This document shows, piece by piece, positions 1 through 59,712 of a stretch of 59,712 bases of DNA. The DNA comes from Paratractidigestivibacter sp. (GTDB taxonomy: Bacteria > Planctomycetota > Planctomycetia > Pirellulales > Thermoguttaceae). The notes beneath the pieces were generated by a model that was given only the letters and a program-made list of their open reading frames with translations, ran no database searches and was not told where the DNA came from. Where the stretch lies: assembly GCA_963628165.1 (NCBI GenBank), contig CAVGEG010000002.1, positions 20,678 to 80,389 of the forward strand. The letters are read 5' to 3'. Each line of letters begins with the position of its first letter. Within the stretch, counting starts at the first letter, position 1. A program made the translations under genes and the position numbers.

Positions 1-13
1 CCTCCAATAGGAA

Positions 14-52
14 AGCGCCCGAACCGCATAAAAACGATTCGGGCGCTTTTTT
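14..52 (+). terminator. Rho-independent terminator for a + strand gene ending left of the window
   Basis: The 10-bp stem agcgcccgaa (14-23) pairs with ttcgggcgct (38-47) and is followed by TTTTTTATTT. On the minus strand it is followed by only 3 U. Confidence 0.5.
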
Positions 53-105
53 ATTTCTTGAAATCAACGACTGTCAAATCCGACGTCGAGCGCCAAAACG
101 ACGCG

Positions 106-3100
106 TCAAAAAGACGCCGCTACCTTTTGCAACGACCGCACTAAGCGCTTACGAGTCGTTTCGAGTCGAATATCGGCCCAGCACGCCCAGTCGCCGATCG
201 AATCCTTATGCGCGTCGGCAATGAAGCTCAACGTGACTTTTTGGCCGGTATACTGAATAAGATCCGCCTCTATCGGCAACCAGGGAGAGCCCATGAAATA
301 GACGCTAGCGACGGTCGTTTCCTGATCCTTAGGTTCTCCTTGAAGTCGCGCGGTGATTTTATACACGATTCCGTTACCCTGGTCGGAGCCGTCCCCCTTC
401 CCGACTTTCGCGCGAAGCGTTAGCGGCGTCTCCGCGGGCAACTCGACGTCGTATTCAAAATAGACGCAACCCGTGGGGCCGTTAAGATACGGCGGATGAA
501 CGCTATGCGCCCTTTTCTTTTCTCCCGAACACGAGACTTCGGTAATACTATTGAAAGAACCGGTTTCGCTCAGATTATCGGTCGGTTCTTGACCGTCGCG
601 CTGAATGAACGTACGCCCCGGATTCGTCTCGTCCATGAAGTTAAAATCGAAGGGGTCGCAAACTTCCTGGACTTTAAAATCGAAGACGAATTCGCCCCCG
701 TCGAAACTTGCGTCGATCGTTTCAGCCCCGACCTTCGTCGGCTTCGCCAGCTCTACAACCTTGAAATCCTCGGCTTTCTCCGTGGAAGCGAAGGAATATC
801 GCTTTCCCTTGAGAACGCCGTCTTCGCAACGGAATACGACGTTATGAGGGGAGACGACGAGGAAGTCGAGCGCGTCCCCAGTAGGAAGTTCCATCCAGAC
901 GTGTTCCGCGGTCTTCTTTGCAACCAAGGATTTCGCGCCGTCGACGCCCCACGCGCGTTCCTCAAAGTCGAAATCGCTCCCCGTGAAGGGATTGGGCGCA
1001 GTCCATTCGACGGTTTGACCGCCAACTTGAATCGTCGCTTTTTCTCCGGGAGCGACCTCAAATGGCGCGGTCGCGGCGTCGGTCGTCGCGGGCTCGTCCG
1101 TCGTCGTAATCATGTAGGAAACGGCGTTGGGGACGGGGGCGACGTAGGTGAAGCCGCGCGAAACGCGAAGCGTGGCGGGTCCGATCTCGGAGCGATCTTC
1201 GTCGAGCGCCACGGCGACGGCCTTCTTACCCTTCGTATCCAATCGGAACCCGACTTCACGGTCGTCGTATGGGATGATCTCGATACCCTCGTCGAGGAAG
1301 AGGCACGCCGCGGCGCCGGTTCCCTTGGCGAGTCGACGTTCCGTCCAAGAACCGCGACCGTCAAACCAGATATACTCGGGGGATTCGCAGTAGTCGAATC
1401 GCGCCCCGGCAGGGGAGATGAAGGATTCGACCAAGACTTTGCCGTCGGCGGTCCAAGCTACGTATCCGTTCGGGGGAAGCGCGAGGTCGCGACCTTCGAT
1501 CGTCGCGCGCATCGGCTCGGTAGTCGACCCGTTCGAGACGACGATCGTGCCGTCCTTGTAGCGCAACGCGACTTGACTGCGGGAGACAATATCAAGCGCG
1601 AGGGCTTCCGACGTCGCGTGGCCGACGCCGTCCGCGTCGTAGTATTGGATCGTATCGATCGACGCCTGAGTGTAGTAGCTCGCAATCTGCTGGATCATGA
1701 AGTACGTGCGCGCGCCGTAGATTCGACCGTAATCCTCCGCAAAGAAACCGGAATGTCCAAACGCCAACGTCGCGGCGTTAAAGCGATCGATAAGAGCGAT
1801 CCGCTCCGCGTCGGTTTGAGGATAGTAACCGGGGGCGAACATTCCTACGTTCCCCATGCCGAAATCGACCTCGAGGTCGTGCATTTTCAGAAGGTCGAAA
1901 TCGACGAGCCACGGGTTCAAGAACATATTGTAAGGTTGATCCTGGCCGTAATTACCGTCCGTCAGGCCCGCGTAGAAGCAATGGTGCGGTCCTTCTGAAT
2001 AGGTTGGCCCCCCCCATGCTTGCTTCTGAAGAAGGAAGATTTCTCCGTAGGGATAGAAGACGCTCATGAACGTCCCGGCGCCGGGGACGCGTTCGTCGTA
2101 GTCGGTGCGCGTCCACGCGGGGACGGAAGAGTGAACGTCGCAATAAGCGCAGGAGAATTTGAACTTTTCTTCGTTAAGAGGAGACAGTTTTTCGCAATAT
2201 TCGACGGCGCGCGTCGGTTTCGGCGCATAGCAACGCGCCCACGCGGTTCCGAGGGACCAGTCGGCGTGGCGGTTAATCATATCGGGGGACCAATATTCGT
2301 TGACGGGCGCAAAGTCAGTGAAGTTGTTGTAGAGGCCGTAGACGTATCCGAGCGTATCCTGCATGAAGCGGGAATAATCGATCCATCCTTCGTCGCCCCC
2401 CTTCTTAGGCGCGGGCTTCGTGCGGAAGGTGAAGCTTTCGCCGCCGTCGCGCCAGCAGACCTCATGGTCGGTAACGATCATATGACGGATTCCTCGACGC
2501 TGAATGGAAGACCAATGGGCCTTATCGCCTTCGCGCGTCGTCGCGCCATGCGATCTCCAGACGCCCTTCCCCGCGACGTCGCGATAGGGAGACGCGGGGT
2601 TGGCAATCGTTGGGAGGGTCTCTTCGAAAGAGGGAGAGAAGGTCACGATGAAACGTTCGTAGACGTCGTTGCGCTTCCCGTCGGTCTTCACGCGGTATTC
2701 CGCGGAGCCGTTGAGGATCGCGATAGCGGAGACGCCCTTGTCAGGCTGAGCGTCAGAAGCGCCGTGGTCGCCCCTCAAATAGGACGCGCCGCTACGATAC
2801 CAGTCGATATGCGCGCTCGCGTAGATCGGCTCGGCTTTATCCCCTTGCGGGCAAATGAGGCCGATACCTGGGCGTTTGTTGTAGTCGTAAAGATAGTACG
2901 GGACGGTGAAGACGCGCGAGGATTTGAGCCCGGTCGTTTTTCCAAAGGCGACCTCGGGGACGCGTCCTCCCTTCGCCAGCGTGTCAATAATCAGGCTCTT
3001 GCCTTTGATCTGCAGGCGATATTCGACTTCCGTCTCCGCGGTTTTCGACTTCAAAAGCCACCGCGCGGAGTACCCTTCGTCTAAATTTTTGAACTCGAGA

Positions 3101-4095
3101 AGCTCCGCTTTTTCGACATTCTCGATCGAGCCGTCGGCTCCGACGAGTTTCGTCACGCCCCCTTCGGAGCACGGTTTGAAGCGCTCTCCTCTTCCCCATC
3201 GCGCGGAGAGATCGGACCAATTCCCCGATTGAGGACGATATTCGTAGACCAGAACGCCGTCGTGTCCTTCATAGACGAAGTCGCACGAATCGTCGTAAAA
3301 ATGCGTCGCGGGTTTGATCAGTTGTTTCGCCGAATCTGGCAGAATCGTGTCGGGAGTCGTCGGAAATGGCAGACGTCCTTCTCCGGCGTTGATCCCTAAT
3401 GGCTGTCCCTCGAAGAGATCGATTCCAGGTTTGGCGCGGAGTTTGAATTCCAGCGACTGACGGTCTTCTTTGAAGACGCAGAAGGAATCGAAATACAGAG
3501 AGCTGGGAACCGCGCTCGACCCGTTTCTCACGCGAAATCCGCTAAACTGAGCGCCGTCTTTCATCGCGTCTTGGACGTTTTGCGGAATCTTCATGTAGCA
3601 CAAAAACCATTCTCGCCAATTGACATGAGCGAGGTTGACTTCATATTCGCGTCCCTTCGAGTCGCGAAGTAGCGCCGAGATGTTGACGCGCGGCGTCTCC
3701 GGGGGATTAACCCACACCCAGTTGTTTCCGTAGATCCAACAGGAGCAGAAATCAGCGTCGGCGGGAACGTCGATCGGCTTCGGGGGGCGCATCGTGACGA
3801 CATAGGGAGCCGCCGCGCCTTTCTTTGCGTTATACGTCAATTTCGCGACGTACTTTCCATACATTTGCTCTTCGCGCGTGCGTTCGAAGGTCGCTTCGGA
3901 GTTCTCCGTTTCGACGATCCATCCGTCGAGAGACTCGAAATCAACAATCGGATCGCGAACCTCTTCCGTTCGGTTAGCCCAAACCATTTCGTAAGGACGT
4001 TCGCCGACTTTTTCTTGTTCCTGCGCAACGCCTAAAGGAGCGGACGAGGCAAGAAAAATCGCCGCGAGCGCCCATCGTTTTAATCGTCGACTCAT
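106..4095 (-). CDS. Large secreted protein of unknown function (about 1329 aa)
   Basis: A long ORF runs 106..4152. An internal ATG at 4095 is preceded by AGAGGAGG and begins MSRRLKRWALAAIFLASSAPLGVAQE, which looks like a signal peptide. I recognise no confident catalytic motif. Confidence 0.8.
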   Translation of the reverse strand: MSRRLKRWALAAIFLASSAPLGVAQEQEKVGERPYEMVWANRTEEVRDPIVDFESLDGWIVETENSEATFERTREEQMYGKYVAKLTYNAKKGAAAPYVVTMRPPKPIDVPADADFCSCWIYGNNWVWVNPPETPRVNISALLRDSKGREYEVNLAHVNWREWFLCYMKIPQNVQDAMKDGAQFSGFRVRNGSSAVPSSLYFDSFCVFKEDRQSLEFKLRAKPGIDLFEGQPLGINAGEGRLPFPTTPDTILPDSAKQLIKPATHFYDDSCDFVYEGHDGVLVYEYRPQSGNWSDLSARWGRGERFKPCSEGGVTKLVGADGSIENVEKAELLEFKNLDEGYSARWLLKSKTAETEVEYRLQIKGKSLIIDTLAKGGRVPEVAFGKTTGLKSSRVFTVPYYLYDYNKRPGIGLICPQGDKAEPIYASAHIDWYRSGASYLRGDHGASDAQPDKGVSAIAILNGSAEYRVKTDGKRNDVYERFIVTFSPSFEETLPTIANPASPYRDVAGKGVWRSHGATTREGDKAHWSSIQRRGIRHMIVTDHEVCWRDGGESFTFRTKPAPKKGGDEGWIDYSRFMQDTLGYVYGLYNNFTDFAPVNEYWSPDMINRHADWSLGTAWARCYAPKPTRAVEYCEKLSPLNEEKFKFSCAYCDVHSSVPAWTRTDYDERVPGAGTFMSVFYPYGEIFLLQKQAWGGPTYSEGPHHCFYAGLTDGNYGQDQPYNMFLNPWLVDFDLLKMHDLEVDFGMGNVGMFAPGYYPQTDAERIALIDRFNAATLAFGHSGFFAEDYGRIYGARTYFMIQQIASYYTQASIDTIQYYDADGVGHATSEALALDIVSRSQVALRYKDGTIVVSNGSTTEPMRATIEGRDLALPPNGYVAWTADGKVLVESFISPAGARFDYCESPEYIWFDGRGSWTERRLAKGTGAAACLFLDEGIEIIPYDDREVGFRLDTKGKKAVAVALDEDRSEIGPATLRVSRGFTYVAPVPNAVSYMITTTDEPATTDAATAPFEVAPGEKATIQVGGQTVEWTAPNPFTGSDFDFEERAWGVDGAKSLVAKKTAEHVWMELPTGDALDFLVVSPHNVVFRCEDGVLKGKRYSFASTEKAEDFKVVELAKPTKVGAETIDASFDGGEFVFDFKVQEVCDPFDFNFMDETNPGRTFIQRDGQEPTDNLSETGSFNSITEVSCSGEKKRAHSVHPPYLNGPTGCVYFEYDVELPAETPLTLRAKVGKGDGSDQGNGIVYKITARLQGEPKDQETTVASVYFMGSPWLPIEADLIQYTGQKVTLSFIADAHKDSIGDWACWADIRLETTRKRLVRSLQKVAASF

Positions 4096-4193
4096 GAGAA
4101 AACCTCCTCTGAGATGCTGATTACCGTTATTGAGAGAGACGCGCCCTTTCATTAAAGTCCAAGCGCGTCGGAGTAAACAAATCGAGAAAAAGA

Positions 4194-5045
4194 TTATAGC
4201 TTTTTAATCGAGTTAATCATCACCAGGAGCGACACGCCGCAAATGAGCGTCGCAAACGCCGGCAACGGGCCAAAGTTGCCGCCGATAATTGCGACGAGAA
4301 CCATAAGAAAGATAAACTCGAAGCCCCCCTTCTTCCCTTGGGGCGTCGATTTCTCTTCAAAAAACGCCTTCGGATCTTGCATAGGCGAGATCGGCTTCCC
4401 CGTTCGGGGATCAAAACGCCTTTCCTGATTATTTTGCGCGTCGATTTGCGGCTTCCAATTTGGATCTAAAGGCTTGCCGGTTTTGGGATCGAATCGGGGC
4501 GTCGATATCTCCGCTGCGCGCGTTTGCGCCGCGTTCGGCGATTTCGGCGGCGTGAATAGCGGGGTCTCCCGAACTTTCGGCGCGGACGCTTTCGGAGCGA
4601 CGGGCTTTGGCGTCGCGTTAAAGGTCGGCTGAGGAGTCGGTTTTGGCGTAGGTTGCGACGTCGGCGGCGATTTGGGCGTGGGTTGCGGAATCAGCTTTGG
4701 CGTCGGCGTCTGGGTCGACTTTGGGAACGCCGCGGAGACGGAACTCGGAGTCGACGGCGTCGCGATCGACTCAGGGGCAAAACGAGACGCGTCGGGATCG
4801 CACGGCGTCGGGGGTAGCTTCTGTCCGCGCTTGATTTGGCGATCAATCTCCGCGTTGAAATAGTCGGCGCCCGCGTCGGAACGCGTTAGCCGCGCGTCGT
4901 CGCGCGGCTCAAAGGACGCGAGAAATTCGTCTAACGTCGTCGTCTCGAGTCGCGTCGGAGCGAATTCTTCTTGTTGCGACAAGCGCTGAAGGTCTTCTTT
5001 CTTCGCCTCAATTTCACCATGAGGTAATTCTTGATCGTCTTTCAT
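4194..5045 (-). CDS. Proline-rich, C-terminally membrane-anchored protein
   Basis: The ORF track gives 4194..5078 with a TTG start. The ATG at 5045 is preceded by AAGGAG at 6 nt. The protein has a PTPKP-type low-complexity core, a duplicated RFDPxTGKP motif and a C-terminal TM segment (FIFLMVLVAIIGGNFGPLPAFATLICGVSLLV). Confidence 0.6.
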   Translation of the reverse strand: MKDDQELPHGEIEAKKEDLQRLSQQEEFAPTRLETTTLDEFLASFEPRDDARLTRSDAGADYFNAEIDRQIKRGQKLPPTPCDPDASRFAPESIATPSTPSSVSAAFPKSTQTPTPKLIPQPTPKSPPTSQPTPKPTPQPTFNATPKPVAPKASAPKVRETPLFTPPKSPNAAQTRAAEISTPRFDPKTGKPLDPNWKPQIDAQNNQERRFDPRTGKPISPMQDPKAFFEEKSTPQGKKGGFEFIFLMVLVAIIGGNFGPLPAFATLICGVSLLVMINSIKKL

Positions 5046-5133
5046 AAGCGGCTCCTTAAAAACAACGGCGTCAGTCAATACGTAATTACCCTCCTAAGTA
5101 TAGAGATCGTAAGAGATAAATCAAGAATTTTCA

Positions 5134-7212
5134 CTACGCATTCTTTTCCTGAATCATCGAGTTGAACTCTTCCTCCGTCTTTAGAGGAATGCCGAGTTCG
5201 TTCGCTTTGTCGATCTTGCTTTGCCCCGGCTTGGCGCCGACGAGGAGAAAGTCCGTTTTCTTCGAAGCCGAGGACGTCGCCTTCCCTCCCAAACGCTCGA
5301 TCGTCTCTTTAATCTCCACGCGACCATATCCGTCAAGGGTTCCCGTCACGCAGATCGTTTTTCCTTCCAGCGGTCGGAATTGACTCTCCGGATTCGTCGT
5401 CTCTTCAGGAAGCTCCATCTCCAACCCTTCGTCGCGCAATTCCGAAATGATGCGCGCGCCGTTGGGAGAATGGAAGAAATGATAAAGATTTTCGGCCAAA
5501 ATTTTTCCGATACCGTCGACAACGGCGAAATCATCGGCGCGTTCGACCTCTTCGATCCCCTTAAAACCGCGATATTTATTCACGATCGCCTTAGCGGTTT
5601 GCACGCCGATTCCCTGAATAGAAAGAGCGGCGAGAAGTCTTGCTGGCCCCGCGGTTTTGCTCGCGGCAATCGCTTTGATTAACTTCTCGGCGGAGCGTTT
5701 TTGAAACCCTTCCAGATTTAAAAGGTCTTCAACTTTGAGTCGATATAGATCGGCGAAGCTTTTAACGAGAACGCGCGGTTCCTCTAGGAGGCCTGCGAGG
5801 GACGGGGAGGTCAGTTTTTCCACGAGGGAATCGCCGACGCCGTCGATATCCATCGCGCCTTTCGACGCGAAAAACGCGAGTCTTTCGCGAAATTGCGCGG
5901 GGCACTCAGGGTCGGTGCAACGAATGAACACGCCGTCTGGATCGCGCCGCAGTTCCGCACCGCAACTGGGGCACGCCGTCGGAAAAACGTACGGCGGGTG
6001 CGGATCGTTGGGATCGCGCAAGTACGTTTCGACCCTGACGACGTTGGGAATGATTTTACCCGCTTTTTCCACGACGACGACGTCGCCGACGCGCACCCCC
6101 AAAGTTTTGATAATTTCAACGTTATGAAGACTCGCGCGGGAAACGATCGTCCCGGCGATCGACGCGGGCTCCAGCTCCGCGACGGGGGTGACGACGCCCG
6201 ACTTTCCGACCTGAACGATAATATCGCGAACGCGGGTCGTGGCTTCGTATTTCTCGAATTTGCAGGCGACGACCCATTTCGGATATTTAGCGGTCGCGCC
6301 GATTTCTTCGCGCGCGGCGAAGTCGTCGACTTTTAAGACGATACCGTCCGCCTCGAAATCGAGCTCTTGCATCTTCTCCTGCATCTCGGGGACGTACGCC
6401 GCCGCTTCTTCGAACGTGTCGAAACGTTTAATAAGAGGAGCCGTCGCAAATCCGAATCCGCGCAACTTTTGCATAAACACAAAATGGGTCGACGCCACCT
6501 CGCCGGGATCGGTGCCGGTAGAATGGGCGAAGAATCGCAACCTTCGCTCGGAGCAGACCTTCGGATCGCGTTGCTTAATCGTCCCGGCGGTAAGATTTCG
6601 CGCGTTGGCGTACGGTTTGAAGTCGCGTCCCGTCGCGAGAGCGAGGGCGCGCGCTTCCTCGTTAAGGCGCGACAAATTCGAGTTGGTCATATAGATTTCG
6701 CCGCGCGCCTCCAAGAACGCGGGGGCGTCGGCGGGGAGGCGTAGGGGAACGTCGCGAATCGTTCGGGCGTTGGCGGTGATATCTTCGCCAAAGACGCCGT
6801 CGCCGCGCGTCAGAGCGCGTTTAAACTCGCGATTCTCATAGATCAACGACGCGGCGACGCCGTCGATTTTGAGCTCGCAAACCCACGCCAACGGAGAGCT
6901 GAACCCTTTCTGAGCGGACTGTGCAAACTCGCGCAACTCCTCTTCGTCGTAGACGTTCGCAATCGAAAGCATCGGGATTTCATGACGCACGACCTCGCCC
7001 CTCCCCTCCAATTTTTCGCCGACGCGCCGCGTGGGGCTCGAATCGCTCGCTAAATCGGGAAATTCGCGTTCAAGAGCCTCCAAACGTTTCATCATAAAAT
7101 CGTATTCATGATCGGAAACGTCGGGGGTCGCTTCCACGTAATAGAGTTGGTCGCATCGAAGAATTTCACGCGTCAGGCGTTCGATTTCACGTTCGGCTTC
7201 AGTTCGCGTCAT
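5134..7212 (-). CDS. ligA: NAD+-dependent DNA ligase
   Basis: It has the KxDG adenylation motif (CELKIDGVA), a Cys4 zinc finger (CPSCGAEL...CTDPECPAQ), an HhH region and a C-terminal BRCT-like segment (ICVTGTL...FLLVGAKPGQSKIDKANELGI). The start is taken at MTRTEAERE (7212). Confidence 0.95.
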   Translation of the reverse strand: MTRTEAEREIERLTREILRCDQLYYVEATPDVSDHEYDFMMKRLEALEREFPDLASDSSPTRRVGEKLEGRGEVVRHEIPMLSIANVYDEEELREFAQSAQKGFSSPLAWVCELKIDGVAASLIYENREFKRALTRGDGVFGEDITANARTIRDVPLRLPADAPAFLEARGEIYMTNSNLSRLNEEARALALATGRDFKPYANARNLTAGTIKQRDPKVCSERRLRFFAHSTGTDPGEVASTHFVFMQKLRGFGFATAPLIKRFDTFEEAAAYVPEMQEKMQELDFEADGIVLKVDDFAAREEIGATAKYPKWVVACKFEKYEATTRVRDIIVQVGKSGVVTPVAELEPASIAGTIVSRASLHNVEIIKTLGVRVGDVVVVEKAGKIIPNVVRVETYLRDPNDPHPPYVFPTACPSCGAELRRDPDGVFIRCTDPECPAQFRERLAFFASKGAMDIDGVGDSLVEKLTSPSLAGLLEEPRVLVKSFADLYRLKVEDLLNLEGFQKRSAEKLIKAIAASKTAGPARLLAALSIQGIGVQTAKAIVNKYRGFKGIEEVERADDFAVVDGIGKILAENLYHFFHSPNGARIISELRDEGLEMELPEETTNPESQFRPLEGKTICVTGTLDGYGRVEIKETIERLGGKATSSASKKTDFLLVGAKPGQSKIDKANELGIPLKTEEEFNSMIQEKNA

Positions 7213-7257
7213 GGAAAGCTCTCTCGATCGATTAAAAAAGGAAGTATCGCGCAAGCG

Positions 7258-8346
7258 CTATTCGTTGTAAATATTGCAGAACCGTCGCAACGCGTCGGCG
7301 GAATCGAACCCTAGACTGTTAAGATTTCGAATATTCGCACGTAGATCGCGCCCAAGGAGAGCGCCGGCGAGGGTGATCGCCGCGTCGGCGACAGGCGTCG
7401 CGGTTCCGACGGCGGCGCCCAAAGAGACGAGGAGCCCCAGCCCGTTAGGAACGTCTTCCGTGAGATAACGCGTGTCGAGTGCGCTAGGGCCTTTTGGACC
7501 GCCGTCGCGCGCATATCGCCAAAAGGACTTCATCGGCTCGACGTCCGGATCGGGATCGCTTCGAAAGGCGCAATCTTGCAGATAAGTGGCCGGACTACCG
7601 CCAAAAGCCTCCTGCACGCGCATTTTCTCGGAGTCGAGCGCTTCGACAAGGCGCCACACGGAAGGAGTGAACGCCTCGCGATACATCCAAAAATCGCCGC
7701 CGCTATACTCGATGCGCGACGCGGACGTAAGACAACCGAGGGTGTGCAAAATGAGATTCGGATTGCGCAACGCGGCGTCGACAACGTTGGCGCGCGCGTA
7801 ACGATACGTGTCGACAAGACTCGACGCGAGCGCGAGCCCTTCGTCGATCGTCGCAGGGTCAAGGAATCCCAGCGCGTTGCGATAGTTCTTGAAGCAGATG
7901 CGCACGACGCCGGGTTCTTCGATCCGCGCGTCGTAGGCAAGGGATTCCCCTTCCGCGTAAATAGCGCAACGATCGCCCAAGGCGCGTCGAAAGATCGTCG
8001 ATCCTAGATAACCGGGAGCGACAAGGAGCGCCTTAGCGCGGGCGTCCGTCGCGCTAAGAGCCGACGCGACGGCGTTGTGACGCGTCGTCAGCGTGAGAAT
8101 AAGGAGCGCGTCGAAACTCTCGGCAAACGCCTCTTTAGGGTCGCGCGTCGCCTTTTCTAGGGGAACGAAGACTTCGGATCCGTCGACGTCGCGCATCGTC
8201 ATGCCGCCGCGAATACGCGTCGCCTCAAAATGCTCCTCGTGAATCGCGTCGGACGTCTTTAACAACGTGACGTTATGTCCTTCAAGGGACAACTTGCAAG
8301 CATACGCGCTTCCCGCATTCCCTGCGCCAACAACGCAAACCTTCAT
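7258..8346 (-). CDS. NAD(P)-dependent opine (octopine/nopaline) dehydrogenase family oxidoreductase
   Basis: The N-terminus is a Rossmann motif (VCVVGAGNAGSAYA). The C-terminal half matches opine dehydrogenase-like blocks (GDFWMYREAFTPSV, RYLTEDVPNGL). Confidence 0.7.
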   Translation of the reverse strand: MKVCVVGAGNAGSAYACKLSLEGHNVTLLKTSDAIHEEHFEATRIRGGMTMRDVDGSEVFVPLEKATRDPKEAFAESFDALLILTLTTRHNAVASALSATDARAKALLVAPGYLGSTIFRRALGDRCAIYAEGESLAYDARIEEPGVVRICFKNYRNALGFLDPATIDEGLALASSLVDTYRYARANVVDAALRNPNLILHTLGCLTSASRIEYSGGDFWMYREAFTPSVWRLVEALDSEKMRVQEAFGGSPATYLQDCAFRSDPDPDVEPMKSFWRYARDGGPKGPSALDTRYLTEDVPNGLGLLVSLGAAVGTATPVADAAITLAGALLGRDLRANIRNLNSLGFDSADALRRFCNIYNE

Positions 8347-8603
8347 TTTTTACCACACAGTCTTTCTATTCTTGTTTGCAAGACGCGCGCTCCTCGCGCG
8401 ACTCTATGTTTAAGCGTTATCATATGGGAGCGAAGGGAAAGCGTCAAGCGCAAAGAGCTCCTCTAATGAAAGAACTCTCTACTTTTATTGTACATTTTAT
8501 CCAGTATACTAAACAAAACTGTTTGGACGTTCGAGTCGTCACAGCGACCGACGTTCCTCTTCATATTGACGTTCGCCGCCCCGCGGCAAGCAAGGATATT
8601 TCA

Positions 8604-10100
8604 ATGGCGGAAGAAAAAAAATACGATATCGGTTTGATGGGTCTGGCGGTCATGGGCCAGAATCTCGTTTTGAACATGGTGGATCATGGCTTTGACGTCG
8701 CGGTCTTCAACCGCACGACTAGTAAGGTCGACGATTTCCTCGCGACCCCCGAAGCGCAGTCCAAGGGCGATAAGCTCACCGGCGCGCACTCCCTCAAAGA
8801 GCTGGTTTCCAAGCTCAAGAGCCCTCGCAAAATCATGCTGATGATTAAGTCGAAAGACGCCGTTCCCGCTCCTGAACTCGCGCTCTATCCCGAGAACGCG
8901 GCGGTCGACGCGGTCATCGCCGAACTTCTTCCCCTTCTCGATAAGGGCGACGTCATCATCGACGGCGGCAACACGCAATTCAAAGACACCGAACGTCGTA
9001 CGCAATACCTCCAGCAGCACGGCGTCCGTTACATCGGCACGGGCGTTTCCGGAGGAGAAGAAGGCGCGCGGCGAGGTCCGAGCATGATGCCCGGCGGCGA
9101 TCCTGAAGCGTGGCCTCTCGTGAAACCGATTTTCCAGGCGATCTCCGCGAAAGTCGGTCCGAATCACGACGTTCCTTGTTGCGATTGGATCGGCGATCGC
9201 GGCGCCGGGCACTATGTCAAAATGGTGCACAACGGGGTCGAATACGGCGACATGCAGATCATCAGCGACGCTTACTGGATTCTCAAAAATGCGCTGGGTC
9301 TCACCAACAAAGAACTTTACGAAACCTTTGCCGAATGGAACAAGACGGAGCTCGACAGCTATCTCGTCGAAATCACGCGCGATATCTTCACGGTCGACGA
9401 TCCCGAAACGGGCAAGCCGCTCCTCGATCTTATTCTCGATTGCGCGGGCGCGAAAGGCACGGGCAAATGGATGAGCCAGTTGGCTCTCGACCTTGGCGTT
9501 CCGAGCACGCTCGTGACGGAAGCGGTCTACGCGCGCGCGATCTCCGCGATGAAGTCGCAACGCGTCAACGCGAGCAAAGCGCTCTCGGGCCCCGCGACGA
9601 AATTCGAAGGGAATCGCGACGAATTCATCGCGCAGGTCAAGCAAGCGCTTTATGCGTCGAAGATCTGTAGCTACGCGCAAGGTTTCGTCCAAATGCAAGC
9701 CGCCGCGAAAGAATACGGCTGGACCTTGGATTGCGGACGCATCGCCCTTCTCTGGCGCGGCGGTTGCATCATCCGCGCGGTATTCCTTGAACGCATCAAG
9801 GAAGCGTTCGACAAGAACCCCGAGCTCGAAAACCTCCTCCTCGATCCTTACTTCAAGGCGTCGGTCGAGAACGCGCAGTCCGCTTGGCGAAACGTCGTCA
9901 AAACGGCGATCGAACTCGGCGTTCCGACGCCCGGTTTCACGACCGCGCTCACCTATTACGACAGCCTCCGCTCCGCGTCGCTCCCCGCGAACATGATCCA
10001 GGCGCAGCGCGACTACTTCGGCGCCCACACCTATCTGCGCGTTGACAAACCCGGCGAAGGTCCCTTCCACACCGATTGGATCAACGTTAAGAAGAGCTGA
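8604..10100 (+). CDS. gnd: 6-phosphogluconate dehydrogenase, decarboxylating
   Basis: The protein is gnd-like over its full length (IGLMGLAVMGQNLVLNM, IIDGGNT, GAGHYVKMVHNGVEYGDMQ, RDYFGAHTY). The ORF extends up to 8376, but homology begins at MAEEKKYDIG (ATG 8604). Confidence 0.93.
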   Translation: MAEEKKYDIGLMGLAVMGQNLVLNMVDHGFDVAVFNRTTSKVDDFLATPEAQSKGDKLTGAHSLKELVSKLKSPRKIMLMIKSKDAVPAPELALYPENAAVDAVIAELLPLLDKGDVIIDGGNTQFKDTERRTQYLQQHGVRYIGTGVSGGEEGARRGPSMMPGGDPEAWPLVKPIFQAISAKVGPNHDVPCCDWIGDRGAGHYVKMVHNGVEYGDMQIISDAYWILKNALGLTNKELYETFAEWNKTELDSYLVEITRDIFTVDDPETGKPLLDLILDCAGAKGTGKWMSQLALDLGVPSTLVTEAVYARAISAMKSQRVNASKALSGPATKFEGNRDEFIAQVKQALYASKICSYAQGFVQMQAAAKEYGWTLDCGRIALLWRGGCIIRAVFLERIKEAFDKNPELENLLLDPYFKASVENAQSAWRNVVKTAIELGVPTPGFTTALTYYDSLRSASLPANMIQAQRDYFGAHTYLRVDKPGEGPFHTDWINVKKS

Positions 10101-10122
10101 TCTTCCGCAATGATTCAACGTT

Positions 10123-10160
10123 AAAAAAAGAGCCTCGGCGTTCGCGTCGAGGCTCTTTTA
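10123..10160 (+). terminator. Rho-independent terminator after gnd
   Basis: The stem agagcctcg (10129-10137) pairs with cgaggctct (10148-10156), with an A-run before it and TTTTA after it. Confidence 0.6.
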
Positions 10161-10193
10161 TCGCGTCTTCATCATTCAACGCGCGTCGTCCAA

Positions 10194-10223
10194 TAAAAAA
10201 ACGCCCTACTTAAAACAGGGCGT
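10194..10223 (-). terminator. Rho-independent terminator after the poly-Asn protein gene
   Basis: The stem acgccct (10201-10207) pairs with agggcgt (10217-10223). Read on the minus strand, it is followed by TTTTTTTA. Confidence 0.6.
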
Positions 10224-10252
10224 TTCGTTTATTCAGGCAAATTCGGAGTCGC

Positions 10253-11689
10253 TCAGTTGGCGTACCAGGAGTTGGACTCGAAGTTGACGGCGAAGGAATC
10301 GAGGGTATCGTCGACCTTCACGTTGTTTTCGAGGGGTTCCCAAGGATTGACGAGAACGCCGCCGGTGACGGAGACGACGCCGTTTCCAGCGCGACGGGCG
10401 AGAGAATCGCTAGCGACTTGCGCGGGAGCGGCAAGGGCGGGAATCTGCGTGGAACCGATAAGTTCGGTCAGCTGGCAACCAGCCTTCTTCTGGAGATTTT
10501 CGCGATAGATCAACGCGGCGACGAGAGCGACGTCCATGCATCCGCGCGCTTCGGCGAAGACGGGCTCGGCCTTGGCGATATCGTCGTAACGTTCGTTCAT
10601 TCTTTCGGCGAACTTTTCGGCGACCGCGTCGCGCTTCGCGCTAACTTGGCGTTCGCCGGCGGTCGTGAAGTATTCGCGTTCCGTCATAACGTTGACGCTC
10701 GCTTCGGAAAGCTTCCAGACGTTCGCGTCGTCGCTACGATAGATCGTGTCATACTTGGGTTCCATCCAGAAACGTTGAGCGTAAGCGCTCTTGGAACCGG
10801 GACGGATCATGCTGAAGTAGCTCTTGAAGTTCTTGACGTTGATTTCGTCGAAGCCCAGAGAGACTCTCTTGAGTCGATAGTCGGCGGCGACGAGAACGTT
10901 CGCCATGCGGCTGTCGGCGGGGATACCAGTAAGGGTCACGTTCATGTTGCCCATCGCAGCGACGTTGAGTTCAGGATTCGCGCGATTCGGCAAAGACGCG
11001 AGGCGTGCAAGAGCTTCCTGGCTGGGGTCGATCGAGCAGGAGATGAGTTCGTGATTGTCGGCGGTCAACGCGCGCACCGCGACGATCAAATCTTCGAGCT
11101 GATAGACGGGCTTGCCGGATTTAGAGCCGACGATCGCGCCGTTTTCGGCGACGATCCAAGGCTCGGCGGCTCCGACGAGGTAAATATCGTTCGCTTCAGG
11201 ATCGGCGACGACGTACTCAATGGAGGTCAACCCGCCAAGGTAACGAATGGCGTCGGCGACTTTGAGATTATTCTCGGCGCTTTCCTTAAGGATCGCGTCA
11301 ATGCGCTTGAGGGAGATCTTGCGAGAGTCGGAAGGCTTGCTCAAATCTTCCGGAATCGCTTCCATCTGCGCGAGAATTTCGGCGGTCGACGCTTGCAATT
11401 CACCCTGAGTCGCGTTGCGAAGGATACGATTGGAGTCGATCATCACGCCGCCGACGCTACTGCGGTAACCGTAGCGATAGTAAGCGTTGTCGTAATCGCT
11501 GTTGTTGTTATTGTTGTTATTATTATTGTTGTTGTTGTTATTATTATTATTGTTGTTATTGTTGTTATTGTTGTTATTCGCGCACATTCCCTGCGGGGTC
11601 AAACAGGCTAAAAGTCCAAGTAGAAGGAACGTGCAAAGCGCCGTTCTAGCGACGCGGAACGTCGAGGTCGTGATATGGTTAAGTTTCAT
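10253..11689 (-). CDS. Secreted protein with an N-terminal 26-residue poly-asparagine tract
   Basis: A 478-aa ORF has a signal-like N-terminus (ALCTFLLLGLLACLTPQGMCA) followed directly by N x26. The globular remainder has no motif I can name with confidence. Confidence 0.75.
   Translation of the reverse strand: MKLNHITTSTFRVARTALCTFLLLGLLACLTPQGMCANNNNNNNNNNNNNNNNNNNNNNNNNNSDYDNAYYRYGYRSSVGGVMIDSNRILRNATQGELQASTAEILAQMEAIPEDLSKPSDSRKISLKRIDAILKESAENNLKVADAIRYLGGLTSIEYVVADPEANDIYLVGAAEPWIVAENGAIVGSKSGKPVYQLEDLIVAVRALTADNHELISCSIDPSQEALARLASLPNRANPELNVAAMGNMNVTLTGIPADSRMANVLVAADYRLKRVSLGFDEINVKNFKSYFSMIRPGSKSAYAQRFWMEPKYDTIYRSDDANVWKLSEASVNVMTEREYFTTAGERQVSAKRDAVAEKFAERMNERYDDIAKAEPVFAEARGCMDVALVAALIYRENLQKKAGCQLTELIGSTQIPALAAPAQVASDSLARRAGNGVVSVTGGVLVNPWEPLENNVKVDDTLDSFAVNFESNSWYAN
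11501..11578 (-). repeat. (AAY)26 trinucleotide tract encoding poly-Asn
   Basis: The + strand reads 26 consecutive GTT or ATT triplets across 11501-11578. Confidence 0.95.
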
Positions 11690-12088
11690 TTTAGTCCTCT
11701 ATCAGGTTCTTTTATCATCGCGTCGCGCGCGAAATAACAGCCGATTAACCGCGCCGACGCGTCCCGCGTCGATAGCGCGCGCGCCGTTCACGTCAGTCGG
11801 CGCGCCGCGCATACGCCCTTTTGACTCCCAACGTATGCGCGAGTTAAGTTCGTAGAAGTCTCCGACGCTTCTCGTCGGTAGGCTATACAACTTAACTATC
11901 TTAAAAGATTAACCTGGAGCCCGCGCAGACGCAAGTATATTCCTAAAAATTTTTACCTTTTTTCACAACTTTTTCTCAAAAAACTTCACTAATCGTCTCA
12001 TTCGTTTTTACCCTTTTAAAACCTCTCTTTTTACACGTCCCACTTACCCGAGGTTTCCAAAAAAAATTGAAGCGCTATGAGAAATTCT

Positions 12089-12117
12089 TTGACACGGCGC
12101 GTCGATTTTATTAGAAT
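12089..12117 (+). promoter_or_regulatory. Sigma70-like promoter upstream of the 12194 gene
   Basis: TTGACA (12089-12094), a 17-nt spacer, then TAGAAT (12112-12117), about 77 nt upstream of the ATG. Confidence 0.45.
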
Positions 12118-12193
12118 AATAACGGCAACGTATAATGAATATGCGCTTTCATCGCCTTAAAGCGTGTTTTTCCCCATACAGAGGATAAGACTT

Positions 12194-15100
12194 ATGAAAA
12201 AACTCCTATGCGCGTTCGCGATTTGCGCGACGCTCCTCTTATGTCTCGAAACCCAGGCGCGGCAATTTCCCGGCAATGACAACGACCGACCTATGAATAC
12301 GGTCGAATCGGTGCGTCGCGCGATTAACGATATGATAACGCAGTTTGGCGACGAATACGCCGACGGCGAAGCCTATCTCGAAGAACTCGACGCTCTCGAA
12401 AAAGAAGAGCCCAAAGACGCAGCGTGGGGAGAACGGTTCGCCGCGTTCCGTCGCAAAGCGCTCCTCGCGCTCCCCGAACTCGACGACCTTGAACTCGTCG
12501 TCGTCAGAACGAACCGTCTTCCCGCTGTCGGCGATGACTTTATGACAATCGACAAAGTCTCCAAGGGCGGATGGAACGCGCAACTCGGGATTCTCTCGAA
12601 TCTTCGCGATCCTGAACCGACCTTCACGACGATCTATCAGCCCGAGAACGGGCGCCCGATCCTCGAGCCCGAGCTTAACTGGGACGGCGAACGCATCATG
12701 TTCACAAGCGTCTCGGAAGACAATAAGCGCTGGGCGATCTTCGAAATCAACGTCGACGGAACAGGACTCAAGACTCTTTCCCCGACCGATCAGCCCGACG
12801 TCGACTTCTTCGACTCTTGCTATACCCCCGAAGGAAAGGTCGTCGCTTGCTCTAACGCGGGCAAACAGGGTCTTCCGTGCATCAACGGTTCCGACCCGAT
12901 GGCGAATATCTACCTCATCGATCCGGAAACCAAGAAAGTTCGCCAACTTACCTTCGAACAGGACTCCGATTGGCATCCGACTCCGTTGAAAAACGGTCGC
13001 ATCATGTATTTGCGCTGGGAATACAGCGACATCATGCACTATTACAGCCGCATCCTCTTCCACATGAATCCGGATGGAACGAACCAAGCGGAACTCTACG
13101 GCTCCGGGTCTCTCTTCCCGACCGCCTTCAAGCACGCGCGCGAGTTCCCCGACTCCTCCAAGATCGTCGGTATCGGCTCTGGACACCATGGGCGCGGCGA
13201 CACCGGTCGTCTTCTCATCATCGATCCGACGATCGCGCGCAAGTATCCCTTCCGTTATCGTCCGACCAGTCTCGAATGGGGGCCTGAAAACACGCAATTC
13301 GACGCGCATCCCGACGTCCTTCCCGCCGAACAAACCGGTTTCGTCGCCGAAATTCCTGGATACGGACGCGACGTCGTCGGAAACGTTCTCGACATGCAGT
13401 CCACCGGACTCAAATATAACTTCACTTTCCCCTATCCTCTTTGCGAAAACTACATTCTCGTCAACTGCGAAATTGACGGAGCCCCCGGAACATATGGGCT
13501 TTATCTTGTCGATACCTTCGACAATATGACCCCCATCAGCGTTATTAAGGGCGAAGGATACTTCTTCCCCACCCCTCTCGTCGAACGCGATCTTCCCCCC
13601 GTGCTCCCGAACCGCGTTGAAGAAGGCTCCAAAGAAGCGACCGTCTTCATCACCGACGTGTACAACGGCTTAGGAACGAAAGACGTTCCGCGTGGCGAAA
13701 TCGTCGGTCTCAAGCTCTTCGCCTATCACTTCGCGTATCTCCACACCGGCGGTCACGAATCTGTCGGCGTCCAAAGCAGTTGGGATATCAAACGCCTTCT
13801 CGGATATGTTCCCGTCGAAGAGGACGGCTCCGCCTTCTTCAAGATTCCCGCCAACACGCCGATTTCGATCCAACCGGTCGACAAAAACGGCGCGGCGATC
13901 CAACTCTTCCGTAGCTGGTTTGTCGGCATGCCCGGCGAAAACGCGAGCTGCAACGGTTGCCATGAATCTCAACTCGACGCCACGCAGTCCGTCTTGACAA
14001 TGGCGTCGCGTCGCGAACCCAGCGAGATCCAAGATTACCTCGGCTCGGCGCGTCCGATCACCTTTGAGCTCGATCTCTATCACCGCGTCGTCAAAAAGTA
14101 CTGCATCGGTTGCCATGACGGCTCTAAAGACGATCGTCCTTCCTTCGCTGACGCAAAATCCGCTTACGACAACATCCATCCCTTCGTGCGACGCCCCGGT
14201 CCAGAAACCGACATGGACGTCCTTCCCCCTTACGAATACCACGCGTCGACGAGCGAACTCCTCCAGATGCTCGAAAAGGGGCACTACGGAGTTAAGATCG
14301 ACGACGAAGCGTATCGTCTGATCGTCAACTGGATCGACTTCAACGCTCCATGGCGCGGCAAATGGGGCAACGAACAAGAGTCGAAGCGTCGTCTTGAACT
14401 CTCCGAACTCTACGCCGATTCCGCCGCGGTCGACGTCGAATCCGAATACGACGCTCTCCTGAACGAACGCCGCGCTATGCCCGCGCCCGAATTCGTCCAG
14501 CCTGAAAAGACGCCTGAACGCAAAGACGATCTCGGCTCCGCCTGGGCCTTCGACGAAGCGACCGCTAAAGAGCTCCAGAAGCAGGCGCTCGACGGCGGCG
14601 CTGAGACGAAGACGGTCGAACTCACCCCCGGCGTCAGTATCGAATTTGTCCGCATCCCCGCGGGCCAGTTCATCATGGGTTCTCTCGACGGATGCTGGGA
14701 CGAATATCCTCGCGCCGTCGTCACGATCGACAAGCCTTTCTGGATGAGCAAGACGGAAGTCACGAACGCGCAGTACGAAGTCTACGATCCGGAACACGAC
14801 ACGCGTTATATCGAAGAACATGGTAAAGACCACATCGTTCCCGGTTATATCGCGAACCATCCGAACCAGCCCGTCGCGCGCGTAAGCTGGAACGAAGCGC
14901 AACGTTTCGTCGAATGGCTCCGCACGGAAAAGGGCGTCAACGCCTCGCTCCCGACGGAAGCGCAATGGGAATGGGCCGCGCGCGCGGGTAGCGCCGAAAA
15001 GTTCTACTTCGGACCTTTCGAAGCGGACTTCTCGAAGTACGCGAACCTCGCCGACGCGGATCGTCGAAGACTCTACACGACGTGGGAAAACGGCGCGACG

Positions 15101-15445
15101 ATTCACGTGCGTCACAACTATCCCGAAAATAGCGTCTTCCCGTTGCGCGACGATCGTTTCACCGACCACTGGTTCATCGTCGATTACGTCGCTCAAAACA
15201 TCCCCAACGCGTGGGGGCTTTACGACATGATCGGAAACGTCGCCGAGTGGACGCGAACCGATTATAAAGCATATCCTTACAACGACGCAGACGGGCGCAA
15301 CTCCTTCGACGCCAAAGAGCGCAAAACCGCTCGCGGAGCGTCGTGGGCCGATCGCCCCAAGATCGCCGGCAGCGCTTTCCGCCAGGCGTATCTCCCGTGG
15401 CAGAAAGTGCATAACGTCGGAATCCGTCTCGTAATCGAAGACTGA
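12194..15445 (+). CDS. Secreted multidomain protein: N-terminal propeller-like region, two CXXCH motifs, C-terminal FGE/SUMF1-type domain
   Basis: The start at MKKLLCAFAICATLLL looks like a signal peptide. CNGCH lies at 13949-13963 and CIGCH at 14102-14116. The C-terminal approximately 300 aa carry FGE-sulfatase family blocks (RVSWNEAQRFVEWL, WGLYDMIGNVAEWT, RGASWADRP). Confidence 0.85.
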   Translation: MKKLLCAFAICATLLLCLETQARQFPGNDNDRPMNTVESVRRAINDMITQFGDEYADGEAYLEELDALEKEEPKDAAWGERFAAFRRKALLALPELDDLELVVVRTNRLPAVGDDFMTIDKVSKGGWNAQLGILSNLRDPEPTFTTIYQPENGRPILEPELNWDGERIMFTSVSEDNKRWAIFEINVDGTGLKTLSPTDQPDVDFFDSCYTPEGKVVACSNAGKQGLPCINGSDPMANIYLIDPETKKVRQLTFEQDSDWHPTPLKNGRIMYLRWEYSDIMHYYSRILFHMNPDGTNQAELYGSGSLFPTAFKHAREFPDSSKIVGIGSGHHGRGDTGRLLIIDPTIARKYPFRYRPTSLEWGPENTQFDAHPDVLPAEQTGFVAEIPGYGRDVVGNVLDMQSTGLKYNFTFPYPLCENYILVNCEIDGAPGTYGLYLVDTFDNMTPISVIKGEGYFFPTPLVERDLPPVLPNRVEEGSKEATVFITDVYNGLGTKDVPRGEIVGLKLFAYHFAYLHTGGHESVGVQSSWDIKRLLGYVPVEEDGSAFFKIPANTPISIQPVDKNGAAIQLFRSWFVGMPGENASCNGCHESQLDATQSVLTMASRREPSEIQDYLGSARPITFELDLYHRVVKKYCIGCHDGSKDDRPSFADAKSAYDNIHPFVRRPGPETDMDVLPPYEYHASTSELLQMLEKGHYGVKIDDEAYRLIVNWIDFNAPWRGKWGNEQESKRRLELSELYADSAAVDVESEYDALLNERRAMPAPEFVQPEKTPERKDDLGSAWAFDEATAKELQKQALDGGAETKTVELTPGVSIEFVRIPAGQFIMGSLDGCWDEYPRAVVTIDKPFWMSKTEVTNAQYEVYDPEHDTRYIEEHGKDHIVPGYIANHPNQPVARVSWNEAQRFVEWLRTEKGVNASLPTEAQWEWAARAGSAEKFYFGPFEADFSKYANLADADRRRLYTTWENGATIHVRHNYPENSVFPLRDDRFTDHWFIVDYVAQNIPNAWGLYDMIGNVAEWTRTDYKAYPYNDADGRNSFDAKERKTARGASWADRPKIAGSAFRQAYLPWQKVHNVGIRLVIED

Positions 15446-15460
15446 GCGATTCCTTAAAAT

Positions 15461-15503
15461 GCGCGCGCGAGATCCCTTCCTGCGCGCGTCTCTTCTTTTT
15501 TTC
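15461..15503 (+). terminator. Rho-independent terminator
   Basis: The GC stem gcgcgcgc (15461-15468) pairs with gcgcgcg (15482-15489) and is followed by a T-rich run, tctcttcttttttt. Confidence 0.5.
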
Positions 15504-15519
15504 TACCTCTTTCAAGACT

Positions 15520-16431
15520 ATGGCGATAGAAATTGAATATAAAGGAAGGCGTCGCGTCGTCGACTCCATTGAACTCTTTAGTCTTGCTGCGAACGGCGAA
15601 ATCACGGCCCAAACGCGTCTATGGTTTAACGGCGTAGAAAGCGTCTGCGGCAAAGTTCGCGGAATCGTCTTTTCCAACGGCAAAACGGCGGCGGCTCCTC
15701 AGGGAACTCCAACACCCTTCCCGCGCGTTTCAACGCCGTATCTTGACTACATGATCGGCGGCGGCTCCACCCCCTTCGTCATTTGCTACCTCTCCAGCGG
15801 CGCCGCCGTCTATAGCGGCGCGGGGGGGCGAGTCTGGATGAAGGGGCCGATCCGTTTTGAAACAAGCGCAAGCGGCGGTTTTAAGGCGTCTTTTGGGCGC
15901 TGGCTCTCCGGTGAAACCTTTTTCATGTCGCGATATGTCGCGCAAGGGCCCTCGGAAATCGCGTTCGCGCCGCCCCTTCCTGGAAGCGTCACGGCGAGGG
16001 TTCTCGGGCACGGCGAATCGATCATTTGTCAACAAGGAGCGTTCCTCGCCGCGTCGTCGAGCGTCTCCCTAAGAGTCCATTTTCAGGAAAGACTCGGGAC
16101 GGGTCTCTTTGGCGGCGAAGGGTTCGTGATGCAACGCATTACCGGACCGGGAGTCGTCTTCCTTGAACTCACCGGCGGCGCGTACGAATATATACTGCAA
16201 CCAGGCGAAAGACTCGTTTGCGACACGGGCGCGCTCGCGTGGATGGATGAAACGTGCCAAATGTCGGTTCAAGCGGTTCGCGGTTTGAAAAATATTCTTT
16301 TCGGAGGGGAAGGCTTCTTCGACACAATCATCACCGGTCCGGGTCGAGTAACCCTCCACTCGATGAGTATCGAAACGACGGCGAAAACATTGGCGCCGAT
16401 TATCGGTTCGTTGCTCCCGAATAGACAATAA
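15520..16431 (+). CDS. AIM24 (TIGR00266/DUF124) family protein with a short N-terminal extra domain
   Basis: GGEGF blocks recur (LFGGEGFVMQRITGPGVVFLE and LFGGEGFFDTIITGPGRVTLHSM), as is typical of AIM24. The N-terminal 60 aa resemble a GYF_2-like module, but only weakly. Confidence 0.75.
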   Translation: MAIEIEYKGRRRVVDSIELFSLAANGEITAQTRLWFNGVESVCGKVRGIVFSNGKTAAAPQGTPTPFPRVSTPYLDYMIGGGSTPFVICYLSSGAAVYSGAGGRVWMKGPIRFETSASGGFKASFGRWLSGETFFMSRYVAQGPSEIAFAPPLPGSVTARVLGHGESIICQQGAFLAASSSVSLRVHFQERLGTGLFGGEGFVMQRITGPGVVFLELTGGAYEYILQPGERLVCDTGALAWMDETCQMSVQAVRGLKNILFGGEGFFDTIITGPGRVTLHSMSIETTAKTLAPIIGSLLPNRQ

Positions 16432-16481
16432 GAATAACCCTTTTTCCCATATCATCGCGTCATCACATAAAGGACACCGTT

Positions 16482-17159
16482 ATGAAAAGAAAACTCTTTA
16501 CCGCGCTCTCTTTCGCGCTCCTTTTCACCCTGGCGTTCACCTTCGGCGCCAACGCGCAGGACGCCTCCCAAGAGCAACTTCCGAAATTCAAGAAGAACGC
16601 GCTCTCCCTCTATCTGAGTCCCTCCAATCAGATTCGCAACATTGGGTTCGGCGAATACGGTTCTGAAAAAGAACGGATGAACGAAGTCGCCGACGTCATG
16701 GTTCCGATTCTCGAGAAGCAAGGGATCAAAGTTTATCGCAACGACCCGGGAAAGACCATCCGCGACTATACCGCCGAGGCGAATAAGCACAATGCGGATC
16801 TCTACTTAGCGGTTCACTCAAACGCCTTCAACGGCAAAGTGCGCGGAACGGAAGTCTATTGTCATCGCAAGGGCGGTGAAGGCGAACGTTTCGCGAAACT
16901 CATCAACGAGGAACTTTTGAAGATTTATAGCGGCCCCAATCGCGGCGTCCGCGAAAGCTACAATCGTTACGGCGAAGGAAAACCGATGCACGAACCGTCG
17001 GCGTCGAATATGCCCGCATGCCTCGTTGAAATCGCCTTCCACGACAATGAAGAAGACGGCAATTGGATCATCGCGAATATCGATGAAATCGGGCTCGCGC
17101 TCTCTCGAGCCGTCCTCCTTCATTTTGCGCAGGAACATCCCGATCAGCTCCTTAAATGA
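16482..17159 (+). CDS. N-acetylmuramoyl-L-alanine amidase (Amidase_3 family), secreted
   Basis: A signal peptide is followed by LYLAVHSNAFNG...GTEVYCH and CLVEIAFHDNEED blocks. Confidence 0.85.
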   Translation: MKRKLFTALSFALLFTLAFTFGANAQDASQEQLPKFKKNALSLYLSPSNQIRNIGFGEYGSEKERMNEVADVMVPILEKQGIKVYRNDPGKTIRDYTAEANKHNADLYLAVHSNAFNGKVRGTEVYCHRKGGEGERFAKLINEELLKIYSGPNRGVRESYNRYGEGKPMHEPSASNMPACLVEIAFHDNEEDGNWIIANIDEIGLALSRAVLLHFAQEHPDQLLK

Positions 17160-17199
17160 GCTCAATTATTTACATTAAGTTCTTTTAACGAAATCAGAT

Positions 17200-18414
17200 A
17201 TGAAAACAGCCTATTTAACCGCCGGCGTCCCCACGACAAGCGCGACCCTCTATTGGAAGATGCGTTTTCTCGTGGGCGATCCCGCCGCGGTGATCGAATT
17301 TGACGAAGACCGAACCTTCCCGGAAGCGAAAAAATCGACGAACGCCCTCTCTCCGAAAAAGCCTGGGCAGACTCGACTTCTGATCTTACGCGACATTGAA
17401 AACGAACGCGCCGCGAGTCGCGCCGCCGCCGATTTCGTCGCGTGTCCCGCCGACTTCACCCCGGACACGGGACTCTCAGGAGACCGTGAAATCGCGACGG
17501 CGCAAAGCGTCGCGGAAGCGTGTCGTCGCACGGGAGTGGAACGGATCGTCTCCGACCGCACCCTTCCCCTCGTGTACGTCTCCGCCCTCGCCGACGCGGG
17601 AATCGAATGCAAATGCGACGTCTGGCGCGGCGTCGTAGAACGTCGCTCTAAGGACAAGACGGAGCTCGATTACATTCGCGAAGCGCAACTCGCGACGGAA
17701 GAAGCAATCCGCCTCGCGTGCAAACGCGTGGCGACTGCGACCGCTGACGAACAGGGGCGTCTCGTCGCCCTCGACGGCGAACTCCTCACCTCGGATAATA
17801 TGCGCACTTTCATCGACCGCACCCTTCTCGATATGAAATATCAGAATGTGCCGTCGATCGTCGCGGGAAAGAAAGACGGCGGCGATTGCCATAATTACGG
17901 CTCGGGATACCTCTATACGGGAGAACCGATCATCATCGACGTTTTCCCAATGAGTAAAGCGACGCTGTATAACGGCGACTGCACGCGCACGGTCGTGCAC
18001 GGAATCATCGCGCCGGAATACCGTCGGATGATGGAAGCGATTTGCGCGGCGAAAGCGGCGGCGATGAGGACGATTCGCGCGGGCGTCACCGGTGAAGACG
18101 TGCATCGCGCGACGATCGAAGCTCTCGAAGCTTACGGGTACGGTTACGCGGCGCCGGGAACGGAAGAAGCCGAGAATAATCCGCGCCTAACGCACGGCAC
18201 GGGGCACGGACTTGGATTGTCGATTCACGAACCTCCGCTACTCGACTTCCGCGGTCCCGAACTTGTGGCGGGGGACGTCGTGTCGGTTGAGCCGGGTCTT
18301 TACGACAAACGCCTCGGGGGAATTCGATCGGAAGATATCGTCGCCGTCACGGAAACAGGTTGCGTTAATCTGGGCAATCCCCTTCCTGAAACGTTGGACT
18401 GGCTCGACGTTTAA
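17200..18414 (+). CDS. M24 family Xaa-Pro aminopeptidase
   Basis: Metal-ligand blocks are present: DVFP...YNGDCTRT, HGTGHGLGLSIHEPP, VSVEPGLY and SEDIV. Confidence 0.88.
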   Translation: MKTAYLTAGVPTTSATLYWKMRFLVGDPAAVIEFDEDRTFPEAKKSTNALSPKKPGQTRLLILRDIENERAASRAAADFVACPADFTPDTGLSGDREIATAQSVAEACRRTGVERIVSDRTLPLVYVSALADAGIECKCDVWRGVVERRSKDKTELDYIREAQLATEEAIRLACKRVATATADEQGRLVALDGELLTSDNMRTFIDRTLLDMKYQNVPSIVAGKKDGGDCHNYGSGYLYTGEPIIIDVFPMSKATLYNGDCTRTVVHGIIAPEYRRMMEAICAAKAAAMRTIRAGVTGEDVHRATIEALEAYGYGYAAPGTEEAENNPRLTHGTGHGLGLSIHEPPLLDFRGPELVAGDVVSVEPGLYDKRLGGIRSEDIVAVTETGCVNLGNPLPETLDWLDV

Positions 18415-18442
18415 GGACGAAGCGTTAAAATAAACGGGTCGC

Positions 18443-18476
18443 GTCGGGACGTCGCTAGCGGCGTTCCGACTTTTTT
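18443..18476 (+). terminator. Rho-independent terminator
   Basis: An imperfect stem gtcgggacg / cgttccgac is followed by TTTTTTA. Confidence 0.45.
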
Positions 18477-18494
18477 ATAGAAAGAGGTTCATGA

Positions 18495-19136
18495 ATGAGA
18501 AAAGTCGTCCAAGTTAGTCTCCGACGCAAAATTGCTTTTCCGCTGTTTATTCTCTTCCTCATGCTCTGCTACGGGACGTACCTTCAAATCACTTTTATCG
18601 ACGCGAATAAGACGGCGCAGGAGGAATGGCAAAGCCTCCGGGCAAGCATTACGGAGCGCGAAGAGGGTTCGAAGACCTTAGAGAAAGTCGTTAAAAGTTT
18701 TCTTGAGTCGCGTCCTTCCGCCGCCGACGAAGAAGAGCAAGGCAAGCGGGACGCGTTGGAGAAATCGGTTGCGGAAATGCGAAACGCGACCGCGAAACTC
18801 GCGGGGGCGCAATCTCCAAGCGCCGCGGCGGACGCCGATTTCACCCTTTCGCAGAAATTCGTCGACTTTTTTAAAGCGGCGGAGCCCTTCCAAGAGTTGC
18901 GCAACGCGTTCGACTATAGAAGCGCGTTAGAAGATTTGGCGTCGGCGCAAACGAACCTCACCGACGCGCGCGGACGATATAACGCCGCCGTCTCAACGAT
19001 CAACGCCAAGATTACGACTTTTCCCGGCCCCTTCGTCGCTCCGATCTTTCACCTCGAACCCCTTGAATACTTCAACGCGCTCGATCCTGAAGAAAAAGAA
19101 CAAATCGCTAAGAAAGCGGCGAAAGATAAAGAATAA
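18495..19136 (+). CDS. LemA family membrane protein
   Basis: It has an N-terminal TM segment and the LemA-type block ARGRYNAAVSTINAKITTFPGPFVA. Confidence 0.72.
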   Translation: MRKVVQVSLRRKIAFPLFILFLMLCYGTYLQITFIDANKTAQEEWQSLRASITEREEGSKTLEKVVKSFLESRPSAADEEEQGKRDALEKSVAEMRNATAKLAGAQSPSAAADADFTLSQKFVDFFKAAEPFQELRNAFDYRSALEDLASAQTNLTDARGRYNAAVSTINAKITTFPGPFVAPIFHLEPLEYFNALDPEEKEQIAKKAAKDKE

Positions 19137-19145
19137 CGCGCGGTT

Positions 19146-20096
19146 TCAACGCTTCTCCTCATGGGACGCGATAAACTCGTTCCAGAGTTCCTGGCACGTC
19201 TTCCCATATTCTTCGACGACGAATTTCTCGACGCTACGGCGCGAGCGGAAAACGTTGTGAATTTTCTTAATGAACTCCGGATCCTTGTTTTCGACAAGCC
19301 ATTCGAAGAAGGTCGCGGTGACGCCGTAGCTGTCGGTGTACTTCGAACGGGCCGGATCGACGCGCCACGAATTGCGCGAACGCGGTTCCGTCACGAAATA
19401 GCGGATCCAGTCCGTCATACCTTCCATCGCCCAGACTTCGCGAACGCGCGGATACGCCTGCGCGACGTGCGTCGTTTCGTGAATCACCAAGCCGAAATCA
19501 TTCGGACGCGCCTTGATATAACGGCTCGAAACAGTGATCTCGCGCCCCGCGGCATACGCCACGCCGTCCATCGGCTTGAAAACGAGACGAATTTTGAAAT
19601 CGTCGGGAATATTCGCCAACCCTTCTTCGCCGTCAAGCATCTCGACGACGCGCGGATACCAATATTCGACGCGACGCTTCGCGCGTTCCGCCCACTTCTG
19701 CGCGTCGGGCGCTTCCGTCGTGTCGATCTCGACGTCGATTTGTTTTTTCGGCGTCTCGCCAAGTCGTTCCCACGCGTCGCGCAGGTAGTCGCGCGCGCAT
19801 TCGGGAGCTTCGTCGATCGAGTCGAAGGACGCGTCGATCGACACGCTTTCCGCGCCGGGAACCTCGATCGTCGCGACAGAAGGCTCTTGTCCCTTCTTCG
19901 TCACGTTGACGACGACGCCGTCGGCGAGCGTCTTGCTCAAATAAATTGCGTCCCCTTCTTCGCGTCGCGTTTCTTCGCTTTCGAAACCTACCGCTTCAAT
20001 CGCCGAATCCAGAGCGAAGCTTTGAGAGGGAGTCGCGAAGGAACCAACGGTCGCGACGGTCGCGATCAGCGATAACGTAAGGCTTAGTTTTTTCAT
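19146..20096 (-). CDS. Secreted zinc metallopeptidase-like protein (basic secretory protein/BSP-like)
   Basis: A signal peptide (MKKLSLTLSLIATVATVGS) is present, and an HExxH site sits in the context ITVSSRYI...GLVIHETTHVAQ. Confidence 0.65.
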   Translation of the reverse strand: MKKLSLTLSLIATVATVGSFATPSQSFALDSAIEAVGFESEETRREEGDAIYLSKTLADGVVVNVTKKGQEPSVATIEVPGAESVSIDASFDSIDEAPECARDYLRDAWERLGETPKKQIDVEIDTTEAPDAQKWAERAKRRVEYWYPRVVEMLDGEEGLANIPDDFKIRLVFKPMDGVAYAAGREITVSSRYIKARPNDFGLVIHETTHVAQAYPRVREVWAMEGMTDWIRYFVTEPRSRNSWRVDPARSKYTDSYGVTATFFEWLVENKDPEFIKKIHNVFRSRRSVEKFVVEEYGKTCQELWNEFIASHEEKR

Positions 20097-20313
20097 GTGA
20101 TATTTTTCCTATTCAAAAAAATTTCGTCCAACGGACGACCTCTATTCGCGCGCTTTCACGGAAAAGGAGTTCGAAGAAGTTGCGCGTCGACCGCGCGGAA
20201 GCAAGACGCGCGACAGATTTTTTGTTATAATACCACGAAAACGCGCCAAAAACAAGTCGACGCGACCTTGACCAACGACGGAGCGCGAATCGCCGTACGA
20301 TTCGTAAAAAGAG

Positions 20314-21966
20314 ATGAAACCGACCGAACTCAAAACAGACGTCTATTTTTTCGGAAAGCTTGCGGGCGCGACGCGACATGAGGCGAGTCGGCTTGCGCGA
20401 GGCGCGGGGTATCGCGTCGCGACGACGTTGCACGAAGGGGTCGGGCTCGTCGTTCTCGGGGAAGGCGCGGATTTAGGGCAAACGCGCGTCGCGCTCGCGC
20501 AAACGTTCGACGACAAATCGCGCCAAGCGTTCGAAAGGGGGGCGCTCCGCGTCGTCTCCGAATCGCAATTTCTCGCGCGCCTCGTGCAATTTACCGAACC
20601 GATCGGCGTGGCGAAAGAGCCTCGTCAAGGCGCGACGCCCGCCGCCGTCGCCTCTCTCGTCGGCGTTCCCGTCGCGACCGTTCGTCGATGGCTCCGCAAA
20701 GGGCTACTCAAGCCCGTCGATCCGCGCGCAAGACTCCCTCTCCTCTCAAGCGACGCGATCGTCGTCGCGCGACGCCTTGCGTTCCTCGCCTCGGGGCTTC
20801 TCTCCGAAGACGTCGTCGAACGCAAAATTCTCGCCTTCGCGGAACTCCTCGCGATTCGCGAAGCGCCGGAAACCATCGCCGACGCCGACGAGGCGTTCCC
20901 ACTTTTCGACGCCGCGCCCAACGCGCGACCGACGGATCTTCCCAACGCGCTTCTCGCCCCCGACGCGCCGCGACCCGACCTCTCCCGCGTCATCCTCCAG
21001 CTCACCCTCTCCGCCGACGGGCGCGACGTTCTCCTGCTCCCCGACGCGACCGAAACCGAAACCGTCTCCGTCGCGCCGATCGACGCTAAAGGACAGCGCG
21101 TCTTCTATTTCGCCGCCCTCCCGACCGACGGCGCTCTTGACAAGCCCGTATCCCCCGCGAAGCTTTCGCCCGACGAAGAGCAGATCGACTTAGCGGAACG
21201 CCTCGCGCAGTGGAACGCGCGAACCACGGGCGAAACAGGGCGTCCGGGCTTCTTAAACCTTTTCGGTCAATCCTCCGACGCCGAATTCGCGCACCCCGGC
21301 GACGTTGCGCCCTTCCCCGAGCCCGCGCCAGAGCCACCGACCGAATCTGAACAGTCCTTTTCCCCCCAAGAGGTCTCCTCGCGCGCCGAAACGCCGCCCT
21401 TCCCCCAAGGGAGCGACGGCTTCGCGCGACGCGCCAAGGAAGAATGGCTCCGCGCGGGGATCATGCGCCAAGTCACGCTTTGTACGGAAGCCGCGACGCT
21501 CGAGAAAGAAGGATACTGGGAAGAAGCGGCGCGAGTCTATCGTCATGCGGCGCTCGCGGGGGGAGCCGACGCGGGGATCAATTATCGTCTGGGACGCGTC
21601 CTCTTCTTACTGGGGGAATACGGGGGAGCGCGCGAACGTTTCTCCGCGGCGTTGGAGCTCGATCCGGAGTTTCGAGACGCGCGTATCGAACTTGGTCGCG
21701 CGCACGCGGCGCTACAGGACGACGAAGACGCGATCGAAGCGTTCAGCGTCGCGCTCGACTCGCGTCCGGACGATCCGATCGCGCGGGTCGAGATCGGCAA
21801 GCTCTATCTCAAGCAGGGGAAGCGCGACGCGGCGGCGACCGAATTTCGTCGCGCGGCGGAAAAGATCGACGATCAGCAGTTGGCGGACGACGTACGCAGT
21901 CTTATCGTCACCCTCGACGCGCGTTCCGTAGCGCCCGACGCGAACGCTTTTTCCCCCCGATTTTGA
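20314..21966 (+). CDS. BRCT-like / MerR-type HTH / TPR repeat protein
   Basis: The N-terminus is BRCT-like (YFFGKLAGATRHEASRLARGAGYRVATTLHEGVGLVVLGEGA). An HTH-like segment (AAVASLVGVPVATVRRWLRKGLL) follows. The C-terminus holds TPR repeats (AxxxYxxAL patterns). Confidence 0.65.
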   Translation: MKPTELKTDVYFFGKLAGATRHEASRLARGAGYRVATTLHEGVGLVVLGEGADLGQTRVALAQTFDDKSRQAFERGALRVVSESQFLARLVQFTEPIGVAKEPRQGATPAAVASLVGVPVATVRRWLRKGLLKPVDPRARLPLLSSDAIVVARRLAFLASGLLSEDVVERKILAFAELLAIREAPETIADADEAFPLFDAAPNARPTDLPNALLAPDAPRPDLSRVILQLTLSADGRDVLLLPDATETETVSVAPIDAKGQRVFYFAALPTDGALDKPVSPAKLSPDEEQIDLAERLAQWNARTTGETGRPGFLNLFGQSSDAEFAHPGDVAPFPEPAPEPPTESEQSFSPQEVSSRAETPPFPQGSDGFARRAKEEWLRAGIMRQVTLCTEAATLEKEGYWEEAARVYRHAALAGGADAGINYRLGRVLFLLGEYGGARERFSAALELDPEFRDARIELGRAHAALQDDEDAIEAFSVALDSRPDDPIARVEIGKLYLKQGKRDAAATEFRRAAEKIDDQQLADDVRSLIVTLDARSVAPDANAFSPRF

Positions 21967-22200
21967 CGCGCGGGCGCTCTCCGTTTCAGGACGCTTAATA
22001 AAAATTTTTCAATTTGAAAAAAATTTCCAAACGTCGGCCAATCCCTGAGTTACGAATTCGTCGACGGCGGCGGAGGCTTGTAAAAGACCTGAAACGTCCT
22101 ATCTGAAGATTCGCGACGTTGTTTTTAGAGGCAACTCGTTTATAATTTTTCATAAAGAAAAAATCGACGTTAAACCGTTGCAAGAAAAGGATATTTCACG

Positions 22201-22803
22201 ATGTACGAAACGCTCCTTCAAAATCTCCGCGCCAAAGGTTACGGGGCGCAAGTCTTTTCTTCGGAAAAAGAAGTCGTCGATTATCTCGCCGACCAGATTC
22301 AAAACACGACCGTCGCGTTTGGGGGGTCGAAAACGTTGGAGAAGCTCGGGTTATACGAACGTCTTAGCGCCAATAATCAAGTTTCATGGCATTGGCGGAT
22401 CCCCGAAGGTAAGACGGGGGCGCAGGTGTTGAAAGAAGCGCGAGACGCGAGCGTATATCTTTCGTCGGCGAACGCGATCGCGACGACGGGAGAGATCGTC
22501 AATATCGACGGAAACGGAAACCGCGTCGCGGAGATCCTTTACGGTCACGAACGCGTCTACTTTGTCGTCGGCAAGAACAAGATCTCGAAGGATCTCAACG
22601 GGGCGATGTGGCGCGCGAAAAATATCGCCGCTCCCCTCAACGCTCTCCGTCTCCGCTCCGAAACACCATGCGCAAAACATGGCAATAAATGCTATCAATG
22701 TCACTCCCCGCAACGCATCTGCCGCGCTACCGTCATCCTCAACGAACCGCCCCTCAAAGCAAAATACGAAGTCCTGATCGTCGATCTGGTTCTGGGGTAT
22801 TGA
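22201..22803 (+). CDS. LUD domain (lactate utilization protein C / YkgG-like) protein
   Basis: It has the size and blocks typical of the LUD/DUF162 family (VAFGGSKTLEKLGL, SSANAIATTGEIVNIDGNGNR) and a C-terminal Cys cluster. Confidence 0.7.
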   Translation: MYETLLQNLRAKGYGAQVFSSEKEVVDYLADQIQNTTVAFGGSKTLEKLGLYERLSANNQVSWHWRIPEGKTGAQVLKEARDASVYLSSANAIATTGEIVNIDGNGNRVAEILYGHERVYFVVGKNKISKDLNGAMWRAKNIAAPLNALRLRSETPCAKHGNKCYQCHSPQRICRATVILNEPPLKAKYEVLIVDLVLGY

Positions 22804-22830
22804 GTCTATTTCACTAGAGATATTGCTATT

Positions 22831-24966
22831 ATGGATACCAAAAAAGTTTCAATTGTTGAATTACTGTCTTTGAAAAGATTGAATATTCCCGTCTACCAGC
22901 GTAACTATTCATGGGGGGAAAAAGATTGCAAACGTCTTTTCTCTGATATTACATCACTAATAGAAGATACGTCTGTTTTTAATAATGAGAATGATTACTT
23001 CTTAGGATGTATTGTTTCAGTCAAACAAGGTAAGGGCACTCGTTACATTATTGACGGACAGCAACGATTAACGTCAGTCACTTTATTATGTCTAGCCATA
23101 TATCATATAGTTATTCATGGAGATAAACAAGTTGAAGACGAACATTTAGCTAGTAATTTATTCACTAATTATTTAGCCAAAGATCGTTCACTATGTCAAA
23201 ACTATATGAATGAAATCAAACTACACTTAAATCCTGATGACCAAGAAGCCTTAGAGGCATTATTTCTGGATAATGGCAAACAACTTCCACAATCAAGGGT
23301 CACAGCAAACTACAATTATTTTAAAAAGCTAGTACTAAAATCAAACTATAGTATACAGCAGATAATTGATGCGATAGAAAATGTTGTAGTTGTCGACATT
23401 CTCCTCGAACAATATGAAGAGCCTCAACGAGTATTTGAAAGTTTGAATAGTACTGGAGTAGGACTCACTGAATCAGACAAGATTCGCAATTATATTCTCA
23501 TGGATCTTCCTAGTGAAAGCCAAGACGCTCTTTATAAGTCGTACTGGAGGGAAATCGAAACTTGTTGCAATCTCACTAACACAGAAAATGCAATTTCTGA
23601 TTTTTTTTCAACATTCCTCACTCTTAAAAATAATAAACGTCCTACCAAAGACCAAGTATACTTAACCTTTCAAAAATCTTTTAGTAAGAAAGAAGTCCAA
23701 AATGAAACATTTTTACGGGATCTCTTAGCATATGCACGCAGATATTCGTACCTTTTGGCTCCTTTCCATCAATCTCTAGACAGCGTTATCGACAATTGTG
23801 TCTATAGGATAAATTACATTAAGAGAACTATTGTAAGACCTTTTTTCCTTGAAGTTCTAAGATTATACGAAAATCACGAACTTTCTTTAGAAGATACGCG
23901 ACAAGTTTTCCTTCTTACAGAAACATATCTTGTGAGAAAGGCTGTTTGTCATAATGAGACTAATGCTCTCAATAAAGTTTTTACGCAGCTTTACCGAGAG
24001 ATTATAAACATTGACAAAACAGCTAATCAATTTCTTGAAAAAGTCACCAATAACCTTTTATCACGCAAACAAGGCTCAGGAACTGAATTTCCAACAGATA
24101 ATGAGTTCATTCAGGCTTTTTCTCAAAGTCAGACCTTCACTGACTTGAAAAACTATAAAGAATATCTTCTCGAACGCCTCGAATGTTATGACAATCCGGA
24201 ATCTATTGACGTCTACAAGAAACTTAACGATAAAAAGATTTCGGTAGAACACATTATGCCACAAAAGCTTAATGAGGCATGGCGAAATGAGCTAGGTTCC
24301 AACGCCAACAATATATGGAGCAATTGGATCCATCGTATAGCCAACTTAACATTTTCTGCCTACAATAGCAGTATGAGTAACAGTCCGTTTAAAATTAAAA
24401 AAGAAAAGGGCTACTCAGATAGCGGTTTTCATTTAAATAAATACATCGCTAGTTGCAACAAATGGACATTAGAAGAACTAGAAGCAAGAAACAAAATTCT
24501 TACTGAGAGGGCTCTACAAATTTGGAGACGACCTAAGAATTCATATACACCTCCAACTAAATCATATCAGGAATGTACATTAAAAGATGCTCCCTTCTAT
24601 GACATGAAAGGTCTCCATCCTGTTCGATTCAAATATGAAGGAACTGAATACTCTGTTAATAACTGGAAAAAACTTGCCGTAGGAGTAATTCGTCTTCTTT
24701 ATGGTATTAATCCCTCTCTAATTGACCAAATCATGAAAACTTCAGAACCTCGTTTATCCTCTCGTTTTCTGTCTACGAAGGAAAGAAAACCAGGAGTTGA
24801 ACCAGAAGAAATAGCCCCTGACGTATACTTTAACACCTGTAATCCAACAAAGGAAAAAATAATCATTCTAAGCCGTCTCTTCGAATATTATTCAATCGAT
24901 AAAGATAAGCTTATTTTCTCTCTTTCTGAGAGAAAACCTCGTCAAAAGAGCAAAAAGCTGTTTTAA
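22831..24966 (+). CDS. DUF262 + DUF1524 (GmrSD-like) nuclease, probably a modification-dependent type IV restriction or defence protein
   Basis: The N-terminus carries the DGQQR motif (YIIDGQQRLTS). The C-terminus has a His-Me finger-like block (ISVEHIMPQ...WIHRIANLTFSAYNSSMSN). The gene is strongly AT-rich compared with its flanks. Confidence 0.85.
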   Translation: MDTKKVSIVELLSLKRLNIPVYQRNYSWGEKDCKRLFSDITSLIEDTSVFNNENDYFLGCIVSVKQGKGTRYIIDGQQRLTSVTLLCLAIYHIVIHGDKQVEDEHLASNLFTNYLAKDRSLCQNYMNEIKLHLNPDDQEALEALFLDNGKQLPQSRVTANYNYFKKLVLKSNYSIQQIIDAIENVVVVDILLEQYEEPQRVFESLNSTGVGLTESDKIRNYILMDLPSESQDALYKSYWREIETCCNLTNTENAISDFFSTFLTLKNNKRPTKDQVYLTFQKSFSKKEVQNETFLRDLLAYARRYSYLLAPFHQSLDSVIDNCVYRINYIKRTIVRPFFLEVLRLYENHELSLEDTRQVFLLTETYLVRKAVCHNETNALNKVFTQLYREIINIDKTANQFLEKVTNNLLSRKQGSGTEFPTDNEFIQAFSQSQTFTDLKNYKEYLLERLECYDNPESIDVYKKLNDKKISVEHIMPQKLNEAWRNELGSNANNIWSNWIHRIANLTFSAYNSSMSNSPFKIKKEKGYSDSGFHLNKYIASCNKWTLEELEARNKILTERALQIWRRPKNSYTPPTKSYQECTLKDAPFYDMKGLHPVRFKYEGTEYSVNNWKKLAVGVIRLLYGINPSLIDQIMKTSEPRLSSRFLSTKERKPGVEPEEIAPDVYFNTCNPTKEKIIILSRLFEYYSIDKDKLIFSLSERKPRQKSKKLF

Positions 24967-25049
24967 ATTCCAATAATCGTTCAATTTATACTAAGTTCAT
25001 ATAGTTGCTGGGCATAAAATACAAGAACTAGCAGACTAAGCCAAACGAA

Positions 25050-25080
25050 AAAGGGCTCCCAAGCGGAGCCCTTTGTTTAT
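25050..25080. terminator. Bidirectional terminator between the convergent GmrSD-like and moxR genes
   Basis: The stem agggctcc (25052-25059) pairs with ggagccct (25065-25072). An A-run lies on the left and a T-rich run on the right. Confidence 0.6.
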
Positions 25081-25084
25081 TTGG

Positions 25085-26164
25085 TCATTTTACAAACTTT
25101 TCGATCTTTGGTTCGGGGACGGTCTCGAGAAGTTTGAGGACGATTTTATCTGAGTTCATCCCTTCGGCTTGCGCTTGGAAGTTGGCGCCGACGCGCTTTC
25201 TCAAGACGGGGACGGCGGCGGCTTTGATATCGTCGACGGAGACGGCGAAACGTCCGTCCATCGCGGCGAACGCCTTGCCCGCGTTGATGAGGAATTGGCC
25301 CGCGCGCGGTCCTGCGCCAAAGTCGACGAGATCACGGACAAAGTCGGGCGCGGAATCGCCGTCTGGACGCGTCGCTCTCACTAGACGCGTCGCGTATTGG
25401 ATCACGTATTGACTTGCCGCTACGCTCTGCACAAGACGCTGCATTCCCAATAGAATTCTTGCGTTAAGAAGCTTTTTAGGAACCGCGACCTCCCCGCGCG
25501 TCGTCGCCGTCAGAATCCGTTCTTCTTCCTCCAACGTCGGATAGTCGATCTTGACGTTGAGCATGAAACGGTCGAGCTGCGCTTCCGGCAACGGATACGT
25601 TCCCTCTTGATCGATCGGGTTTTGCGTTGCGATCACGAGGAAAGGATCGGGGAGTTTGTACGTGGTTCCGCCGACGGTGATTTCGCGTTCTTGCATCGCT
25701 TGAAGGAGCGCGGACTGCGTCTTGGGCGGGGTGCGGTTGATTTCGTCCGCAAGGAGGATATTCGTGAAGACGGGCCCTTCCACAAAGCGGAAACTTCTCT
25801 TACCCTGCGCGTCTTCCTCAAGGATATTCGTGCCCGTGATATCCGAAGGCGTAAGATCCGGAGTGAACTGGATGCGGCGGAAATTGACGTCGAGAATCTT
25901 CGCGATCGTCGAGACGGCGAGGGTCTTCGCGAGCCCCGGCACGCCTTCTAGAAGACAGTGCCCGCGCGTAAAGATCGCCGCGAAGATCTGACGAATCGCG
26001 TCTTTCTGACCGACGACGACTTTGGCGAGTTCGTTCTCCAAAGCTACGCGAGTCTGCCCGAATTCCTGCAACAACGCGCCGAGGTTCTGACGCTGATTCT
26101 GGGCCGTAAGCTTGGCGACGCCCGCCTCCCCCTGACGCTGTTCCTCCGATCGTTCCGTCGTCAT
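25085..26164 (-). CDS. MoxR-like AAA+ ATPase
   Basis: Walker A (LLEGVPGLAKT), Walker B (ILLADEINR) and ATQNPIDQEGTYPLPEAQLDRF are present. The start could be 26164 or 26170. Confidence 0.9.
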   Translation of the reverse strand: MTTERSEEQRQGEAGVAKLTAQNQRQNLGALLQEFGQTRVALENELAKVVVGQKDAIRQIFAAIFTRGHCLLEGVPGLAKTLAVSTIAKILDVNFRRIQFTPDLTPSDITGTNILEEDAQGKRSFRFVEGPVFTNILLADEINRTPPKTQSALLQAMQEREITVGGTTYKLPDPFLVIATQNPIDQEGTYPLPEAQLDRFMLNVKIDYPTLEEEERILTATTRGEVAVPKKLLNARILLGMQRLVQSVAASQYVIQYATRLVRATRPDGDSAPDFVRDLVDFGAGPRAGQFLINAGKAFAAMDGRFAVSVDDIKAAAVPVLRKRVGANFQAQAEGMNSDKIVLKLLETVPEPKIEKFVK

Positions 26165-26184
26165 CCACACACTCTCCTATTCAA

Positions 26185-27099
26185 TCATCGTTCAAGAAAC
26201 TCGCGAACCGACGCCAGCGTCTCCTTCGGAGAGTCCTCCAGAAGATAATGCCCCGCGTCTTCGATCTTCTTCACGTACGCGCCCGGATAATACTTCAGGA
26301 AACCGTCCAAAAAGACCTCTGGCGGGAAGCACCAATCCTTCACTCCCCAAATCAACGCGACCTGATCGTCCTTAAACACCTTCAGACGTTCCCCCGTGCC
26401 CTTCAACGCTTCGTACGATCGATGGCGCGGCGAAAGGGGAATATCCTGCACGAATTCACAGACGGCGATACGGTTCGCCCAGGAATCGTACGGCGCGAGA
26501 AGCCCCGCTTTGACGTCGGGAGCCAACCCCTTCGCGGTCGCCATGCGCGTCGCGGCATGCGGGAAAACGTTGAGGCCTTGGAGCATGATTCGTTTCAACA
26601 CGGGGATGTGGCAGAGTCGAATGCGCTTGGGAACGCGATCGCTCAGGTACGCGGCGGTGTTCATGAGGATGATTTTCGAGAAGCGCTCGGGGATCTGCGT
26701 CGCCGCGCACATCGCGACCGCGCCTCCCCAGTCGTGCGCGACAAGCGCGATATTCTTCAAATCGAGCTTGTCGATCAGTTCGATCAAATCTTGACCACGA
26801 CGCCCCAAAGAGTACGGGTACTTCTTAAAGCTCGGTTTTTCAGAAAGGCCGCACCCGATATGATCGACGACGACGACGCGGTATTGATCGCAGAACTCGT
26901 TAATCACGGATCGGAAGAAGAAGGACCATGTCGGATTGCCATGAGAACACAAGAGAGCCGGCTTATCCCCGTCTTTCGGCCCCTCGTCGAGATAGTGCAT
27001 ACGAAATCCGCCAATCGTCTCAAAATGCGATTCGTAAGGATACAGCGCACGCCAATTAGCGTCGTTGCGCGGATATTGAGAGTCCTCAGCTTTCGTCAT
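26185..27099 (-). CDS. Alpha/beta hydrolase, haloalkane dehalogenase-like
   Basis: It has HGNPTWSFFFR, the Asp nucleophile elbow (VAHDWGG) and a C-terminal GHYLLED block. Confidence 0.82.
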   Translation of the reverse strand: MTKAEDSQYPRNDANWRALYPYESHFETIGGFRMHYLDEGPKDGDKPALLCSHGNPTWSFFFRSVINEFCDQYRVVVVDHIGCGLSEKPSFKKYPYSLGRRGQDLIELIDKLDLKNIALVAHDWGGAVAMCAATQIPERFSKIILMNTAAYLSDRVPKRIRLCHIPVLKRIMLQGLNVFPHAATRMATAKGLAPDVKAGLLAPYDSWANRIAVCEFVQDIPLSPRHRSYEALKGTGERLKVFKDDQVALIWGVKDWCFPPEVFLDGFLKYYPGAYVKKIEDAGHYLLEDSPKETLASVREFLER

Positions 27100-27130
27100 C
27101 GTTCTTCCCTCCGTGTTACAAGAAGAGCTA

Positions 27131-28273
27131 TTATTTCAACGGGCGCAACTCTCGCAACGCCTCGATCGTCTGAACCATATCAGCGGGCAAAGGCGCCTCG
27201 ATCTCGAGAATTTTGCCCGTGGTCGGATGTTCAAAGGTAATTTTACGCGCGTGCAACGCTTGTCGCGCCAACAAAATCGTCGATTCGCGCTCCTCGTCCC
27301 CCTTTGGCGAACGATCATACTGCCCCGCAAGCTCCTCTCTCGTGAGCGTGGAACGCCCCCCGTAGAGCTTGTCGCACAGGATCGGGCACCCCAAACTCAG
27401 CAGATGGAGACGAATCTGGTGCGTGCGTCCCGTCTTAGGCATGCAGCGCACGGTGGAGAATCCGCGAAAGCGCTCGACGACCTCGAAGAAGGTCTTCGCG
27501 GGCTTCGCTTCAGGATCGTCGGAGGCGATCGCCATTTTGACGCGATACTTCGGATGATGGCCGATCGGGAGATCGACGACTTCGCGGTCGACGTTGATTC
27601 CGCCGAGCGCGATCGCAAAATACTCTTTCTGAATTCTCTTCTCTTCGAAAAGAGCGGCGAGATGGGCGTGGGCGACGTCGTTTTTGGCGACGATGATCGC
27701 GCCGCTAGTATCGCGGTCGAGTCGGTGAACGATACCAGGACGCGCGGGGCCGCGATTCGAACTCAACTGACCGGCAAAGCGGTGCGCCAGCGCGCTGACA
27801 AGGGTTCCCGACCAGTGTCCACGCGACGGATGAACGACCATATTCGACGGCTTGTTGACGACGGCGAGGTCATCGTCCTCATAGAGGATATCAAGCGGAA
27901 TATCTTCGGGGATCGGGCTCTCGCGCGGGGGTTCGACGAGTCGGAAAGAGACGACGGAACCGGGTTTGAGGCGAAAAGAGGGTTTTCCGTGCTTTCCGTC
28001 GACGTCGACGCCGTCTTCCGTCTGAATCGCCTTGCGCAAGAGGACGCGGCTATACTGCGGAAATTTAGCGGCGAGAAAGAGATCGAGACGCCAACCGGCC
28101 TCGGCGTCGGACACGACGCGCCTCGCGACCTCTCCCACCTGTTCCGTAGGCATAGTCCATCCGCTTTGCGACTCGTACGATTCGAGTTCGTCAAGGGATT
28201 CAATTTCCTGCTCGGAATCGTCGTTGAACGGTTCTTCTGCAAAATCAGGCGTCATTTTCGACGTCTCCTCCAT
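27131..28273 (-). CDS. RluA/RluD family 23S rRNA pseudouridine synthase
   Basis: An S4-like segment is followed by the catalytic HRLDRDTSGAIIVAKN and the HQIRLH block. The N-terminus has an acidic extension. Confidence 0.88.
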   Translation of the reverse strand: MEETSKMTPDFAEEPFNDDSEQEIESLDELESYESQSGWTMPTEQVGEVARRVVSDAEAGWRLDLFLAAKFPQYSRVLLRKAIQTEDGVDVDGKHGKPSFRLKPGSVVSFRLVEPPRESPIPEDIPLDILYEDDDLAVVNKPSNMVVHPSRGHWSGTLVSALAHRFAGQLSSNRGPARPGIVHRLDRDTSGAIIVAKNDVAHAHLAALFEEKRIQKEYFAIALGGINVDREVVDLPIGHHPKYRVKMAIASDDPEAKPAKTFFEVVERFRGFSTVRCMPKTGRTHQIRLHLLSLGCPILCDKLYGGRSTLTREELAGQYDRSPKGDEERESTILLARQALHARKITFEHPTTGKILEIEAPLPADMVQTIEALRELRPLK

Positions 28274-28315
28274 GGTAAAAAATGCAACGTACCGCCGCGC
28301 GCCGCACGACGCCGA

Positions 28316-29713
28316 TCAAAAACCGAGCTTCTTCTTCCAAGAATCGATCTGAAAGCGCACCTGGTCGGGCGCGGTCGAGCCGTACGACCTCATCGCGTTG
28401 ACGGCGTTGACGGCGCCGAGGTAGTTATAGACGTTTTCGTCGACCAAGTCGCACGCTTCGCGCAACTCTTCCAACGGGAACTCCGCGAGGGCGCGTCCCG
28501 TTTCGATCCCCTTGCGGACGAGTCTTCCGACGACGCCGTGCGCCGTACGCTGAGGAACGCCGCGACGGATAAGGTATTCCATGAAACTCGTCGCGTCAAG
28601 GTATCCTTTGTCGAGACGCGAGGCGATCGATTCGCGCTTGAGCTTCATTCCGGAAACGATCGGCGCGGCAAGGGCGAGGGAGATCGAAACCGTGTCGTAG
28701 GAGTCGAAGATTGGTTCTTTATCTTCCTGAAGATCGCGGTCGTACGCAAGAGGAATTCCCTTCGTCAACACGAGGAGAGACTGCAAGTTGCCGACAACGC
28801 GCGCGGATTTGCCGCGGATGAGTTCCAGAACGTCGGGATTGACCTTCTGCGGCATGATCGAGGAACCGGTGCAATACGCCTGAGGGAGCTGGAGGAAGTC
28901 GAATTCGACGGTCGACTGCCAGATCCAGTCTTCCGCCCAGCCGCTCAGATGGATGGCGATTTGCGCCATATCGTAGGCGAATTCGGTCGCAAAGTCGCGA
29001 TCGCTCGAGACGTCGACGCTATTGGCGGCGACGCGTTCGAAGCCGAGGTACTGAGCGGTCTTGTCGCGATCGATCGGCAAGCTGGTGCCGGCGCACGCGG
29101 CGGCGCCGAGGCTCAGCGTGTTGACGCGTTTGCGGCAATCGGCGAGTCTTTCGCGGTCGCGTTCAAATTTTTCGACGAAGGCTAGCCAAATGTGAGGCGC
29201 TAGAACAGGTTGAGCGCGCTGGGTATGGGTATACGCGGGGACGACGACGTCGAAGTCGGAGTCGCATCGGGCGACGAAAGCGCGTTGCACGCCCTGAAGA
29301 AGAGCGTCGAGCTTGTCGATCGCGTCGCGAATCCAGAGGCGGAAGTCCGTAGAAACTTGGTCGTTTCGGCTTCGCGCGGTGTGGAGTTTGCGCCCGACGT
29401 CGCCAAGCTTGTCGGTGAGCGCCTTTTCGACGTGCATATGAATATCCTCGAGAGAGCTTGAGAAGACCATCTCGCCGCGCGCGATCGTTCCTTTGATATT
29501 GAGGAGTTCGTCGCGAATCGCTTCGAATTCTTCTGTCGTGAGAATACCGACGTCGCTAAGCATATGCGCGTGCGCGATCGAGCCTTCGATATCCTGCTCG
29601 TACATCCTGCTGTCGAAACTAATGCTTTCGCTAAAGCGTTCAAAAAGCGCGTCGGTCGCTTCAGTAAAGACGCCGCCCCAAGCTTTGGCGGGTTTGGAAT
29701 TTTGTTCAGCCAT
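28316..29713 (-). CDS. argH: Argininosuccinate lyase
   Basis: It carries the fumarate-lyase signature [12 protein letters not shown] and ArgH blocks over its full length (TEEF..I...[10 protein letters not shown]). Confidence 0.95.
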
Positions 29714-29770
29714 GATTATGATAACAATCCTAAAATACTATCGCTCAGATCGCCGCTAGTCGTCGCGACG

Positions 29771-30841
29771 TCACTTTTCTAAGGGAACTACCTTGAAGGT
29801 CTCGGGAAGTCGCGCTAGGCACGCGCCCCAGGAGAGACCGACGCCGAAACCGACAAGGAGGGCGCGCGTTCCCGGCTTCACGAGTCCGGACGCGACGCCG
29901 TCGATTAGCGCGATCGGAATCGTGCTCGACACCGTGTTGCCGCGCGTCGTCACGTCGTTAAAGAACTTCTCTTCTTCGAGAGAGCAAAGACTTCTAAGAC
30001 GATCGAGCATGAATTTATTCGCCTGATGGAGGACGTAGGCGTCGATTTCAGCGTTCTTTTCCCGCGCGAGAGTCTGAAAGCGCTCGATCATCGGGGGAAC
30101 GACGTTAATCGAGAATGAGAAGACGCCGGGGCCGTTCATGTAGAGTTGGTTTTTGGAGCGGTAATTTCCGCGAACGTCCATCTTTACTTCCATCGCCTCA
30201 GGAGACGTCGGCGTTCGACTTCCCCCCGCTTCAACGATCAACATATTGGCGCCCTCGCCGTCGGTTCCGAACTCGAAGGGACCAATGCCTGGGGCGTTCC
30301 CCAACGCGTCGTTTTGTTCGGCGTCCGCAAGTTCGACAAGAGTCGCGGCGGCCCCGTCGGCAAAGATCGGGCGCGAGACGCTGTCGAGTTCGTTGACGTA
30401 TTTGCAATAGGTTTCGGCGGTCACGAAAAGAACCTTTTTCGCGACGCCCGATTCAATCAAGCCCTTGCAGACGCTCAGTCCGTAGACGTAACCGCTACAG
30501 CCCAGGTTAATATCAAAGGCGCCGCAACTTTGGGGCAGTCCGAGTCGCGCTTGAAGGAGGCACGCGGACGAAGGGAGCAAATAATCGGGAGATTGGGTGC
30601 AAAGGAGGATGAAATCGATTTCGTCGGGATTCGCCAACCCGGCGTCGAAGAGGCGTCGACACGCGGCGTAGGCGAGATCGACGGCGGTTTCGCCTTCGGC
30701 GGATATTGGACGTTCCACAATACCGAGCTTCGCTTCAAGCTTCTTTTCCGTCCATTTTGGAAAAGCCTTGACAAGTTCGGCGTTATCAAGACGTTCTTTT
30801 GGCAGATATGCGGCAATGGCCGCGATTTGCGCTATTTTCAC
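29771..30841 (-). CDS. 3-oxoacyl-ACP synthase III (FabH-like KAS III)
   Basis: The active-site Cys is in NLGCSGYVYGL, with His in VLHQAN and Asn in RGNTVSSTIP. The ORF runs up to 30916, but a GTG at 30841 (VKIAQIAAIAAYLP) matches the usual KAS III N-terminus. Confidence 0.85.
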   Translation of the reverse strand: MKIAQIAAIAAYLPKERLDNAELVKAFPKWTEKKLEAKLGIVERPISAEGETAVDLAYAACRRLFDAGLANPDEIDFILLCTQSPDYLLPSSACLLQARLGLPQSCGAFDINLGCSGYVYGLSVCKGLIESGVAKKVLFVTAETYCKYVNELDSVSRPIFADGAAATLVELADAEQNDALGNAPGIGPFEFGTDGEGANMLIVEAGGSRTPTSPEAMEVKMDVRGNYRSKNQLYMNGPGVFSFSINVVPPMIERFQTLAREKNAEIDAYVLHQANKFMLDRLRSLCSLEEEKFFNDVTTRGNTVSSTIPIALIDGVASGLVKPGTRALLVGFGVGLSWGACLARLPETFKVVPLEK

Positions 30842-30979
30842 AATGCCTCGCAGAGCGTAAGAATACGCGAAACAAAAAGAGTAACAGGGGCGCGCGTCAA
30901 AGCGTCGCGGAATCAAAACGCAAAAAACGCGCGCCCTCCTGAGAGCGCGCGTCTTCGCACGTTACTTTCGAGCCGCGGC

Positions 30980-33661
30980 TCAAAGTCCGAAGAATTCTTT
31001 CAATTCGTCAAAACCTTGAAGATGCTGCTTACCAGCCTTCTTTTCTTCGGAGAGGGGCTGGGCAGCCTTTTGTTTCGGCGAGACTTGAGCGGATCGCGGG
31101 GGACGATTGAAGTCGCGACGCTGACCGCCGAAGCGCTCGTTGCGTTCATGACGTTCGCCGCCGCGTTCGTTTCGCGGGGCGCGATCTCCTCTTTCGCGAC
31201 GGTCGCCCTTTTCGGCGCGACGTTCGTCGGACGCGCCTTCAGGACGCGGACGACGCGGACGACGTTGTTCTCTGTCTCCGGCCTGACGTTCTTCGCGCGG
31301 TTTGCGATCGAAGGAACGTCTTTCACGCTGTTCGCGCGCGGCGTTAGGAGCGATAAGAGAGAGACCAACGCGTTCGCGTTCGAGGTCGACGTCGAGAACC
31401 CACGCTTTTACCGTGTCGCCGACGGAGAGGACGTCGCGGGCGTCGCGGACGTGCGAAGCGCTCAATCGGCTAACGTGCGCCATACCGGAGGTAATCGCGC
31501 CAAAATCGATGAACGCGCCGTAATCGACGACGTGAGAGACGCGGCCCGTGAGTTCCATACCGGGCTTGAGGTCTTCGAGTTTCACGAGGTTCTTCTTGAA
31601 GATCGGATAGGGCTGCGAGTCGCGCACGTCGCGACCGGGGGTCGCCAATTCGGCGATGACGTCGGCGACGAGGAGCGGGCCGGCGGCGGAGAATTCCGCG
31701 GCGAGTTGCGCGCAGTCGGCGTCTTTCGTCGCTTCCGCGAATTCGGCGCGCTTCTGAGCGCAACGCAGATCCTCAACCGTGAAGCCGAACTTCTCGAGAA
31801 TCGACGTCGCAAGAGGGTAGCTTTCAGGATGAATCCACGTCGCGTCAAGGGGATTGTCGCCGCCGATTACGCGCATGAAGCCCGCGCTCTGACGATAAGT
31901 CGAATCGGAGACGCCGTCGACTTCCTTAAACTGTTCGCGAGAACGGAAGGCGCCCTTCGAACGACGATATTCGATAATATTCTTGACGGAAAGGGGCGTG
32001 AGGCCGACGACGTAGCTCAGCGTTTCGGCAGACGCGGCGTTGACGTCGACGCCGACGCAGTTGACGCAACGGGAAACGACGCGTCCAAGGACGTCGCGGA
32101 GCGTCTTCACGCGCAATTTGCGACAGAAGGGTTCGTCGCAGAGGAACTCGGGGGAAACTTTGACGTATTCTTCGAGGGGATTGATCAAGCGACGACCGAG
32201 CGAGACGGCGGCGCGTTCGAGGGTTTCGAGGTTCGGCAACTCTTTCTGCGCGATTTCGCTAGAGGCGTACGCGTCGAGTCCGACGTCGTTGACGTCGATG
32301 TAGAGGACGTCGTCGTTCGCAAAATGTTCGGCGATGAGATTCGCGAAGAAGGAATCGACGGTCTTAGGACGCCCGGAGCCGGCACGAAGGGCGAAGACGT
32401 TGATCTTAAAGCGTTTGACGAGGGCGACGATCTTCTCGACGGAAGCGGCGCATCGGTCTTCTTGGCCGCGAAGGGTAATCGTGTCGACGGCGAGGAGATT
32501 CCCGAATTCGTCGAGCGCGGCAATCTTGCAGGTGTTGCGATAAGCGCAATCGACGGCCAGGACGCGACGACGCGGCAAAGGACGCTGCATCAATTTATTG
32601 GCGAGCGCGGAACAAACGTTGTCGAGAGTCTGCTCGAGAGCGCCGTCGACGAGATCGCGACGCGTTTCGAATTCGAGCGCGGGAAGGAGGTAGGAATCGA
32701 CGGCGTCGCGAGCAGCGGCGACGAGATATTCGGCGTATAGACGACCTTCGAGTTTGAGTTCGGTCTGCGCGATTTCGTAAAGCTTCTCCTTGTCGACGTC
32801 GAGAGAGACGGCGAGGACGCGCGCGCTTTCGCCGCGATTGAGGGTCTGAATCTGATCGCGTGTAAGGCGACGAATGTCAAAAGACGCGTCGTAGTACGCG
32901 GAGTAGAGCTTGTCCTGCTGCTGAGCGCGAGCTTCGTCGTTCGTCTTTTTCTTAGAGGCTTTTTCTTCGTCTGCGACGGGAGCGGCTTGCGAGTTTTCTT
33001 CGCCGGTGGCAACCTCGGGGGTCGCTTCGCTATTCTCGGGATTATCGGGGTTCTCTTCGGCTTGTTCGGCGCGTTTTGAAACGATTCGCGCGGAACGCAG
33101 GATGAAACCGCGGGCGTTTTGACGCAGTTCGAAGTTTTCAGAATAGGCTTCGGCGACGATCGCGGCGGCGCCCTTGAGGGCTTCTTCGGCGGATGCGACG
33201 TTTTTCGCGGGGTCGACGTAAGGAGCGGCGAGCTCTTCAAGAGAGACGTTGGCGTCGGCGGCGTTCATGATCGCTTGAGCGAGAGGTTCCAAGCCTTTAG
33301 CGCGCGCTTCTTGAGGAACGGCGGCGGTCTTCGCTTTGAAGGGGACGTAGAGGTCGTCGAGACGGTGCGGAGAGCGGGTCTCGATAATCATACTTTCAAG
33401 CTCGGGAGTGAGTTTCTGCTGAGCTTCGAAAGTTTTGAGGTAAGAATATTTGCGGTCGCAGAATTTTCGCTGCTCGTCGTAAGCGGCGGCCAACTTGAGG
33501 AGCTCGGCGTCTTTGAGCTGCGTCTGATCCTTTCTATAACGTAGGATAAAAGGGACGGAGAGTCCTTCGTAAAGAAGGTTTGCGGCAGCTTCGACTTTCT
33601 CAACGGGCAAGTCGAGGGTTCGCGACAGAGAACGTGGATTGACCTTAATCGCTTCAATCAT
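30980..33661 (-). CDS. tex: Tex-like transcription accessory protein (YqgF/HhH/S1 domains) with an Arg/Glu-rich C-terminal tail
   Basis: The N-terminus is Tex-like (PFILRYRKDQT). The S1 domain reads GMELTGRVSHVVDYGAFIDFG...GMAHVS. A tail of about 120 aa rich in R, E and D follows. Confidence 0.88.
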   Translation of the reverse strand: MIEAIKVNPRSLSRTLDLPVEKVEAAANLLYEGLSVPFILRYRKDQTQLKDAELLKLAAAYDEQRKFCDRKYSYLKTFEAQQKLTPELESMIIETRSPHRLDDLYVPFKAKTAAVPQEARAKGLEPLAQAIMNAADANVSLEELAAPYVDPAKNVASAEEALKGAAAIVAEAYSENFELRQNARGFILRSARIVSKRAEQAEENPDNPENSEATPEVATGEENSQAAPVADEEKASKKKTNDEARAQQQDKLYSAYYDASFDIRRLTRDQIQTLNRGESARVLAVSLDVDKEKLYEIAQTELKLEGRLYAEYLVAAARDAVDSYLLPALEFETRRDLVDGALEQTLDNVCSALANKLMQRPLPRRRVLAVDCAYRNTCKIAALDEFGNLLAVDTITLRGQEDRCAASVEKIVALVKRFKINVFALRAGSGRPKTVDSFFANLIAEHFANDDVLYIDVNDVGLDAYASSEIAQKELPNLETLERAAVSLGRRLINPLEEYVKVSPEFLCDEPFCRKLRVKTLRDVLGRVVSRCVNCVGVDVNAASAETLSYVVGLTPLSVKNIIEYRRSKGAFRSREQFKEVDGVSDSTYRQSAGFMRVIGGDNPLDATWIHPESYPLATSILEKFGFTVEDLRCAQKRAEFAEATKDADCAQLAAEFSAAGPLLVADVIAELATPGRDVRDSQPYPIFKKNLVKLEDLKPGMELTGRVSHVVDYGAFIDFGAITSGMAHVSRLSASHVRDARDVLSVGDTVKAWVLDVDLERERVGLSLIAPNAAREQRERRSFDRKPREERQAGDREQRRPRRPRPEGASDERRAEKGDRRERGDRAPRNERGGERHERNERFGGQRRDFNRPPRSAQVSPKQKAAQPLSEEKKAGKQHLQGFDELKEFFGL

Positions 33662-34066
33662 GTTAAACGCATCCGGTGAACAAGCAGATGAAACATAGCG
33701 TCATGCTCTCGCGGCGCGATAGAGCGGCAAGGGCGCGACCTTAAATAATAAAAAAGCCGACCAGCGTCGGACATTCGCGCCAAAACATAAAGGCGCGATT
33801 GTTAAAAATCCTAAATAATAAAGCGGATCTTGTCAAGAGAAAGGGCGTTTTTTTCAAAAAAATCCCTATTTCTAGCATGGGTAAAGACGCCGATAAAGGA
33901 AGTCGAGGGGCGAGTATGCGTCGTCGCCCCCTATTTAATGTAGTATTCAGCGCTATAATCAGCGAAATGAGCGAAGTTCGCGAGACGCGCTTCCCGCGAT
34001 CGTGGCGCGCTTAGCGTCAGTTTTTATCCTGGTTTGTATCGCTACTAACGCGAAAGGGAATTCTCA

Positions 34067-35155
34067 ATGTCGGAACGCATGTATAATTTTTCCGCCGGCC
34101 CAGCCGTTTTGCCAGTTTCTGTTTTGAAAAAAGCTCAGGAAGAACTCCTCTGTCTCCCAGGTTGCGGCGCGTCTATTCTTGAAATCAGTCACCGATCCAA
34201 GCAGTTCGGCGAGATTCTGGCGCAAACCAAGCAGAACGTGCGCGATCTTCTCGGCGTTCCGGAGAACTACAAGATTCTTTTCCTCCAAGGCGGCGCTCTC
34301 ACGCAATTCGCCCTTATCCCGATGAACATCATCCGCAACCGCGACGTCTCCGCCGACTACATCGTCACCGGCAACTGGAGCAAGAAATCCGCGTCGGAAG
34401 CGAAGACCCAGGGTAAGATCAACATCATCTTCGACAACAAAGAAGAAGGTTACGTCCGCAAGCCGAAGGACGAAGAGCTCCACGCCACTCCCGGCGCCGC
34501 GTACTGCTACTACTGCGCCAACGAAACGATAGAAGGCATTCAGTTCCCGCGCGAACCGAAACTCGACCTTCCCCTCGTCTGCGACGCCTCGAGCGAAATC
34601 TTCTCCCGTCCCGTCAATATTGAGAAGTACGGCATTCTTTACGCTTGCGCGCAGAAGAACGCGGGCCCCGCGGGCGTCACGCTCCTTATCATGCGCGACG
34701 ATTTCGTCGAGATGAGCGGCGACGATCTTCCCTCGATGTTCTCCTACAAGAAGCTCGCCGAAAAGGATTCGATGCTCAACACGCCTCCGACCTTCGGCAT
34801 TTACATCATGAAGCTCGTCACCGATTGGCTCAAGGAACAAGGCGGTCTTCAGAAGATGTATGAACGCAACCTTGAAAAGGCGAAGCTCATCTACGACGTC
34901 ATCGACGCGTCGAACGGCTTCTATCACGTCCACGGCCAGAAGGAATATCGTTCCTTCATGAACGTTTCGTTCCGCCTCCCCTCGGAAGAGCTCGACAAGA
35001 AATTCCAAGCGGACGCGAAGGAATACAACCTGACGAGCCTCGGCGGTCACCGTAGCGTCGGCGGCGAACGCGCGTCGATTTACAACGCGATGCCACGCGA
35101 AGGAGTCGTAGCTCTCCGCGACTTCATGATCGACTTCATGAAGAAGAACTCGTGA
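34067..35155 (+). CDS. serC: Phosphoserine aminotransferase
   Basis: It begins YNFSAGPAVLP and shows SerC-like blocks over its full length (FLQGGA, YCANETI.G, AQKN.GPAG, GGxRASIYNAM). Confidence 0.95.
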   Translation: MSERMYNFSAGPAVLPVSVLKKAQEELLCLPGCGASILEISHRSKQFGEILAQTKQNVRDLLGVPENYKILFLQGGALTQFALIPMNIIRNRDVSADYIVTGNWSKKSASEAKTQGKINIIFDNKEEGYVRKPKDEELHATPGAAYCYYCANETIEGIQFPREPKLDLPLVCDASSEIFSRPVNIEKYGILYACAQKNAGPAGVTLLIMRDDFVEMSGDDLPSMFSYKKLAEKDSMLNTPPTFGIYIMKLVTDWLKEQGGLQKMYERNLEKAKLIYDVIDASNGFYHVHGQKEYRSFMNVSFRLPSEELDKKFQADAKEYNLTSLGGHRSVGGERASIYNAMPREGVVALRDFMIDFMKKNS

Positions 35156-35187
35156 TAAGAAGGTCGTCTACGATCTGAAACAAAACG

Positions 35188-35223
35188 GCCCCTTTCCTTC
35201 TCGCAGGGAAAGGGGCTTTTTTT
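35188..35223 (+). terminator. Rho-independent terminator after serC
   Basis: The stem gcccctttcc (35188-35197) pairs with ggaaaggggc (35207-35216) and is followed by T7. Confidence 0.8.
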
Positions 35224-35362
35224 ATTGGGGCGCGTTTCGACAAGACGCGTCGATCTAGGAGGGGTTGTTGTCAAGCGTCGCCCCGCGCTCTTAGCAAGGG
35301 GGATTGTCGGCGCGGATAGAGAAAGAAGGCGAGGGTAGGAAGAAATAGCGTTACAGGGGCAT

Positions 35363-35403
35363 AAAAAAAGAGAGACGTCCATCCGATAAGGAGGGACGCT
35401 CTC
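35363..35403 (-). terminator. Rho-independent terminator after the Cys-rich protein gene
   Basis: On the minus strand, gagagcgtccc...ggacgtctctc forms a stem with one bulge and is followed by TTTTTTTAT. Confidence 0.5.
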
Positions 35404-35464
35404 AGAACTTTTGGTAAAAGCCGCCGGGTTAGCTAGCAGGCTTTTTCAGCAGAGTCAATTCAAC

Positions 35465-36100
35465 TCAGTTGGCGCAAGCGGGAGCGCAAGGAGCGACAGG
35501 CGCGCAAGCGGACGGAGCGCAAGCAGGACGGCAGACCTTGAAGCTGAACTTGAAGCAGGGCTTGCAGGGCTTGCAGCAGACAGGCTTGCAGGGCTTGCAG
35601 CAGACAGGCTTGCAGGGCTTGCAGCAGACGGGCTTGCAGGGCTTGAAGCACTTCTTGAAGCAGAGGGGCTTGCAAGGAGCGCAAGCGGGAGCGGCGTCGC
35701 AAGCGGGAGCGCAAGGAGCGACGGGTTCGCAAGCGGCGGGAGCGGCGTCGCAAGCGGGAGCGCAAGGAGCGACAGGCTCGCAAGCGGCGGGAGCGCAAGC
35801 GGCGGGAGCGCAACAGCAGAACTTAACGCGGACGGGGCAAAGAGCCTTGAGGTTCTTGAAGGGAGTGAAGGGCTTGCAACAAGGAGCGCAAGGAGCGGCG
35901 TCGCAAGCGGGAGCGCAAGGAGCAACGTCGCAAGCGGGAGCGCAAGGAGCGACAGGTTCGCAAGGAGCGACAGCTTCAGCGGCTTCAGTGACGGCAGCTT
36001 CAGGAGCCGGAGCGGCTTCTTGAGCGGCTTCTTGAGCGAAAGTGAAAGAGGCGGAAAGGACGAGCGCCAACGCCGCTAACGAGCTCAGAAATTTTTTCAT
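35465..36100 (-). CDS. Secreted Cys/Pro/Ala-rich tandem-repeat protein (211 aa, about one residue in five is Cys)
   Basis: This is the only one of five overlapping frames with an AGGAG Shine-Dalgarno site and a signal peptide (MKKFLSSLAALALVLSASFTFAQ). The body consists of EPVAPCAPACDAAP and CKPCKPVC repeats. Confidence 0.7.
   Translation of the reverse strand: MKKFLSSLAALALVLSASFTFAQEAAQEAAPAPEAAVTEAAEAVAPCEPVAPCAPACDVAPCAPACDAAPCAPCCKPFTPFKNLKALCPVRVKFCCCAPAACAPAACEPVAPCAPACDAAPAACEPVAPCAPACDAAPACAPCKPLCFKKCFKPCKPVCCKPCKPVCCKPCKPVCCKPCKPCFKFSFKVCRPACAPSACAPVAPCAPACAN
35561..35647. repeat. Tandem 24-nt repeat (about 3.6 copies) inside the Cys-rich gene
   Basis: The unit cttgcagggcttgcagcagacagg starts at 35561, 35585 and 35609, and a partial fourth copy follows. 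It encodes the CKPCKPVC units on the minus strand. Confidence 0.9.
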
Positions 36101-36216
36101 TTGGAAATACTCCTAAAAATTAGTTGCGGGGCGCCTACATGGGGTCTACTCAACCTTCATGCGTCGCCTAAACACTTACGATAGGAAATAGTCAAATCTC
36201 CTAACCATTTCTCACA

Positions 36217-36244
36217 AGTATAACTACCCATCTTGGCTTGTCAA
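36217..36244 (-). promoter_or_regulatory. Sigma70-like promoter for the Cys-rich protein gene
   Basis: On the minus strand, TTGACA (36244-36239) is followed by a 16-nt spacer and TATACT (36222-36217). This implies a 5' UTR of about 110 nt. Confidence 0.45.
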
Positions 36245-36489
36245 CAAAAATTTCATTTATTTTACTTATTTTCCTAAATTTTTCTAAAGATTTGTATCTA
36301 ATCCATATTACTCGGATTTTCAAAGGTTAAGCATTAACAAATATATCGATTACAACATTTGCAACAATTAACCAATCAATCTCGTCTAGTGAGGAAATTT
36401 CCTACTTTCGAGGAGAAGACTTCCTTTCCACCTCATACAGAAAAGGGACGCGATCTCCGCGCCCCTTACTCTCTTATCGCCTTGCGAAA

Positions 36490-38229
36490 CTACTCCTTCA
36501 CGATCGCGATCTGCGCAAAATACGCGGCCTCAAATTCCCATCCGTTCGGTTCGTTCACGATTTCCAGCGTCGTCTCCTGCCCCGCGAACTCGTTGAGAGG
36601 AATCTCAAAACGCGCCCACCCCGACGCGTCGACCGTCGTCGATCCAATCGTAGCGTTTAGAAGTTCGCGTCCGTTCCCCTTAACTTTCAGGACGTAATCG
36701 CCAATCTGATTTCCGTCGGCGTGATGCGACGCGACGACAACGAGCGTATCCCCTTTCTCAGGCGTTACGGTCTTCGAAAGAACCGCCCCCACTTCGCGAC
36801 TCTCGGGGTGCGTCATGAAAACGTTCTCGCGTCCGCGATAGGATTCGCGATACCCCGGATTCATGTCGGGCCCCATATGCGACACGCTGAAACCGGAGAA
36901 GTAACGATCCAAAATTTCCTCGTTCGAGTACATGCGGAACTTAATCTGCGCGAGCTCTTCTTCGTTAAAGAGCGCGGCGTCCCCCGTCTCAGGCGCGTCC
37001 GCGGGATTGGCGCACGACGTCGTTTTGCTCGGGACGACGGGAATCACGGGAATATAGAAGTACTTTTCGCCATTCTCATCAACGATGGATCCGCCGTCGC
37101 GAAGGAGCGCTTGAACGGCGATTTTTTCGCACACGTCGATTAGCGCGGGGAAGTTATACGCGGTGTGGCTGAACACGCCCGATTCGTCGAGCTTTTCGGA
37201 GAAGCGCGGCGGCAGCGCTTTGAATCCGAGAGTCGTGAAGAGGATCCCCGCCGCGTTCGACGGATTGCAGTCGGAATCTTGCCCGCAACGCGTCGAAATG
37301 ACGATCGTCTTATCAAGATCCCCCTCCCCGTAGAGAAGTCCGACCAAGATATACGCGCCGTTAATCTTCGCGTCGATATTAAACGGGGCGTCCTTGCCGG
37401 AGCAGGACCACTGGCGATACTCGGGATTATGCTGATACTTTTCGTTGATCTTATTCCAGCATGCTTCCCAATCGTTGGGGAATTCTTGCTTCCACTGGAG
37501 GACGTCGCGCACCATCTCCGCGTATTGCGATTCCGCGGGGATCGCTTCAAGCGCCTTTCGAATGATCTTCTCGACGTCCGTCTCAAAGAACGCTTCGCTA
37601 TACATCGCGCCGACAAATTGCCCCGCGTAGAGACCGTCGCCGTAATTCATCAATCTTCCGAAGGTCTCCCCCATTCTCACGGCGTTATTCGGAAGACCTG
37701 GGGAAACAAGACCGGAGAAGTCCGCTTCGATTTGATAGTCGATATCGTCGGCGCACCTATTGAACGCGGGGTGCCCCGAATTGGGGGGCGCGATCCCCAT
37801 GCGCAGATTCGTGCGTCCCTCATTGTTCGCGTGCCAGAGCATATACTCGCTATTCGCAAAATCGAGCCCTGCTTGGCGGATCGAAACGTCGAGTCCGTAA
37901 TCTTCGAGGGTTTTCAAAAAGGTCATTTCAACATACAAGTCGTCTTGACCAAACGCGTCGTTAATCATCTCAGGACGCCATGTCGGCATATCCCCTTCTG
38001 GGATCATTTTGTCGGTCCATCGAAATTCGGTCGGAGCTCCCCAACAGACGCCGGCGATCTGTCCGATCCACCCGGCCTTCATTTTATCGCGATATTCGGC
38101 GACGGAAATCTTTCGGAACGCTTTAGCGGCGGTCGCGTTATCTTCGGCGCGAGCGGGCGCGACGACCAAACACGCGCTCAGTATCGAGGCGGCGCCAAGA
38201 GCTAGGGAGACAAAATTCTTCTTCATCAC
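36490..38229 (-). CDS. Secreted ADP-ribosylglycohydrolase family protein with a C-terminal beta-sandwich-like extension
   Basis: A signal peptide (MMKKNFVSLALGAASILSACLVVAPARA) is followed by family blocks, including STRCGQDSDCNPSNAAG. Confidence 0.82.
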   Translation of the reverse strand: MMKKNFVSLALGAASILSACLVVAPARAEDNATAAKAFRKISVAEYRDKMKAGWIGQIAGVCWGAPTEFRWTDKMIPEGDMPTWRPEMINDAFGQDDLYVEMTFLKTLEDYGLDVSIRQAGLDFANSEYMLWHANNEGRTNLRMGIAPPNSGHPAFNRCADDIDYQIEADFSGLVSPGLPNNAVRMGETFGRLMNYGDGLYAGQFVGAMYSEAFFETDVEKIIRKALEAIPAESQYAEMVRDVLQWKQEFPNDWEACWNKINEKYQHNPEYRQWSCSGKDAPFNIDAKINGAYILVGLLYGEGDLDKTIVISTRCGQDSDCNPSNAAGILFTTLGFKALPPRFSEKLDESGVFSHTAYNFPALIDVCEKIAVQALLRDGGSIVDENGEKYFYIPVIPVVPSKTTSCANPADAPETGDAALFNEEELAQIKFRMYSNEEILDRYFSGFSVSHMGPDMNPGYRESYRGRENVFMTHPESREVGAVLSKTVTPEKGDTLVVVASHHADGNQIGDYVLKVKGNGRELLNATIGSTTVDASGWARFEIPLNEFAGQETTLEIVNEPNGWEFEAAYFAQIAIVKE

Positions 38230-38330
38230 ATACTTCCTTCAATTGCCTGGAGGCGTCAAGAAACAAGCGAGGGAAGTTCCTCGCCGAAAGACGTCATTGT
38301 ACAAGAAAGGAGATGAAAAAGCAAAACGCG

Positions 38331-38363
38331 AAAAAAAAAGCGCGACGAAGTTACTCGACGCGC
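38331..38363 (-). terminator. Rho-independent terminator after purA
   Basis: On the minus strand, the hairpin gcgcgtcgag-taac-cttcgtcgcgc (one mismatch) is followed by T9. Confidence 0.6.
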
Positions 38364-38395
38364 ACGTGGATTTGCCTATTAAACTAAGGTCTCGA

Positions 38396-39694
38396 TCACT
38401 TGATGATCGTCTGATCGCGGCTTGGACCGACGGACACGATCGCGACGGGCTTACCGACGACTTCGGAGAGACGATCGAGGTACTTCTTCGCGTTTTCGGG
38501 AAGATCTTCGTACTTGCGCACGCCGGTAATGTCTTCGAACCAACCGGGCAGAGTTTCGTAGATCGGCTTGACGCGCGCGAGATCGTCGACGTCGCTGGGG
38601 AAGTACTCGATGCGTTTGCCGTCGAGCTCATAGGCGACGCAGATATTGATCGTATCGAACCCGCTAAGCACGTCGAGAAGCATGACGGAGAGTTCCGTCG
38701 CGCCGCCTAAACGGCTCGTGTAACGAACGGCGACGGCGTCGAACCAACCGCAACGACGTGGACGCTTCGTGATCGTGCCGTATTCGTTTCCGCGGTCGCG
38801 AATCTTCTGTCCGATTTCGTCGTGCAATTCGGTCGGGAAGGGACCGCCGCCGACGCGAGTGGCGTACGCCTTGACGACGCCGACGATTCTCTTGAAGAAG
38901 GTCGCGCGGATACCGGAACCGGCGCAAACGCCAATCCCGGAGCTGTTGCTACTCGTGACGTAGGGGAAGGTTCCGTAATCGACGTCGAGGAGGGAGCCTT
39001 GGGCGCCTTCGAGAAGGATCTTCTTATCGGCGTCGACCGCGTCGAGAATGTAGTTGACGGCGTCGCCGACGAAGGGGCGCAGACGTTCCGCGTATCCCAT
39101 GTAATCTTTGATGATCTGCTCGGCGTCGAGAGGCTTCACGGTCGCGCGAACTTCTTCGTTGCGCGCCATTCCTGGAAGGGACTGATTCTTGAGCGCGCAA
39201 ATAGCGCGAACTTTATCGGCGAAATCGGCGCGATAGAGATCGCCGATTCTAAGCGCGGTCGAACGACCGACTTTGTCGCGATAGCAAGGGCCGATCCCGC
39301 GCATCGTCGTTCCGATCGCTTCGGAGCGCACGCCGGTATCGTTCATCAAACGGTCTTCTTCACGATGCCACGGGAAGATGACGTGCGCGCGTTCGCTAAT
39401 CAGGAGATTCTTCTCGATCTCGACGCCCGATTGACGAAGCGTGTCGATTTCCTGCAAAATCGCGGCGGGATCAATCACGACGCCGCTTGCGATGACGGAC
39501 TTCACGTCGCTGCGGAAAACGCCGCTCGGAATGAGCGAAAGCTTGTACTTCTTGCCGTCGAAAACAACGGTATGACCTGCGTTAGAACCGCCTTGATAGC
39601 GCACGACAACGTCGTTCTGCGCCGTCAAAAGATCGACGATCTTACCCTTCGCTTCGTCTCCCCATTGCAAACCAATTACGCAAGTAGCGGCCAT
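38396..39694 (-). CDS. purA: Adenylosuccinate synthase
   Basis: It has GLQWGDEAKGKIVD, GGSNAGHT, TTMRGIGPCY and GPFPTEL blocks. Confidence 0.95.
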   Translation of the reverse strand: MAATCVIGLQWGDEAKGKIVDLLTAQNDVVVRYQGGSNAGHTVVFDGKKYKLSLIPSGVFRSDVKSVIASGVVIDPAAILQEIDTLRQSGVEIEKNLLISERAHVIFPWHREEDRLMNDTGVRSEAIGTTMRGIGPCYRDKVGRSTALRIGDLYRADFADKVRAICALKNQSLPGMARNEEVRATVKPLDAEQIIKDYMGYAERLRPFVGDAVNYILDAVDADKKILLEGAQGSLLDVDYGTFPYVTSSNSSGIGVCAGSGIRATFFKRIVGVVKAYATRVGGGPFPTELHDEIGQKIRDRGNEYGTITKRPRRCGWFDAVAVRYTSRLGGATELSVMLLDVLSGFDTINICVAYELDGKRIEYFPSDVDDLARVKPIYETLPGWFEDITGVRKYEDLPENAKKYLDRLSEVVGKPVAIVSVGPSRDQTIIK

Positions 39695-39837
39695 GTCAAC
39701 ACCTTTCGTAAATGCAACCGACTAATCGCTCAGATCCAAACGCGTAAATGATTAGAAGAACGCGCGTTCAGATTTCCCAGCACACGAAAAAGTCATTTTA
39801 TCCCTATTGGACAAAAAGAAAAGCCCCCGGCAAGAGG

Positions 39838-41796
39838 TCAGTTGGGCGTGTCAAGATACGGATCCTGCCCCATCCCGCGTTGCATCTTTTTGCGTTCCTT
39901 TTCGTAATAAAGCATCGTTTTACGGTTCCGATAACTCTTCTTCTCGACTTTTTTCTGAGCGCGATAGAAAAGCTTCGCCTTTTCCGGATGCTCCGAATCG
40001 GGATCGTCTTTGAACATCTCCTTGAGTTTTTTCGCCTTTTTAGGACCAAACGCTTTTTCAAGAATTTCGTCTTCCAACGAAAGATATTGTCGATAGCTCC
40101 CCGGATCCCCTTGTCGCCCGCAACGCCCGATCAACTGCCTGTCGATACGCGCGGACTCATGAAGTTCCGTACACACGACGTCCAATCCGCCGAGAGCGAG
40201 AACGTCCTTCGGCAACTTAATATCCGTACCGCGCCCCGCCATATTCGTCGACACGGTGATCTTCCCAAGATGGCCCGCGTCGGCGACGATCCCCGCTTCT
40301 TCCGCGATACGGTTCGCGTTGAGAACGCTGTGTTCAAACTTGCGTTCCGTAAGGAGTTTGGAGAGGATTTCCGACTTGTCGATCGTACGCGTGCCGATAA
40401 GCGTGGGCCTTCCGAGCGCGTGAATTTCGGCGATTTCTTCCACGATCGCGTTCCACTTCGCGCGTTCCGTCGCAAAGACGCGCGTCGGCAACTGAACGCG
40501 CTGAGGGGGGCGGTTCGTCGGAACAGGAATAACGCGGCACTTATAAATCTTCGAAAGCTCCCGACGCGACGCCGCCGCGGTGCCCGTCATCCCCGCAAGA
40601 TGCTCGAAGCGCAGGAAGAAGTCCTGCACCGTCACGCGCGCCGCTTGACCCGTCGCGACCGTTATCTCGACGCCTTCCTTCGCCTCCACCGCCTGGTGAA
40701 TCCCTTCGCGCCACTTTCGACCTTCCCCGAGACGGCCCGTAAATTCGTCGACGATGACGATTTCACCGTCGCGCACGACGTATTGCTGATCCAAATGGAA
40801 TTCGCGGTCGACCTTAATCGCGCGTTTAACGTATTCGTAGATATGGTAGAGCCCGGTGCGTTCCATCGCGTCGGGCTTCGGAAGTCGTCGCGCCTTGAGC
40901 CGCCCTTCGCGCGTCAGTTCGACTTCCTTCTTATCATGGTCGTAGGTATAGTCTTCATCTTCGATGAACTCGTAGATCGAGTCGGCGGCCCACTTATACG
41001 CCTCAACCTCCTGTTTCTGCTCTTCCGTCGGCAAGGCGCTAATGATAAGGGGGGTGCTCGCTTCGTCGATGAGGATGGAGTCCGCCTCGTCGACAAGACA
41101 GAAGTATGGGTCGGTTCGCTGAGTCGGCTGTTCGTTCTTCTCCTGCTGTTCGCGGAGCATCGCGCCAAGGAGGTCGGTCTGACCTTCGCGAATGCGGCGC
41201 AGGAGCAATCGGTCGCGAAGGAAGTCGAAGCCGAATTCTTTCGCGGTGCCGTACGTGACGTCGCAGTTATACGCCGCGCGGCGCTGATCCGTCGGTTGCT
41301 GCGACTGAATGACGCCGACTTTCATCCCCAGCGCCTGATAGATCGGGCCCATCAGCTCGGCGTCGCGCGCCGCAAGGTAGTCGTTGACCGTCGCTAGAAG
41401 CGCGCCTTTACCCGCGAGCGCGCGAAGATACATCGGCGCGGTCGCCGTGAGCGTTTTACCTTCACCCGTCTGCATCTCGACGATCGAACGGTTAAAGATC
41501 GCGATTCCGCCGAGAATCTGCACGTCGAAGTGGCGCATCCCGAGGGTTCGCGAGCCCGCTTCGCGCACGAGCGCGTACGCTTCTGGAAGGAGCTTGACGA
41601 GAGGTTCGCCGCTGCGCGCGCGGTATCGTAGCGACAGACTGTATTTGCGTAGCTCCCCGTCGGAAAGCTTCTGAAACTTCGGTTCAAGAGCGTTTACGCG
41701 ATCTAATTCGTACGACCAGTTTGCCAGTCGTCCCGACGTCGTAAAGGGTAAAAGTCGATCGCACGCTCTTTTCATCCCGGATGGTATCGCGCCCAA
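39838..41796 (-). CDS. Short SecA-family ATPase (SecA2-like paralog lacking the C-terminal domains)
   Basis: It has MRHFDVQILGG, Walker A (EMQTGEGKTLTA), LVDEADSILIDEASTPLIIS and GRCGRQGDPGS. The protein ends shortly after the start of the scaffold helix (AQKKVEKKSYRNRK). A TTG start at 41796 lies 7 nt after GAGGAGG. Confidence 0.85.
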   Translation of the reverse strand: MGAIPSGMKRACDRLLPFTTSGRLANWSYELDRVNALEPKFQKLSDGELRKYSLSLRYRARSGEPLVKLLPEAYALVREAGSRTLGMRHFDVQILGGIAIFNRSIVEMQTGEGKTLTATAPMYLRALAGKGALLATVNDYLAARDAELMGPIYQALGMKVGVIQSQQPTDQRRAAYNCDVTYGTAKEFGFDFLRDRLLLRRIREGQTDLLGAMLREQQEKNEQPTQRTDPYFCLVDEADSILIDEASTPLIISALPTEEQKQEVEAYKWAADSIYEFIEDEDYTYDHDKKEVELTREGRLKARRLPKPDAMERTGLYHIYEYVKRAIKVDREFHLDQQYVVRDGEIVIVDEFTGRLGEGRKWREGIHQAVEAKEGVEITVATGQAARVTVQDFFLRFEHLAGMTGTAAASRRELSKIYKCRVIPVPTNRPPQRVQLPTRVFATERAKWNAIVEEIAEIHALGRPTLIGTRTIDKSEILSKLLTERKFEHSVLNANRIAEEAGIVADAGHLGKITVSTNMAGRGTDIKLPKDVLALGGLDVVCTELHESARIDRQLIGRCGRQGDPGSYRQYLSLEDEILEKAFGPKKAKKLKEMFKDDPDSEHPEKAKLFYRAQKKVEKKSYRNRKTMLYYEKERKKMQRGMGQDPYLDTPN

Positions 41797-42207
41797 AATT
41801 CAGCCTCCTCGCGCTAAAAAACACTGTGCGCGGCGCACTCGCGCCGATAGGTCAAACGATTATAGGGAAAAGAAGAAAAGGCGTCAACGCGGCTACCCCA
41901 GTCGCAAGCGCAGGTCTTTCCCTATAAAAAAGTCTTTCGACATTCAAGACGCGCCAATTTCAAATTAGTTCTCCCAAAGAGCCTCGCCCTCCTACTTGAC
42001 GTAAAGCAAAAAATTTCATTGACCGACTGAACGCGGCGAAATACTAAAACGTCAAAATATTGGTTCAAAAAACTTCCGTCTCGCGATTGAAATTGCAGAC
42101 GAAATGTGTTAAAATAAGCGTCAAAAAGACAAGCGTGATTTTTGTTTTTACACCACCCTTTGTTATTGTCAAATCGTGTCTCATTTTCCCCCAAGGAGAG
42201 TAGATAT

Positions 42208-43278
42208 ATGGAACATTTTGCGTCTTCATCTTACTTCAAGCGACGCGGCTTTACACTTGTCGAGCTCCTCGTCGTCATCGCGATTATCGGTATTTTGATA
42301 GGTCTTCTCTTGCCTGCGGTTCAGGCGGCGCGCGAGGCGGCGCGACGCATGCAGTGTACCAATAATCTCAAGCAAATGGGCTTGGGCGTTCACAACTTCG
42401 AATCCGCGACGGGTAAATTGCCCCCGCTGGATATTTCGATGGGACACGCGGGGATCATTCCCCTCCTCTTCCCTTATCTTGAACAAGTTTCGCTTTATGA
42501 AACGCTTAAAAACTGGCGCGACGGCGCGGACGCTTCCTGCGGCTTCGGTCAAGATCTTTGCCGTTCCGGTTCCGGCGCGGGGGATCAGTTCTGGCGTTCC
42601 GACGAGATGACGACGGAACTGCGCGACGCGTTCCGTTCCGTCCCATACCTCCTTTGCCCGACGCGTCGCGCCGCCCCCGCGGGGACCACAACCGCCGATC
42701 TCAACACGAACACGACGATCAGCGGATGCCAATCGATCGCCTCTTACGGCCCCTTCTCCGATTATGCGCCCGCGATCTACACGAAGTACAACAGCCCTGA
42801 CTGCACGAACTTCCAATGGGTCGCTAAGGACGATTACGCGAAGCACGGCTCGAACTTCAGTCCTTTCATTCGCGCGAATCTTGCAAAATCGGGGGACCCT
42901 CGCACATGGCAACCGAACTCCCCGATGTCCCGTTGGATCGACGGTACGAGCAACCAGATCACGTTCGGTGAAAAACATATCCCGATTGGGATCCTTGGCG
43001 GCGACTCCGTCGCATATCGTCACGACCAGAACTATCTCGCCGCGACGGACTCCAACGCGCGCGACTGGGCGATCGGACGCGCGGTTTGCGAGCAGTATCC
43101 TCTCGCCTCGCCGTACGATACCTCCAACCCCCAACGTTACTTCGGCAGCTGGCACTCCGGCGTCGTCAACTTCCTGATGGGAGACGGCGCGGTTCGCGCG
43201 ATCTCCGTCACCGCGCCTGGTAAGACCGTCGGTTCTATGGTTCACGTCAGCGACGGCGCTACCGAATCCGCTCTCTAG
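42208..43278 (+). CDS. DUF1559 protein with a type IV pilin-like N-terminal methylation motif
   Basis: The ATG at 42208 follows AAGGAG. The N-terminus reads [45 protein letters not shown]. The C-terminal block is [17 protein letters not shown]. Confidence 0.9.
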
Positions 43279-43351
43279 CGTTAAAATCTATAGGTGAATA
43301 AGCGCCGATTTTCGATCGGCGCTCTTCCCTTTTTTAAAAGAGAGAAAAACA

Positions 43352-43774
43352 ATGAACAAGACAAAATTAGCCTTAACGCTTCTTCTCGCCCTTCTCTGCG
43401 TCGGATGTTCCGGCAAAGTCAAGCTCGGCGGCACGGTCTCCTTCACCGACGGTCAGCCCGTCGAATCTGGAATGGTTTATTTCGTCTCCAAGGACGGATC
43501 CTTCAGCGCACGCGGCGAAATTAAGAACGGCGAATTCCAGGTCTCTTCGGTCGGTAAGAACGACGGTCTTCCCAAGGGCGAATACAACGTCTACTTCTCC
43601 GGTATCGAAACGGTCGTCAAGGAGCAACAAGAGCTCGAAAACGGCGACTTCATCGAAGCGCAAACCCGCCCCGCGATCGACGCCAAATACATGAGCGCCT
43701 CGACCTCCGGAATCACCCAAAACGTCGACGGCTCCGCCAAAAAGGTCGAATTCCAGCTCGAACGCCTCGAATAA
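43352..43774 (+). CDS. Small lipoprotein (carboxypeptidase-regulatory-like beta-sandwich), partner of the upstream DUF1559 gene
   Basis: It has the lipobox LLCVGC|S and the pattern GKVKLGGTVSF.DGQP...G.V.F. Confidence 0.8.
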   Translation: MNKTKLALTLLLALLCVGCSGKVKLGGTVSFTDGQPVESGMVYFVSKDGSFSARGEIKNGEFQVSSVGKNDGLPKGEYNVYFSGIETVVKEQQELENGDFIEAQTRPAIDAKYMSASTSGITQNVDGSAKKVEFQLERLE

Positions 43775-43803
43775 TCGAATCTCTATCGATTGATAGAAAA
43801 CGA

Positions 43804-43831
43804 AACGCGTCTTCGGACGCGTTTTTTTTTT
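43804..43831 (+). terminator. Rho-independent terminator
   Basis: The hairpin aacgcgtc-ttcg-gacgcgtt is followed by T10. Confidence 0.85.
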
Positions 43832-43962
43832 GATCTCTTCTAATTTTTACCTCGTTTTTTCTTAATGCGCAACTATCTCACACAAGGATCGGGTATACTA
43901 TAGAAAAAAATATAAGGTACAAAAATCGTCAAGTTTTTACAACTAAACGATTTACAGAAAAC

Positions 43963-43991
43963 TTGACACAATAAAAAGCATTGGATACCAT
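43963..43991 (+). promoter_or_regulatory. Sigma70-like promoter for the second DUF1559 module
   Basis: TTGACA (43963-43968), a 17-nt spacer, then TACCAT (43986-43991). Confidence 0.4.
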
Positions 43992-44065
43992 TGTATTTAT
44001 ATAAATGGCGCGGCTCTTTATATTGACGCGCTTAAAGATTGGCGTCTTAAAGCAAAGGACATGAA

Positions 44066-45193
44066 ATGAAACCCACATCTCATTCCAAGAGCGGCTTCAC
44101 GCTCGTTGAACTCCTCGTCGTCATCGCGATTATCGGTATCTTGATCGGACTTCTTCTTCCCGCCGTCCAAGCGGCGCGCGAAGCGGCAAGACGTATGCAA
44201 TGCACCAACAACTTAAAGCAGCTCGCTCTCGCTCTTCACAACTATCACGACACGCACGGATCCTTCCCCGCCGGACGCTGGGGCCCCGAATGCGCCTGCT
44301 GCGGCTCCAAAACCGAATGGCAGGGGCACTCCTACGTCTGGAGCGGTATCTTCTACTGCACACCCTTCATGGAACAAGTCTCCCTCTACCAACTCTACGT
44401 CGCCGAATGCGCCCGTTTAGGGGGCAAAGGCCCGGTCGCGTGGCTCAATAACAACACGAACACGTCGGATCTTGCGCCTCTCTACACCTCCTCCGTTCCC
44501 GGACTCCTCTGTCCTTCCGACGGCGGTTCAACGCAAAACGGCGACTACGGCGGGAAGGGAAACTACGCCCTCTGCAACGGCGACTCCCCCTATTTCGGAA
44601 ACTGGGTCGACTATCCCAAACGCGGACTCTTCGGCGTTAAGGAATGGCACAACATGTCGTCGTGCACCGACGGCACGAGCAACACGGCGATGATTAGCGA
44701 AATGGTCGCCGGTACGAAGGGGGACGGCGAAGTCAGCTCCTCCGGCGCTCTGATCAAAGGCTCCATCGCGGTTGACCTCGATCCTTATCAGTTCAGCGAC
44801 AACCCGTCGCTGTGCTTGAACAAGCGCGATTCTTCCAATCCCGGCCGGCTGACCGGTTCGCAATTCAACAATATCCGCGGACATATGCGCTGGGCGGGCG
44901 TCATGACGGACGGCACCTCATTCACGACCGTTCTTCCCCCGAACTCTCCGAGCTGCATCGACGGACGCTATGACGCCTACTACGGCGGCGGCGTCTGCTC
45001 CCCGACGAGCAATCACGCCGGCGGCGTGAACGTCTGCCGCGCCGACGGATCGGTCGTCTTCGTCTCCGAAACGGTAGACTGCGGCGACCTCACGAAGCCC
45101 GCGCTCGGAACCGACCGCGGCTCCGGAAAGAGCCCCTACGGCGTATGGGGCGCGATGGGAAGCATCAACGGCGGCGAAAGCGCGTCTCTCTGA
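44066..45193 (+). CDS. DUF1559 protein with a type IV pilin-like N-terminus
   Basis: The N-terminus reads [45 protein letters not shown]. The C-terminal block is [20 protein letters not shown]. Confidence 0.9.
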
Positions 45194-45215
45194 TCCCCGC
45201 GAAAGGAAAATGCTC

Positions 45216-45698
45216 ATGAAACTTCAAAAAACCTTCCTCCTTCTCGCCTCGGCGGGCGCGTGCCTCGCTAACGCCGGGTGCGGCCAGAAACTCCCTGAAG
45301 GAATCCCAGACCTCATCCCCGTCGCCCTCGTCCTGACTCAAGAAGGACAGCCTCTCGACGAAGCCACCGTCTCCTGCGTCCCCGTTGACCCCGCGAACAG
45401 TCGATGGTCCTGCGGCGGCACAACCGACGCCAAAGGCGAACTCCCCCTCATGACCCTTGGACAATACCAAGGAGTCCCAGCGGGGGAATACAAAGTCGTC
45501 GTGATGAAAATGCTTATCGAGAATCCGCCGCAGACGCGCGACGATCCTCCGGGAGAGCGCTACCGACTCGTCCCCGAAGAATACGAGAGCGCCGACGAGA
45601 CGCCCTTAACCTTCACCGCGGCGAAGGGTCAGAAGCGCGTCGAGCTTGATCTGGGCCCCGCGATTAAGGAAGAGATGAAGAGTCGCGGTTCCCTGTAA
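45216..45698 (+). CDS. Small lipoprotein, partner of the upstream DUF1559 gene
   Basis: It has the lipobox LANAGC|G. AAGGAA lies 7 nt upstream of the ATG at 45216. The ORF track start at 45210 is too close to the Shine-Dalgarno site. Confidence 0.78.
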   Translation: MKLQKTFLLLASAGACLANAGCGQKLPEGIPDLIPVALVLTQEGQPLDEATVSCVPVDPANSRWSCGGTTDAKGELPLMTLGQYQGVPAGEYKVVVMKMLIENPPQTRDDPPGERYRLVPEEYESADETPLTFTAAKGQKRVELDLGPAIKEEMKSRGSL

Positions 45699-45730
45699 TC
45701 GACCGTCTCTTTTCAATCTAAAATTAAAAA

Positions 45731-45778
45731 GAAGGGCGAAGAGATTCTTCGGATTCTCTTCCCCTTCTTTTTTTGTCC
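45731..45778 (+). terminator. Rho-independent terminator
   Basis: A long imperfect hairpin, gaagggcgaagagattc-ttcg-gattctcttccccttc, is followed by T8. Confidence 0.75.
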
Positions 45779-46104
45779 CTTTAGAAGTCTCTGAACACGC
45801 GCTAGAAGCGTTTTATTTATTCTTCCTTGTAACAAGCTTTTAAAGAATTTCTTGCGCAGAACGTCGTTTTAAGGACGTTTCTGAGGATTTCTCAAATAAC
45901 GGTCTCGAAAGGAAATGAAGTCGAGCGCAGAGAAAGGCGCAACGCGCGAACGTCGGGGAGGCACGACATTTTCGACTCCATGGGGTTTGCGCGAGACAGG
46001 CGTTTTATCGTCGATTCTATCCCAAGGAATTAGCGAAATAAGAGTAACGAAAGAGAAGATTGAAGCGAATTCTAAGTCGCGCGGCGGCGATTCTTCGCGT
46101 CGAT

Positions 46105-46139
46105 AAAAAAGCGTCCGTTCTCATGGAGGGAACGGACGC
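46105..46139 (-). terminator. Rho-independent terminator after the pyrophosphatase gene
   Basis: The stem gcgtccgttc (46111-46120) pairs with gaacggacgc (46130-46139). On the minus strand it is followed by TTTTTTA. Confidence 0.75.
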
Positions 46140-46174
46140 CAAGGCTTGAATCAATTCAGTCTAATCGACAAAGA

Positions 46175-48967
46175 TCAGAACCATCCGCCGTAAGCGACGA
46201 TGAAGCCCGCCGCGACGACGGAGACCATGCTCATCAACTTGATGATGATATTGAGCGAAGGACCGGTCGTGTCTTTGAAGGGGTCGCCGACAGTGTCGCC
46301 AACGACGGTCGCCTTATGGCATTCGGAGCGTTTTCCGCCGAGTTCGGGTTCGATATTCGCTTCGACGTACTTCTTCGCGTTGTCCCACGCGCCGCCCGCG
46401 TTCGCCATGTAAACGGCGACGCAGAAGCCGGCGGTAAGAGCGCCGACGAGGAGTCCGATGACGCCGGTGACGCCCAAGACGATACCGACGACGATCGGCA
46501 TGACGAGGCCCAGGAGAGACGGAACGATCATTTCGCGCTGCGCGGCCTTTGTCGAAATCGCGACGGGGGTCTCGTAATCGGGCTCGTTTTCGTATTCCAT
46601 AATTCCTTTGATTTCGCGGAACTGACGACGAACTTCTTCAACCATGCCGGACGCGGCGCGACCGACGGCGGTCATCGTCAACGCGCCAAAGACGAAGACG
46701 GTCATGGCGCCGAGGAAGATACCGACGAGAACTTTCGGGTTCAGGAGGTTGCAGGAGTAGTAGTCCATCCAGTCCATCATGTTCGCGCTCTTGACGGGAA
46801 CCATTTCGCAAGGATCGTCGGCGGTAGCGGGAACGAAGGGACAGACTTGCGCGATTTCAGGAGTGATAAACGCTGGGCCTTTGGAAACGTCGAGACCAGC
46901 CCAAGCTTCGTTGGAGTCTTTCCAGGTGAATTCGGAGCCGCGATAAATCGGGGCGCTTTCATTCGGGTTGTTGGCCTGCGCGGGCTTAACGAGGTAGGTT
47001 TCGGGGAACCATTCGCGACCAACTTCTTTGAGAGCGGCCCTTTCCGATTCGACGGCGTCCTTACCGGCGTAGTAGACGGCGAAGGAGTCGGAAACCTTGT
47101 AGTATCCGGGCTGAGCGTCGGATTTTTCTTCAAGGGTCTTGACGGCGGAGACGCCCCAGCGTTCGAAGCCGACGCGGACTTCCTCGACATACGCGGCGAG
47201 GAGCGCGAGAGCCGTAAGGGCGGCGCTACCGATCGCGAAGCCTTTACCGGTCGCGGCGGTGGTGTTGCCGAGGGAGTCGAGCGCGTCGGTGCGTTGACGG
47301 ACTTCTTCAGGAAGACCAGCCATTTCCGCGTTGCCGCCCGCGTTGTCGGCGATCGGGCCGTAAGCGTCGGTCGCAAGGGTGACTCCGAGGGTGGAAAGCA
47401 TACCGACGGCGGCGACGCCGACGCCGTAGAGACCGAGGGAGAAGGTCTTAGCGTTGGTGAAATCGAATCCGGTGGTGAAACCGAAAGCGAGGATCGTGGC
47501 GACGCCGACGATCACGACGGGCGCCCAGACGCTGAACATACCTTCGGCGATACCGGCGATGATGACGGTCGCGGGGCCGGTTTTACCCTGACGAGCGATC
47601 GCTTTGGTCGGGTTGTATTCGTAAGCGGTGCGATATTCGGTCCATTTGCCGATGAGCCAACCTGCGAGGAGACCGGTGACGACGGAGGCGCCGGCCCACT
47701 TCGCGGAACCGGGAAGCATGACCATCGCGATGACGAAGGAGAGCGCGCCGATGATGAGGGACGGAAGGTTGACGCCTTTTCCGAGCGCTTTAAGAAGAGC
47801 GCCTTGATCCGCTTTTTCGTCGGTCTTGACGAGGAAGACGCCAAAGATCGAGAGGACAATGCCGACGGCGGCGAGGATGATGGGGAGGAAGAGAGCGCTC
47901 ATCTGCGTGGCGGAGTCAGCTCCCAGAGCGGCGTAGGCCGCGACGCCCAGTGCGGCGGAGGAAAGGATCGAACCGCAGTAGGATTCGTAGAGGTCCGCAC
48001 CCATACCGGCGACGTCGCCGACGTTGTCGCCGACGTTGTCCGCGATCGTCGCGGGGTTGCGGCGGTCGTCTTCAGGAATACCGGCTTCGACTTTACCGAC
48101 GAGGTCGGCGCCGACGTCCGCGGCTTTGGTGTAGATACCGCCGCCGACGCGCGCGAAGAGCGCTTGAGAGGACGCGCCCATACCGAAGCAAAGCATTACG
48201 ACGGTGATTTCGGTGAGGCTCATCGTCCAGTTAAAGACGGGGAAAATCCAGTAGAGCGCGCCGAACCAGAGGACGACGTCGAGGAGGCCCAGACCGACGA
48301 CGGTCAAGCCCACGACGGCGCCGGAACGGAACGCGACTTGCAAACCTTCGTTCAAAGACTTTTGCGCGCCCGCGGCGGTGCGGGAAGAAGCCCACGTCGC
48401 GGTTTTCATGCCGAACCAACCGGCGAGACCGGAGAAGAAACCGCCGGTGAGGAACGCCCACGGAACGATCTTGTTCTGAACGCCGACGCCCCAAGCGAGC
48501 CACATGAGGAAGACCCAGATGACGACGAAGAAGAGGGCGACAACCTTGTACTGCTGTTTGAGGTACGCGTTGGCGCCCTTACGGACGGCGGCGGCTATTT
48601 TGATCATTTCCGGGTTGCCTTCGTCCGCTTTCATCATGGATTTGAAGAAGCGCACGGCGAAGACGAGGGAGGCGACGGCGCAAACGAGCGCGACGATCCA
48701 GAGGAACCCGAACATCGAGAAGAAGCTAACGCGGTCGGCGATGGAGTCGGCCGTCTTGGGAGCTTTTTCAGCGGCGGCGTCCTGCGCCTCTTCGGCGGCG
48801 GGAGCGGCTTCTTCGTCGGCGGCGACGGTTTGATCGACGGCGACGGCGGCGGGTTCGTCAGATTGAGTATATGCGAACGTCGTAGTCGTAGACGCCGAGC
48901 CCAACAATAGCGCAAGGGAGAGCGCGCTCAAGCTCATAAATTTGAAAAATCTTTTGCTGACCTTCAT
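46175..48967 (-). CDS. hppA: Membrane-bound ion-translocating pyrophosphatase (K+-dependent type by motif), with an N-terminal extension and a large loop insertion
   Basis: It has DNVGDNVGDVAGMGADL, GNTTAATGKG (Ala at the K+-dependence position), GGAWDNAKK and GDTVGDPFKDT. The ATG at 48967 is preceded by AGGAG and starts MKVSKRFFKFMSLSALSLALLLG. Confidence 0.92.
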   Translation of the reverse strand: MKVSKRFFKFMSLSALSLALLLGSASTTTTFAYTQSDEPAAVAVDQTVAADEEAAPAAEEAQDAAAEKAPKTADSIADRVSFFSMFGFLWIVALVCAVASLVFAVRFFKSMMKADEGNPEMIKIAAAVRKGANAYLKQQYKVVALFFVVIWVFLMWLAWGVGVQNKIVPWAFLTGGFFSGLAGWFGMKTATWASSRTAAGAQKSLNEGLQVAFRSGAVVGLTVVGLGLLDVVLWFGALYWIFPVFNWTMSLTEITVVMLCFGMGASSQALFARVGGGIYTKAADVGADLVGKVEAGIPEDDRRNPATIADNVGDNVGDVAGMGADLYESYCGSILSSAALGVAAYAALGADSATQMSALFLPIILAAVGIVLSIFGVFLVKTDEKADQGALLKALGKGVNLPSLIIGALSFVIAMVMLPGSAKWAGASVVTGLLAGWLIGKWTEYRTAYEYNPTKAIARQGKTGPATVIIAGIAEGMFSVWAPVVIVGVATILAFGFTTGFDFTNAKTFSLGLYGVGVAAVGMLSTLGVTLATDAYGPIADNAGGNAEMAGLPEEVRQRTDALDSLGNTTAATGKGFAIGSAALTALALLAAYVEEVRVGFERWGVSAVKTLEEKSDAQPGYYKVSDSFAVYYAGKDAVESERAALKEVGREWFPETYLVKPAQANNPNESAPIYRGSEFTWKDSNEAWAGLDVSKGPAFITPEIAQVCPFVPATADDPCEMVPVKSANMMDWMDYYSCNLLNPKVLVGIFLGAMTVFVFGALTMTAVGRAASGMVEEVRRQFREIKGIMEYENEPDYETPVAISTKAAQREMIVPSLLGLVMPIVVGIVLGVTGVIGLLVGALTAGFCVAVYMANAGGAWDNAKKYVEANIEPELGGKRSECHKATVVGDTVGDPFKDTTGPSLNIIIKLMSMVSVVAAGFIVAYGGWF

Positions 48968-49322
48968 AACGCAAAAGTCTCCTGAAATAACGTTGAACAA
49001 TAAACGAAGTCGATCGCGCGAGGGCGCGATAGAAATCGTCGCAGCATTCGTCGTCGTCGAAACCGGCGGCGTCAAAAACGCTTCGGAGGGGCCTGTAAAG
49101 GCGTATAAAAAAGGGAATTCCCTTAGTTATCAATTCCACATTCGGCCCCATTATCATTAAACCGCATCCTTGCGCAACGTCAACCGGGTCATTTGTAAAA
49201 ATTTTTCCTCTAAATTTTCAAAAATTTCTTGTCATAATCAAACAACGGCTACATTTCTTTAAAATTTTGTATTAATTTCTGTACGCTAATTTCCTTCAGT
49301 TTTAAAATTCCTACTCAAACTG

Positions 49323-49352
49323 TTGACAAACTAACCCTCTTTAACGTACAAT
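49323..49352 (+). promoter_or_regulatory. Sigma70-like promoter for the lipoprotein pair
   Basis: TTGACA (49323-49328), an 18-nt spacer, then TACAAT (49347-49352). Confidence 0.5.
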
Positions 49353-49440
49353 TGTTTTAGAACGACGACGGATCCTACGCGTCGCTCTTTCACGCTTAAA
49401 TCATACTCCTCTATCAAATCTAGACCATTAAGGAGCGCTC

Positions 49441-49878
49441 ATGAACAAGTTCAGTAAATTCGCCTCGCTATTTCTCGTCGTCTTCGTTCTCTGCCTCACA
49501 GGTTGCGGCAATAAGGCGAAGGTCACAGGGACAGTCAAGTTTGCGGACGGAAAGCCGCTGACGGTCGGCACGGTCAACTTCACGGACGGTACGAACCTCT
49601 TCCGCGGGGAAATTCAGTCGGACGGAACCTTTGAGATGCGCACGTTCAAACCCGGCGACGGCGTCTTAAAGGGAACCTATAAAGTCTACCTCACCGAAAC
49701 CCTTCAGTTTGGCGAAACCTCCACGCTCGTCCAGAAGGGGCCCGACGGGGAAGAGCTCAGAATAGAGACCATCGGAAACACGACCTCGACCCTCGATCCG
49801 AAGTACAGCGATCCTGAACAAAGCGGCATGACAATCGACGTTAAGGGGAACATGACTTACGATATTACGATTGAATGA
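49441..49878 (+). CDS. Small lipoprotein of the same family as 43352 and 45216
   Basis: It has the lipobox LCLTGC|G and GKVTGTVKFADGKPL..GTVNF. AAGGAG lies upstream. Confidence 0.8.
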   Translation: MNKFSKFASLFLVVFVLCLTGCGNKAKVTGTVKFADGKPLTVGTVNFTDGTNLFRGEIQSDGTFEMRTFKPGDGVLKGTYKVYLTETLQFGETSTLVQKGPDGEELRIETIGNTTSTLDPKYSDPEQSGMTIDVKGNMTYDITIE

Positions 49879-50516
49879 AACGGACACGCATAGTAAAGCG
49901 CGTTCTCTACGCGTTCCTTCTCCTGACGTTCGCGTCGACTCTCGCGGGATGTTGGCAGCCGCGCCAGGTCAAAGTCTCCGGGCGCGTAACCTTCGCGGAC
50001 GGGACGCCCTTGACATATGGGCAGGTCTGTTTCTTCGACGGATACTACCTAGGGCGGGGGGATCTTGACGAAAACGGAGAATACGAGCTAAGGATTTTCC
50101 GAAAAAACGACGGAGTCCCGCCTGGCGTCTACCAAGCGTATATCACCTGCGCGGTTCGATTAGAGGGGGACGATTCACGTACGAGCAAGCGCAGTCAAGG
50201 GCTCGCAAAGCTCGTCATGCTCATCGACCGTCAATACACGATGGATCGAACGAGCGGTTGGATCTGCGAAGTCGACAAGAAGCATAAGCGCTTCGACTTC
50301 GTCGTCTATCCGCCGGGTGGAGTTCCGGAAGATCAGATCACGGACGAAGCGCGCTTCCAGTTCGACGAAGAGTATCGACGCGAGAAGGTCGAAGAGTATT
50401 GGCGCGAGAAAGATGAAGGAGAGCGCGCCGAGGCGGAGAAGACGGGGCGGCTCCCGGAGGAACTCGCTTCGCCGCGGCGTCATAAAACGAACCGTATCAA
50501 TCCTTCCCTACTCTAA
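49875..50516 (+). CDS. Lipoprotein of the same family with a charged C-terminal extension
   Basis: Its start overlaps the previous stop in ATGA. It has the lipobox TLAGC|W and VKVSGRVTFADGTPL..GQVCF, followed by an E/R/K-rich tail. Confidence 0.75.
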   Translation: MKRTRIVKRVLYAFLLLTFASTLAGCWQPRQVKVSGRVTFADGTPLTYGQVCFFDGYYLGRGDLDENGEYELRIFRKNDGVPPGVYQAYITCAVRLEGDDSRTSKRSQGLAKLVMLIDRQYTMDRTSGWICEVDKKHKRFDFVVYPPGGVPEDQITDEARFQFDEEYRREKVEEYWREKDEGERAEAEKTGRLPEELASPRRHKTNRINPSLL

Positions 50517-50540
50517 GAATTCTCGAGAATTTCTCGTTGC

Positions 50541-50572
50541 AAGAGCGTCTTTAAGAGGCGCTCTTTTTCTTT
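50541..50572 (+). terminator. Possible rho-independent terminator
   Basis: aagagcg...cgctctt forms a short stem with a large loop and is followed by TTTCTTTG. Confidence 0.35.
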
Positions 50573-50933
50573 GCGCCTCGCTATTCGTCGGCTTTATCTT
50601 CAAATACGACGACGCGCTCAAGAGGATGAAACGCGCTTTTTCAGATTTCTCCGACGCCTGTCAAGGGGTAAAATTGACGCGCTATAATTCATTGACAATA
50701 AGATTTAACAGACACGATTGTAAAAAATTATTGGAGCCTTCAATGAGATCAAACCTGTTTTTTACAAAAAAACTTTTACACATTCTTTACAACTACTCTA
50801 ATATATTGCTATATATTAATTTATGAACTATGCAAAGATAATTTAAAAAGACAAAAAAGTTTTTGTAAAGAACTTGTGTCAAATACCTATTTTTGTACAA
50901 ATAAGCACAATCCACATTTTTAAAATGCGAGTG

Positions 50934-50962
50934 TTGACGTCGGAATTCTTTTTAACTATAAT
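50934..50962 (+). promoter_or_regulatory. Near-consensus sigma70 promoter for the third DUF1559 gene
   Basis: TTGACG (50934-50939), a 17-nt spacer, then TATAAT (50957-50962). This implies a 5' UTR of about 125 nt. Confidence 0.6.
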
Positions 50963-51094
50963 TACATTGCTGGAATTATTAGTCCAACATCCTTAAAAAA
51001 TTGTTATATTTTACCATCATTATCCCCTACGAGCGAAACGTACGTCTTTATAATATAACGACTTGCGTTCCTCGCGTAATGAAAGAGTAGTAAA

Positions 51095-52078
51095 ATGTCT
51101 TACGCAAGAAATAAGGGTTTTACCCTAGTCGAGTTACTCGTTGTCATCGCCATTATCGGTATTCTTATCGGACTGCTCCTTCCCGCAGTTCAAGCGGCGC
51201 GCGAGGCGGCGCGACGCATGCAGTGTACCAATAATCTCAAGCAAATGGGATTAGCGATCCACAACTTCCACGACGTCAACGGCGGCCTTCCTCCAAGCGC
51301 TATCGGGTGGCATCGCATCACCTTCTGGGCGTTCCTCTATCCCTTCTCCGAACAGCAGAACCTCTGGGAAATTGTCGGTCCAAGCGCATCGCATGACCCC
51401 GTTACGCTCGGGCGTTACTTCTGGAACACCGGCGGCGGCTGGGCCGGCGTCACCCTTAACGACGAACAGAAGAAGGGGTTCGCCTCCGTACCGTACATGA
51501 CCTGCCCGTCGCGTCGCTCCGGCCCCGCGCATAAGGAATGGGACGCCGATACCGGCGGCGCGGCTACGCCTGGTCCTCAGACCGACTACGCCGTCATCAT
51601 GGCGCACGAAAAGGGCGATTCCGGCGACGCGCACTATCACGTCCGCGCTTGCGTAACTCGCCCCTCCGACTGGTCCCGCGTCAACGCCGATCAGAAGGGT
51701 CCTTTCCGCGGCGCGCGCCTCAAGGAAGCTGAAAACTTCAAAAGCGGTATAAAATACTCCGACACTCTCTCCCGCTTCACCGACGGCACGAGCAATCAGT
51801 TCTTCATCGGCGAAAAGCACATCCCGATTGGTAAACTCGGACAATGCAACTCTCAGGCCCCGAGCACGGACAACTACTCCTGGTGTTACGACTGCTCGTA
51901 CCTGAGCACGATCGAAGCGTCCGACGAAGGCTCGATCTACAAGTGCCTCCAAACCGGTTGGTCCTACAACAGCGACGGTTCGCGCAACGCTCCGACGTCC
52001 CTCCTTGCCAGCGGTATCCTCGGTCAGTATGACGGAATCGGCAACGTCGCGACGATCAACTCCACGATCGGAAGCTAG
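51095..52078 (+). CDS. DUF1559 protein with a type IV pilin-like N-terminus, ended early by an in-frame TAG
   Basis: The N-terminus reads [45 protein letters not shown]. The ORF stops at TAG 52076-52078, just before the family's conserved C-terminal block. Confidence 0.85.
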
Positions 52079-52204
52079 CGCTCCGGCGGTTCGAATATAC
52101 TCATGGGAGACGGCGCCGTCCGCTTCTTCAGCGCTGCCGCCGCGCAGAAGGTTCTCGGGCGCTACGCCAATATCAGCGGCGGACTCACGCTCAATCAAAA
52201 CTGA
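52079..52204 (+). pseudogene. Orphaned in-frame C-terminal segment of the DUF1559 gene
   Basis: The same frame continues after the TAG as [41 protein letters not shown], ending at TGA 52202-52204. It aligns with [17 protein letters not shown] in the paralog at 42208. Confidence 0.75.
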
Positions 52205-52845
52205 AATCCAACCAACCTTTCGCGCAATAAGTCCGCTCCTCTCCCCCGCCCTCTCTCTCCTTCTCTCCTACCCTTCGCCCACGCATATGAAGACGGCCCG
52301 CGCGCTTCTTCTACGCGACGCGAGTCGCGTTGCGACGCCCTTCTTTCCGTCTCGCGCGTCGCGACTCGTCGCAATCCTACCACGCTTCTCTCTTTCCGAT
52401 CCCGAACGCGCCCAGACGCCGCGCAGTTCCCCCTCGGCGCGTCATGCAAATTCCACGGCGTTCGCCTCCCTTTTCCATCCAACGTCTCTTTGAAAAGCGC
52501 TCGTGCTTATTGCGTCTCCCTTCTTTTTTCTTATAATTTATCTACTATTCAAAACGCGGAACGACCCTCTTTTCACGCCAACCAAGGGCTTTCGAAAGAG
52601 GTTAGCCGAGAAATTTTTCGCTAAACCGTATGAAAGAAGGCGCCCTTTCTATATTCCAAGAGAGAGTCGCGCGCCTTTTTTCTCGGAATAATTCCGCATT
52701 TTGACAAGGAAACGTCTCCCCTACCTTTGGCAAATTACGGCGAAGAACAATCTACTCGGCACAATAATTCCGAGGACGTTGACAAATTTTTTTAAAGGGA
52801 CGCTCGGAAAGCGCGGTGAGCGAAAAAGGACGACGGAACGCGACA

Positions 52846-52961
52846 AGAAATAAAGAAGACCTCCGAAGAGGTCTTCCTTCACACACGCTGTATGACCGAT
52901 TGCTCGGGCTTTGAAACTCAATAATGAGTTTTTTATTTGAACTCAGTAGTGTAATCTCAAC
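52846..52961 (-). ncRNA. tracrRNA: Predicted tracrRNA of the type II-A system
   Basis: The minus strand reads GGUUGAGAUUACACUACUGAGUUCAAAU, which pairs with the first ~23 nt of the CRISPR repeat as 7 bp, a 3-nt bulge, then 16 bp (G:U pairs included). An AACUCA-UUAU-UGAGUU hairpin (52915-52930) follows, then the terminator GAAGACCUC-UUCG-GAGGUCUUC (52855-52876) with UUUAUUU. Confidence 0.75.
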
Positions 52962-52965
52962 CTTC

Positions 52966-52993
52966 ATTTTAATCAAGAAAGAAAGTGTGTCAA
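52966..52993 (-). promoter_or_regulatory. Sigma70-like promoter driving the tracrRNA
   Basis: On the minus strand, TTGACA (52993-52988) is followed by a 16-nt spacer and TAAAAT (52971-52966). The -35 box lies immediately upstream of the cas9 ATG (52995). The predicted TSS is about 52959-52962, at the start of the anti-repeat. Confidence 0.6.
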
Positions 52994-52994
52994 T

Positions 52995-55900
52995 ATGGAA
53001 GATTCAAATAACTATTATCTCGGTCTCGATATCGGAACGGACTCGATCGGCTACGCGGTCGCGAATAAGAACTACGAACTCCTGAAATTCAAAGGGGAGC
53101 CGATGTGGGGCGCGACCCTCTTTGAATCCGCCAAGAACGCGAGCGAACGCCGTCCCTTCCGCACGGGTCGCCGCCGACTCGACCGTCGACAGGCGCGCGT
53201 GAGTCTCCTCAACGAACTATTCGCCAAGGAGATCTGCAAGATCGATCCGAAATTCTTCATTCGCCGTCGCGAAAGCGCGCTCTACGCGGAGGACGCACGT
53301 GACGGGGTCAAGATCTTCGCCGGTCAGGGGATCAACGATATTGAATATTACAAGCAATTTCCGACGATTCACCACTTGATCTTCCGTCTGATGAAGAACC
53401 GCGACGCGCACGACGTTCGTCTCGTCTATCTCGCGTGCGCGTGGCTCGTCGCCCACCGCGGTCACTTCCTCATCGATATCGAGCCAGAGAAAGCCCTCGA
53501 CGTTCTCGACTTCCAGAGCGCCTTTGTCGACTTGAATCAATGTCTCGAGAGTAACGGGTACGCGCTCCCTTGGGTCGACGGACTCAAAGCCGAGACGTTA
53601 AAGGAAATTCTTCAAAAACGAAGTCGACTAACGGAAAAAAAGGGTGAAATTACCAAAGTACTCAAAAAAGACGCGAAAGGAGAACCCGACGACGACGAAA
53701 ACGCGACCCGTTCCTTCAAGGCCAGTATCTTCTCGGATCTCCTAGCGGGGAAGAAGATCAGCGCGGAGGCTCTCTTCGAGAATCAGGAGTACGCCGACGT
53801 CGAAACTTTTAGCGTCAAGCAAGGGGACGACGAACTCGCGCCGATCCTCTCCGTTCTTGGCGACGACGCGGAAATTCTCCTGAAAATACGCGCCCTCACG
53901 GACTGCGCGAGTCTCGTCGCCGTCATGAACGGCGCGGAAAGCATCTCCGACGCCAAGATCAAGGTCTACGATCAGCACAAGAAGGATCTTAGCTACCTCA
54001 AACATTTTGTCCAAAAATACCTTCCCGATAGTTACGACGACCTCTTCAAGAACGCCGAAAAAGACAACTACGTCGCCTACAGCAAGAATATCAAACGCGT
54101 CAAAGGGGGCGTCGGCGAGAAATTCGCCTTTGTCAACCAAGAGATTTTCAGCGACAACCTTCGTAAGATTCTTAAAAACACAGAAGAAAAAGTCGCCGAG
54201 GAAGATCGGCAGGCGTTCCGCGAGATGTATGACCGTCTAGAAAAGTACGACTTCCTCCCGAAGCAGAAGAACGGGGACAATCGCCTGATTCCGTACCAGC
54301 TCTACTACGTCGAACTCGCGAAGATCCTCGAGAACGCGGCAAAATATCTCCCCTTCCTCAACGCGGCGGACGACGACGGGATCACGACGAAACAGAAGAT
54401 CCTCGATACCTTTACGTTCCGCGTTCCCTACTTCGTCGGGCCCCTCAAGGAAGAGGGGGACGACAAATCGAAAAACGCATGGCTTGTGCGCAAGGGAAAA
54501 GGGCGCATTCTCCCCTGGAACTTCGATAAGCTTGTCGACAAAGACGCCTGCGAAAAAGAGTTTATTAACCGAATGACGAATAGCTGCACGTACCTACCGG
54601 GGGAAAAAGTCTTACCGGAGAATTCCCTCCTCTATAGCGAATTCAAGGTTCTCAACGAGTTGAATAATCTCAAAGTGGACGGGCTCTCAATTCCAGTCGA
54701 CGTCAAAACATGCCTCTATGAAGAGCTCTTCATGAAAAAGCGACGCGTCACTGTGGCGGCAATCAAAAAGTACTTGACGGCGCGTTGCCTACTCAAAGAA
54801 GGGAACGAACTCTCGGGGATCGACGACACGATCAAATCCTCCCTCAAATCATATCACGACTTTAAGAAGCTCTTGGACGCGAAGGTTCTCACGGAGACGG
54901 AAGTCGAGGAAATTATCGAACACGCCGCGTATACGGAAGATAAAAGGCGAATGCGCCAATGGCTGAAGCACAAATATGAACAACTTTCGGAGGAAGACGT
55001 CAGATATATTGCGCGACTCGACCTCAAGGGCTTCGGACGCCTGTCGCGACAGTTCCTCAACGGGATCGTGGGGAAACTTCAAAAAACGGACGACGCCGAA
55101 TACACGATTATCGAGTGGATGCGCAAGACGAACATGAATCTCATGCAACTCCTTTCGGATGACTTCAACTTTGCGAAGAAGATCGAGGAGTTCCGTAGGA
55201 AATTCTACGAAGGAAAGGCGCGAACGCTCGAGGAAGAGCTTGACGACGCGTACGTCTCTAACGCAGTAAAGCGCCAGATTTACCGTACCATGGCGGTCGT
55301 CGACGAAGTCAAAAAGGCGATGAAGAGAGACCCCGAGAAGATCTTCGTGGAGATGGCGCGCGGGGGAACCCCCGATCAGAAGGGCAAGAGGACGACGAGT
55401 CGACTCGAGCAGCTCAAAGAACTGTATAAAAAGATCAAGACGGAGGACGCTCGAGAGCTCCAAGAAGAGCTGAATTCTATGCTTAGCGGAAAAGACGAGG
55501 GGCGACTTCAACAAAAGAGGCTCTACCTCTACTATTTGCAGGAGGGGAAATGCGCCTACACGGGGGATTCGATCGACCTTAAATACTTGTCGGGCGATCG
55601 CTACGATATCGACCATATCTACCCGCAGCGCTTAGTAAAGGACGACAGTCTCCTGAACAACATGGTTCTCGTCAAGAGCGAAGAAAACGGCCGTAAAAGT
55701 GACAAGTATCCGATTCCCCCGGACGTCCGAAGTAAAATGAAGGAGTTCTGGAAGCATTTGCGCGAGGTCGGGCTCATGACGGATGAAAAGTATCGCCGTC
55801 TGACGCGCACGAATGAATTCACGGAAGACGAAAAAATGGGCTTCATAAACCGTCAGCTGGTGGAGACGCGACAATCGACGAAGGTCGTCGCGAACTTGCT

Positions 55901-57104
55901 CAAAAAGCGGTTTCCGAATTCGGAGATCGTTTACGTCAAAGCGGGGCTTGTCTCGGAATTCCGTCAAGAGTTCGACCTTCCGAAGTCGCGATTAATCAAC
56001 GACCTGCACCATGCGAAGGACGCGTACCTGAACGTCGTCGTCGGCAACGTTTACGACATGCGCTTCTCAAAGAAGTTCTTCTCCCTTGAGAAAGATAAGG
56101 AGTACAACGTGCAGGTGGGCAAGCTCTTCAAGAAGGATCATTATTACCAAGGCGAATGTTACTGGGAGCGCGATCGCGGCTTTTCCCTCGTGCGGAAAAC
56201 GATGGAGAAGAACGCCGTTCATCTGACGAAGTTTACCTACCGTCGTAAAGGCGGCTTCTTTGACCAGAACCCTCTGAGGAAAAAAGCGGGGCTCGTTCCG
56301 CGAAAGAAAGATTTACCGACAGAAAAGTACGGCGGATACAATAAGGCGGCGGCGTCTTTCTATGTTCTTGCGCGCTATACGATTGGCCAAACATGCGACG
56401 TGATCTTTGCCCCGATCGAACTTCTTGACTTGCAAAAGTACCACGGAAGTGCAGAAGACACGAAAGAATGCGTCGAGGAATCGATCCGCGAAATAATCGG
56501 TAAAGAGCCTCAAGACGTCGAGCTTATGTTGAATGGGCGAATCCTAAAGATTCGAACGCTCATTTCTCTCGACGGAACGCTCATGACGCTTAACGGAAAA
56601 CAAAATGGCGGTAGGCAAATAATTCTTTCTCCTCTATTGTCCCTTTGCCTAGGAAAAGACGAAGAATACGTCCAAAAGCTTGAATCGTTCATGAAAAAGC
56701 TAGAAAGCAATAAGAATCTCCTCCCTAGCAAAGAACACGACAAGATTTCTAAAGAGAAAAATCTTCTTCTCTTCGATCGTCTAGTGAATAAATTGAAGAG
56801 TTGGCCGTTCATTAATATCCCCAACAACCCCCTCGCTGAGTTACAGAAAGAATCAGCCCGAAAGAAATTTGAATCAGCGGATGAACTCGTACAAATAAAA
56901 ATATTAGTGAATCTGATCCAATACATAGGAGGTAAAAAACAGTCCTGCAACTTTACGGACATTGGCGGTAAAAAAACAGTGGGATCTATATCAATGAGTA
57001 GCAAACTATCCAACTGGAAGGGAAAATATAAGGAAGTGCGCATTGTCGACAGATCGTGCGCTGGGTTATTCGAATCACAAAGTAAAAATATATTGGAGTG
57101 GTAA
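52995..57104 (+). CDS. cas9: Cas9, type II-A (1369 aa)
   Basis: RuvC-I is YYLGLDIGTDSIGYAV (D12). The Arg-rich bridge helix is RRPFRTGRRRLDRRQARVSLL. HNH is YDIDHIYPQ (D873/H874) plus NNMVLV. RuvC-III is NDLHHAKDAYLN. The size is similar to SpCas9. Confidence 0.95.
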   Translation: MEDSNNYYLGLDIGTDSIGYAVANKNYELLKFKGEPMWGATLFESAKNASERRPFRTGRRRLDRRQARVSLLNELFAKEICKIDPKFFIRRRESALYAEDARDGVKIFAGQGINDIEYYKQFPTIHHLIFRLMKNRDAHDVRLVYLACAWLVAHRGHFLIDIEPEKALDVLDFQSAFVDLNQCLESNGYALPWVDGLKAETLKEILQKRSRLTEKKGEITKVLKKDAKGEPDDDENATRSFKASIFSDLLAGKKISAEALFENQEYADVETFSVKQGDDELAPILSVLGDDAEILLKIRALTDCASLVAVMNGAESISDAKIKVYDQHKKDLSYLKHFVQKYLPDSYDDLFKNAEKDNYVAYSKNIKRVKGGVGEKFAFVNQEIFSDNLRKILKNTEEKVAEEDRQAFREMYDRLEKYDFLPKQKNGDNRLIPYQLYYVELAKILENAAKYLPFLNAADDDGITTKQKILDTFTFRVPYFVGPLKEEGDDKSKNAWLVRKGKGRILPWNFDKLVDKDACEKEFINRMTNSCTYLPGEKVLPENSLLYSEFKVLNELNNLKVDGLSIPVDVKTCLYEELFMKKRRVTVAAIKKYLTARCLLKEGNELSGIDDTIKSSLKSYHDFKKLLDAKVLTETEVEEIIEHAAYTEDKRRMRQWLKHKYEQLSEEDVRYIARLDLKGFGRLSRQFLNGIVGKLQKTDDAEYTIIEWMRKTNMNLMQLLSDDFNFAKKIEEFRRKFYEGKARTLEEELDDAYVSNAVKRQIYRTMAVVDEVKKAMKRDPEKIFVEMARGGTPDQKGKRTTSRLEQLKELYKKIKTEDARELQEELNSMLSGKDEGRLQQKRLYLYYLQEGKCAYTGDSIDLKYLSGDRYDIDHIYPQRLVKDDSLLNNMVLVKSEENGRKSDKYPIPPDVRSKMKEFWKHLREVGLMTDEKYRRLTRTNEFTEDEKMGFINRQLVETRQSTKVVANLLKKRFPNSEIVYVKAGLVSEFRQEFDLPKSRLINDLHHAKDAYLNVVVGNVYDMRFSKKFFSLEKDKEYNVQVGKLFKKDHYYQGECYWERDRGFSLVRKTMEKNAVHLTKFTYRRKGGFFDQNPLRKKAGLVPRKKDLPTEKYGGYNKAAASFYVLARYTIGQTCDVIFAPIELLDLQKYHGSAEDTKECVEESIREIIGKEPQDVELMLNGRILKIRTLISLDGTLMTLNGKQNGGRQIILSPLLSLCLGKDEEYVQKLESFMKKLESNKNLLPSKEHDKISKEKNLLLFDRLVNKLKSWPFINIPNNPLAELQKESARKKFESADELVQIKILVNLIQYIGGKKQSCNFTDIGGKKTVGSISMSSKLSNWKGKYKEVRIVDRSCAGLFESQSKNILEW

Positions 57105-57976
57105 TGGCGTGGAGAATTGTTGTGGTCTCCGAACGGAGCAAACTCGATTTCAAAATGAACTACATGGTGGTGCGAGGAACTGAGACGACTCGCCTTTTTA
57201 TCGACGAGATCGCCATTTTGATCATCGAAAATCAAAACGTCTCGTTAACGGCATACCTTCTCGCGGCGTTGACTGAACGCAACGTGAAGATCCTCTTCTG
57301 CAACGGCAAGCACGCCCCGGAAATGGAACTCGCGCCCCTCTACGGCGGTTACAACACGTCGCAGAGATTGCGAGAGCAAATCGCGTGGCGCGCGGAAACG
57401 AAAGCGGGAGTGTGGCGCGCGATCGTCGGCGAGAAGATTCGCAATCAGAGCAAACTTTTGCGCGAAATCGGACGCGCGGCGGAAGCGGATCATCTCCTTG
57501 GGTATATCGACGAACTGAAAGGAGACGACGATTCGAATCGCGAAGGGCACGCCGCGAAGGTCTACTTCAACGCCCTTTTTGGCAAGGGGTTCACGCGTAG
57601 CGCGAAGATTCCGCTCAACGGCATGCTTAACTACGGTTACTCGATTCTTCTGGGCGCGGTCAGTCGCGAAATCGTCGCCAGCGGGTACGTCACGCAGCTG
57701 GGGATCCACCACCGCAACGATTCCAATCGCCATAATTTCACCTGCGATCTCATGGAGCCGATGCGTCCCTTAATCGACCGCGTCGTGAAGGATCTCCCAG
57801 CGCGCGATCTCGACCCCGAGCTCAAACAGACAATCGTCCAACTTGCAAATCTCAACGTTCGGATCAACAACGAGGAGCAAACCTTCTTGAACGCGATTCG
57901 CATTTACGTTCGGAGCGTCTTTGACGCGCTCAATCACGACGATCCCAAGTTAATCAAATTCAGCGAAAATGAGTAA
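57104..57976 (+). CDS. cas1: Cas1 integrase, type II
   Basis: It has MAWRIVVVSERSKLDFKMNYMVV, NGMLNYGYSIL and LGIHHRN...NFTCDLMEPMRPLID. Its ATG overlaps the cas9 stop (TAATG). Confidence 0.93.
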   Translation: MAWRIVVVSERSKLDFKMNYMVVRGTETTRLFIDEIAILIIENQNVSLTAYLLAALTERNVKILFCNGKHAPEMELAPLYGGYNTSQRLREQIAWRAETKAGVWRAIVGEKIRNQSKLLREIGRAAEADHLLGYIDELKGDDDSNREGHAAKVYFNALFGKGFTRSAKIPLNGMLNYGYSILLGAVSREIVASGYVTQLGIHHRNDSNRHNFTCDLMEPMRPLIDRVVKDLPARDLDPELKQTIVQLANLNVRINNEEQTFLNAIRIYVRSVFDALNHDDPKLIKFSENE

Positions 57977-58289
57977 TAGATTTATGAGAACGATCGTATT
58001 TTTCGACCTGCCGATCAAGAATCCGACGGAGAAGCGAGAGTATCGCCGATTTCGGAAAGTTCTGATTAAGAACGGATTCGTGATGGTGCAAAAATCGGTC
58101 TATAGCAAATTGGTTCTGAACGCGACGGCGCAGAAATCCCTTGCGAACACGCTCCGCAATGAAGTTCCCGCCGTAGGAACCGTTCAGATGCTCACGATCA
58201 CCGAAAAACAATACGCGGGGATCGCCTTCATCGCCGGCTCGGGGACGAGCGACGTCGTCGATTCCATGGAAAGGGTTATTTTCTTATGA
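57969..58289 (+). CDS. cas2: Cas2
   Basis: It has MRTIVFFDLP...EYRRFRKVLIKNGFVMVQKSVYSKLVLN and overlaps the end of cas1 by 8 nt. An alternative ATG lies at 57984. Confidence 0.9.
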   Translation: MSNRFMRTIVFFDLPIKNPTEKREYRRFRKVLIKNGFVMVQKSVYSKLVLNATAQKSLANTLRNEVPAVGTVQMLTITEKQYAGIAFIAGSGTSDVVDSMERVIFL

Positions 58290-58951
58290 TTTTATGTCAT
58301 CCAGAAATTGAACGCGTCTTCGATTTTTCGGGGAAGAAGATTCCGTCTTTAGTCGTCGAAAGGCCCGCGCTTTTTCGCAAGCTCGTTCTCGACATTTACG
58401 AACAGTGCGACGGAGGCGAGGGAGAGTTCGTCCTTTCCCGAGACGACGTCGTTCAGAGCATGCTTTCGAACGTCGAGTTTATCGACAATTGCGTTCATTA
58501 CGACTTCTCCCCCAAGGCGTTAACGACGCGCATCCTGAAGTCTCTTGAACGCGAGGCGATGAACGAAGTCTTTCATCTCAAGACAGTCGAGCTGTTGCAA
58601 AAGATTCAAGAGTACCTCAACGAGTTGAGCTTTTCGTTCAACACGACCCTTGAATTCACGCGATGCTCGCTTCCGGGACTTCTCAAGTGCGCGGGGGTGA
58701 CGATCCGCGACGACTACGAAGATCCCCTTGAAAGGCTCTTCGACTACATGGAGCTTGTTCGAGAATTCGAGAAAGATCGTATCTTCATCCTTCTAAACCT
58801 GCGGAGTTATTACGCCGACGCGGACGTCGAAGCCTTCTTAGGAGCGCTCGTCGACCATGAGTATCAGGCGTTCCTTCTCGACAATGTCGATCGCCAAAAA
58901 TTACCGTACGAAGAGCGAACGACTATTGACGACGACCTCTGCGAAGTTTAA
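58286..58951 (+). CDS. csn2: Csn2 (type II-A signature protein)
   Basis: It is 221 aa and its start overlaps the cas2 stop in ATGA. It is collinear with canonical Csn2 (SLVVERPALFRKLVLDIYEQ, IFILLNLRSYYADADVEAFL, AFLLDNVD, TIDDDL). Confidence 0.82.
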   Translation: MILCHPEIERVFDFSGKKIPSLVVERPALFRKLVLDIYEQCDGGEGEFVLSRDDVVQSMLSNVEFIDNCVHYDFSPKALTTRILKSLEREAMNEVFHLKTVELLQKIQEYLNELSFSFNTTLEFTRCSLPGLLKCAGVTIRDDYEDPLERLFDYMELVREFEKDRIFILLNLRSYYADADVEAFLGALVDHEYQAFLLDNVDRQKLPYEERTTIDDDLCEV

Positions 58952-59062
58952 AATACAGGTATGAATAGTAGCAAACCTCAGATCCCGATCCTTTCCACGA
59001 AGCTAGTAACTTCGCGCGTTCGTTTTGACGTCCGCACGGGCTCGATTTGGGATTTGAGGGTT
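58952..59062 (+). promoter_or_regulatory. CRISPR leader
   Basis: This 111-nt non-coding segment lies between csn2 and the first repeat. It ends in GATTTGG GATTTGAGGGTT. Confidence 0.7.
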
Positions 59063-59712
59063 GTTTGAGAGTAGTGTAATTTCAGAGTAGTCCAATACCA
59101 ACGCGACTTAATTAGAATTCTTGACGACTTGTTTGAGAGTAGTGTAATTTCAGAGTAGTCCAATACTATACGTTTTAGCGACGCCCTAGGGTCGTCGGTT
59201 TGAGAGTAGTGTAATTTCAGAGTAGTCCAATACCTGGAGCGGCAAAGACGCCGACGGGAATCTGTTTGAGAGTAGTGTAATTTCAGAGTAGTCCAATACC
59301 CGCGTATGTTTGAGGACTAACGCAGGCTAGTTTGAGAGTAGTGTAATTTCAGAGTAGTCCAATACCGCGCGCCTTCTTGGAATCTTGCAACGTCAGTTTG
59401 AGAGTAGTGTAATTTCAGAGTAGTCCAATACAGATATATAGTAGCTACTCGCGATAACTGGGTTTGAGAGTAGTGTAATTTCAGAGTAGTCCAATACTCT
59501 GGCGCTTGCGTCGCCATCCAGCAGTACGTTTGAGAGTAGTGTAATTTCAGAGTAGTCCAATACTACGTGGCGGCGGTTCCGCCTTGCGAGTCGGTTTGAG
59601 AGTAGTGTAATTTCAGAGTAGTCCAATACAAAACTTCAGCCCCTTCTACCTGCAAGCACGTTTGAGAGTAGTGTAATTTCAGAGTAGTCCAATACTACGT
59701 GGCGGCGGTTCC
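59063..59712 (+). CRISPR. CRISPR array: at least 10 identical 36-bp repeats, 9 complete spacers and a truncated tenth; it continues past the window
   Basis: The repeat GTTTGAGAGTAGTGTAATTTCAGAGTAGTCCAATAC starts at 59063, 59131, 59198, 59264, 59330, 59396, 59462, 59528, 59594 and 59660. Spacer lengths are 32, 31, then 30 x7. Confidence 0.98.

Follow-up and report, generated by a model that had tools for sequence, protein, structure and literature searches.

An exported cysteine- and proline-rich repeat protein of animal-associated Thermoguttaceae with a possible role in the cell envelope

The gene, its signals and its reading frame

The stretch of DNA analysed here, 59,712 nucleotides in length and referred to as the window, contains on its minus strand a Cys/Pro-rich gene (ORF 35465..36100, 211 aa) embedded in an otherwise ordinary planctomycete chromosome with DUF1559, DUF1598, FGE-sulfatase-domain and H+-pyrophosphatase genes. 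The host belongs to the Thermoguttaceae and is a planctomycete; an earlier note on this DNA had drawn an analogy with the Cys/Pro-rich envelope proteins of planctomycetes. The gene is preceded by an ADP-ribosylglycohydrolase-family gene (ARH) and followed by a convergent serC, Tex, a FabH-like gene and argininosuccinate lyase. The order SecA-purA-ARH-X-serC-Tex, where X is the Cys/Pro-rich gene, was found in all 12 orthologous loci with enough flanking sequence, and this shared neighbourhood indicates that the gene is single-copy, vertically inherited and chromosomal. Functional links to both immediate neighbours were considered and rejected: to the ARH gene on account of its own terminator, a 3.5-kb insertion between the two genes in L002 and L008, and the failure to find it upstream in L011; to serC on account of the convergent orientation.

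The predicted transcript is monocistronic and runs from ~36210 to ~35363 (-). A sigma-70-type promoter, TTGACA-16-TATACT, lies at 36217..36244 (-) and matches the consensus at 11 of 12 positions, and an AGGAG ribosome-binding site is located at 36110-36114 (-), 9 nt before the ATG; both had been read from the window earlier and both were found again here. When upstream regions were aligned, the -35 element TTGACAA, the ribosome-binding site TTAGGAG and the ATG proved invariant in 12 of 12 loci, with the -10 hexamer positionally conserved. Between the inferred transcription start and the ATG there is a 5' UTR of ~110 nt (36101..36210, minus strand), which had no match in Rfam and is predicted to form two stem-loops. 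The first (~36178-36208 (-)) displays compensatory changes in three of its five predicted pairs, while in the second (~36130-36168 (-)) the GGCG/CGCC base is conserved and the interior varies. RNAalifold additionally pairs UUAGGAGU with A(A/G)UUUCUGA (AUUUCUGA) of codons 3-6; since all of these positions are invariant, covariation neither supports nor refutes the predicted pairing. Among 15 sequences, codons 1-6 and 9-12 show no nucleotide change other than at the wobble positions of codons 3 and 6, and the codons used there have low background frequencies (CTG 9%, TTG 14%, TTT 26%), a combination that points to constraint at the level of the mRNA.

Downstream of the gene, folding revealed an intrinsic terminator at 35363..35403 (-), consisting of the hairpin GAGAGCGTCC...GGACGTCTCTC followed by T7 (U7 in the transcript). 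The terminator claimed earlier is thus present, and its absence from the output of a consensus scanner is explained by its long loop. A GC-rich hairpin with a U run occurs at the equivalent position, in differing sequences, in four of the five other orthologs that were folded (L003, L002, L005 and L008), and no terminator-like hairpin was seen in the fifth (L011). Beyond the invariant codons at its start, the gene's codon usage is strongly shifted relative to the window background, which, together with serC and Tex rather than ribosomal-protein genes, served as the reference: Ala is encoded by GCT in 70% of cases (background 12%) and by GCG in 7% (55%), Pro by CCG in 5% (34%), and Lys by AAG in 89% (57%). 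The same shift was observed in every ortholog by comparison with its own serC and Tex genes. From the promoter, the ribosome-binding site, the terminator, the UTR stem-loops and the codon shift, we infer that the gene is highly expressed.

ORFs of 100 aa or more that overlap 35465-36100 number exactly five, as had been counted before, and it could be argued that one of the others, such as + 35411-36079 (222 aa) or + 35469-36023 (184 aa), is the real product, or that the locus is non-coding repeat DNA. The antisense frames are in fact largely open across all orthologs, and an antisense ORF was the one picked by the public gene calls P0007 and P0008. In Nei-Gojobori comparisons with the three closest orthologs, dN/dS in the sense frame was 0.18-0.47, against 0.03-0.12 for serC, purA and the ARH gene, which indicates purifying but relaxed selection on the Cys/Pro-rich gene. 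Four of the five non-sense frames gave ratios of at least 1. The antisense frame that shares its wobble positions with the sense frame (+ ORF 35469-36023) gave 0.32, as low as the 0.39 of the sense frame, but this is a known and expected artefact of shared third codon positions, and dN/dS by itself cannot tell these two frames apart. Purifying selection on another frame, a possibility raised in the earlier note, was therefore seen in appearance only.

Other evidence separates the frames clearly. The sense frame alone is free of stops in all nine sequences tested; the wobble-sharing antisense frame has one to five stops in each of the nine, and in a further antisense frame that is mostly open, all sequences but one contain one or two. 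ORF 35469-36023 has no conserved start, and the signal-peptide stretch, which is the best-conserved part of the gene, falls outside it. That the antisense frames are open can be traced to the codon set TGC/GCT/CCT/CCC/AAG/GTC, which yields no antisense stops, and the overlapping ORFs appear to be by-products of composition. The invariant -35 element, ribosome-binding site and ATG, the conserved signal peptide, the terminator downstream and the antisense stops together decide in favour of the sense frame, the one chosen in the earlier note. All differences in repeat number between orthologs are likewise in frame. On this comparative evidence we regard 35465..36100 (-) as a real, conserved and separately transcribed gene, and a real gene in any other frame as essentially excluded.

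Architecture of the protein and its family

The 211-aa precursor contains 39 Cys, 54 Ala, 38 Pro, 19 Lys and 14 Val residues. Cysteine accounts for 18.5% of the precursor (39/211) and for 20.6% of the chain that remains after predicted cleavage at A22|Q23 (39/189), so that the "about 21%" given in the earlier note is correct for the mature chain and too high for the precursor. The remaining ORFs of the window have Cys contents of 0-4.4%. Alanine, cysteine, proline, lysine and valine together make up 82.5% of the mature chain, which bears out the composition described there; Pro makes up 20%, and the mature mass is ~19 kDa. The signal peptide, MKKFLSSLAALALVLSASFTFA (residues 1-22; 36035..36100, minus strand), was read directly from the sequence and is of the Sec/signal peptidase I type, with an MKK n-region, the h-region FLSSLAALALVLSA and the cleavage region S-F-T-F-A|Q, in which T occupies position -3 and A position -1. 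In its C-terminal portion (...LSASFTFA|QE), as elsewhere in the peptide, there is no twin arginine, no +1 Cys and no L-x-[GAS]-C lipobox, and no membrane or wall anchor motif was found in the protein. Its Sec-type features, evident already at first reading, are kept in all family members, of which it is the most conserved part, and the product is accordingly predicted to be exported via Sec. AlphaFold2, supplied with a five-sequence alignment, modelled residues 3-27 as a helix but no further secondary structure, at a mean pLDDT of 43; by this model the mature chain is non-globular and has no predicted fold.

The mature chain can be divided into six segments, all encoded on the minus strand. 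The signal peptide is followed by an acidic, Cys-free Ala/Glu/Pro linker (residues 23-46, net charge -5; 35963..36034) that is present in all orthologs. It leads into a first set of acidic Cys repeats of the (E/D)PVAPC(A/E)P(A/V)C type, which in the window take the form (E/D)PVAPCAPAC (residues 47-75, 8 Cys; 35876..35962) and include a 27-nt tandem repeat of 2.6 copies (35883-35953), located, like those below, with Tandem Repeats Finder (TRF). A non-repetitive basic island, KPFTPFKNLKALCPVRVKFCCC (residues 76-97, net +5; 35810..35875), is recognisable in all orthologs and separates these from a second set of acidic Cys repeats (residues 98-143, 9 Cys; 35672..35809), where a 51-nt repeat of 2.2 copies (35685-35795, 96% matches) encodes CEPVAPCAPACDAAPAA. 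A basic CKP(V/I)C(C) block follows (residues 144-193, net +14, 14 Cys; 35522..35671); it includes a 24-nt repeat of 3.8 copies (35559-35650, 97% matches) encoding three CKPCKPVC units, just as the earlier note had described, and the strings CCKPCKPVCC and FCCC quoted there are both present in the protein. The chain closes with a conserved C-terminal tail, CAPSACAPVAPCAPACAN, bearing the motif CAPVAPCAPAC (residues 194-211; 35465..35521 with the stop codon).

All members of the family are built alike, with an acidic N-terminal part of the (E/D)PVAPCxPxC type joined to a basic C-terminal part of the CKPVC(C) type. The 20 complete members have 148-275 aa and 26-51 Cys, and the share of Cys in the mature chain ranges from 13 to 24%. 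In the ten members analysed further, the mature chain measures 188-246 aa, and the charge diblock is kept in ten out of ten, with -8 to -18 in the N-terminal part and +11 to +22 in the C-terminal part. Among their 373 Cys-Cys intervals, CxxxC is the commonest (119), followed by Cx5C (72), CxxC (43), CC (42) and Cx4C (41), and CxC is nearly missing (three intervals; 0-2 per protein). A Pro stands immediately before Cys 142 times. These ten proteins have practically no His, Met, Tyr, Trp or Gly, and each contains 3-11 Phe.

Both the number and the parity of the cysteines vary across the family, with 41-44 Cys inside one species. The variation in repeat copy number that the earlier note had proposed to look for exists between near-identical strains: in the species-level group L002 and L015-L018, where upstream DNA is 99.2-99.6% identical, the proteins measure 233-243 aa, and the differences in length correspond to in-frame gain or loss of units of 4-11 aa in the acidic as well as the basic blocks. 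The number of units in the basic block differs both between orthologs and between strains. Repeat slippage would be free to alter length in this way because there is no fixed disulfide topology to maintain.

Distribution and relation to known cysteine-rich proteins

About 22 orthologous loci with the same architecture were recovered from other assemblies. A search of 5.8 billion proteins returned only four relatives (P0001-P0004), all with a nearly identical signal peptide; a further set, L002-L012 and L015-L022, came to light when GTDB species genomes and JGI metagenomes were scanned. When 1.84 billion cluster representatives were searched exhaustively with an HMM, only the four query members, a fragment (P0005) and a spurious repeat protein (P0006) were found, which amounts to five related gene calls in that collection; none of ten exact translations (three from the window, one sense and two antisense, and seven from orthologs) occurred in a collection of 15 billion proteins. 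The named host records are all Thermoguttaceae, 'Planctomycetaceae', Planctomycetales or 'planctomycete' MAGs. Several records carry hints of their source (rumen, water-buffalo rumen, Hadza gut), and every member whose source can be recognised comes from animal-associated material. The samples behind the database relatives are all metagenome assemblies. Judging from these searches, the protein defines an orphan family limited to one clade of uncultured animal-associated Thermoguttaceae from gut and rumen.

Queries of Pfam, NCBIfam and PDB sequences with a single sequence, Pfam searches with ten members, each on its own at E <= 10, and a search of the family profile against PDB sequences at E <= 10 gave no relevant match to the protein, and no sequence search gave a significant match outside the family. 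In general kind, the protein belongs with the envelope proteins of low complexity and high Cys content that members of the PVC superphylum secrete. Within the planctomycetes, the literature offered the YTV family, whose hosts include Rhodopirellula baltica, Gemmata and Tuwongella, as the only Cys/Pro-rich proteins of such a type. YTV proteins resemble the protein described here in being exported and Cys-rich and in coming from the same phylum and class (Planctomycetia), whereas the latter lacks the YTV motif, has no Tyr and only three Thr, and is small, purely low-complexity and built as a charge diblock; furthermore, its family occupies one Thermoguttaceae clade and YTV extends across the class. 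The YTV model (PF07639) matched none of the ten members at E <= 10. YTV proteins have been recovered from planctomycete wall preparations, where their cysteines are thought to control wall rigidity, and the genes classed as essential in Planctopirus limnophila include that for the YTV protein (PMC8567305, PMC12673574, PMC10632474).

The models for chlamydial OmcA (PF03503, Chlam_OMP3) and OmcB (PF03504, Chlam_OMP6) gave no match either. OmcA and OmcB, which are believed to rigidify the chlamydial envelope by disulfide cross-links, share with our protein the PVC superphylum, small size, export and a very high Cys content, but OmcA is a lipoprotein and our protein has no lipobox Cys, nor is there a developmental-cycle context for it. 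The parallel with Omc and planctomycete wall proteins drawn in the earlier note consequently does not extend to membership, there being no homology to OmcA/OmcB or YTV. Eukaryotic keratin-associated proteins, the hair-matrix family with CCxPx pentapeptide repeats that forms a disulfide-cross-linked matrix, are similar in composition, in repeat grammar ((CCKPV)x4 in L011, CKPCKPVCC in the window) and in being non-globular. By contrast, the Thermoguttaceae protein is bacterial, exported via Sec and equipped with an additional acidic half, and the keratin-associated models (PF01500 / PF13885, Keratin_B2) had no Pfam match at E <= 10. Without any significant match to that family, the likeness is one of compositional convergence, as had been supposed from the outset.

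Metallothioneins and other metal-binding proteins (SmtA, PmtA, SilE, PcoE, CutF) offer a further comparison, alike in high Cys density, disorder and the presence of CxxC and CxxxC. No metallothionein family in Pfam or NCBIfam was matched, so a metallothionein-like parallel, also suggested earlier, fails as family membership. The near-absence of CxC, which is the typical metallothionein motif, the lack of His and Met, the much greater length and the higher Pro content tend to set the protein apart. The absence of a family match means that it is not a YTV, OmcA/OmcB, keratin-associated or metallothionein-family protein.

Possible functions of the exported protein

We propose, tentatively and at somewhat less than even probability, that the gene specifies an abundant protein which, once exported, forms part of the envelope and is cross-linked by way of its thiols. 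The gene would be strongly expressed and its chains exported, whereupon they would pair through their oppositely charged blocks, either with one another or with anionic polymers of the envelope, and be locked by intermolecular disulfides or other thiol chemistry. The outcome would be an insoluble proteinaceous layer of the planctomycete envelope, operating like YTV, the chlamydial Omc complex and the keratin-associated proteins without kinship to any of them. Several features are in accordance with such a scheme. The YTV proteins recovered from wall preparations provide a precedent within the phylum. The Cys/Pro grammar (P-C, CxxxC, CC, CCKPV) is that of disulfide-cross-linked structural proteins such as keratin-associated proteins and minicollagen Cys-rich domains, and differs from the CxC-rich pattern of metallothioneins. 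The lack of a fixed Cys framework fits statistical cross-linking, and the expression signals are of a type usual for major envelope proteins.

The habitats of those members with a recognisable source, rumen and gut, are strongly reducing, and exposed disulfides may be unstable there. No Dsb-, VKOR- or thioredoxin-like genes were found within the window, and the hosts need not possess an oxidising system of the Dsb or VKOR kind. The lack of an anchor motif and of homology to known wall proteins likewise tells against an envelope role. The reducing habitat is the chief weakness of the cross-link reading and keeps alive its main rival, in which the protein is an extracytoplasmic thiol sponge that, in reduced form, binds Cu+, Zn2+, Ni2+, Co2+ or Cd2+ or scavenges oxidants or electrophiles. 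It would be a Sec-exported functional analogue of metallothionein or of SilE and PcoE, which are metal sponges of the periplasm, located in an anoxic periplasm or at the cell surface. In so reducing a rumen or gut, thiols would stay reduced after export, and metals, present as sulfides, would be in short supply. A Cys share of 13-24% of the mature chain would suit this role, the chain is non-globular as apo-metallothioneins are, and unconstrained Cys number and parity suit cluster binding as well as cross-linking.

What makes a sponge somewhat unlikely in our estimation is, besides the want of any metallothionein or metal-binding family match even at E <= 10, the way in which the residues are arranged: hardly any CxC, no His or Met, Pro usually placed before Cys, several Phe, and a conserved charge diblock with no obvious metal-binding role. 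Nor is there a metal-resistance, efflux, sensor or other metal-homeostasis gene adjoining the gene in 12 loci, where the neighbours are housekeeping genes, and in the near-consensus, invariant promoter no metal-regulator operator was apparent. In CutF, a Sec-exported copper sensor with a Pro-rich tail, CxxxC binds Cu (PMC9973294). CxxxC, our commonest interval, is also a recognised copper-binding motif, which favours the sponge and counts against the cross-link reading (PMC9973294).

The combination of a signal peptide with no retention motif leaves room for a product that acts outside the cell, as a secreted adhesive, matrix, holdfast or host-mucus anchor. Such a product could be pictured, by analogy, as a polyampholyte that coacervates with itself outside the cell and whose thiols cure the material or undergo thiol-disulfide exchange with Cys-rich mucins, so that the cell becomes fixed to a surface. 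Conservation of the acidic/basic block architecture is compatible with it, as is dN/dS relaxed with respect to the neighbours. Many surface and adhesin genes vary in repeat number from strain to strain, as this gene does, but slippage produces such variation neutrally too. The recognisable sources are all animal-associated, and one Thermoguttaceae strain is reported to have been isolated on a mucin-based medium (PMC11929135). Passage of the protein across the outer membrane is, however, unsupported, no secretion-system gene is adjacent, and we consider this possibility decidedly unlikely.

Returning to the envelope reading, a bolder version of it can be formulated, which we judge unlikely. The protein would be the main block of an unrecognised envelope or adhesive material, a secreted acid/base diblock with ~40 thiols per chain that assembles electrostatically and is cured through its thiols. 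In that case a single clade of gut planctomycetes would, by expansion of repeats, have evolved de novo its own bacterial equivalent of the keratin-associated proteins, which may stand in there for the YTV wall proteins. Just as novel would be a metallothionein-like protein that is exported via Sec and suited to a periplasm kept permanently reduced; we know of no exported protein of that kind.

From a practical standpoint, strains could be told apart by the in-frame differences in repeat number, and the locus is one at which gene callers sometimes choose an antisense ORF. With regard to the biology of these bacteria, only YTV has so far been tied to the envelopes of planctomycetes, for years described as protein-rich, and to the Cys-rich proteins of their wall preparations, and the animal-gut Thermoguttaceae now provide a second, unrelated family of extreme Cys/Pro content that carries signals of strong expression. 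If its members are thiol sponges, they would constitute an unusual exported analogue of metallothionein. If they are cross-linkers, the family would give a handle on wall building in strictly anaerobic planctomycetes and a clear case of convergence with the keratin-associated proteins of animals.

Conserved leader and start region of the cysteine-rich gene

The 5' UTR and first 12 codons of the secreted cysteine-proline-rich repeat gene (window 35465-36100, minus strand) are kept at the nucleotide level, both in the window (36070-36210, minus strand) and in the equivalent regions of the orthologous loci L001-L011. Within the 12 codons this conservation extends to synonymous sites and rare codons, and the 5' UTR contains two stem-loops, which are covarying or variable in their interior. 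Pairing is possible between the ribosome-binding site UUAGGAGU and codons 3-6 (AUUUCUGA), and also between a GCGCC in the UTR and codons 9-11 (GGCGU). The conserved region had no match in Rfam, and could represent a cis-regulatory or mRNA-stabilising element.

Antisense reading frames

Two long ORFs lie antisense to the same gene on the plus strand (35411-36079 and 35469-36023), and one of these, at 222 aa, exceeds the real 211-aa gene product in length. Nothing but the codon composition of the cysteine-rich gene keeps them open, and antisense ORFs of this kind have occasionally been annotated as proteins by public pipelines, as in the gene calls P0007 and P0008.

The upstream neighbour and an intervening insertion

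The upstream neighbour of the cysteine-rich gene, which adjoins it in most loci, encodes a 579-aa ADP-ribosylglycohydrolase-family protein (36490-38229, minus strand) with its own signal peptide at the N-terminus and a C-terminal extension of ~230 aa for which no Pfam match was found. Export, as predicted from the signal peptide, is unusual for a member of this family. Two lineages carry ~3.5 kb of extra DNA between the two genes, at 2931-5537 in locus L002 and at about 2460-6000 in locus L008. The ORFs in the L002 insertion include one of 373 aa, with a weak sigma-70-like match, and one of 467 aa, which weakly matches the TPR family in its C-terminal part.

Other features of the window, including defence genes

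The 1093-aa protein encoded at 12164-15445 (plus strand) carries both an FGE-sulfatase domain and the middle domain of hydrazine synthase alpha (HZS_alpha). The type II-A CRISPR-Cas locus at 52995-59712 is complete, comprising cas9 (52995-57104, 1369 aa), cas1 (57098-57976), cas2 (57969-58289) and csn2 (58286-58951), followed by a CRISPR array that runs from 59063 to the window end with ~10 copies of the 36-nt repeat GTTTGAGAGTAGTGTAATTTCAGAGTAGTCCAATAC at a period of 66 nt. In an island at about 22.0-25.0 kb the GC content drops to 34-35%, against about 56% elsewhere, and inside it lies a gene for a 711-aa GmrSD-type (DUF262/DUF1524) type IV restriction enzyme (22831-24966), which is probably a defence gene gained horizontally.

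What the first reader, a model, noticed from the sequence alone, without database searches (positions are those of the whole stretch)
52846..59712. Complete, compact type II-A CRISPR-Cas9 locus in a PVC-like genome
Every part of a working II-A system is visible in order: a minus-strand tracrRNA, then cas9 (1369 aa), cas1, cas2, csn2, a leader and an array of identical repeats. In cas9 the RuvC-I Asp, the HNH Asp-His and the RuvC-III His-His-x-x-Asp are all intact. The four cas genes are joined by overlapping start/stop codons (TAATG, an 8-nt overlap, ATGA), which suggests a single translationally coupled operon. Csn2-bearing II-A systems are best known from Firmicutes. Here the neighbours are DUF1559 pseudopilin-like genes, which are typical of Planctomycetes, Lentisphaerae and Verrucomicrobia. 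The locus therefore looks like either horizontal acquisition or an under-sampled Cas9 lineage. Because the guide RNA parts can be read directly from the sequence, this ortholog is immediately testable.
Basis: partly seen in the sequence, partly recalled or inferred. Interest (0 to 1): 0.8.

Follow-up and report, generated by a model that had tools for sequence, protein, structure and literature searches.

The report
Ordinary type II-A CRISPR-Cas9, planctomycete host
This is a genuine, apparently intact Cas9 immune locus of the familiar type II-A kind. It sits in a planctomycete (Thermoguttaceae-like) genome that long ago took it from gut Clostridia, so it is a new member of a well-known system rather than a new kind of system.

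Summary
The window carries, in order, a minus-strand tracrRNA, cas9 (1369 aa), cas1, cas2, csn2, a 111-nt leader and 10 identical 36-nt repeats. All catalytic residues are intact and the genes are tightly packed.

The host is a planctomycete. PurA is 97-98% identical to 'Planctomycetia bacterium' and 83% to Thermoguttaceae. Nine related contigs from other samples, up to 258 kb long, carry the locus at the same chromosomal site.

In a Cas9 tree the planctomycete clade is monophyletic and nested among gut and rumen Clostridia (at most 53% identity). Repeat, tracrRNA and leader motif are of the clostridial type. Codon usage matches the host. Together this points to an old cross-phylum transfer followed by vertical inheritance, not contamination or a recent island.

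The exact Cas9 protein is already in NCBI. The closest characterised ortholog is FrCas9.

Three caveats apply. The PAM is unknown, because no protospacer was found. A 4-nt insertion separates the conserved ATTTGAG leader motif from the first repeat; this is seen only in the window, out of 37 leader-repeat junctions read. The array is cut by the window end.

Two extras emerged. Cas9, especially the REC lobe, evolves about six times faster than cas1/cas2/csn2. A conserved structured RNA candidate of about 156 nt lies upstream of the tracrRNA.

Interest is modest.

The parts
52846..52960 (-). tracrRNA gene, about 115 nt. The anti-repeat is at 52935-52960. It is followed by a first hairpin (AACUCAUUAUUGAGUU), two short conserved stem-loops (CCGA-GCAA-UCGG and CAUACA-GCG-UGUGUG) and a terminator hairpin at 52879-52852 with UUUAUUU.
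   Evidence: Co-folding with the repeat gives 23 bp with a 3-nt bulge. Outside the array, the only match to the repeat complement in the window is at 52944-52960. The terminator was found. The gene is almost invariant in the orthologous loci, while the DNA beyond its 3' end diverges. The 38-locus alignment shows compensatory changes in 7 of 10 consensus pairs. The ends are inferred, not mapped.
52966..52993 (-). Sigma-70-like promoter of the tracrRNA: TTGACA-N16-TAAAAT. It abuts the cas9 start codon.
   Evidence: 11 of 12 consensus positions. The -35 hexamer is invariant in the orthologs.
52995..57104 (+). cas9, 1369 aa, full-size II-A type. The RuvC and HNH catalytic residues are intact.
57104..57976 (+). 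cas1, type II. The ATG overlaps the cas9 stop (TAATG). A GTG at 57098 is also in frame.
57969..58289 (+). cas2, 106 aa (or 101 aa from an alternative start at 57984).
58286..58951 (+). csn2, short form of 221 aa. This is the signature gene of subtype II-A.
   Evidence: (TIGR01866 equivalog, full length).
58952..59062 (+). CRISPR leader. A promoter-like TTGACG-N17-TAAAAT at 58926-58954 straddles the csn2 stop. The conserved leader-end motif GGGATTTGAG is at 59049-59058. It is followed by an extra GGTT (59059-59062) before repeat 1.
   Evidence: The ATTTGAG motif is described in PMC5382924 and PMC4330368.
59063..59712 (+). CRISPR array: 10 identical 36-nt repeats, 9 complete spacers and a 17-nt fragment of a tenth that equals the start of spacer 8. 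The array is cut by the window end.
52509..52704 (+). Possibly associated, not established. A promoter-like TTGCGT-N16-TATAAT (52509-52536) is followed by a conserved element of about 156 nt (52549-52704) that folds into a closed four-helix structure.
   Evidence: It was found in all nine other planctomycete loci that include this region, and in no clostridial locus.

Best explanation
This is a canonical, probably functional type II-A CRISPR-Cas9 system, resident in the chromosome of a Thermoguttaceae-like planctomycete.

Inferred mechanism, by homology with the S. pyogenes, S. thermophilus and F. rodentium systems:
- The array is transcribed from the leader in the cas direction.
- The divergently transcribed tracrRNA pairs with the first 23 nt of each repeat.
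- Host RNase III and trimming yield crRNAs of about 20 nt of spacer plus about 20 nt of repeat.
- Cas9, loaded with the crRNA:tracrRNA pair, cuts DNA next to a PAM that is still unknown.
- Cas1-Cas2-Csn2, together with Cas9, insert new spacers at the leader end.

Inferred history: the whole unit (cas genes, repeat, tracrRNA, leader motif) came from gut or rumen Clostridia (Oscillospirales-like). It entered an ancestor of this planctomycete lineage once and long ago. It has since been inherited vertically at one site, downstream of a DUF1559 gene, with Cas9 diverging faster than the adaptation genes.
For: Identity of the parts:
- Profile matches far above the curated cut-offs for all four Cas proteins.
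- Intact catalytic residues.
- tracrRNA with promoter, anti-repeat and terminator. It belongs to a tracrRNA family found about 60 nt upstream of cas9 in 38 related loci, with covarying stems.
- Group-1 II-A leader motif.

Host:
- PurA is 97-98% identical to a 'Planctomycetia bacterium' MAG and 83% to Thermoguttaceae.
- The window has three DUF1559 genes and one DUF1598 gene.

Resident, not contaminant:
- The same gene order, DUF1559 / H+-PPase / 145 aa / 213 aa / DUF1559 / cas9-cas1-cas2-csn2 / array, appears in L001, L002 and L051-L055, from different samples and on contigs up to 258 kb.
- Flanking proteins are 81-94% identical.
- cas GC3 is 0.64-0.70 against a host value of 0.685 +/- 0.039. 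RSCU correlation is 0.85-0.88, within the host range of 0.62-0.95.
- As a control, the GmrSD island in the same window stands out clearly: GC3 0.29, r = -0.32.

Clostridial origin:
- In the NJ tree, window + L001 + L002 form one clade, sister to an Oscillospiraceae Cas9 and nested among about 30 Bacillota MAG Cas9s.
- The 5' 18-20 nt of the repeat and the ATTTGAG|GTTT junction are shared with those loci.
Against: - Function is not shown. No transcript data exist, and no protospacer was found for any of 9 spacers: INPHARED, IMG/VR (7 spacers tried), PLSDB and the window itself all gave nothing. The PAM is therefore unknown.
- The leader-anchoring motif is displaced from repeat 1 by 4 nt. This occurs only in the window and could impair polarised spacer uptake.
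- Cas9 dN/dS against the nearest relative is 0.57, and 0.89 in REC. This could reflect relaxed constraint rather than an arms race.
- The tree is a midpoint-rooted NJ tree without SpCas9-type outgroups.
- The donor group is named only from MAG labels.
Confidence: 0.88

Rival explanations
1. The cas locus is Firmicute DNA that was mis-assembled or mis-binned into a planctomycete contig (contamination or a chimera).
For: Cas9, Csn2, the repeat and the tracrRNA are all of a type otherwise seen in Clostridia MAGs. Locus GC is 0.50 against 0.57 for the rest of the window.
Against: The same junction between planctomycete genes and cas9 occurs in seven other contigs that span it, from other samples. 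The best Firmicute Cas9 is only 53% identical. GC3 and codon usage equal the host's. The lower GC comes from the Lys-rich protein composition (11.4% K).
Confidence: 0.01
2. The locus is a recent horizontal acquisition: a mobile defence island that arrived in this strain or species.
For: Type II systems are known to move as whole units between phyla (PMC4607530). Another clearly foreign defence gene, GmrSD, lies in the same window.
Against: Codon usage is fully ameliorated. The site is fixed across relatives whose flanking genes have dS of 0.25-0.9. cas dS is of the same order as flank dS. No integrase, transposase or tRNA was noticed next to the locus, though the flanks were only surveyed by ORF and Pfam.
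Confidence: 0.04
3. The locus is present but decaying. Adaptation is impaired by the displaced leader motif, and/or Cas9 is drifting under relaxed selection.
For: - The 4-nt insertion at the leader-repeat junction is unique among the 37 junctions read. The 10 nt next to repeat 1 are essential for adaptation in S. thermophilus (PMC4330368, as summarised in PMC5382924).
- Cas9 dN/dS is 0.57 against 0.07-0.11 for cas1/cas2/csn2.
- A spacer is duplicated.
- Relatives show decay elsewhere: there is a frameshift in L045 cas9 and a cas1-csn2 deletion in L047/L048.
- The neighbouring DUF1559 gene has an in-frame stop.
Against: - cas9 keeps a 1369-codon open frame with no indel against an 88%-identical ortholog, despite about 7% nucleotide divergence.
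- All catalytic residues are intact.
- All 10 repeats are identical.
- The tracrRNA and its promoter are conserved.
- The insertion could be an assembly or consensus error.
Confidence: 0.12
4. This is an ancient, native PVC Cas9 lineage, with no transfer from Firmicutes. Clostridia might even be the recipients.
For: The planctomycete clade is deep: it is 47-53% identical to every labelled outgroup. The tree is unrooted in effect.
Against: Only one narrow lineage, with PurA at least 97% identical among carriers seen, holds it. The clostridial radiation with the same repeat, tracrRNA and leader type is broad and diverse. In the NJ tree the clade is nested, not basal.
Confidence: 0.05

Closest known systems
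Faecalibaculum rodentium FrCas9 type II-A system (PDB 9JWK/9JWN; PMC8931148, PMC12926199)
   Same: It is the best solved-structure match over the full length: 710 bits, residues 5-1367. The locus has the same layout, with cas9-cas1-cas2-csn2, the array in the same direction and an upstream tracrRNA on the opposite strand (PMC8931148). Protein size is the same class, 1372 against 1369 aa.
   Different: It is only a distant homolog. It scores about 0.5 bit per residue, against about 1.1 for 50%-identical relatives, so my estimate is roughly one-third identity. The PI domain aligns weakly (51 bits over 310 residues), so FrCas9's NNTA/NRTA PAM cannot be transferred. The host phylum differs.
Streptococcus pyogenes SpCas9 type II-A
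   Same: Same domain order and catalytic motifs. It scores 493 bits over residues 6-1027. The 36-nt repeat, roughly 30-nt spacers, a bulged repeat:anti-repeat duplex and a short Csn2 are also shared.
   Different: The PI domain is not alignable beyond about 75 residues. The repeat, tracrRNA and leader end belong to a different family: ATTTGAG-type rather than the CTRCGAG/ACGAG type (PMC5382924).
Cas9 of Thermoguttaceae and Planctomycetaceae MAGs in NCBI (e.g. MGN0930855.1 on JBJEXI010000045; SFIW01000051)
   Same: These are orthologs at the same chromosomal site, 68-73% identical, with the same tracrRNA and leader. The exact window protein is itself in NCBI on an 80,389-bp contig.
   Different: Species-level divergence. 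The L002 ortholog has a PI domain only 44-45% identical, with synonymous sites saturated, which suggests PI replacement. The window alone has the GGTT insertion at the leader end.
Group 1 type II-A leader-repeat junction (S. thermophilus CRISPR1 type, ATTTGAG/GTTT; Wei 2015, Van Orden 2017)
   Same: The leader ends in GGGATTTGAG and the repeat starts with GTTTGAG.
   Different: In the window the two are separated by 4 nt. In 35 related loci they abut, and L017 has ATTTGGA instead.

Membership tests
Type II CRISPR-Cas (Cas9 systems) | A single large effector with RuvC-I/II/III, HNH, a bridge helix, a REC lobe and a PI domain | tested here: met
   Pfam finds Cas9_REC, Cas9_PI, Cas9_RuvC, HNH_4 and Cas9-BH. 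TIGR01865 scores 852 bits. The catalytic D12, E786, D873/H874, N898, H1006 and D1009 are present.
Type II CRISPR-Cas (Cas9 systems) | A tracrRNA with an anti-repeat complementary to the CRISPR repeat | tested here: met
   A 23-bp duplex with a bulge. It is the unique match outside the array. It has its own promoter and terminator and is conserved with covariation in 38 loci. Expression was not tested.
Subtype II-A | csn2 as the fourth gene, after cas9-cas1-cas2 | tested here: met
   TIGR01866 equivalog, 143 bits, full length 2-221. Gene order.
Subtype II-A | Type II-specific Cas1 together with Cas2 | tested here: met
   TIGR03639 at 283 bits and TIGR01573 at 71 bits.
Subtype II-A | An array of 36-nt repeats with roughly 30-nt spacers, downstream of csn2 and in the cas orientation | tested here: met
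   Ten identical 36-nt repeats; spacers of 30-32 nt.
Group 1 II-A leader (Van Orden 2017) | ATTTGAG directly abutting the first repeat (GAG/GTTT junction) | tested here: not met
   The motif is present but displaced by GGTT at 59059-59062. The junction is canonical in L045, L056, L002, L047-L050 and the clostridial loci.
Functional Cas9 immunity | Spacers that match mobile elements flanked by a consistent PAM | tested here: inconclusive
   No protospacer was found in INPHARED, IMG/VR, PLSDB or the held sequences. The phages of this host are probably unsampled.
Functional Cas9 immunity | crRNA maturation by host RNase III; DNA cleavage activity | not testable with these tools
   This needs RNA sequencing and biochemistry.

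The most novel reading that the evidence does not exclude
The conserved element of about 156 nt upstream of the tracrRNA (52549-52704, + strand) may be a new non-coding RNA component of this II-A locus. It could be, for example, a structured 5' leader or small RNA that controls cas9 operon expression. It is preceded by an invariant TATAAT, folds into a closed four-helix structure, and occurs in every planctomycete copy of the locus examined but in none of the clostridial ones. A transcript starting there would also run antisense through the tracrRNA gene. The evidence equally allows a host RNA or regulatory region that merely neighbours the insertion site.
Probability: 0.15. Interest if true: 0.55.

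Novelty: new member of a known kind. Interest (0 to 1): 0.3.

Why it matters
It documents a clean case of a complete Cas9 unit (genes, repeat, tracrRNA and leader signal) crossing from Bacillota into Planctomycetota and then settling as a stable chromosomal locus. No paper in the searched library mentions Cas9 in Thermoguttaceae.

It also offers a Cas9 ortholog that is only about one-third identical to any characterised enzyme. The guide RNAs are fully predictable, the PAM is unknown, and natural variants differ mainly in the REC and PI domains.

None of this changes how type II-A systems are understood. Its value is as a catalogue entry and a possible tool candidate.

Tried and rejected
1. 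Rfam found nothing in the whole window at gathering thresholds. A permissive scan of 52000-53100 gave only chance hairpin hits. The tracrRNA is therefore not recognised by Rfam's models.

2. Protospacer and PAM search. All of the following gave nothing:
   - the repeat and the 3' 23-25 nt of spacers 1-6 and 8 against IMG/VR, using all 8 scans;
   - 27 concatenated spacers against INPHARED;
   - 19 spacers against PLSDB;
   - 585 spacers from all held arrays against all held DNA.

3. PAM by homology to FrCas9. The PI domain is too divergent to map N1137, Y1198, R1213, T1214 and Q1334 reliably.

4. Csn2 against PDB sequences gave no hit at E <= 0.001. Only the profile identifies it.

5. An ungapped search for the full anti-repeat misses it because of the bulge. 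A 17-mer with 3 mismatches finds it.

6. Duplex energy alone does not single out the anti-repeat, because it is AU-rich and GC-rich chance sites score as well.

7. Fetching the NCBI 80-kb parent contig to see the rest of the array. Only a 2.2-kb Logan contig was retrievable.

8. The 62-aa ORF at 52503-52691 as an explanation for the conserved upstream block. Rejected, because the reading frame is not conserved between loci and one locus has a stop.

Full report
**1. What is in the sequence.**

- cas9 lies at 52995-57104 and encodes 1369 aa. Pfam finds Cas9_REC, Cas9_PI, Cas9_RuvC, HNH_4 and Cas9-BH. NCBIfam TIGR01865 scores 852 bits against a cut-off of 100.
- cas1 lies at 57104-57976 and matches the type II-specific model TIGR03639 at 283 bits.
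- cas2 lies at 57969-58289.
- csn2 lies at 58286-58951 and matches TIGR01866 over its full length at 143 bits.
- The junctions read TAATG, an 8-nt overlap and ATGA. The 8-nt overlap assumes the upstream cas2 start; gene callers on sister contigs pick a start five codons later.
- The catalytic residues D12, E786, D873-H874, N898, H1005-H1006 and D1009 are present and almost invariant across 35 relatives.
- After a 111-nt leader come ten identical 36-nt repeats (GTTTGAGAGTAGTGTAATTTCAGAGTAGTCCAATAC). The spacers are 32, 31 and then 30 nt.
- The window ends 17 nt into a tenth spacer whose sequence equals the start of spacer 8. The array is therefore incomplete here and contains a duplicated spacer.

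**2. The tracrRNA.**

On the minus strand, immediately upstream of the cas9 ATG, there is a TTGACA-N16-TAAAAT promoter at 52993-52966, matching 11 of 12 consensus positions. About 90 nt downstream of its inferred start there is a 12-bp GC-rich hairpin followed by UUUAUUU, at 52879-52846.
- The RNA between them starts with an anti-repeat. It pairs with repeat positions 1-23 as 7 bp, a 3-nt bulge and then 16 bp.
- Outside the array this is the only match in the window to the repeat complement, where 0.03 matches are expected by chance.
- Rfam does not recognise it.
- The same RNA is found in the same place, about 60 nt upstream of cas9 on the opposite strand, in 38 related loci. The alignment shows a nearly invariant anti-repeat and two short stems, in which 7 of 10 consensus pairs carry compensatory changes. 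Every copy also has a terminator hairpin.
- In the planctomycete copies the first hairpin after the duplex is 10 nt longer (AACUCAUUAUUGAGUU).
- The RNA ends are inferred, not mapped.

**3. Whose genome is it.**

The window encodes LigA, PurA, ArgH, FabH and Tex. It also has three DUF1559/N-methyl pseudopilin-like proteins, a DUF1598 protein and an H+-pyrophosphatase.
- PurA is 97-98% identical to a protein named 'Planctomycetia bacterium' and 83% identical to several 'Thermoguttaceae bacterium' proteins.
- Thermoguttaceae belongs to Pirellulales, Planctomycetota, in the PVC group.
- Proteins identical to the window's PurA, Csn2, Cas1 and Cas9 are recorded on one NCBI contig of 80,389 bp. The sequence is therefore already public.

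**4. Resident locus, not contamination.**

A scan of species-representative genomes found the closest Cas9 genes in a Planctomycetaceae MAG (73% identity) and a Thermoguttaceae MAG (68%). All other hits were Bacillota MAGs at 53% or less.
- Both planctomycete contigs carry the locus at the same site. So do five more contigs retrieved from other samples, up to 258 kb long.
- The shared order is DUF1559, H+-PPase (minus strand), a 145-aa gene, a 213-aa gene, DUF1559, then tracrRNA-cas9-cas1-cas2-csn2-array.
- Flanking proteins are 81-94% identical to the window's.
- The cas genes have lower GC (0.49-0.54 against 0.574). Their third-position GC (0.64-0.70) equals the host mean (0.685 +/- 0.039). 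Their codon-usage correlation with host genes (0.85-0.88) lies inside the host range (0.62-0.95). The GC deficit comes from the lysine-rich proteins.
- The same test flags a truly foreign gene in this window, GmrSD at 22831-24966: GC 0.35, GC3 0.29, r = -0.32.

**5. Where the locus came from.**

In a neighbour-joining tree of 35 full-length Cas9 proteins, the window, L001 and L002 form one clade. That clade is sister to an Oscillospiraceae sequence and nested among Clostridia, Lachnospiraceae, Selenomonas and Acidaminococcus MAGs. Many of these are from rumen and gut samples by their record titles.
- These loci share the first 18-20 nt of the repeat (GTTTGAGAGTAGTGTAAT), the tracrRNA family and the leader end ATTTGAG|GTTT.
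- ATTTGAG|GTTT is the Group 1 II-A motif of Van Orden et al. and Wei et al. (PMC5382924, PMC4330368).
- Carriers among planctomycetes, as far as seen, form one narrow lineage.
- The simplest reading is a single, old transfer of the whole unit from gut Clostridia, followed by vertical descent. Whole-unit transfer of type II systems between phyla has been proposed before (PMC4607530).
- Limits: the tree is distance-based and midpoint-rooted, and the donor is named only from MAG labels.

**6. How it relates to characterised Cas9s.**

The best solved-structure match is F. rodentium FrCas9 (9JWK), at 710 bits over the full length. SpCas9 scores 493 bits and aligns only to residue 1027.
- The PI domain aligns weakly even to FrCas9 (51 bits). 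FrCas9's PAM contacts therefore cannot be mapped with confidence.
- No protospacer was found for any spacer in INPHARED, IMG/VR, PLSDB or the sequences held.
- The PAM is thus unknown, which tempers the 'immediately testable' claim.

**7. What is not canonical.**
- Leader-repeat junction. In 35 related loci, including the two nearest relatives with the same repeat (L045 and L056), the leader motif abuts the first repeat. L017 has ATTTGGA instead. In the window, four extra bases (GGTT, 59059-59062) intervene. A metagenome scan that allowed 0-6 intervening bases found only gap-0 junctions. Leader-proximal bases are needed for polarised spacer integration in II-A systems (PMC4330368, PMC5382924). 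If the insertion is real and not an assembly error, it may weaken adaptation. Interference would be unaffected.
- Uneven evolution across the locus. Against the nearest intact relative (L056), Cas9 is 88% identical with no gaps and dS is about 0.1 throughout. Cas9 has dN/dS 0.57: REC 0.89, PI 0.54, nuclease core 0.35, N-terminus 0.17. cas1, cas2 and csn2 have 0.07-0.11. At greater distances cas9 stays at 0.24-0.27, against 0.09-0.17 for flanking genes. One ortholog (L002) has a PI domain only 44-45% identical, with synonymous sites saturated, which suggests PI replacement.
- Reading of the fast Cas9 evolution. The frame stays open without indels. I therefore read it as diversifying pressure on the effector rather than decay, but relaxed constraint is not excluded.

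**8. A by-product: an upstream conserved element.**

The intergenic DNA between the DUF1559 gene and the tracrRNA diverges freely, except for a block at about 52490-52765 that is conserved in all ten planctomycete loci.
- The block contains an invariant TATAAT with TTGCGT 16 nt upstream.
- It also contains a stretch of about 156 nt (52549-52704, + strand) whose minimum-energy fold is a closed four-helix structure. The energy is -57.6 kcal/mol, with z = -5.7 on the + strand and -3.3 on the minus strand.
- The alignment consensus gives the same structure. 91% of cells are paired, against 39-54% when partners are slid. Five pairs carry double changes, but only five distinct sequences are available.
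- It is not a conserved ORF and has no Rfam match.
- It is absent from the clostridial loci and from the rest of the window.
- Whether it belongs to the CRISPR locus or to the host site could not be decided.

**9. Verdict.**

The object is a standard II-A system. Its orthologs, and the protein itself, are already deposited and machine-annotated. I therefore rate it a new member of a known kind, of modest interest.

Noticed in passing
window 52490-52765 (+), core 52549-52704: A conserved intergenic block upstream of the tracrRNA. It has TTGCGT-N16-TATAAT followed by an element of about 156 nt that folds into a closed four-helix structure (z = -5.7). It is present in all ten planctomycete copies of the locus and absent from the clostridial loci. 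It has no Rfam match and is not a conserved ORF. It is a candidate small RNA or cas9 5' leader.
   Followed up: partly
window 59059-59062: A 4-nt insertion (GGTT) lies between the conserved leader-end motif ATTTGAG and the first repeat. It is seen in none of the other 36 related loci examined. It could be a real mutation that displaces the leader-anchoring sequence, or an assembly error.
   Followed up: partly
window 59564-59593 and 59696-59712: Spacer 8 and the truncated last spacer begin with the same 17 nt. This is a duplicated spacer, or a duplicated two-unit block, at the point where the window ends. It may be why the assembly stops here.
   Followed up: no
window 52995-57104 compared with L056 629-4738: Cas9 evolves much faster than the adaptation genes at the same synonymous distance. 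dN/dS is 0.57 overall (REC lobe 0.89), against 0.07-0.11 for cas1, cas2 and csn2. The PI domain of ortholog L002 is only 44-45% identical.
   Followed up: partly
window 22831-24966 (+), low-GC stretch about 22000-26000: A GmrSD-type (type IV restriction) gene with GC 0.35, GC3 0.29 and codon usage anticorrelated with the host. It is a recently acquired defence gene about 28 kb from the CRISPR locus.
   Followed up: partly
window 51095-52201 (+): The DUF1559 gene next to the locus has an in-frame stop (Trp328 to stop, ORF ending at 52078). Its orthologs run to 369 aa. This is either a nonsense mutation or a sequencing error.
   Followed up: partly
L047 about 10540-11036 and L048 about 2636-3132: In a more distant lineage (Cas9 about 50% identical, near-identical repeat and leader end), cas1 is fused to the last 65 codons of csn2. 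This is an internal deletion that removes most of cas1, all of cas2 and most of csn2, while cas9 and the array remain.
   Followed up: no
L045 769-1344: The closest relative's cas9 on this low-coverage contig carries a 1-nt indel, so the gene call starts late (1177 aa). The same allele is intact on another contig (L056).
   Followed up: partly
window 12164-15445 (+): A 1093-aa protein that combines a hydrazine-synthase-alpha middle domain with an FGE-sulfatase domain. There are also large ORFs with no Pfam match, for example 106-4152 on the minus strand (1348 aa).
   Followed up: no

Follow-up and report, generated by a model that had tools for sequence, protein, structure and literature searches.

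Does the cas9 locus of this planctomycete carry its own tracrRNA gene, and does that gene lie in the short space directly before the cas9 start codon? The locus is a complete type II-A system, comprising a single operon of cas9, cas1, cas2 and csn2 and, after it, a leader and an array (Table 1), and it is the adaptation module (cas1, cas2, csn2) that sets the subtype. Because a conserved leader adjoins the first repeat, the array would be transcribed from the plus strand, which puts the expected anti-repeat on the minus strand. The spacers of the array are varied; no exact protospacers of two of them were found in viral contigs, and no spacer matched elsewhere in the window (the whole stretch of DNA that was analysed, 59.7 kb) at up to 5 mismatches.

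Our answer, which draws on sequence comparison, is that positions 52846-52993 of the minus strand can with high confidence be predicted to be the tracrRNA gene of this intact type II-A CRISPR-Cas9 system. The gene is intergenic, between a DUF1559 gene and cas9. A tracrRNA beside cas9 is the canonical II-A arrangement, and its identification is a routine addition to a well-known RNA class; nevertheless, with it the annotation of what looks like a working Cas9 system in a little-studied phylum (Planctomycetota, Thermoguttaceae-like) is complete, and the predicted RNA supplies a guide-RNA scaffold for trying that Cas9 as a tool. A preliminary description of this DNA had proposed a tracrRNA gene divergent from cas9, a proposal that is borne out by locus context, conservation, covariation and an independent covariance model, and each of the tracrRNA elements it described was found where it had been placed.

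Table 1. Features of the predicted tracrRNA gene and of the CRISPR-Cas locus, in positions of the window.
Feature	Position	Strand	Basis or remark
-35 box TTGACA	52988..52993	-	one base from cas9 start-codon complement
-10 box TAAAAT	52966..52971	-	16-nt spacer to -35 box
Anti-repeat, upper-stem strand	52945..52962	-	pairs with repeat positions 8-23 (co-fold, pair map)
Tracr-side bulge GAG	52942..52944	-	co-fold
Anti-repeat, lower-stem strand UUCAAAU	52935..52941	-	pairs with repeat positions 1-7, G:U at both ends
Hairpin 1, nexus-like, AACUCA-UUAU-UGAGUU	52915..52930	-	fold, covariation
Hairpin 2, CCGA-GCAA-UCGG, GNRA loop	52896..52907	-	fold, covariation
Hairpin 3, CAUACA-GCG-UGUGUG	52880..52894	-	fold, covariation
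Intrinsic terminator	52845..52879	-	9-12-bp stem (52879-52852), UUCG loop, then AUUUCUU
cas9, 1369 aa	52995..57104	+	Pfam Cas9_BH, REC, HNH, RuvC, PI; DIGT and DxDH motifs
cas1, cas2, csn2	57098..58951	+	Pfam Cas_Cas1, CRISPR_Cas2, Cas_Csn2; adaptation module
CRISPR leader, 111 nt	58952..59062	+	ends ...ATTTGAG, then GGTT; kept in relatives
CRISPR array	59063..59712	+	at least 10 identical 36-nt repeats GTTTGAGAGTAGTGTAATTTCAGAGTAGTCCAATAC; runs past window end

Read 5' to 3', the minus strand begins with CAT, the complement of the cas9 ATG (52997-52995), and continues with A52994, TTGACA, 16 nt, TAAAAT, GAA, the anti-repeat GGTTGAGATTACACTACTGAGTTCAAAT (52962-52935) and AAAA, after which come three hairpins, the 9-12-bp UUCG-loop stem and AUUUCUU. 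The promoter that had been proposed for this RNA is present on the minus strand at 52993-52966; TTGACA-16-TAAAAT is of the sigma-70 type, agrees with the consensus at 11 of 12 positions and is the sole promoter-like site in the 1 kb scanned. The anti-repeat had been described as starting about 7 nt past the -10 box, and it does lie close to it, but GGUUGAG starts 4 nt past the box. Where, then, would the RNA start? In close relatives the 7 nt that follow the -10 box vary freely, and the first base kept in all of them is a G 8 nt after the box (52958). As conservation begins at this base, we place the start of transcription, on sequence grounds, at probably about G52958 to G52961; the predicted RNA begins no more than 4 nt ahead of the anti-repeat. 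The transcribed upper stem would then probably be of 14-16 bp and the RNA of 113-116 nt, a range that takes in the earlier estimate of about 116 nt.

The terminator was also recovered as a UUCG-loop stem, with the amendments that its stem is not confined to the 9 bp first described and can reach 12 bp, and that its U-tract is interrupted (UUCUUUAUUU). Across loci, compensatory changes occur in all five of the stem pairs that were counted. Promoter and Rho-independent terminator flank the anti-repeat on the matching (minus) strand and both are kept in relatives. Chylinski et al. (2013) treat an own promoter and a Rho-independent terminator as supportive, not essential (PMC3737331), and every step of their four-step tracrRNA prediction workflow (PMC3737331) gave a positive result here.

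Co-folding of the repeat with the tracrRNA reproduced exactly the duplex that had been proposed, in which repeat positions 1-23 pair as 7 bp, a 3-nt GAG bulge and 16 bp (19 Watson-Crick and 4 G:U pairs), and the co-fold of the repeat with the predicted RNA, including the three hairpins and the terminator, reached -58.8 kcal/mol. Does pairing of this kind single out the site? In a scan of the whole window for partners of the repeat, three unrelated GC-rich sites surpassed the anti-repeat in pairing energy (-28 versus -25 kcal/mol). Such a scan does not discriminate, since a repeat so rich in G and U forms spurious pairs with GC-rich DNA, and it was replaced by a DNA-level alignment and a covariance model, both of which favour the tracrRNA site. 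At the DNA level nothing else outside the array matches the repeat as well as the anti-repeat does, albeit by a narrow margin (25 versus 22). With pairing energy of no help in discrimination, the case for calling a putative tracrRNA here is built on comparison across loci.

When genomes were scanned with the Cas9 protein, 44 loci were found: two planctomycete MAGs (73% and 68% Cas9 identity), Clostridia of the gut and other Bacillota (42-53%), Acidaminococcus intestini and one Desulfovibrionaceae MAG. The same minus-strand gene lies upstream of cas9 in all 38 of the loci with usable upstream sequence, which belong to Bacillota and Planctomycetota and include the source locus, and is also present in 10 further planctomycete loci. 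The promoter side of the gene has a common layout (start-codon complement, TTGACA, about 17 nt, TAnnnT, anti-repeat, ..UUACACUAC-GAG-UUCAAAUAA..), with the TAnnnT hexamer at equal spacing in 36/38 loci, and so does its 3' part (small hairpin, ..UCGUCGGC-loop-GCCGA.., GCACA-GYG-UGUGC, terminator). A metagenome scan with the 18-mer AGTTCAAATAAAAAACTC gave 64 stretches, none of them with an adjoining anti-repeat, and these were set aside as chance matches; the further planctomycete copies were obtained via Cas9 homologues instead.

An alignment of 37 distinct tracrRNA copies on a four-helix structure (A1) has 85% of its cells paired, relative to 76% in shuffled alignments, and 93 double-change cells, relative to 34; the observed values were reached in none of 500 shuffles, and controls in which the four-helix structure was slid had 17-54% paired. 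Helix 2 is 97% paired, with double changes in three pairs, and helix 3 is 89% paired, with ACAG.G.G invariant in the alignment. At the base of the hairpin 1 stem, columns 28:45 and 29:44 alternate clade-wide between A:U, G:C and U:A, and in the planctomycete branch this stem has been lengthened by an insertion. The lower-stem strand of the anti-repeat is invariant in 37/37 aligned homologues and the GAG bulge is invariant among non-planctomycete relatives. Repeat and anti-repeat also covary in trans, at repeat positions 10, 11, 15, 16, 17 and 20 (27 loci with arrays). The predicted tracrRNA folded by itself has z = -5.0. It had been described as having a 6-bp hairpin and then the terminator; the hairpin is there, and two more, at 52907-52896 and 52894-52880, had been overlooked in between. 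This conserved four-helix 3' structure is of the kind that Cas9 binds, and by analogy it would be bound by Cas9 here as well.

Could the minus strand code for small proteins instead? Two ORFs of this strand, 52721-52921 (66 aa) and 52752-52976 (74 aa), are open in a mechanical ORF list, but both have TTG starts, neither has a Pfam match, and in relatives 1-nt indels break their frames, neither frame nor length of the open stretches being kept. Conservation, moreover, follows the RNA helices and not codons. We rejected both as protein-coding, a reading whose probability is close to nil, and agree with the preliminary description that an RNA explains them better.

A more serious question is which strand carries the functional product. 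Were it the plus strand, the hairpins would act in the cas9 mRNA, of which the region would mainly form the 5' untranslated leader. The space from the tracrRNA start to the cas9 ATG is too small to hold a separate cas9 promoter, so the cas9 mRNA must indeed start inside or beyond the tracrRNA gene; several non-planctomycete relatives have cas9-strand promoters, with 11-12 of 12 consensus positions, just behind the tracrRNA terminator; and a TTGCGT-16-TATAAT sequence about 460 nt upstream of cas9 is conserved in planctomycete loci. A plus-strand consensus promoter for cas9 was not found within 400 nt in the window. Against such a leader as the functional product, a minus-strand reading of helix 2 gives 18 G:U and 0 A.C cells, which marks that strand as the RNA strand, the same cells being mismatches if read on the plus strand. 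Over all 24 pairs the count is 41 G:U versus 53 A.C, with weakly defined pairs inflating the A.C count, and the test favours the minus strand when limited to well-supported helices. Similarly, the G:U pairs of the lower stem with the repeat work only for a minus-strand RNA, and in virtually every locus it is the minus strand that has the promoter consensus and the U-tract. We consider it very unlikely that the plus-strand leader is the functional product. An antisense cas9 leader could, however, exist additionally, the plus-strand reading failing only as a replacement for the tracrRNA.

The minus-strand tracrRNA is also recognized by a model that owes nothing to planctomycetes. A covariance model (R1, from alignment A5) of 33 more distant homologues only, all non-planctomycete and mostly Firmicutes, matched the window once, on the minus strand at 52852-52958 (full length, 47.3 bits, E = 1.9e-7), so that the source tracrRNA is a significant full-length match to the model of the GTTTGAGAG-repeat clade. 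On ten planctomycete loci R1 gave one strong match each, at the equivalent place. The planctomycete Cas9 proteins form a group of 68-88% identity, with a gap before the next relatives, which reach no more than 55%, and the planctomycete contigs show synteny with the window (genes of 145 aa and 213 aa, DUF1559 gene, about 0.8-0.9 kb of intergenic DNA, cas operon). Among planctomycete loci, the source copy has the lowest R1 score, 47 bits versus 63-74 in the others. Is the gene then a decayed relic, that is, a stray degenerate repeat with a promoter and a terminator by chance, unexpressed or unused? The interrupted U-tract of the terminator would fit, as would hairpins 2 and 3, which are slightly weaker than in relatives. 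Yet no module is broken, and the differences from the closest relative (L113; Cas9 88% identical, repeat identical) are compensatory or neutral to pairing: CCGA/UCGG of hairpin 2 is CCGG/CCGG there, hairpin 3 has compensatory changes too, and in the anti-repeat G12:C is replaced by G12:U and U19:G by U19:A. Also, the full-length cas genes retain their catalytic motifs, and the array has 10 identical repeats with varied spacers. Promoters as good as this one are rare as well: six sites match at 11 or more of 12 positions in the whole window, both strands taken together (119 kb), which is about one per 20 kb and makes a chance placement exactly here unlikely. That the locus holds a relic is, in our judgement, extremely improbable.

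A search of the whole window against Rfam release 15, any tracrRNA model included, gave no match at gathering score; for the region 52500-53100, with E values allowed up to 10, only chance-level matches to unrelated families appeared. As tracrRNAs diverge strongly between Cas9 clades (PMC3737331), the absence of an Rfam match is expected; it counts against membership of a sequence family and not against the functional class.

How would a functional tracrRNA work at this locus? The sigma-70-type promoter would drive an RNA of about 113-116 nt from near G52958-G52961, with the anti-repeat as its 5' part and, as its 3' part, the nexus-like hairpin, two more hairpins and the intrinsic terminator. 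The pre-crRNA would be made from the plus strand, starting in the leader, and the anti-repeat would pair with each of its repeats through a 7-bp lower stem, the GAG bulge and a 14-16-bp upper stem. Cas9 would bind this bulged duplex plus the 3' hairpins, the pre-crRNA would be cut into single guides, and the complex of crRNA, tracrRNA and Cas9 would cleave matching DNA that bears a PAM. For pairing, binding, cutting and cleavage this account follows what is known of type II systems (Deltcheva 2011; Chylinski 2013, PMC3737331).

Among solved Cas9 structures the closest is 9jwk (E = 5e-212, full length), which is FrCas9 of Faecalibaculum rodentium (PMC12926199), and the tracrRNA of FrCas9, which lies upstream of cas9 in the opposite direction, has been confirmed by small-RNA-seq (PMC8931148). 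That system, too, is II-A with csn2, its repeat begins GTTTGAG, and its tracrRNA has the junction UGAGUUCAAAU in common with the source RNA, and with it the lower stem and bulge, whereas the 3' part of its tracrRNA (CAGGCUCCUAGAGAGAUCCG...) is unrelated to the nexus and hairpins here and its upper-stem sequence differs. For the short-form tracrRNA of Streptococcus pyogenes the likeness lies in the position upstream of cas9 on the opposite strand, in the lower stem, bulge and upper stem, and in a nexus followed by 3' hairpins that end in a terminator; the source Cas9 aligns with SpCas9 over about 1000 residues. The two nevertheless differ in several respects. The nexus of the S. pyogenes tracrRNA is followed by two 3' stem-loops, whereas the nexus-like hairpin here is followed by three, terminator counted; the anti-repeat here covers repeat positions 1-21/23, not about 1-33; and the promoter here abuts the cas9 start codon, whereas that of the S. 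pyogenes tracrRNA is about 200 bp from the cas9 start. S. pyogenes also has a long-form tracrRNA, a natural single guide that represses the cas promoter and gains from a second upstream promoter a 5' extension complementary to that cas promoter (PMC11417352). This form has no counterpart at the source locus, which is without the 5' extension and without a second promoter, no other minus-strand promoter-like site being present within 300 nt upstream.

Further parallels are found among systems that share the repeat family. The II-A repeat of Treponema denticola is GTTTGAGAGTTGTGTAATTTAAGATGGATCTCAAAC (PMC4607530), and T. denticola Cas9, like many gut Clostridia MAGs, belongs with the same GTTTGAGAG-repeat family as the source locus. 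The non-planctomycete loci of the GTTTGAGAG clade have the same tracrRNA architecture, with the invariant core ..UUACAC..GAGUUCAAAUAA..GCACAGYGUGUGC... Relative to these loci, the planctomycete branch has a nexus stem that is 4 bp longer, a GNRA loop on hairpin 2 and a bulge that is UGAG or UAG, not CGAG, and it lacks, as does one other locus (L003), about 16 nt of the distal anti-repeat.

What might be the consequence of this last difference? Most non-planctomycete relatives have their -10 box 34-40 nt from AGUUCAAAU (32 in A. intestini), versus 19-22 nt in the planctomycete branch and L003, and the anti-repeat of the planctomycete branch, about 16 nt shorter, ends at repeat position 21-23. 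Being shorter by this amount, the primary transcript would start about where RNase III usually cuts, and a duplex of 21-23 bp is short for canonical mid-duplex RNase III processing. The mature crRNA of FrCas9 retains 20 nt of repeat (PMC8931148), and the planctomycete anti-repeat ends at roughly the position of the FrCas9 crRNA 3' end after processing; with an end so close to that of the crRNA, RNase III may have little duplex to cut. From these lengths, RNase III may be dispensable in the planctomycete branch for tracrRNA maturation and perhaps for making the crRNA 3' end, unlike in the II-A paradigm, and so this naturally truncated anti-repeat leads one to ask whether RNase III is required for II-A crRNA maturation in every case. 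The tracrRNA of Campylobacter jejuni has its 5' end within, or close to the end of, the anti-repeat (PMC3737331), and the type II-C systems of Neisseria meningitidis and C. jejuni, in which RNase III is dispensable for maturation, are a possible functional parallel, though only as an idea: they have no csn2 and a Cas9 of another clade, and repeat-internal promoters are not evident at the source locus.

The second unusual feature of the tracrRNA gene is its overlap with the start of cas9. The preliminary description was correct in stating that the tracrRNA promoter and the cas9 translation start share DNA, and this overlap proves to be conserved across the clade. The order CAT, 1 nt, TTGAC[A/T] is found in 33/38 loci, that is, the -35 box lies exactly 1 nt from the complement of the cas9 start codon, and in 36/38 loci the distance is 0-3 nt. 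The cas9 start codon cannot be further downstream since the catalytic DIGT motif comes 10 codons after it. At the source locus both the start codon and the ribosome-binding DNA of cas9 overlap the tracrRNA promoter, and in non-planctomycete relatives the cas9 Shine-Dalgarno sequence falls within the spacer of that promoter. To judge from this layout, a polymerase transcribing cas9 must read head-on through the tracrRNA promoter and would probably read through the whole tracrRNA gene. The antisense pair and promoter interference that would result could couple the levels of Cas9 and tracrRNA, a regulatory role that we infer from the arrangement. The fusion of tracrRNA promoter and cas9 start, kept across phyla, makes antisense or promoter coupling of a nuclease and its RNA cofactor testable. 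The joint proposal that the overlap couples Cas9 and tracrRNA levels and that the pre-trimmed planctomycete tracrRNA matures without RNase III is one that we put forward tentatively, regarding it as rather unlikely to hold. Apart from the tracrRNA gene, the DNA before cas9 has a conserved structured element about 250 nt further upstream (52546-52710).

One element of the intergenic region between cas9 and its neighbor gene stands apart from its surroundings, in that the DNA on both sides of it is barely alignable among the planctomycete relatives (see the table of features). It opens with TTGCGT followed, 16 nt later, by TATAAT (52533-52538), and the 165-nt core that follows is predicted to form a closing helix, CAAAACGCGGAA / UUCCGCAUUUUG, that encloses three hairpins. 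The minimum free energy of this 165-nt core is -57 kcal/mol (z = -5.3), and several G:U pairs point to an element that is read from the plus strand. Covariation in the block is modest because only seven sequences were available, and a search of Rfam with 52500-53100 at E-values up to 10 returned nothing beyond chance-level hits to unrelated families. What might such an element be? One possibility is a structured leader or attenuator for cas9, and another is a small RNA in its own right.

Conserved and repetitive features in the window
Feature	Position	Strand	Remark
Conserved non-coding block	52505-52800 (core 52546-52710)	+	Kept in all planctomycete relatives, upstream of the tracrRNA terminator
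Dense tandem repeats	35481-36038		9-51-nt units rich in GGAGCGCAAGCG
TGT/TGTTATTGT repeat	11500-11578		

Many of the non-planctomycete relatives (L010, L011, L024, L027, L036 and others, all loci with a related Cas9) have consensus sigma-70 promoters (11-12 of 12 positions) on the cas9 strand. These promoters lie about 85-160 nt past the anti-repeat, where they either overlap the tracrRNA gene at its 3' end or follow immediately behind it, and from this arrangement a cas9 5' leader that started at them would be fully antisense to the tracrRNA. In some of these loci the tracrRNA terminator appears to be bidirectional, so the promoters may or may not feed cas9.

Acidaminococcus intestini was among the loci for which no anti-repeat could be detected by Chylinski et al. 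(2013; PMC3737331). In the locus of strain DSM 21505 (L031) we found a clear tracrRNA homolog upstream of cas9, at 9847-9950 on the minus strand; no CRISPR array was found within the 24 kb of that locus.

At the leader-repeat junction of the window (59052-59066) there are four extra bases, ...ATTTGAG-GGTT-GTTTGAG, whereas in L113, the closest relative, ATTTGAG directly adjoins the first repeat. In II-A systems spacer integration is anchored by this end of the leader, and acquisition at the window's first repeat might therefore be affected by the extra bases. The first two spacers of the array are 32 and 31 nt long and the remaining ones 30 nt. Spacer 10 (59696-59712) looks like a duplicate of spacer 8 (59564-59593), the two having identical first 17 nt, TACGTGGCGGCGGTTCC, which is the full extent of the comparison since the window ends inside spacer 10.

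Judged by eye from translations, the DUF1559 protein (51095-52204) looks far closer to its copies in L110 and L002, two further loci with related Cas9 genes, than is Cas9 (52995-57104), which is only 68-73% identical to theirs. From this disparity, either the cas operon appears to evolve much faster than its chromosomal neighborhood or lineages appear to have exchanged it. The DUF1559/N-methyl gene itself (51095-52078) has an in-frame TAG at 52076-52078 in place of a conserved Trp codon (TGG), and the 41 codons past it, which run to the ancestral stop at 52204, have remained well conserved in comparison with the relatives, in which the protein has 369 aa. This TAG either arose recently as a nonsense mutation or reflects an error in sequencing.
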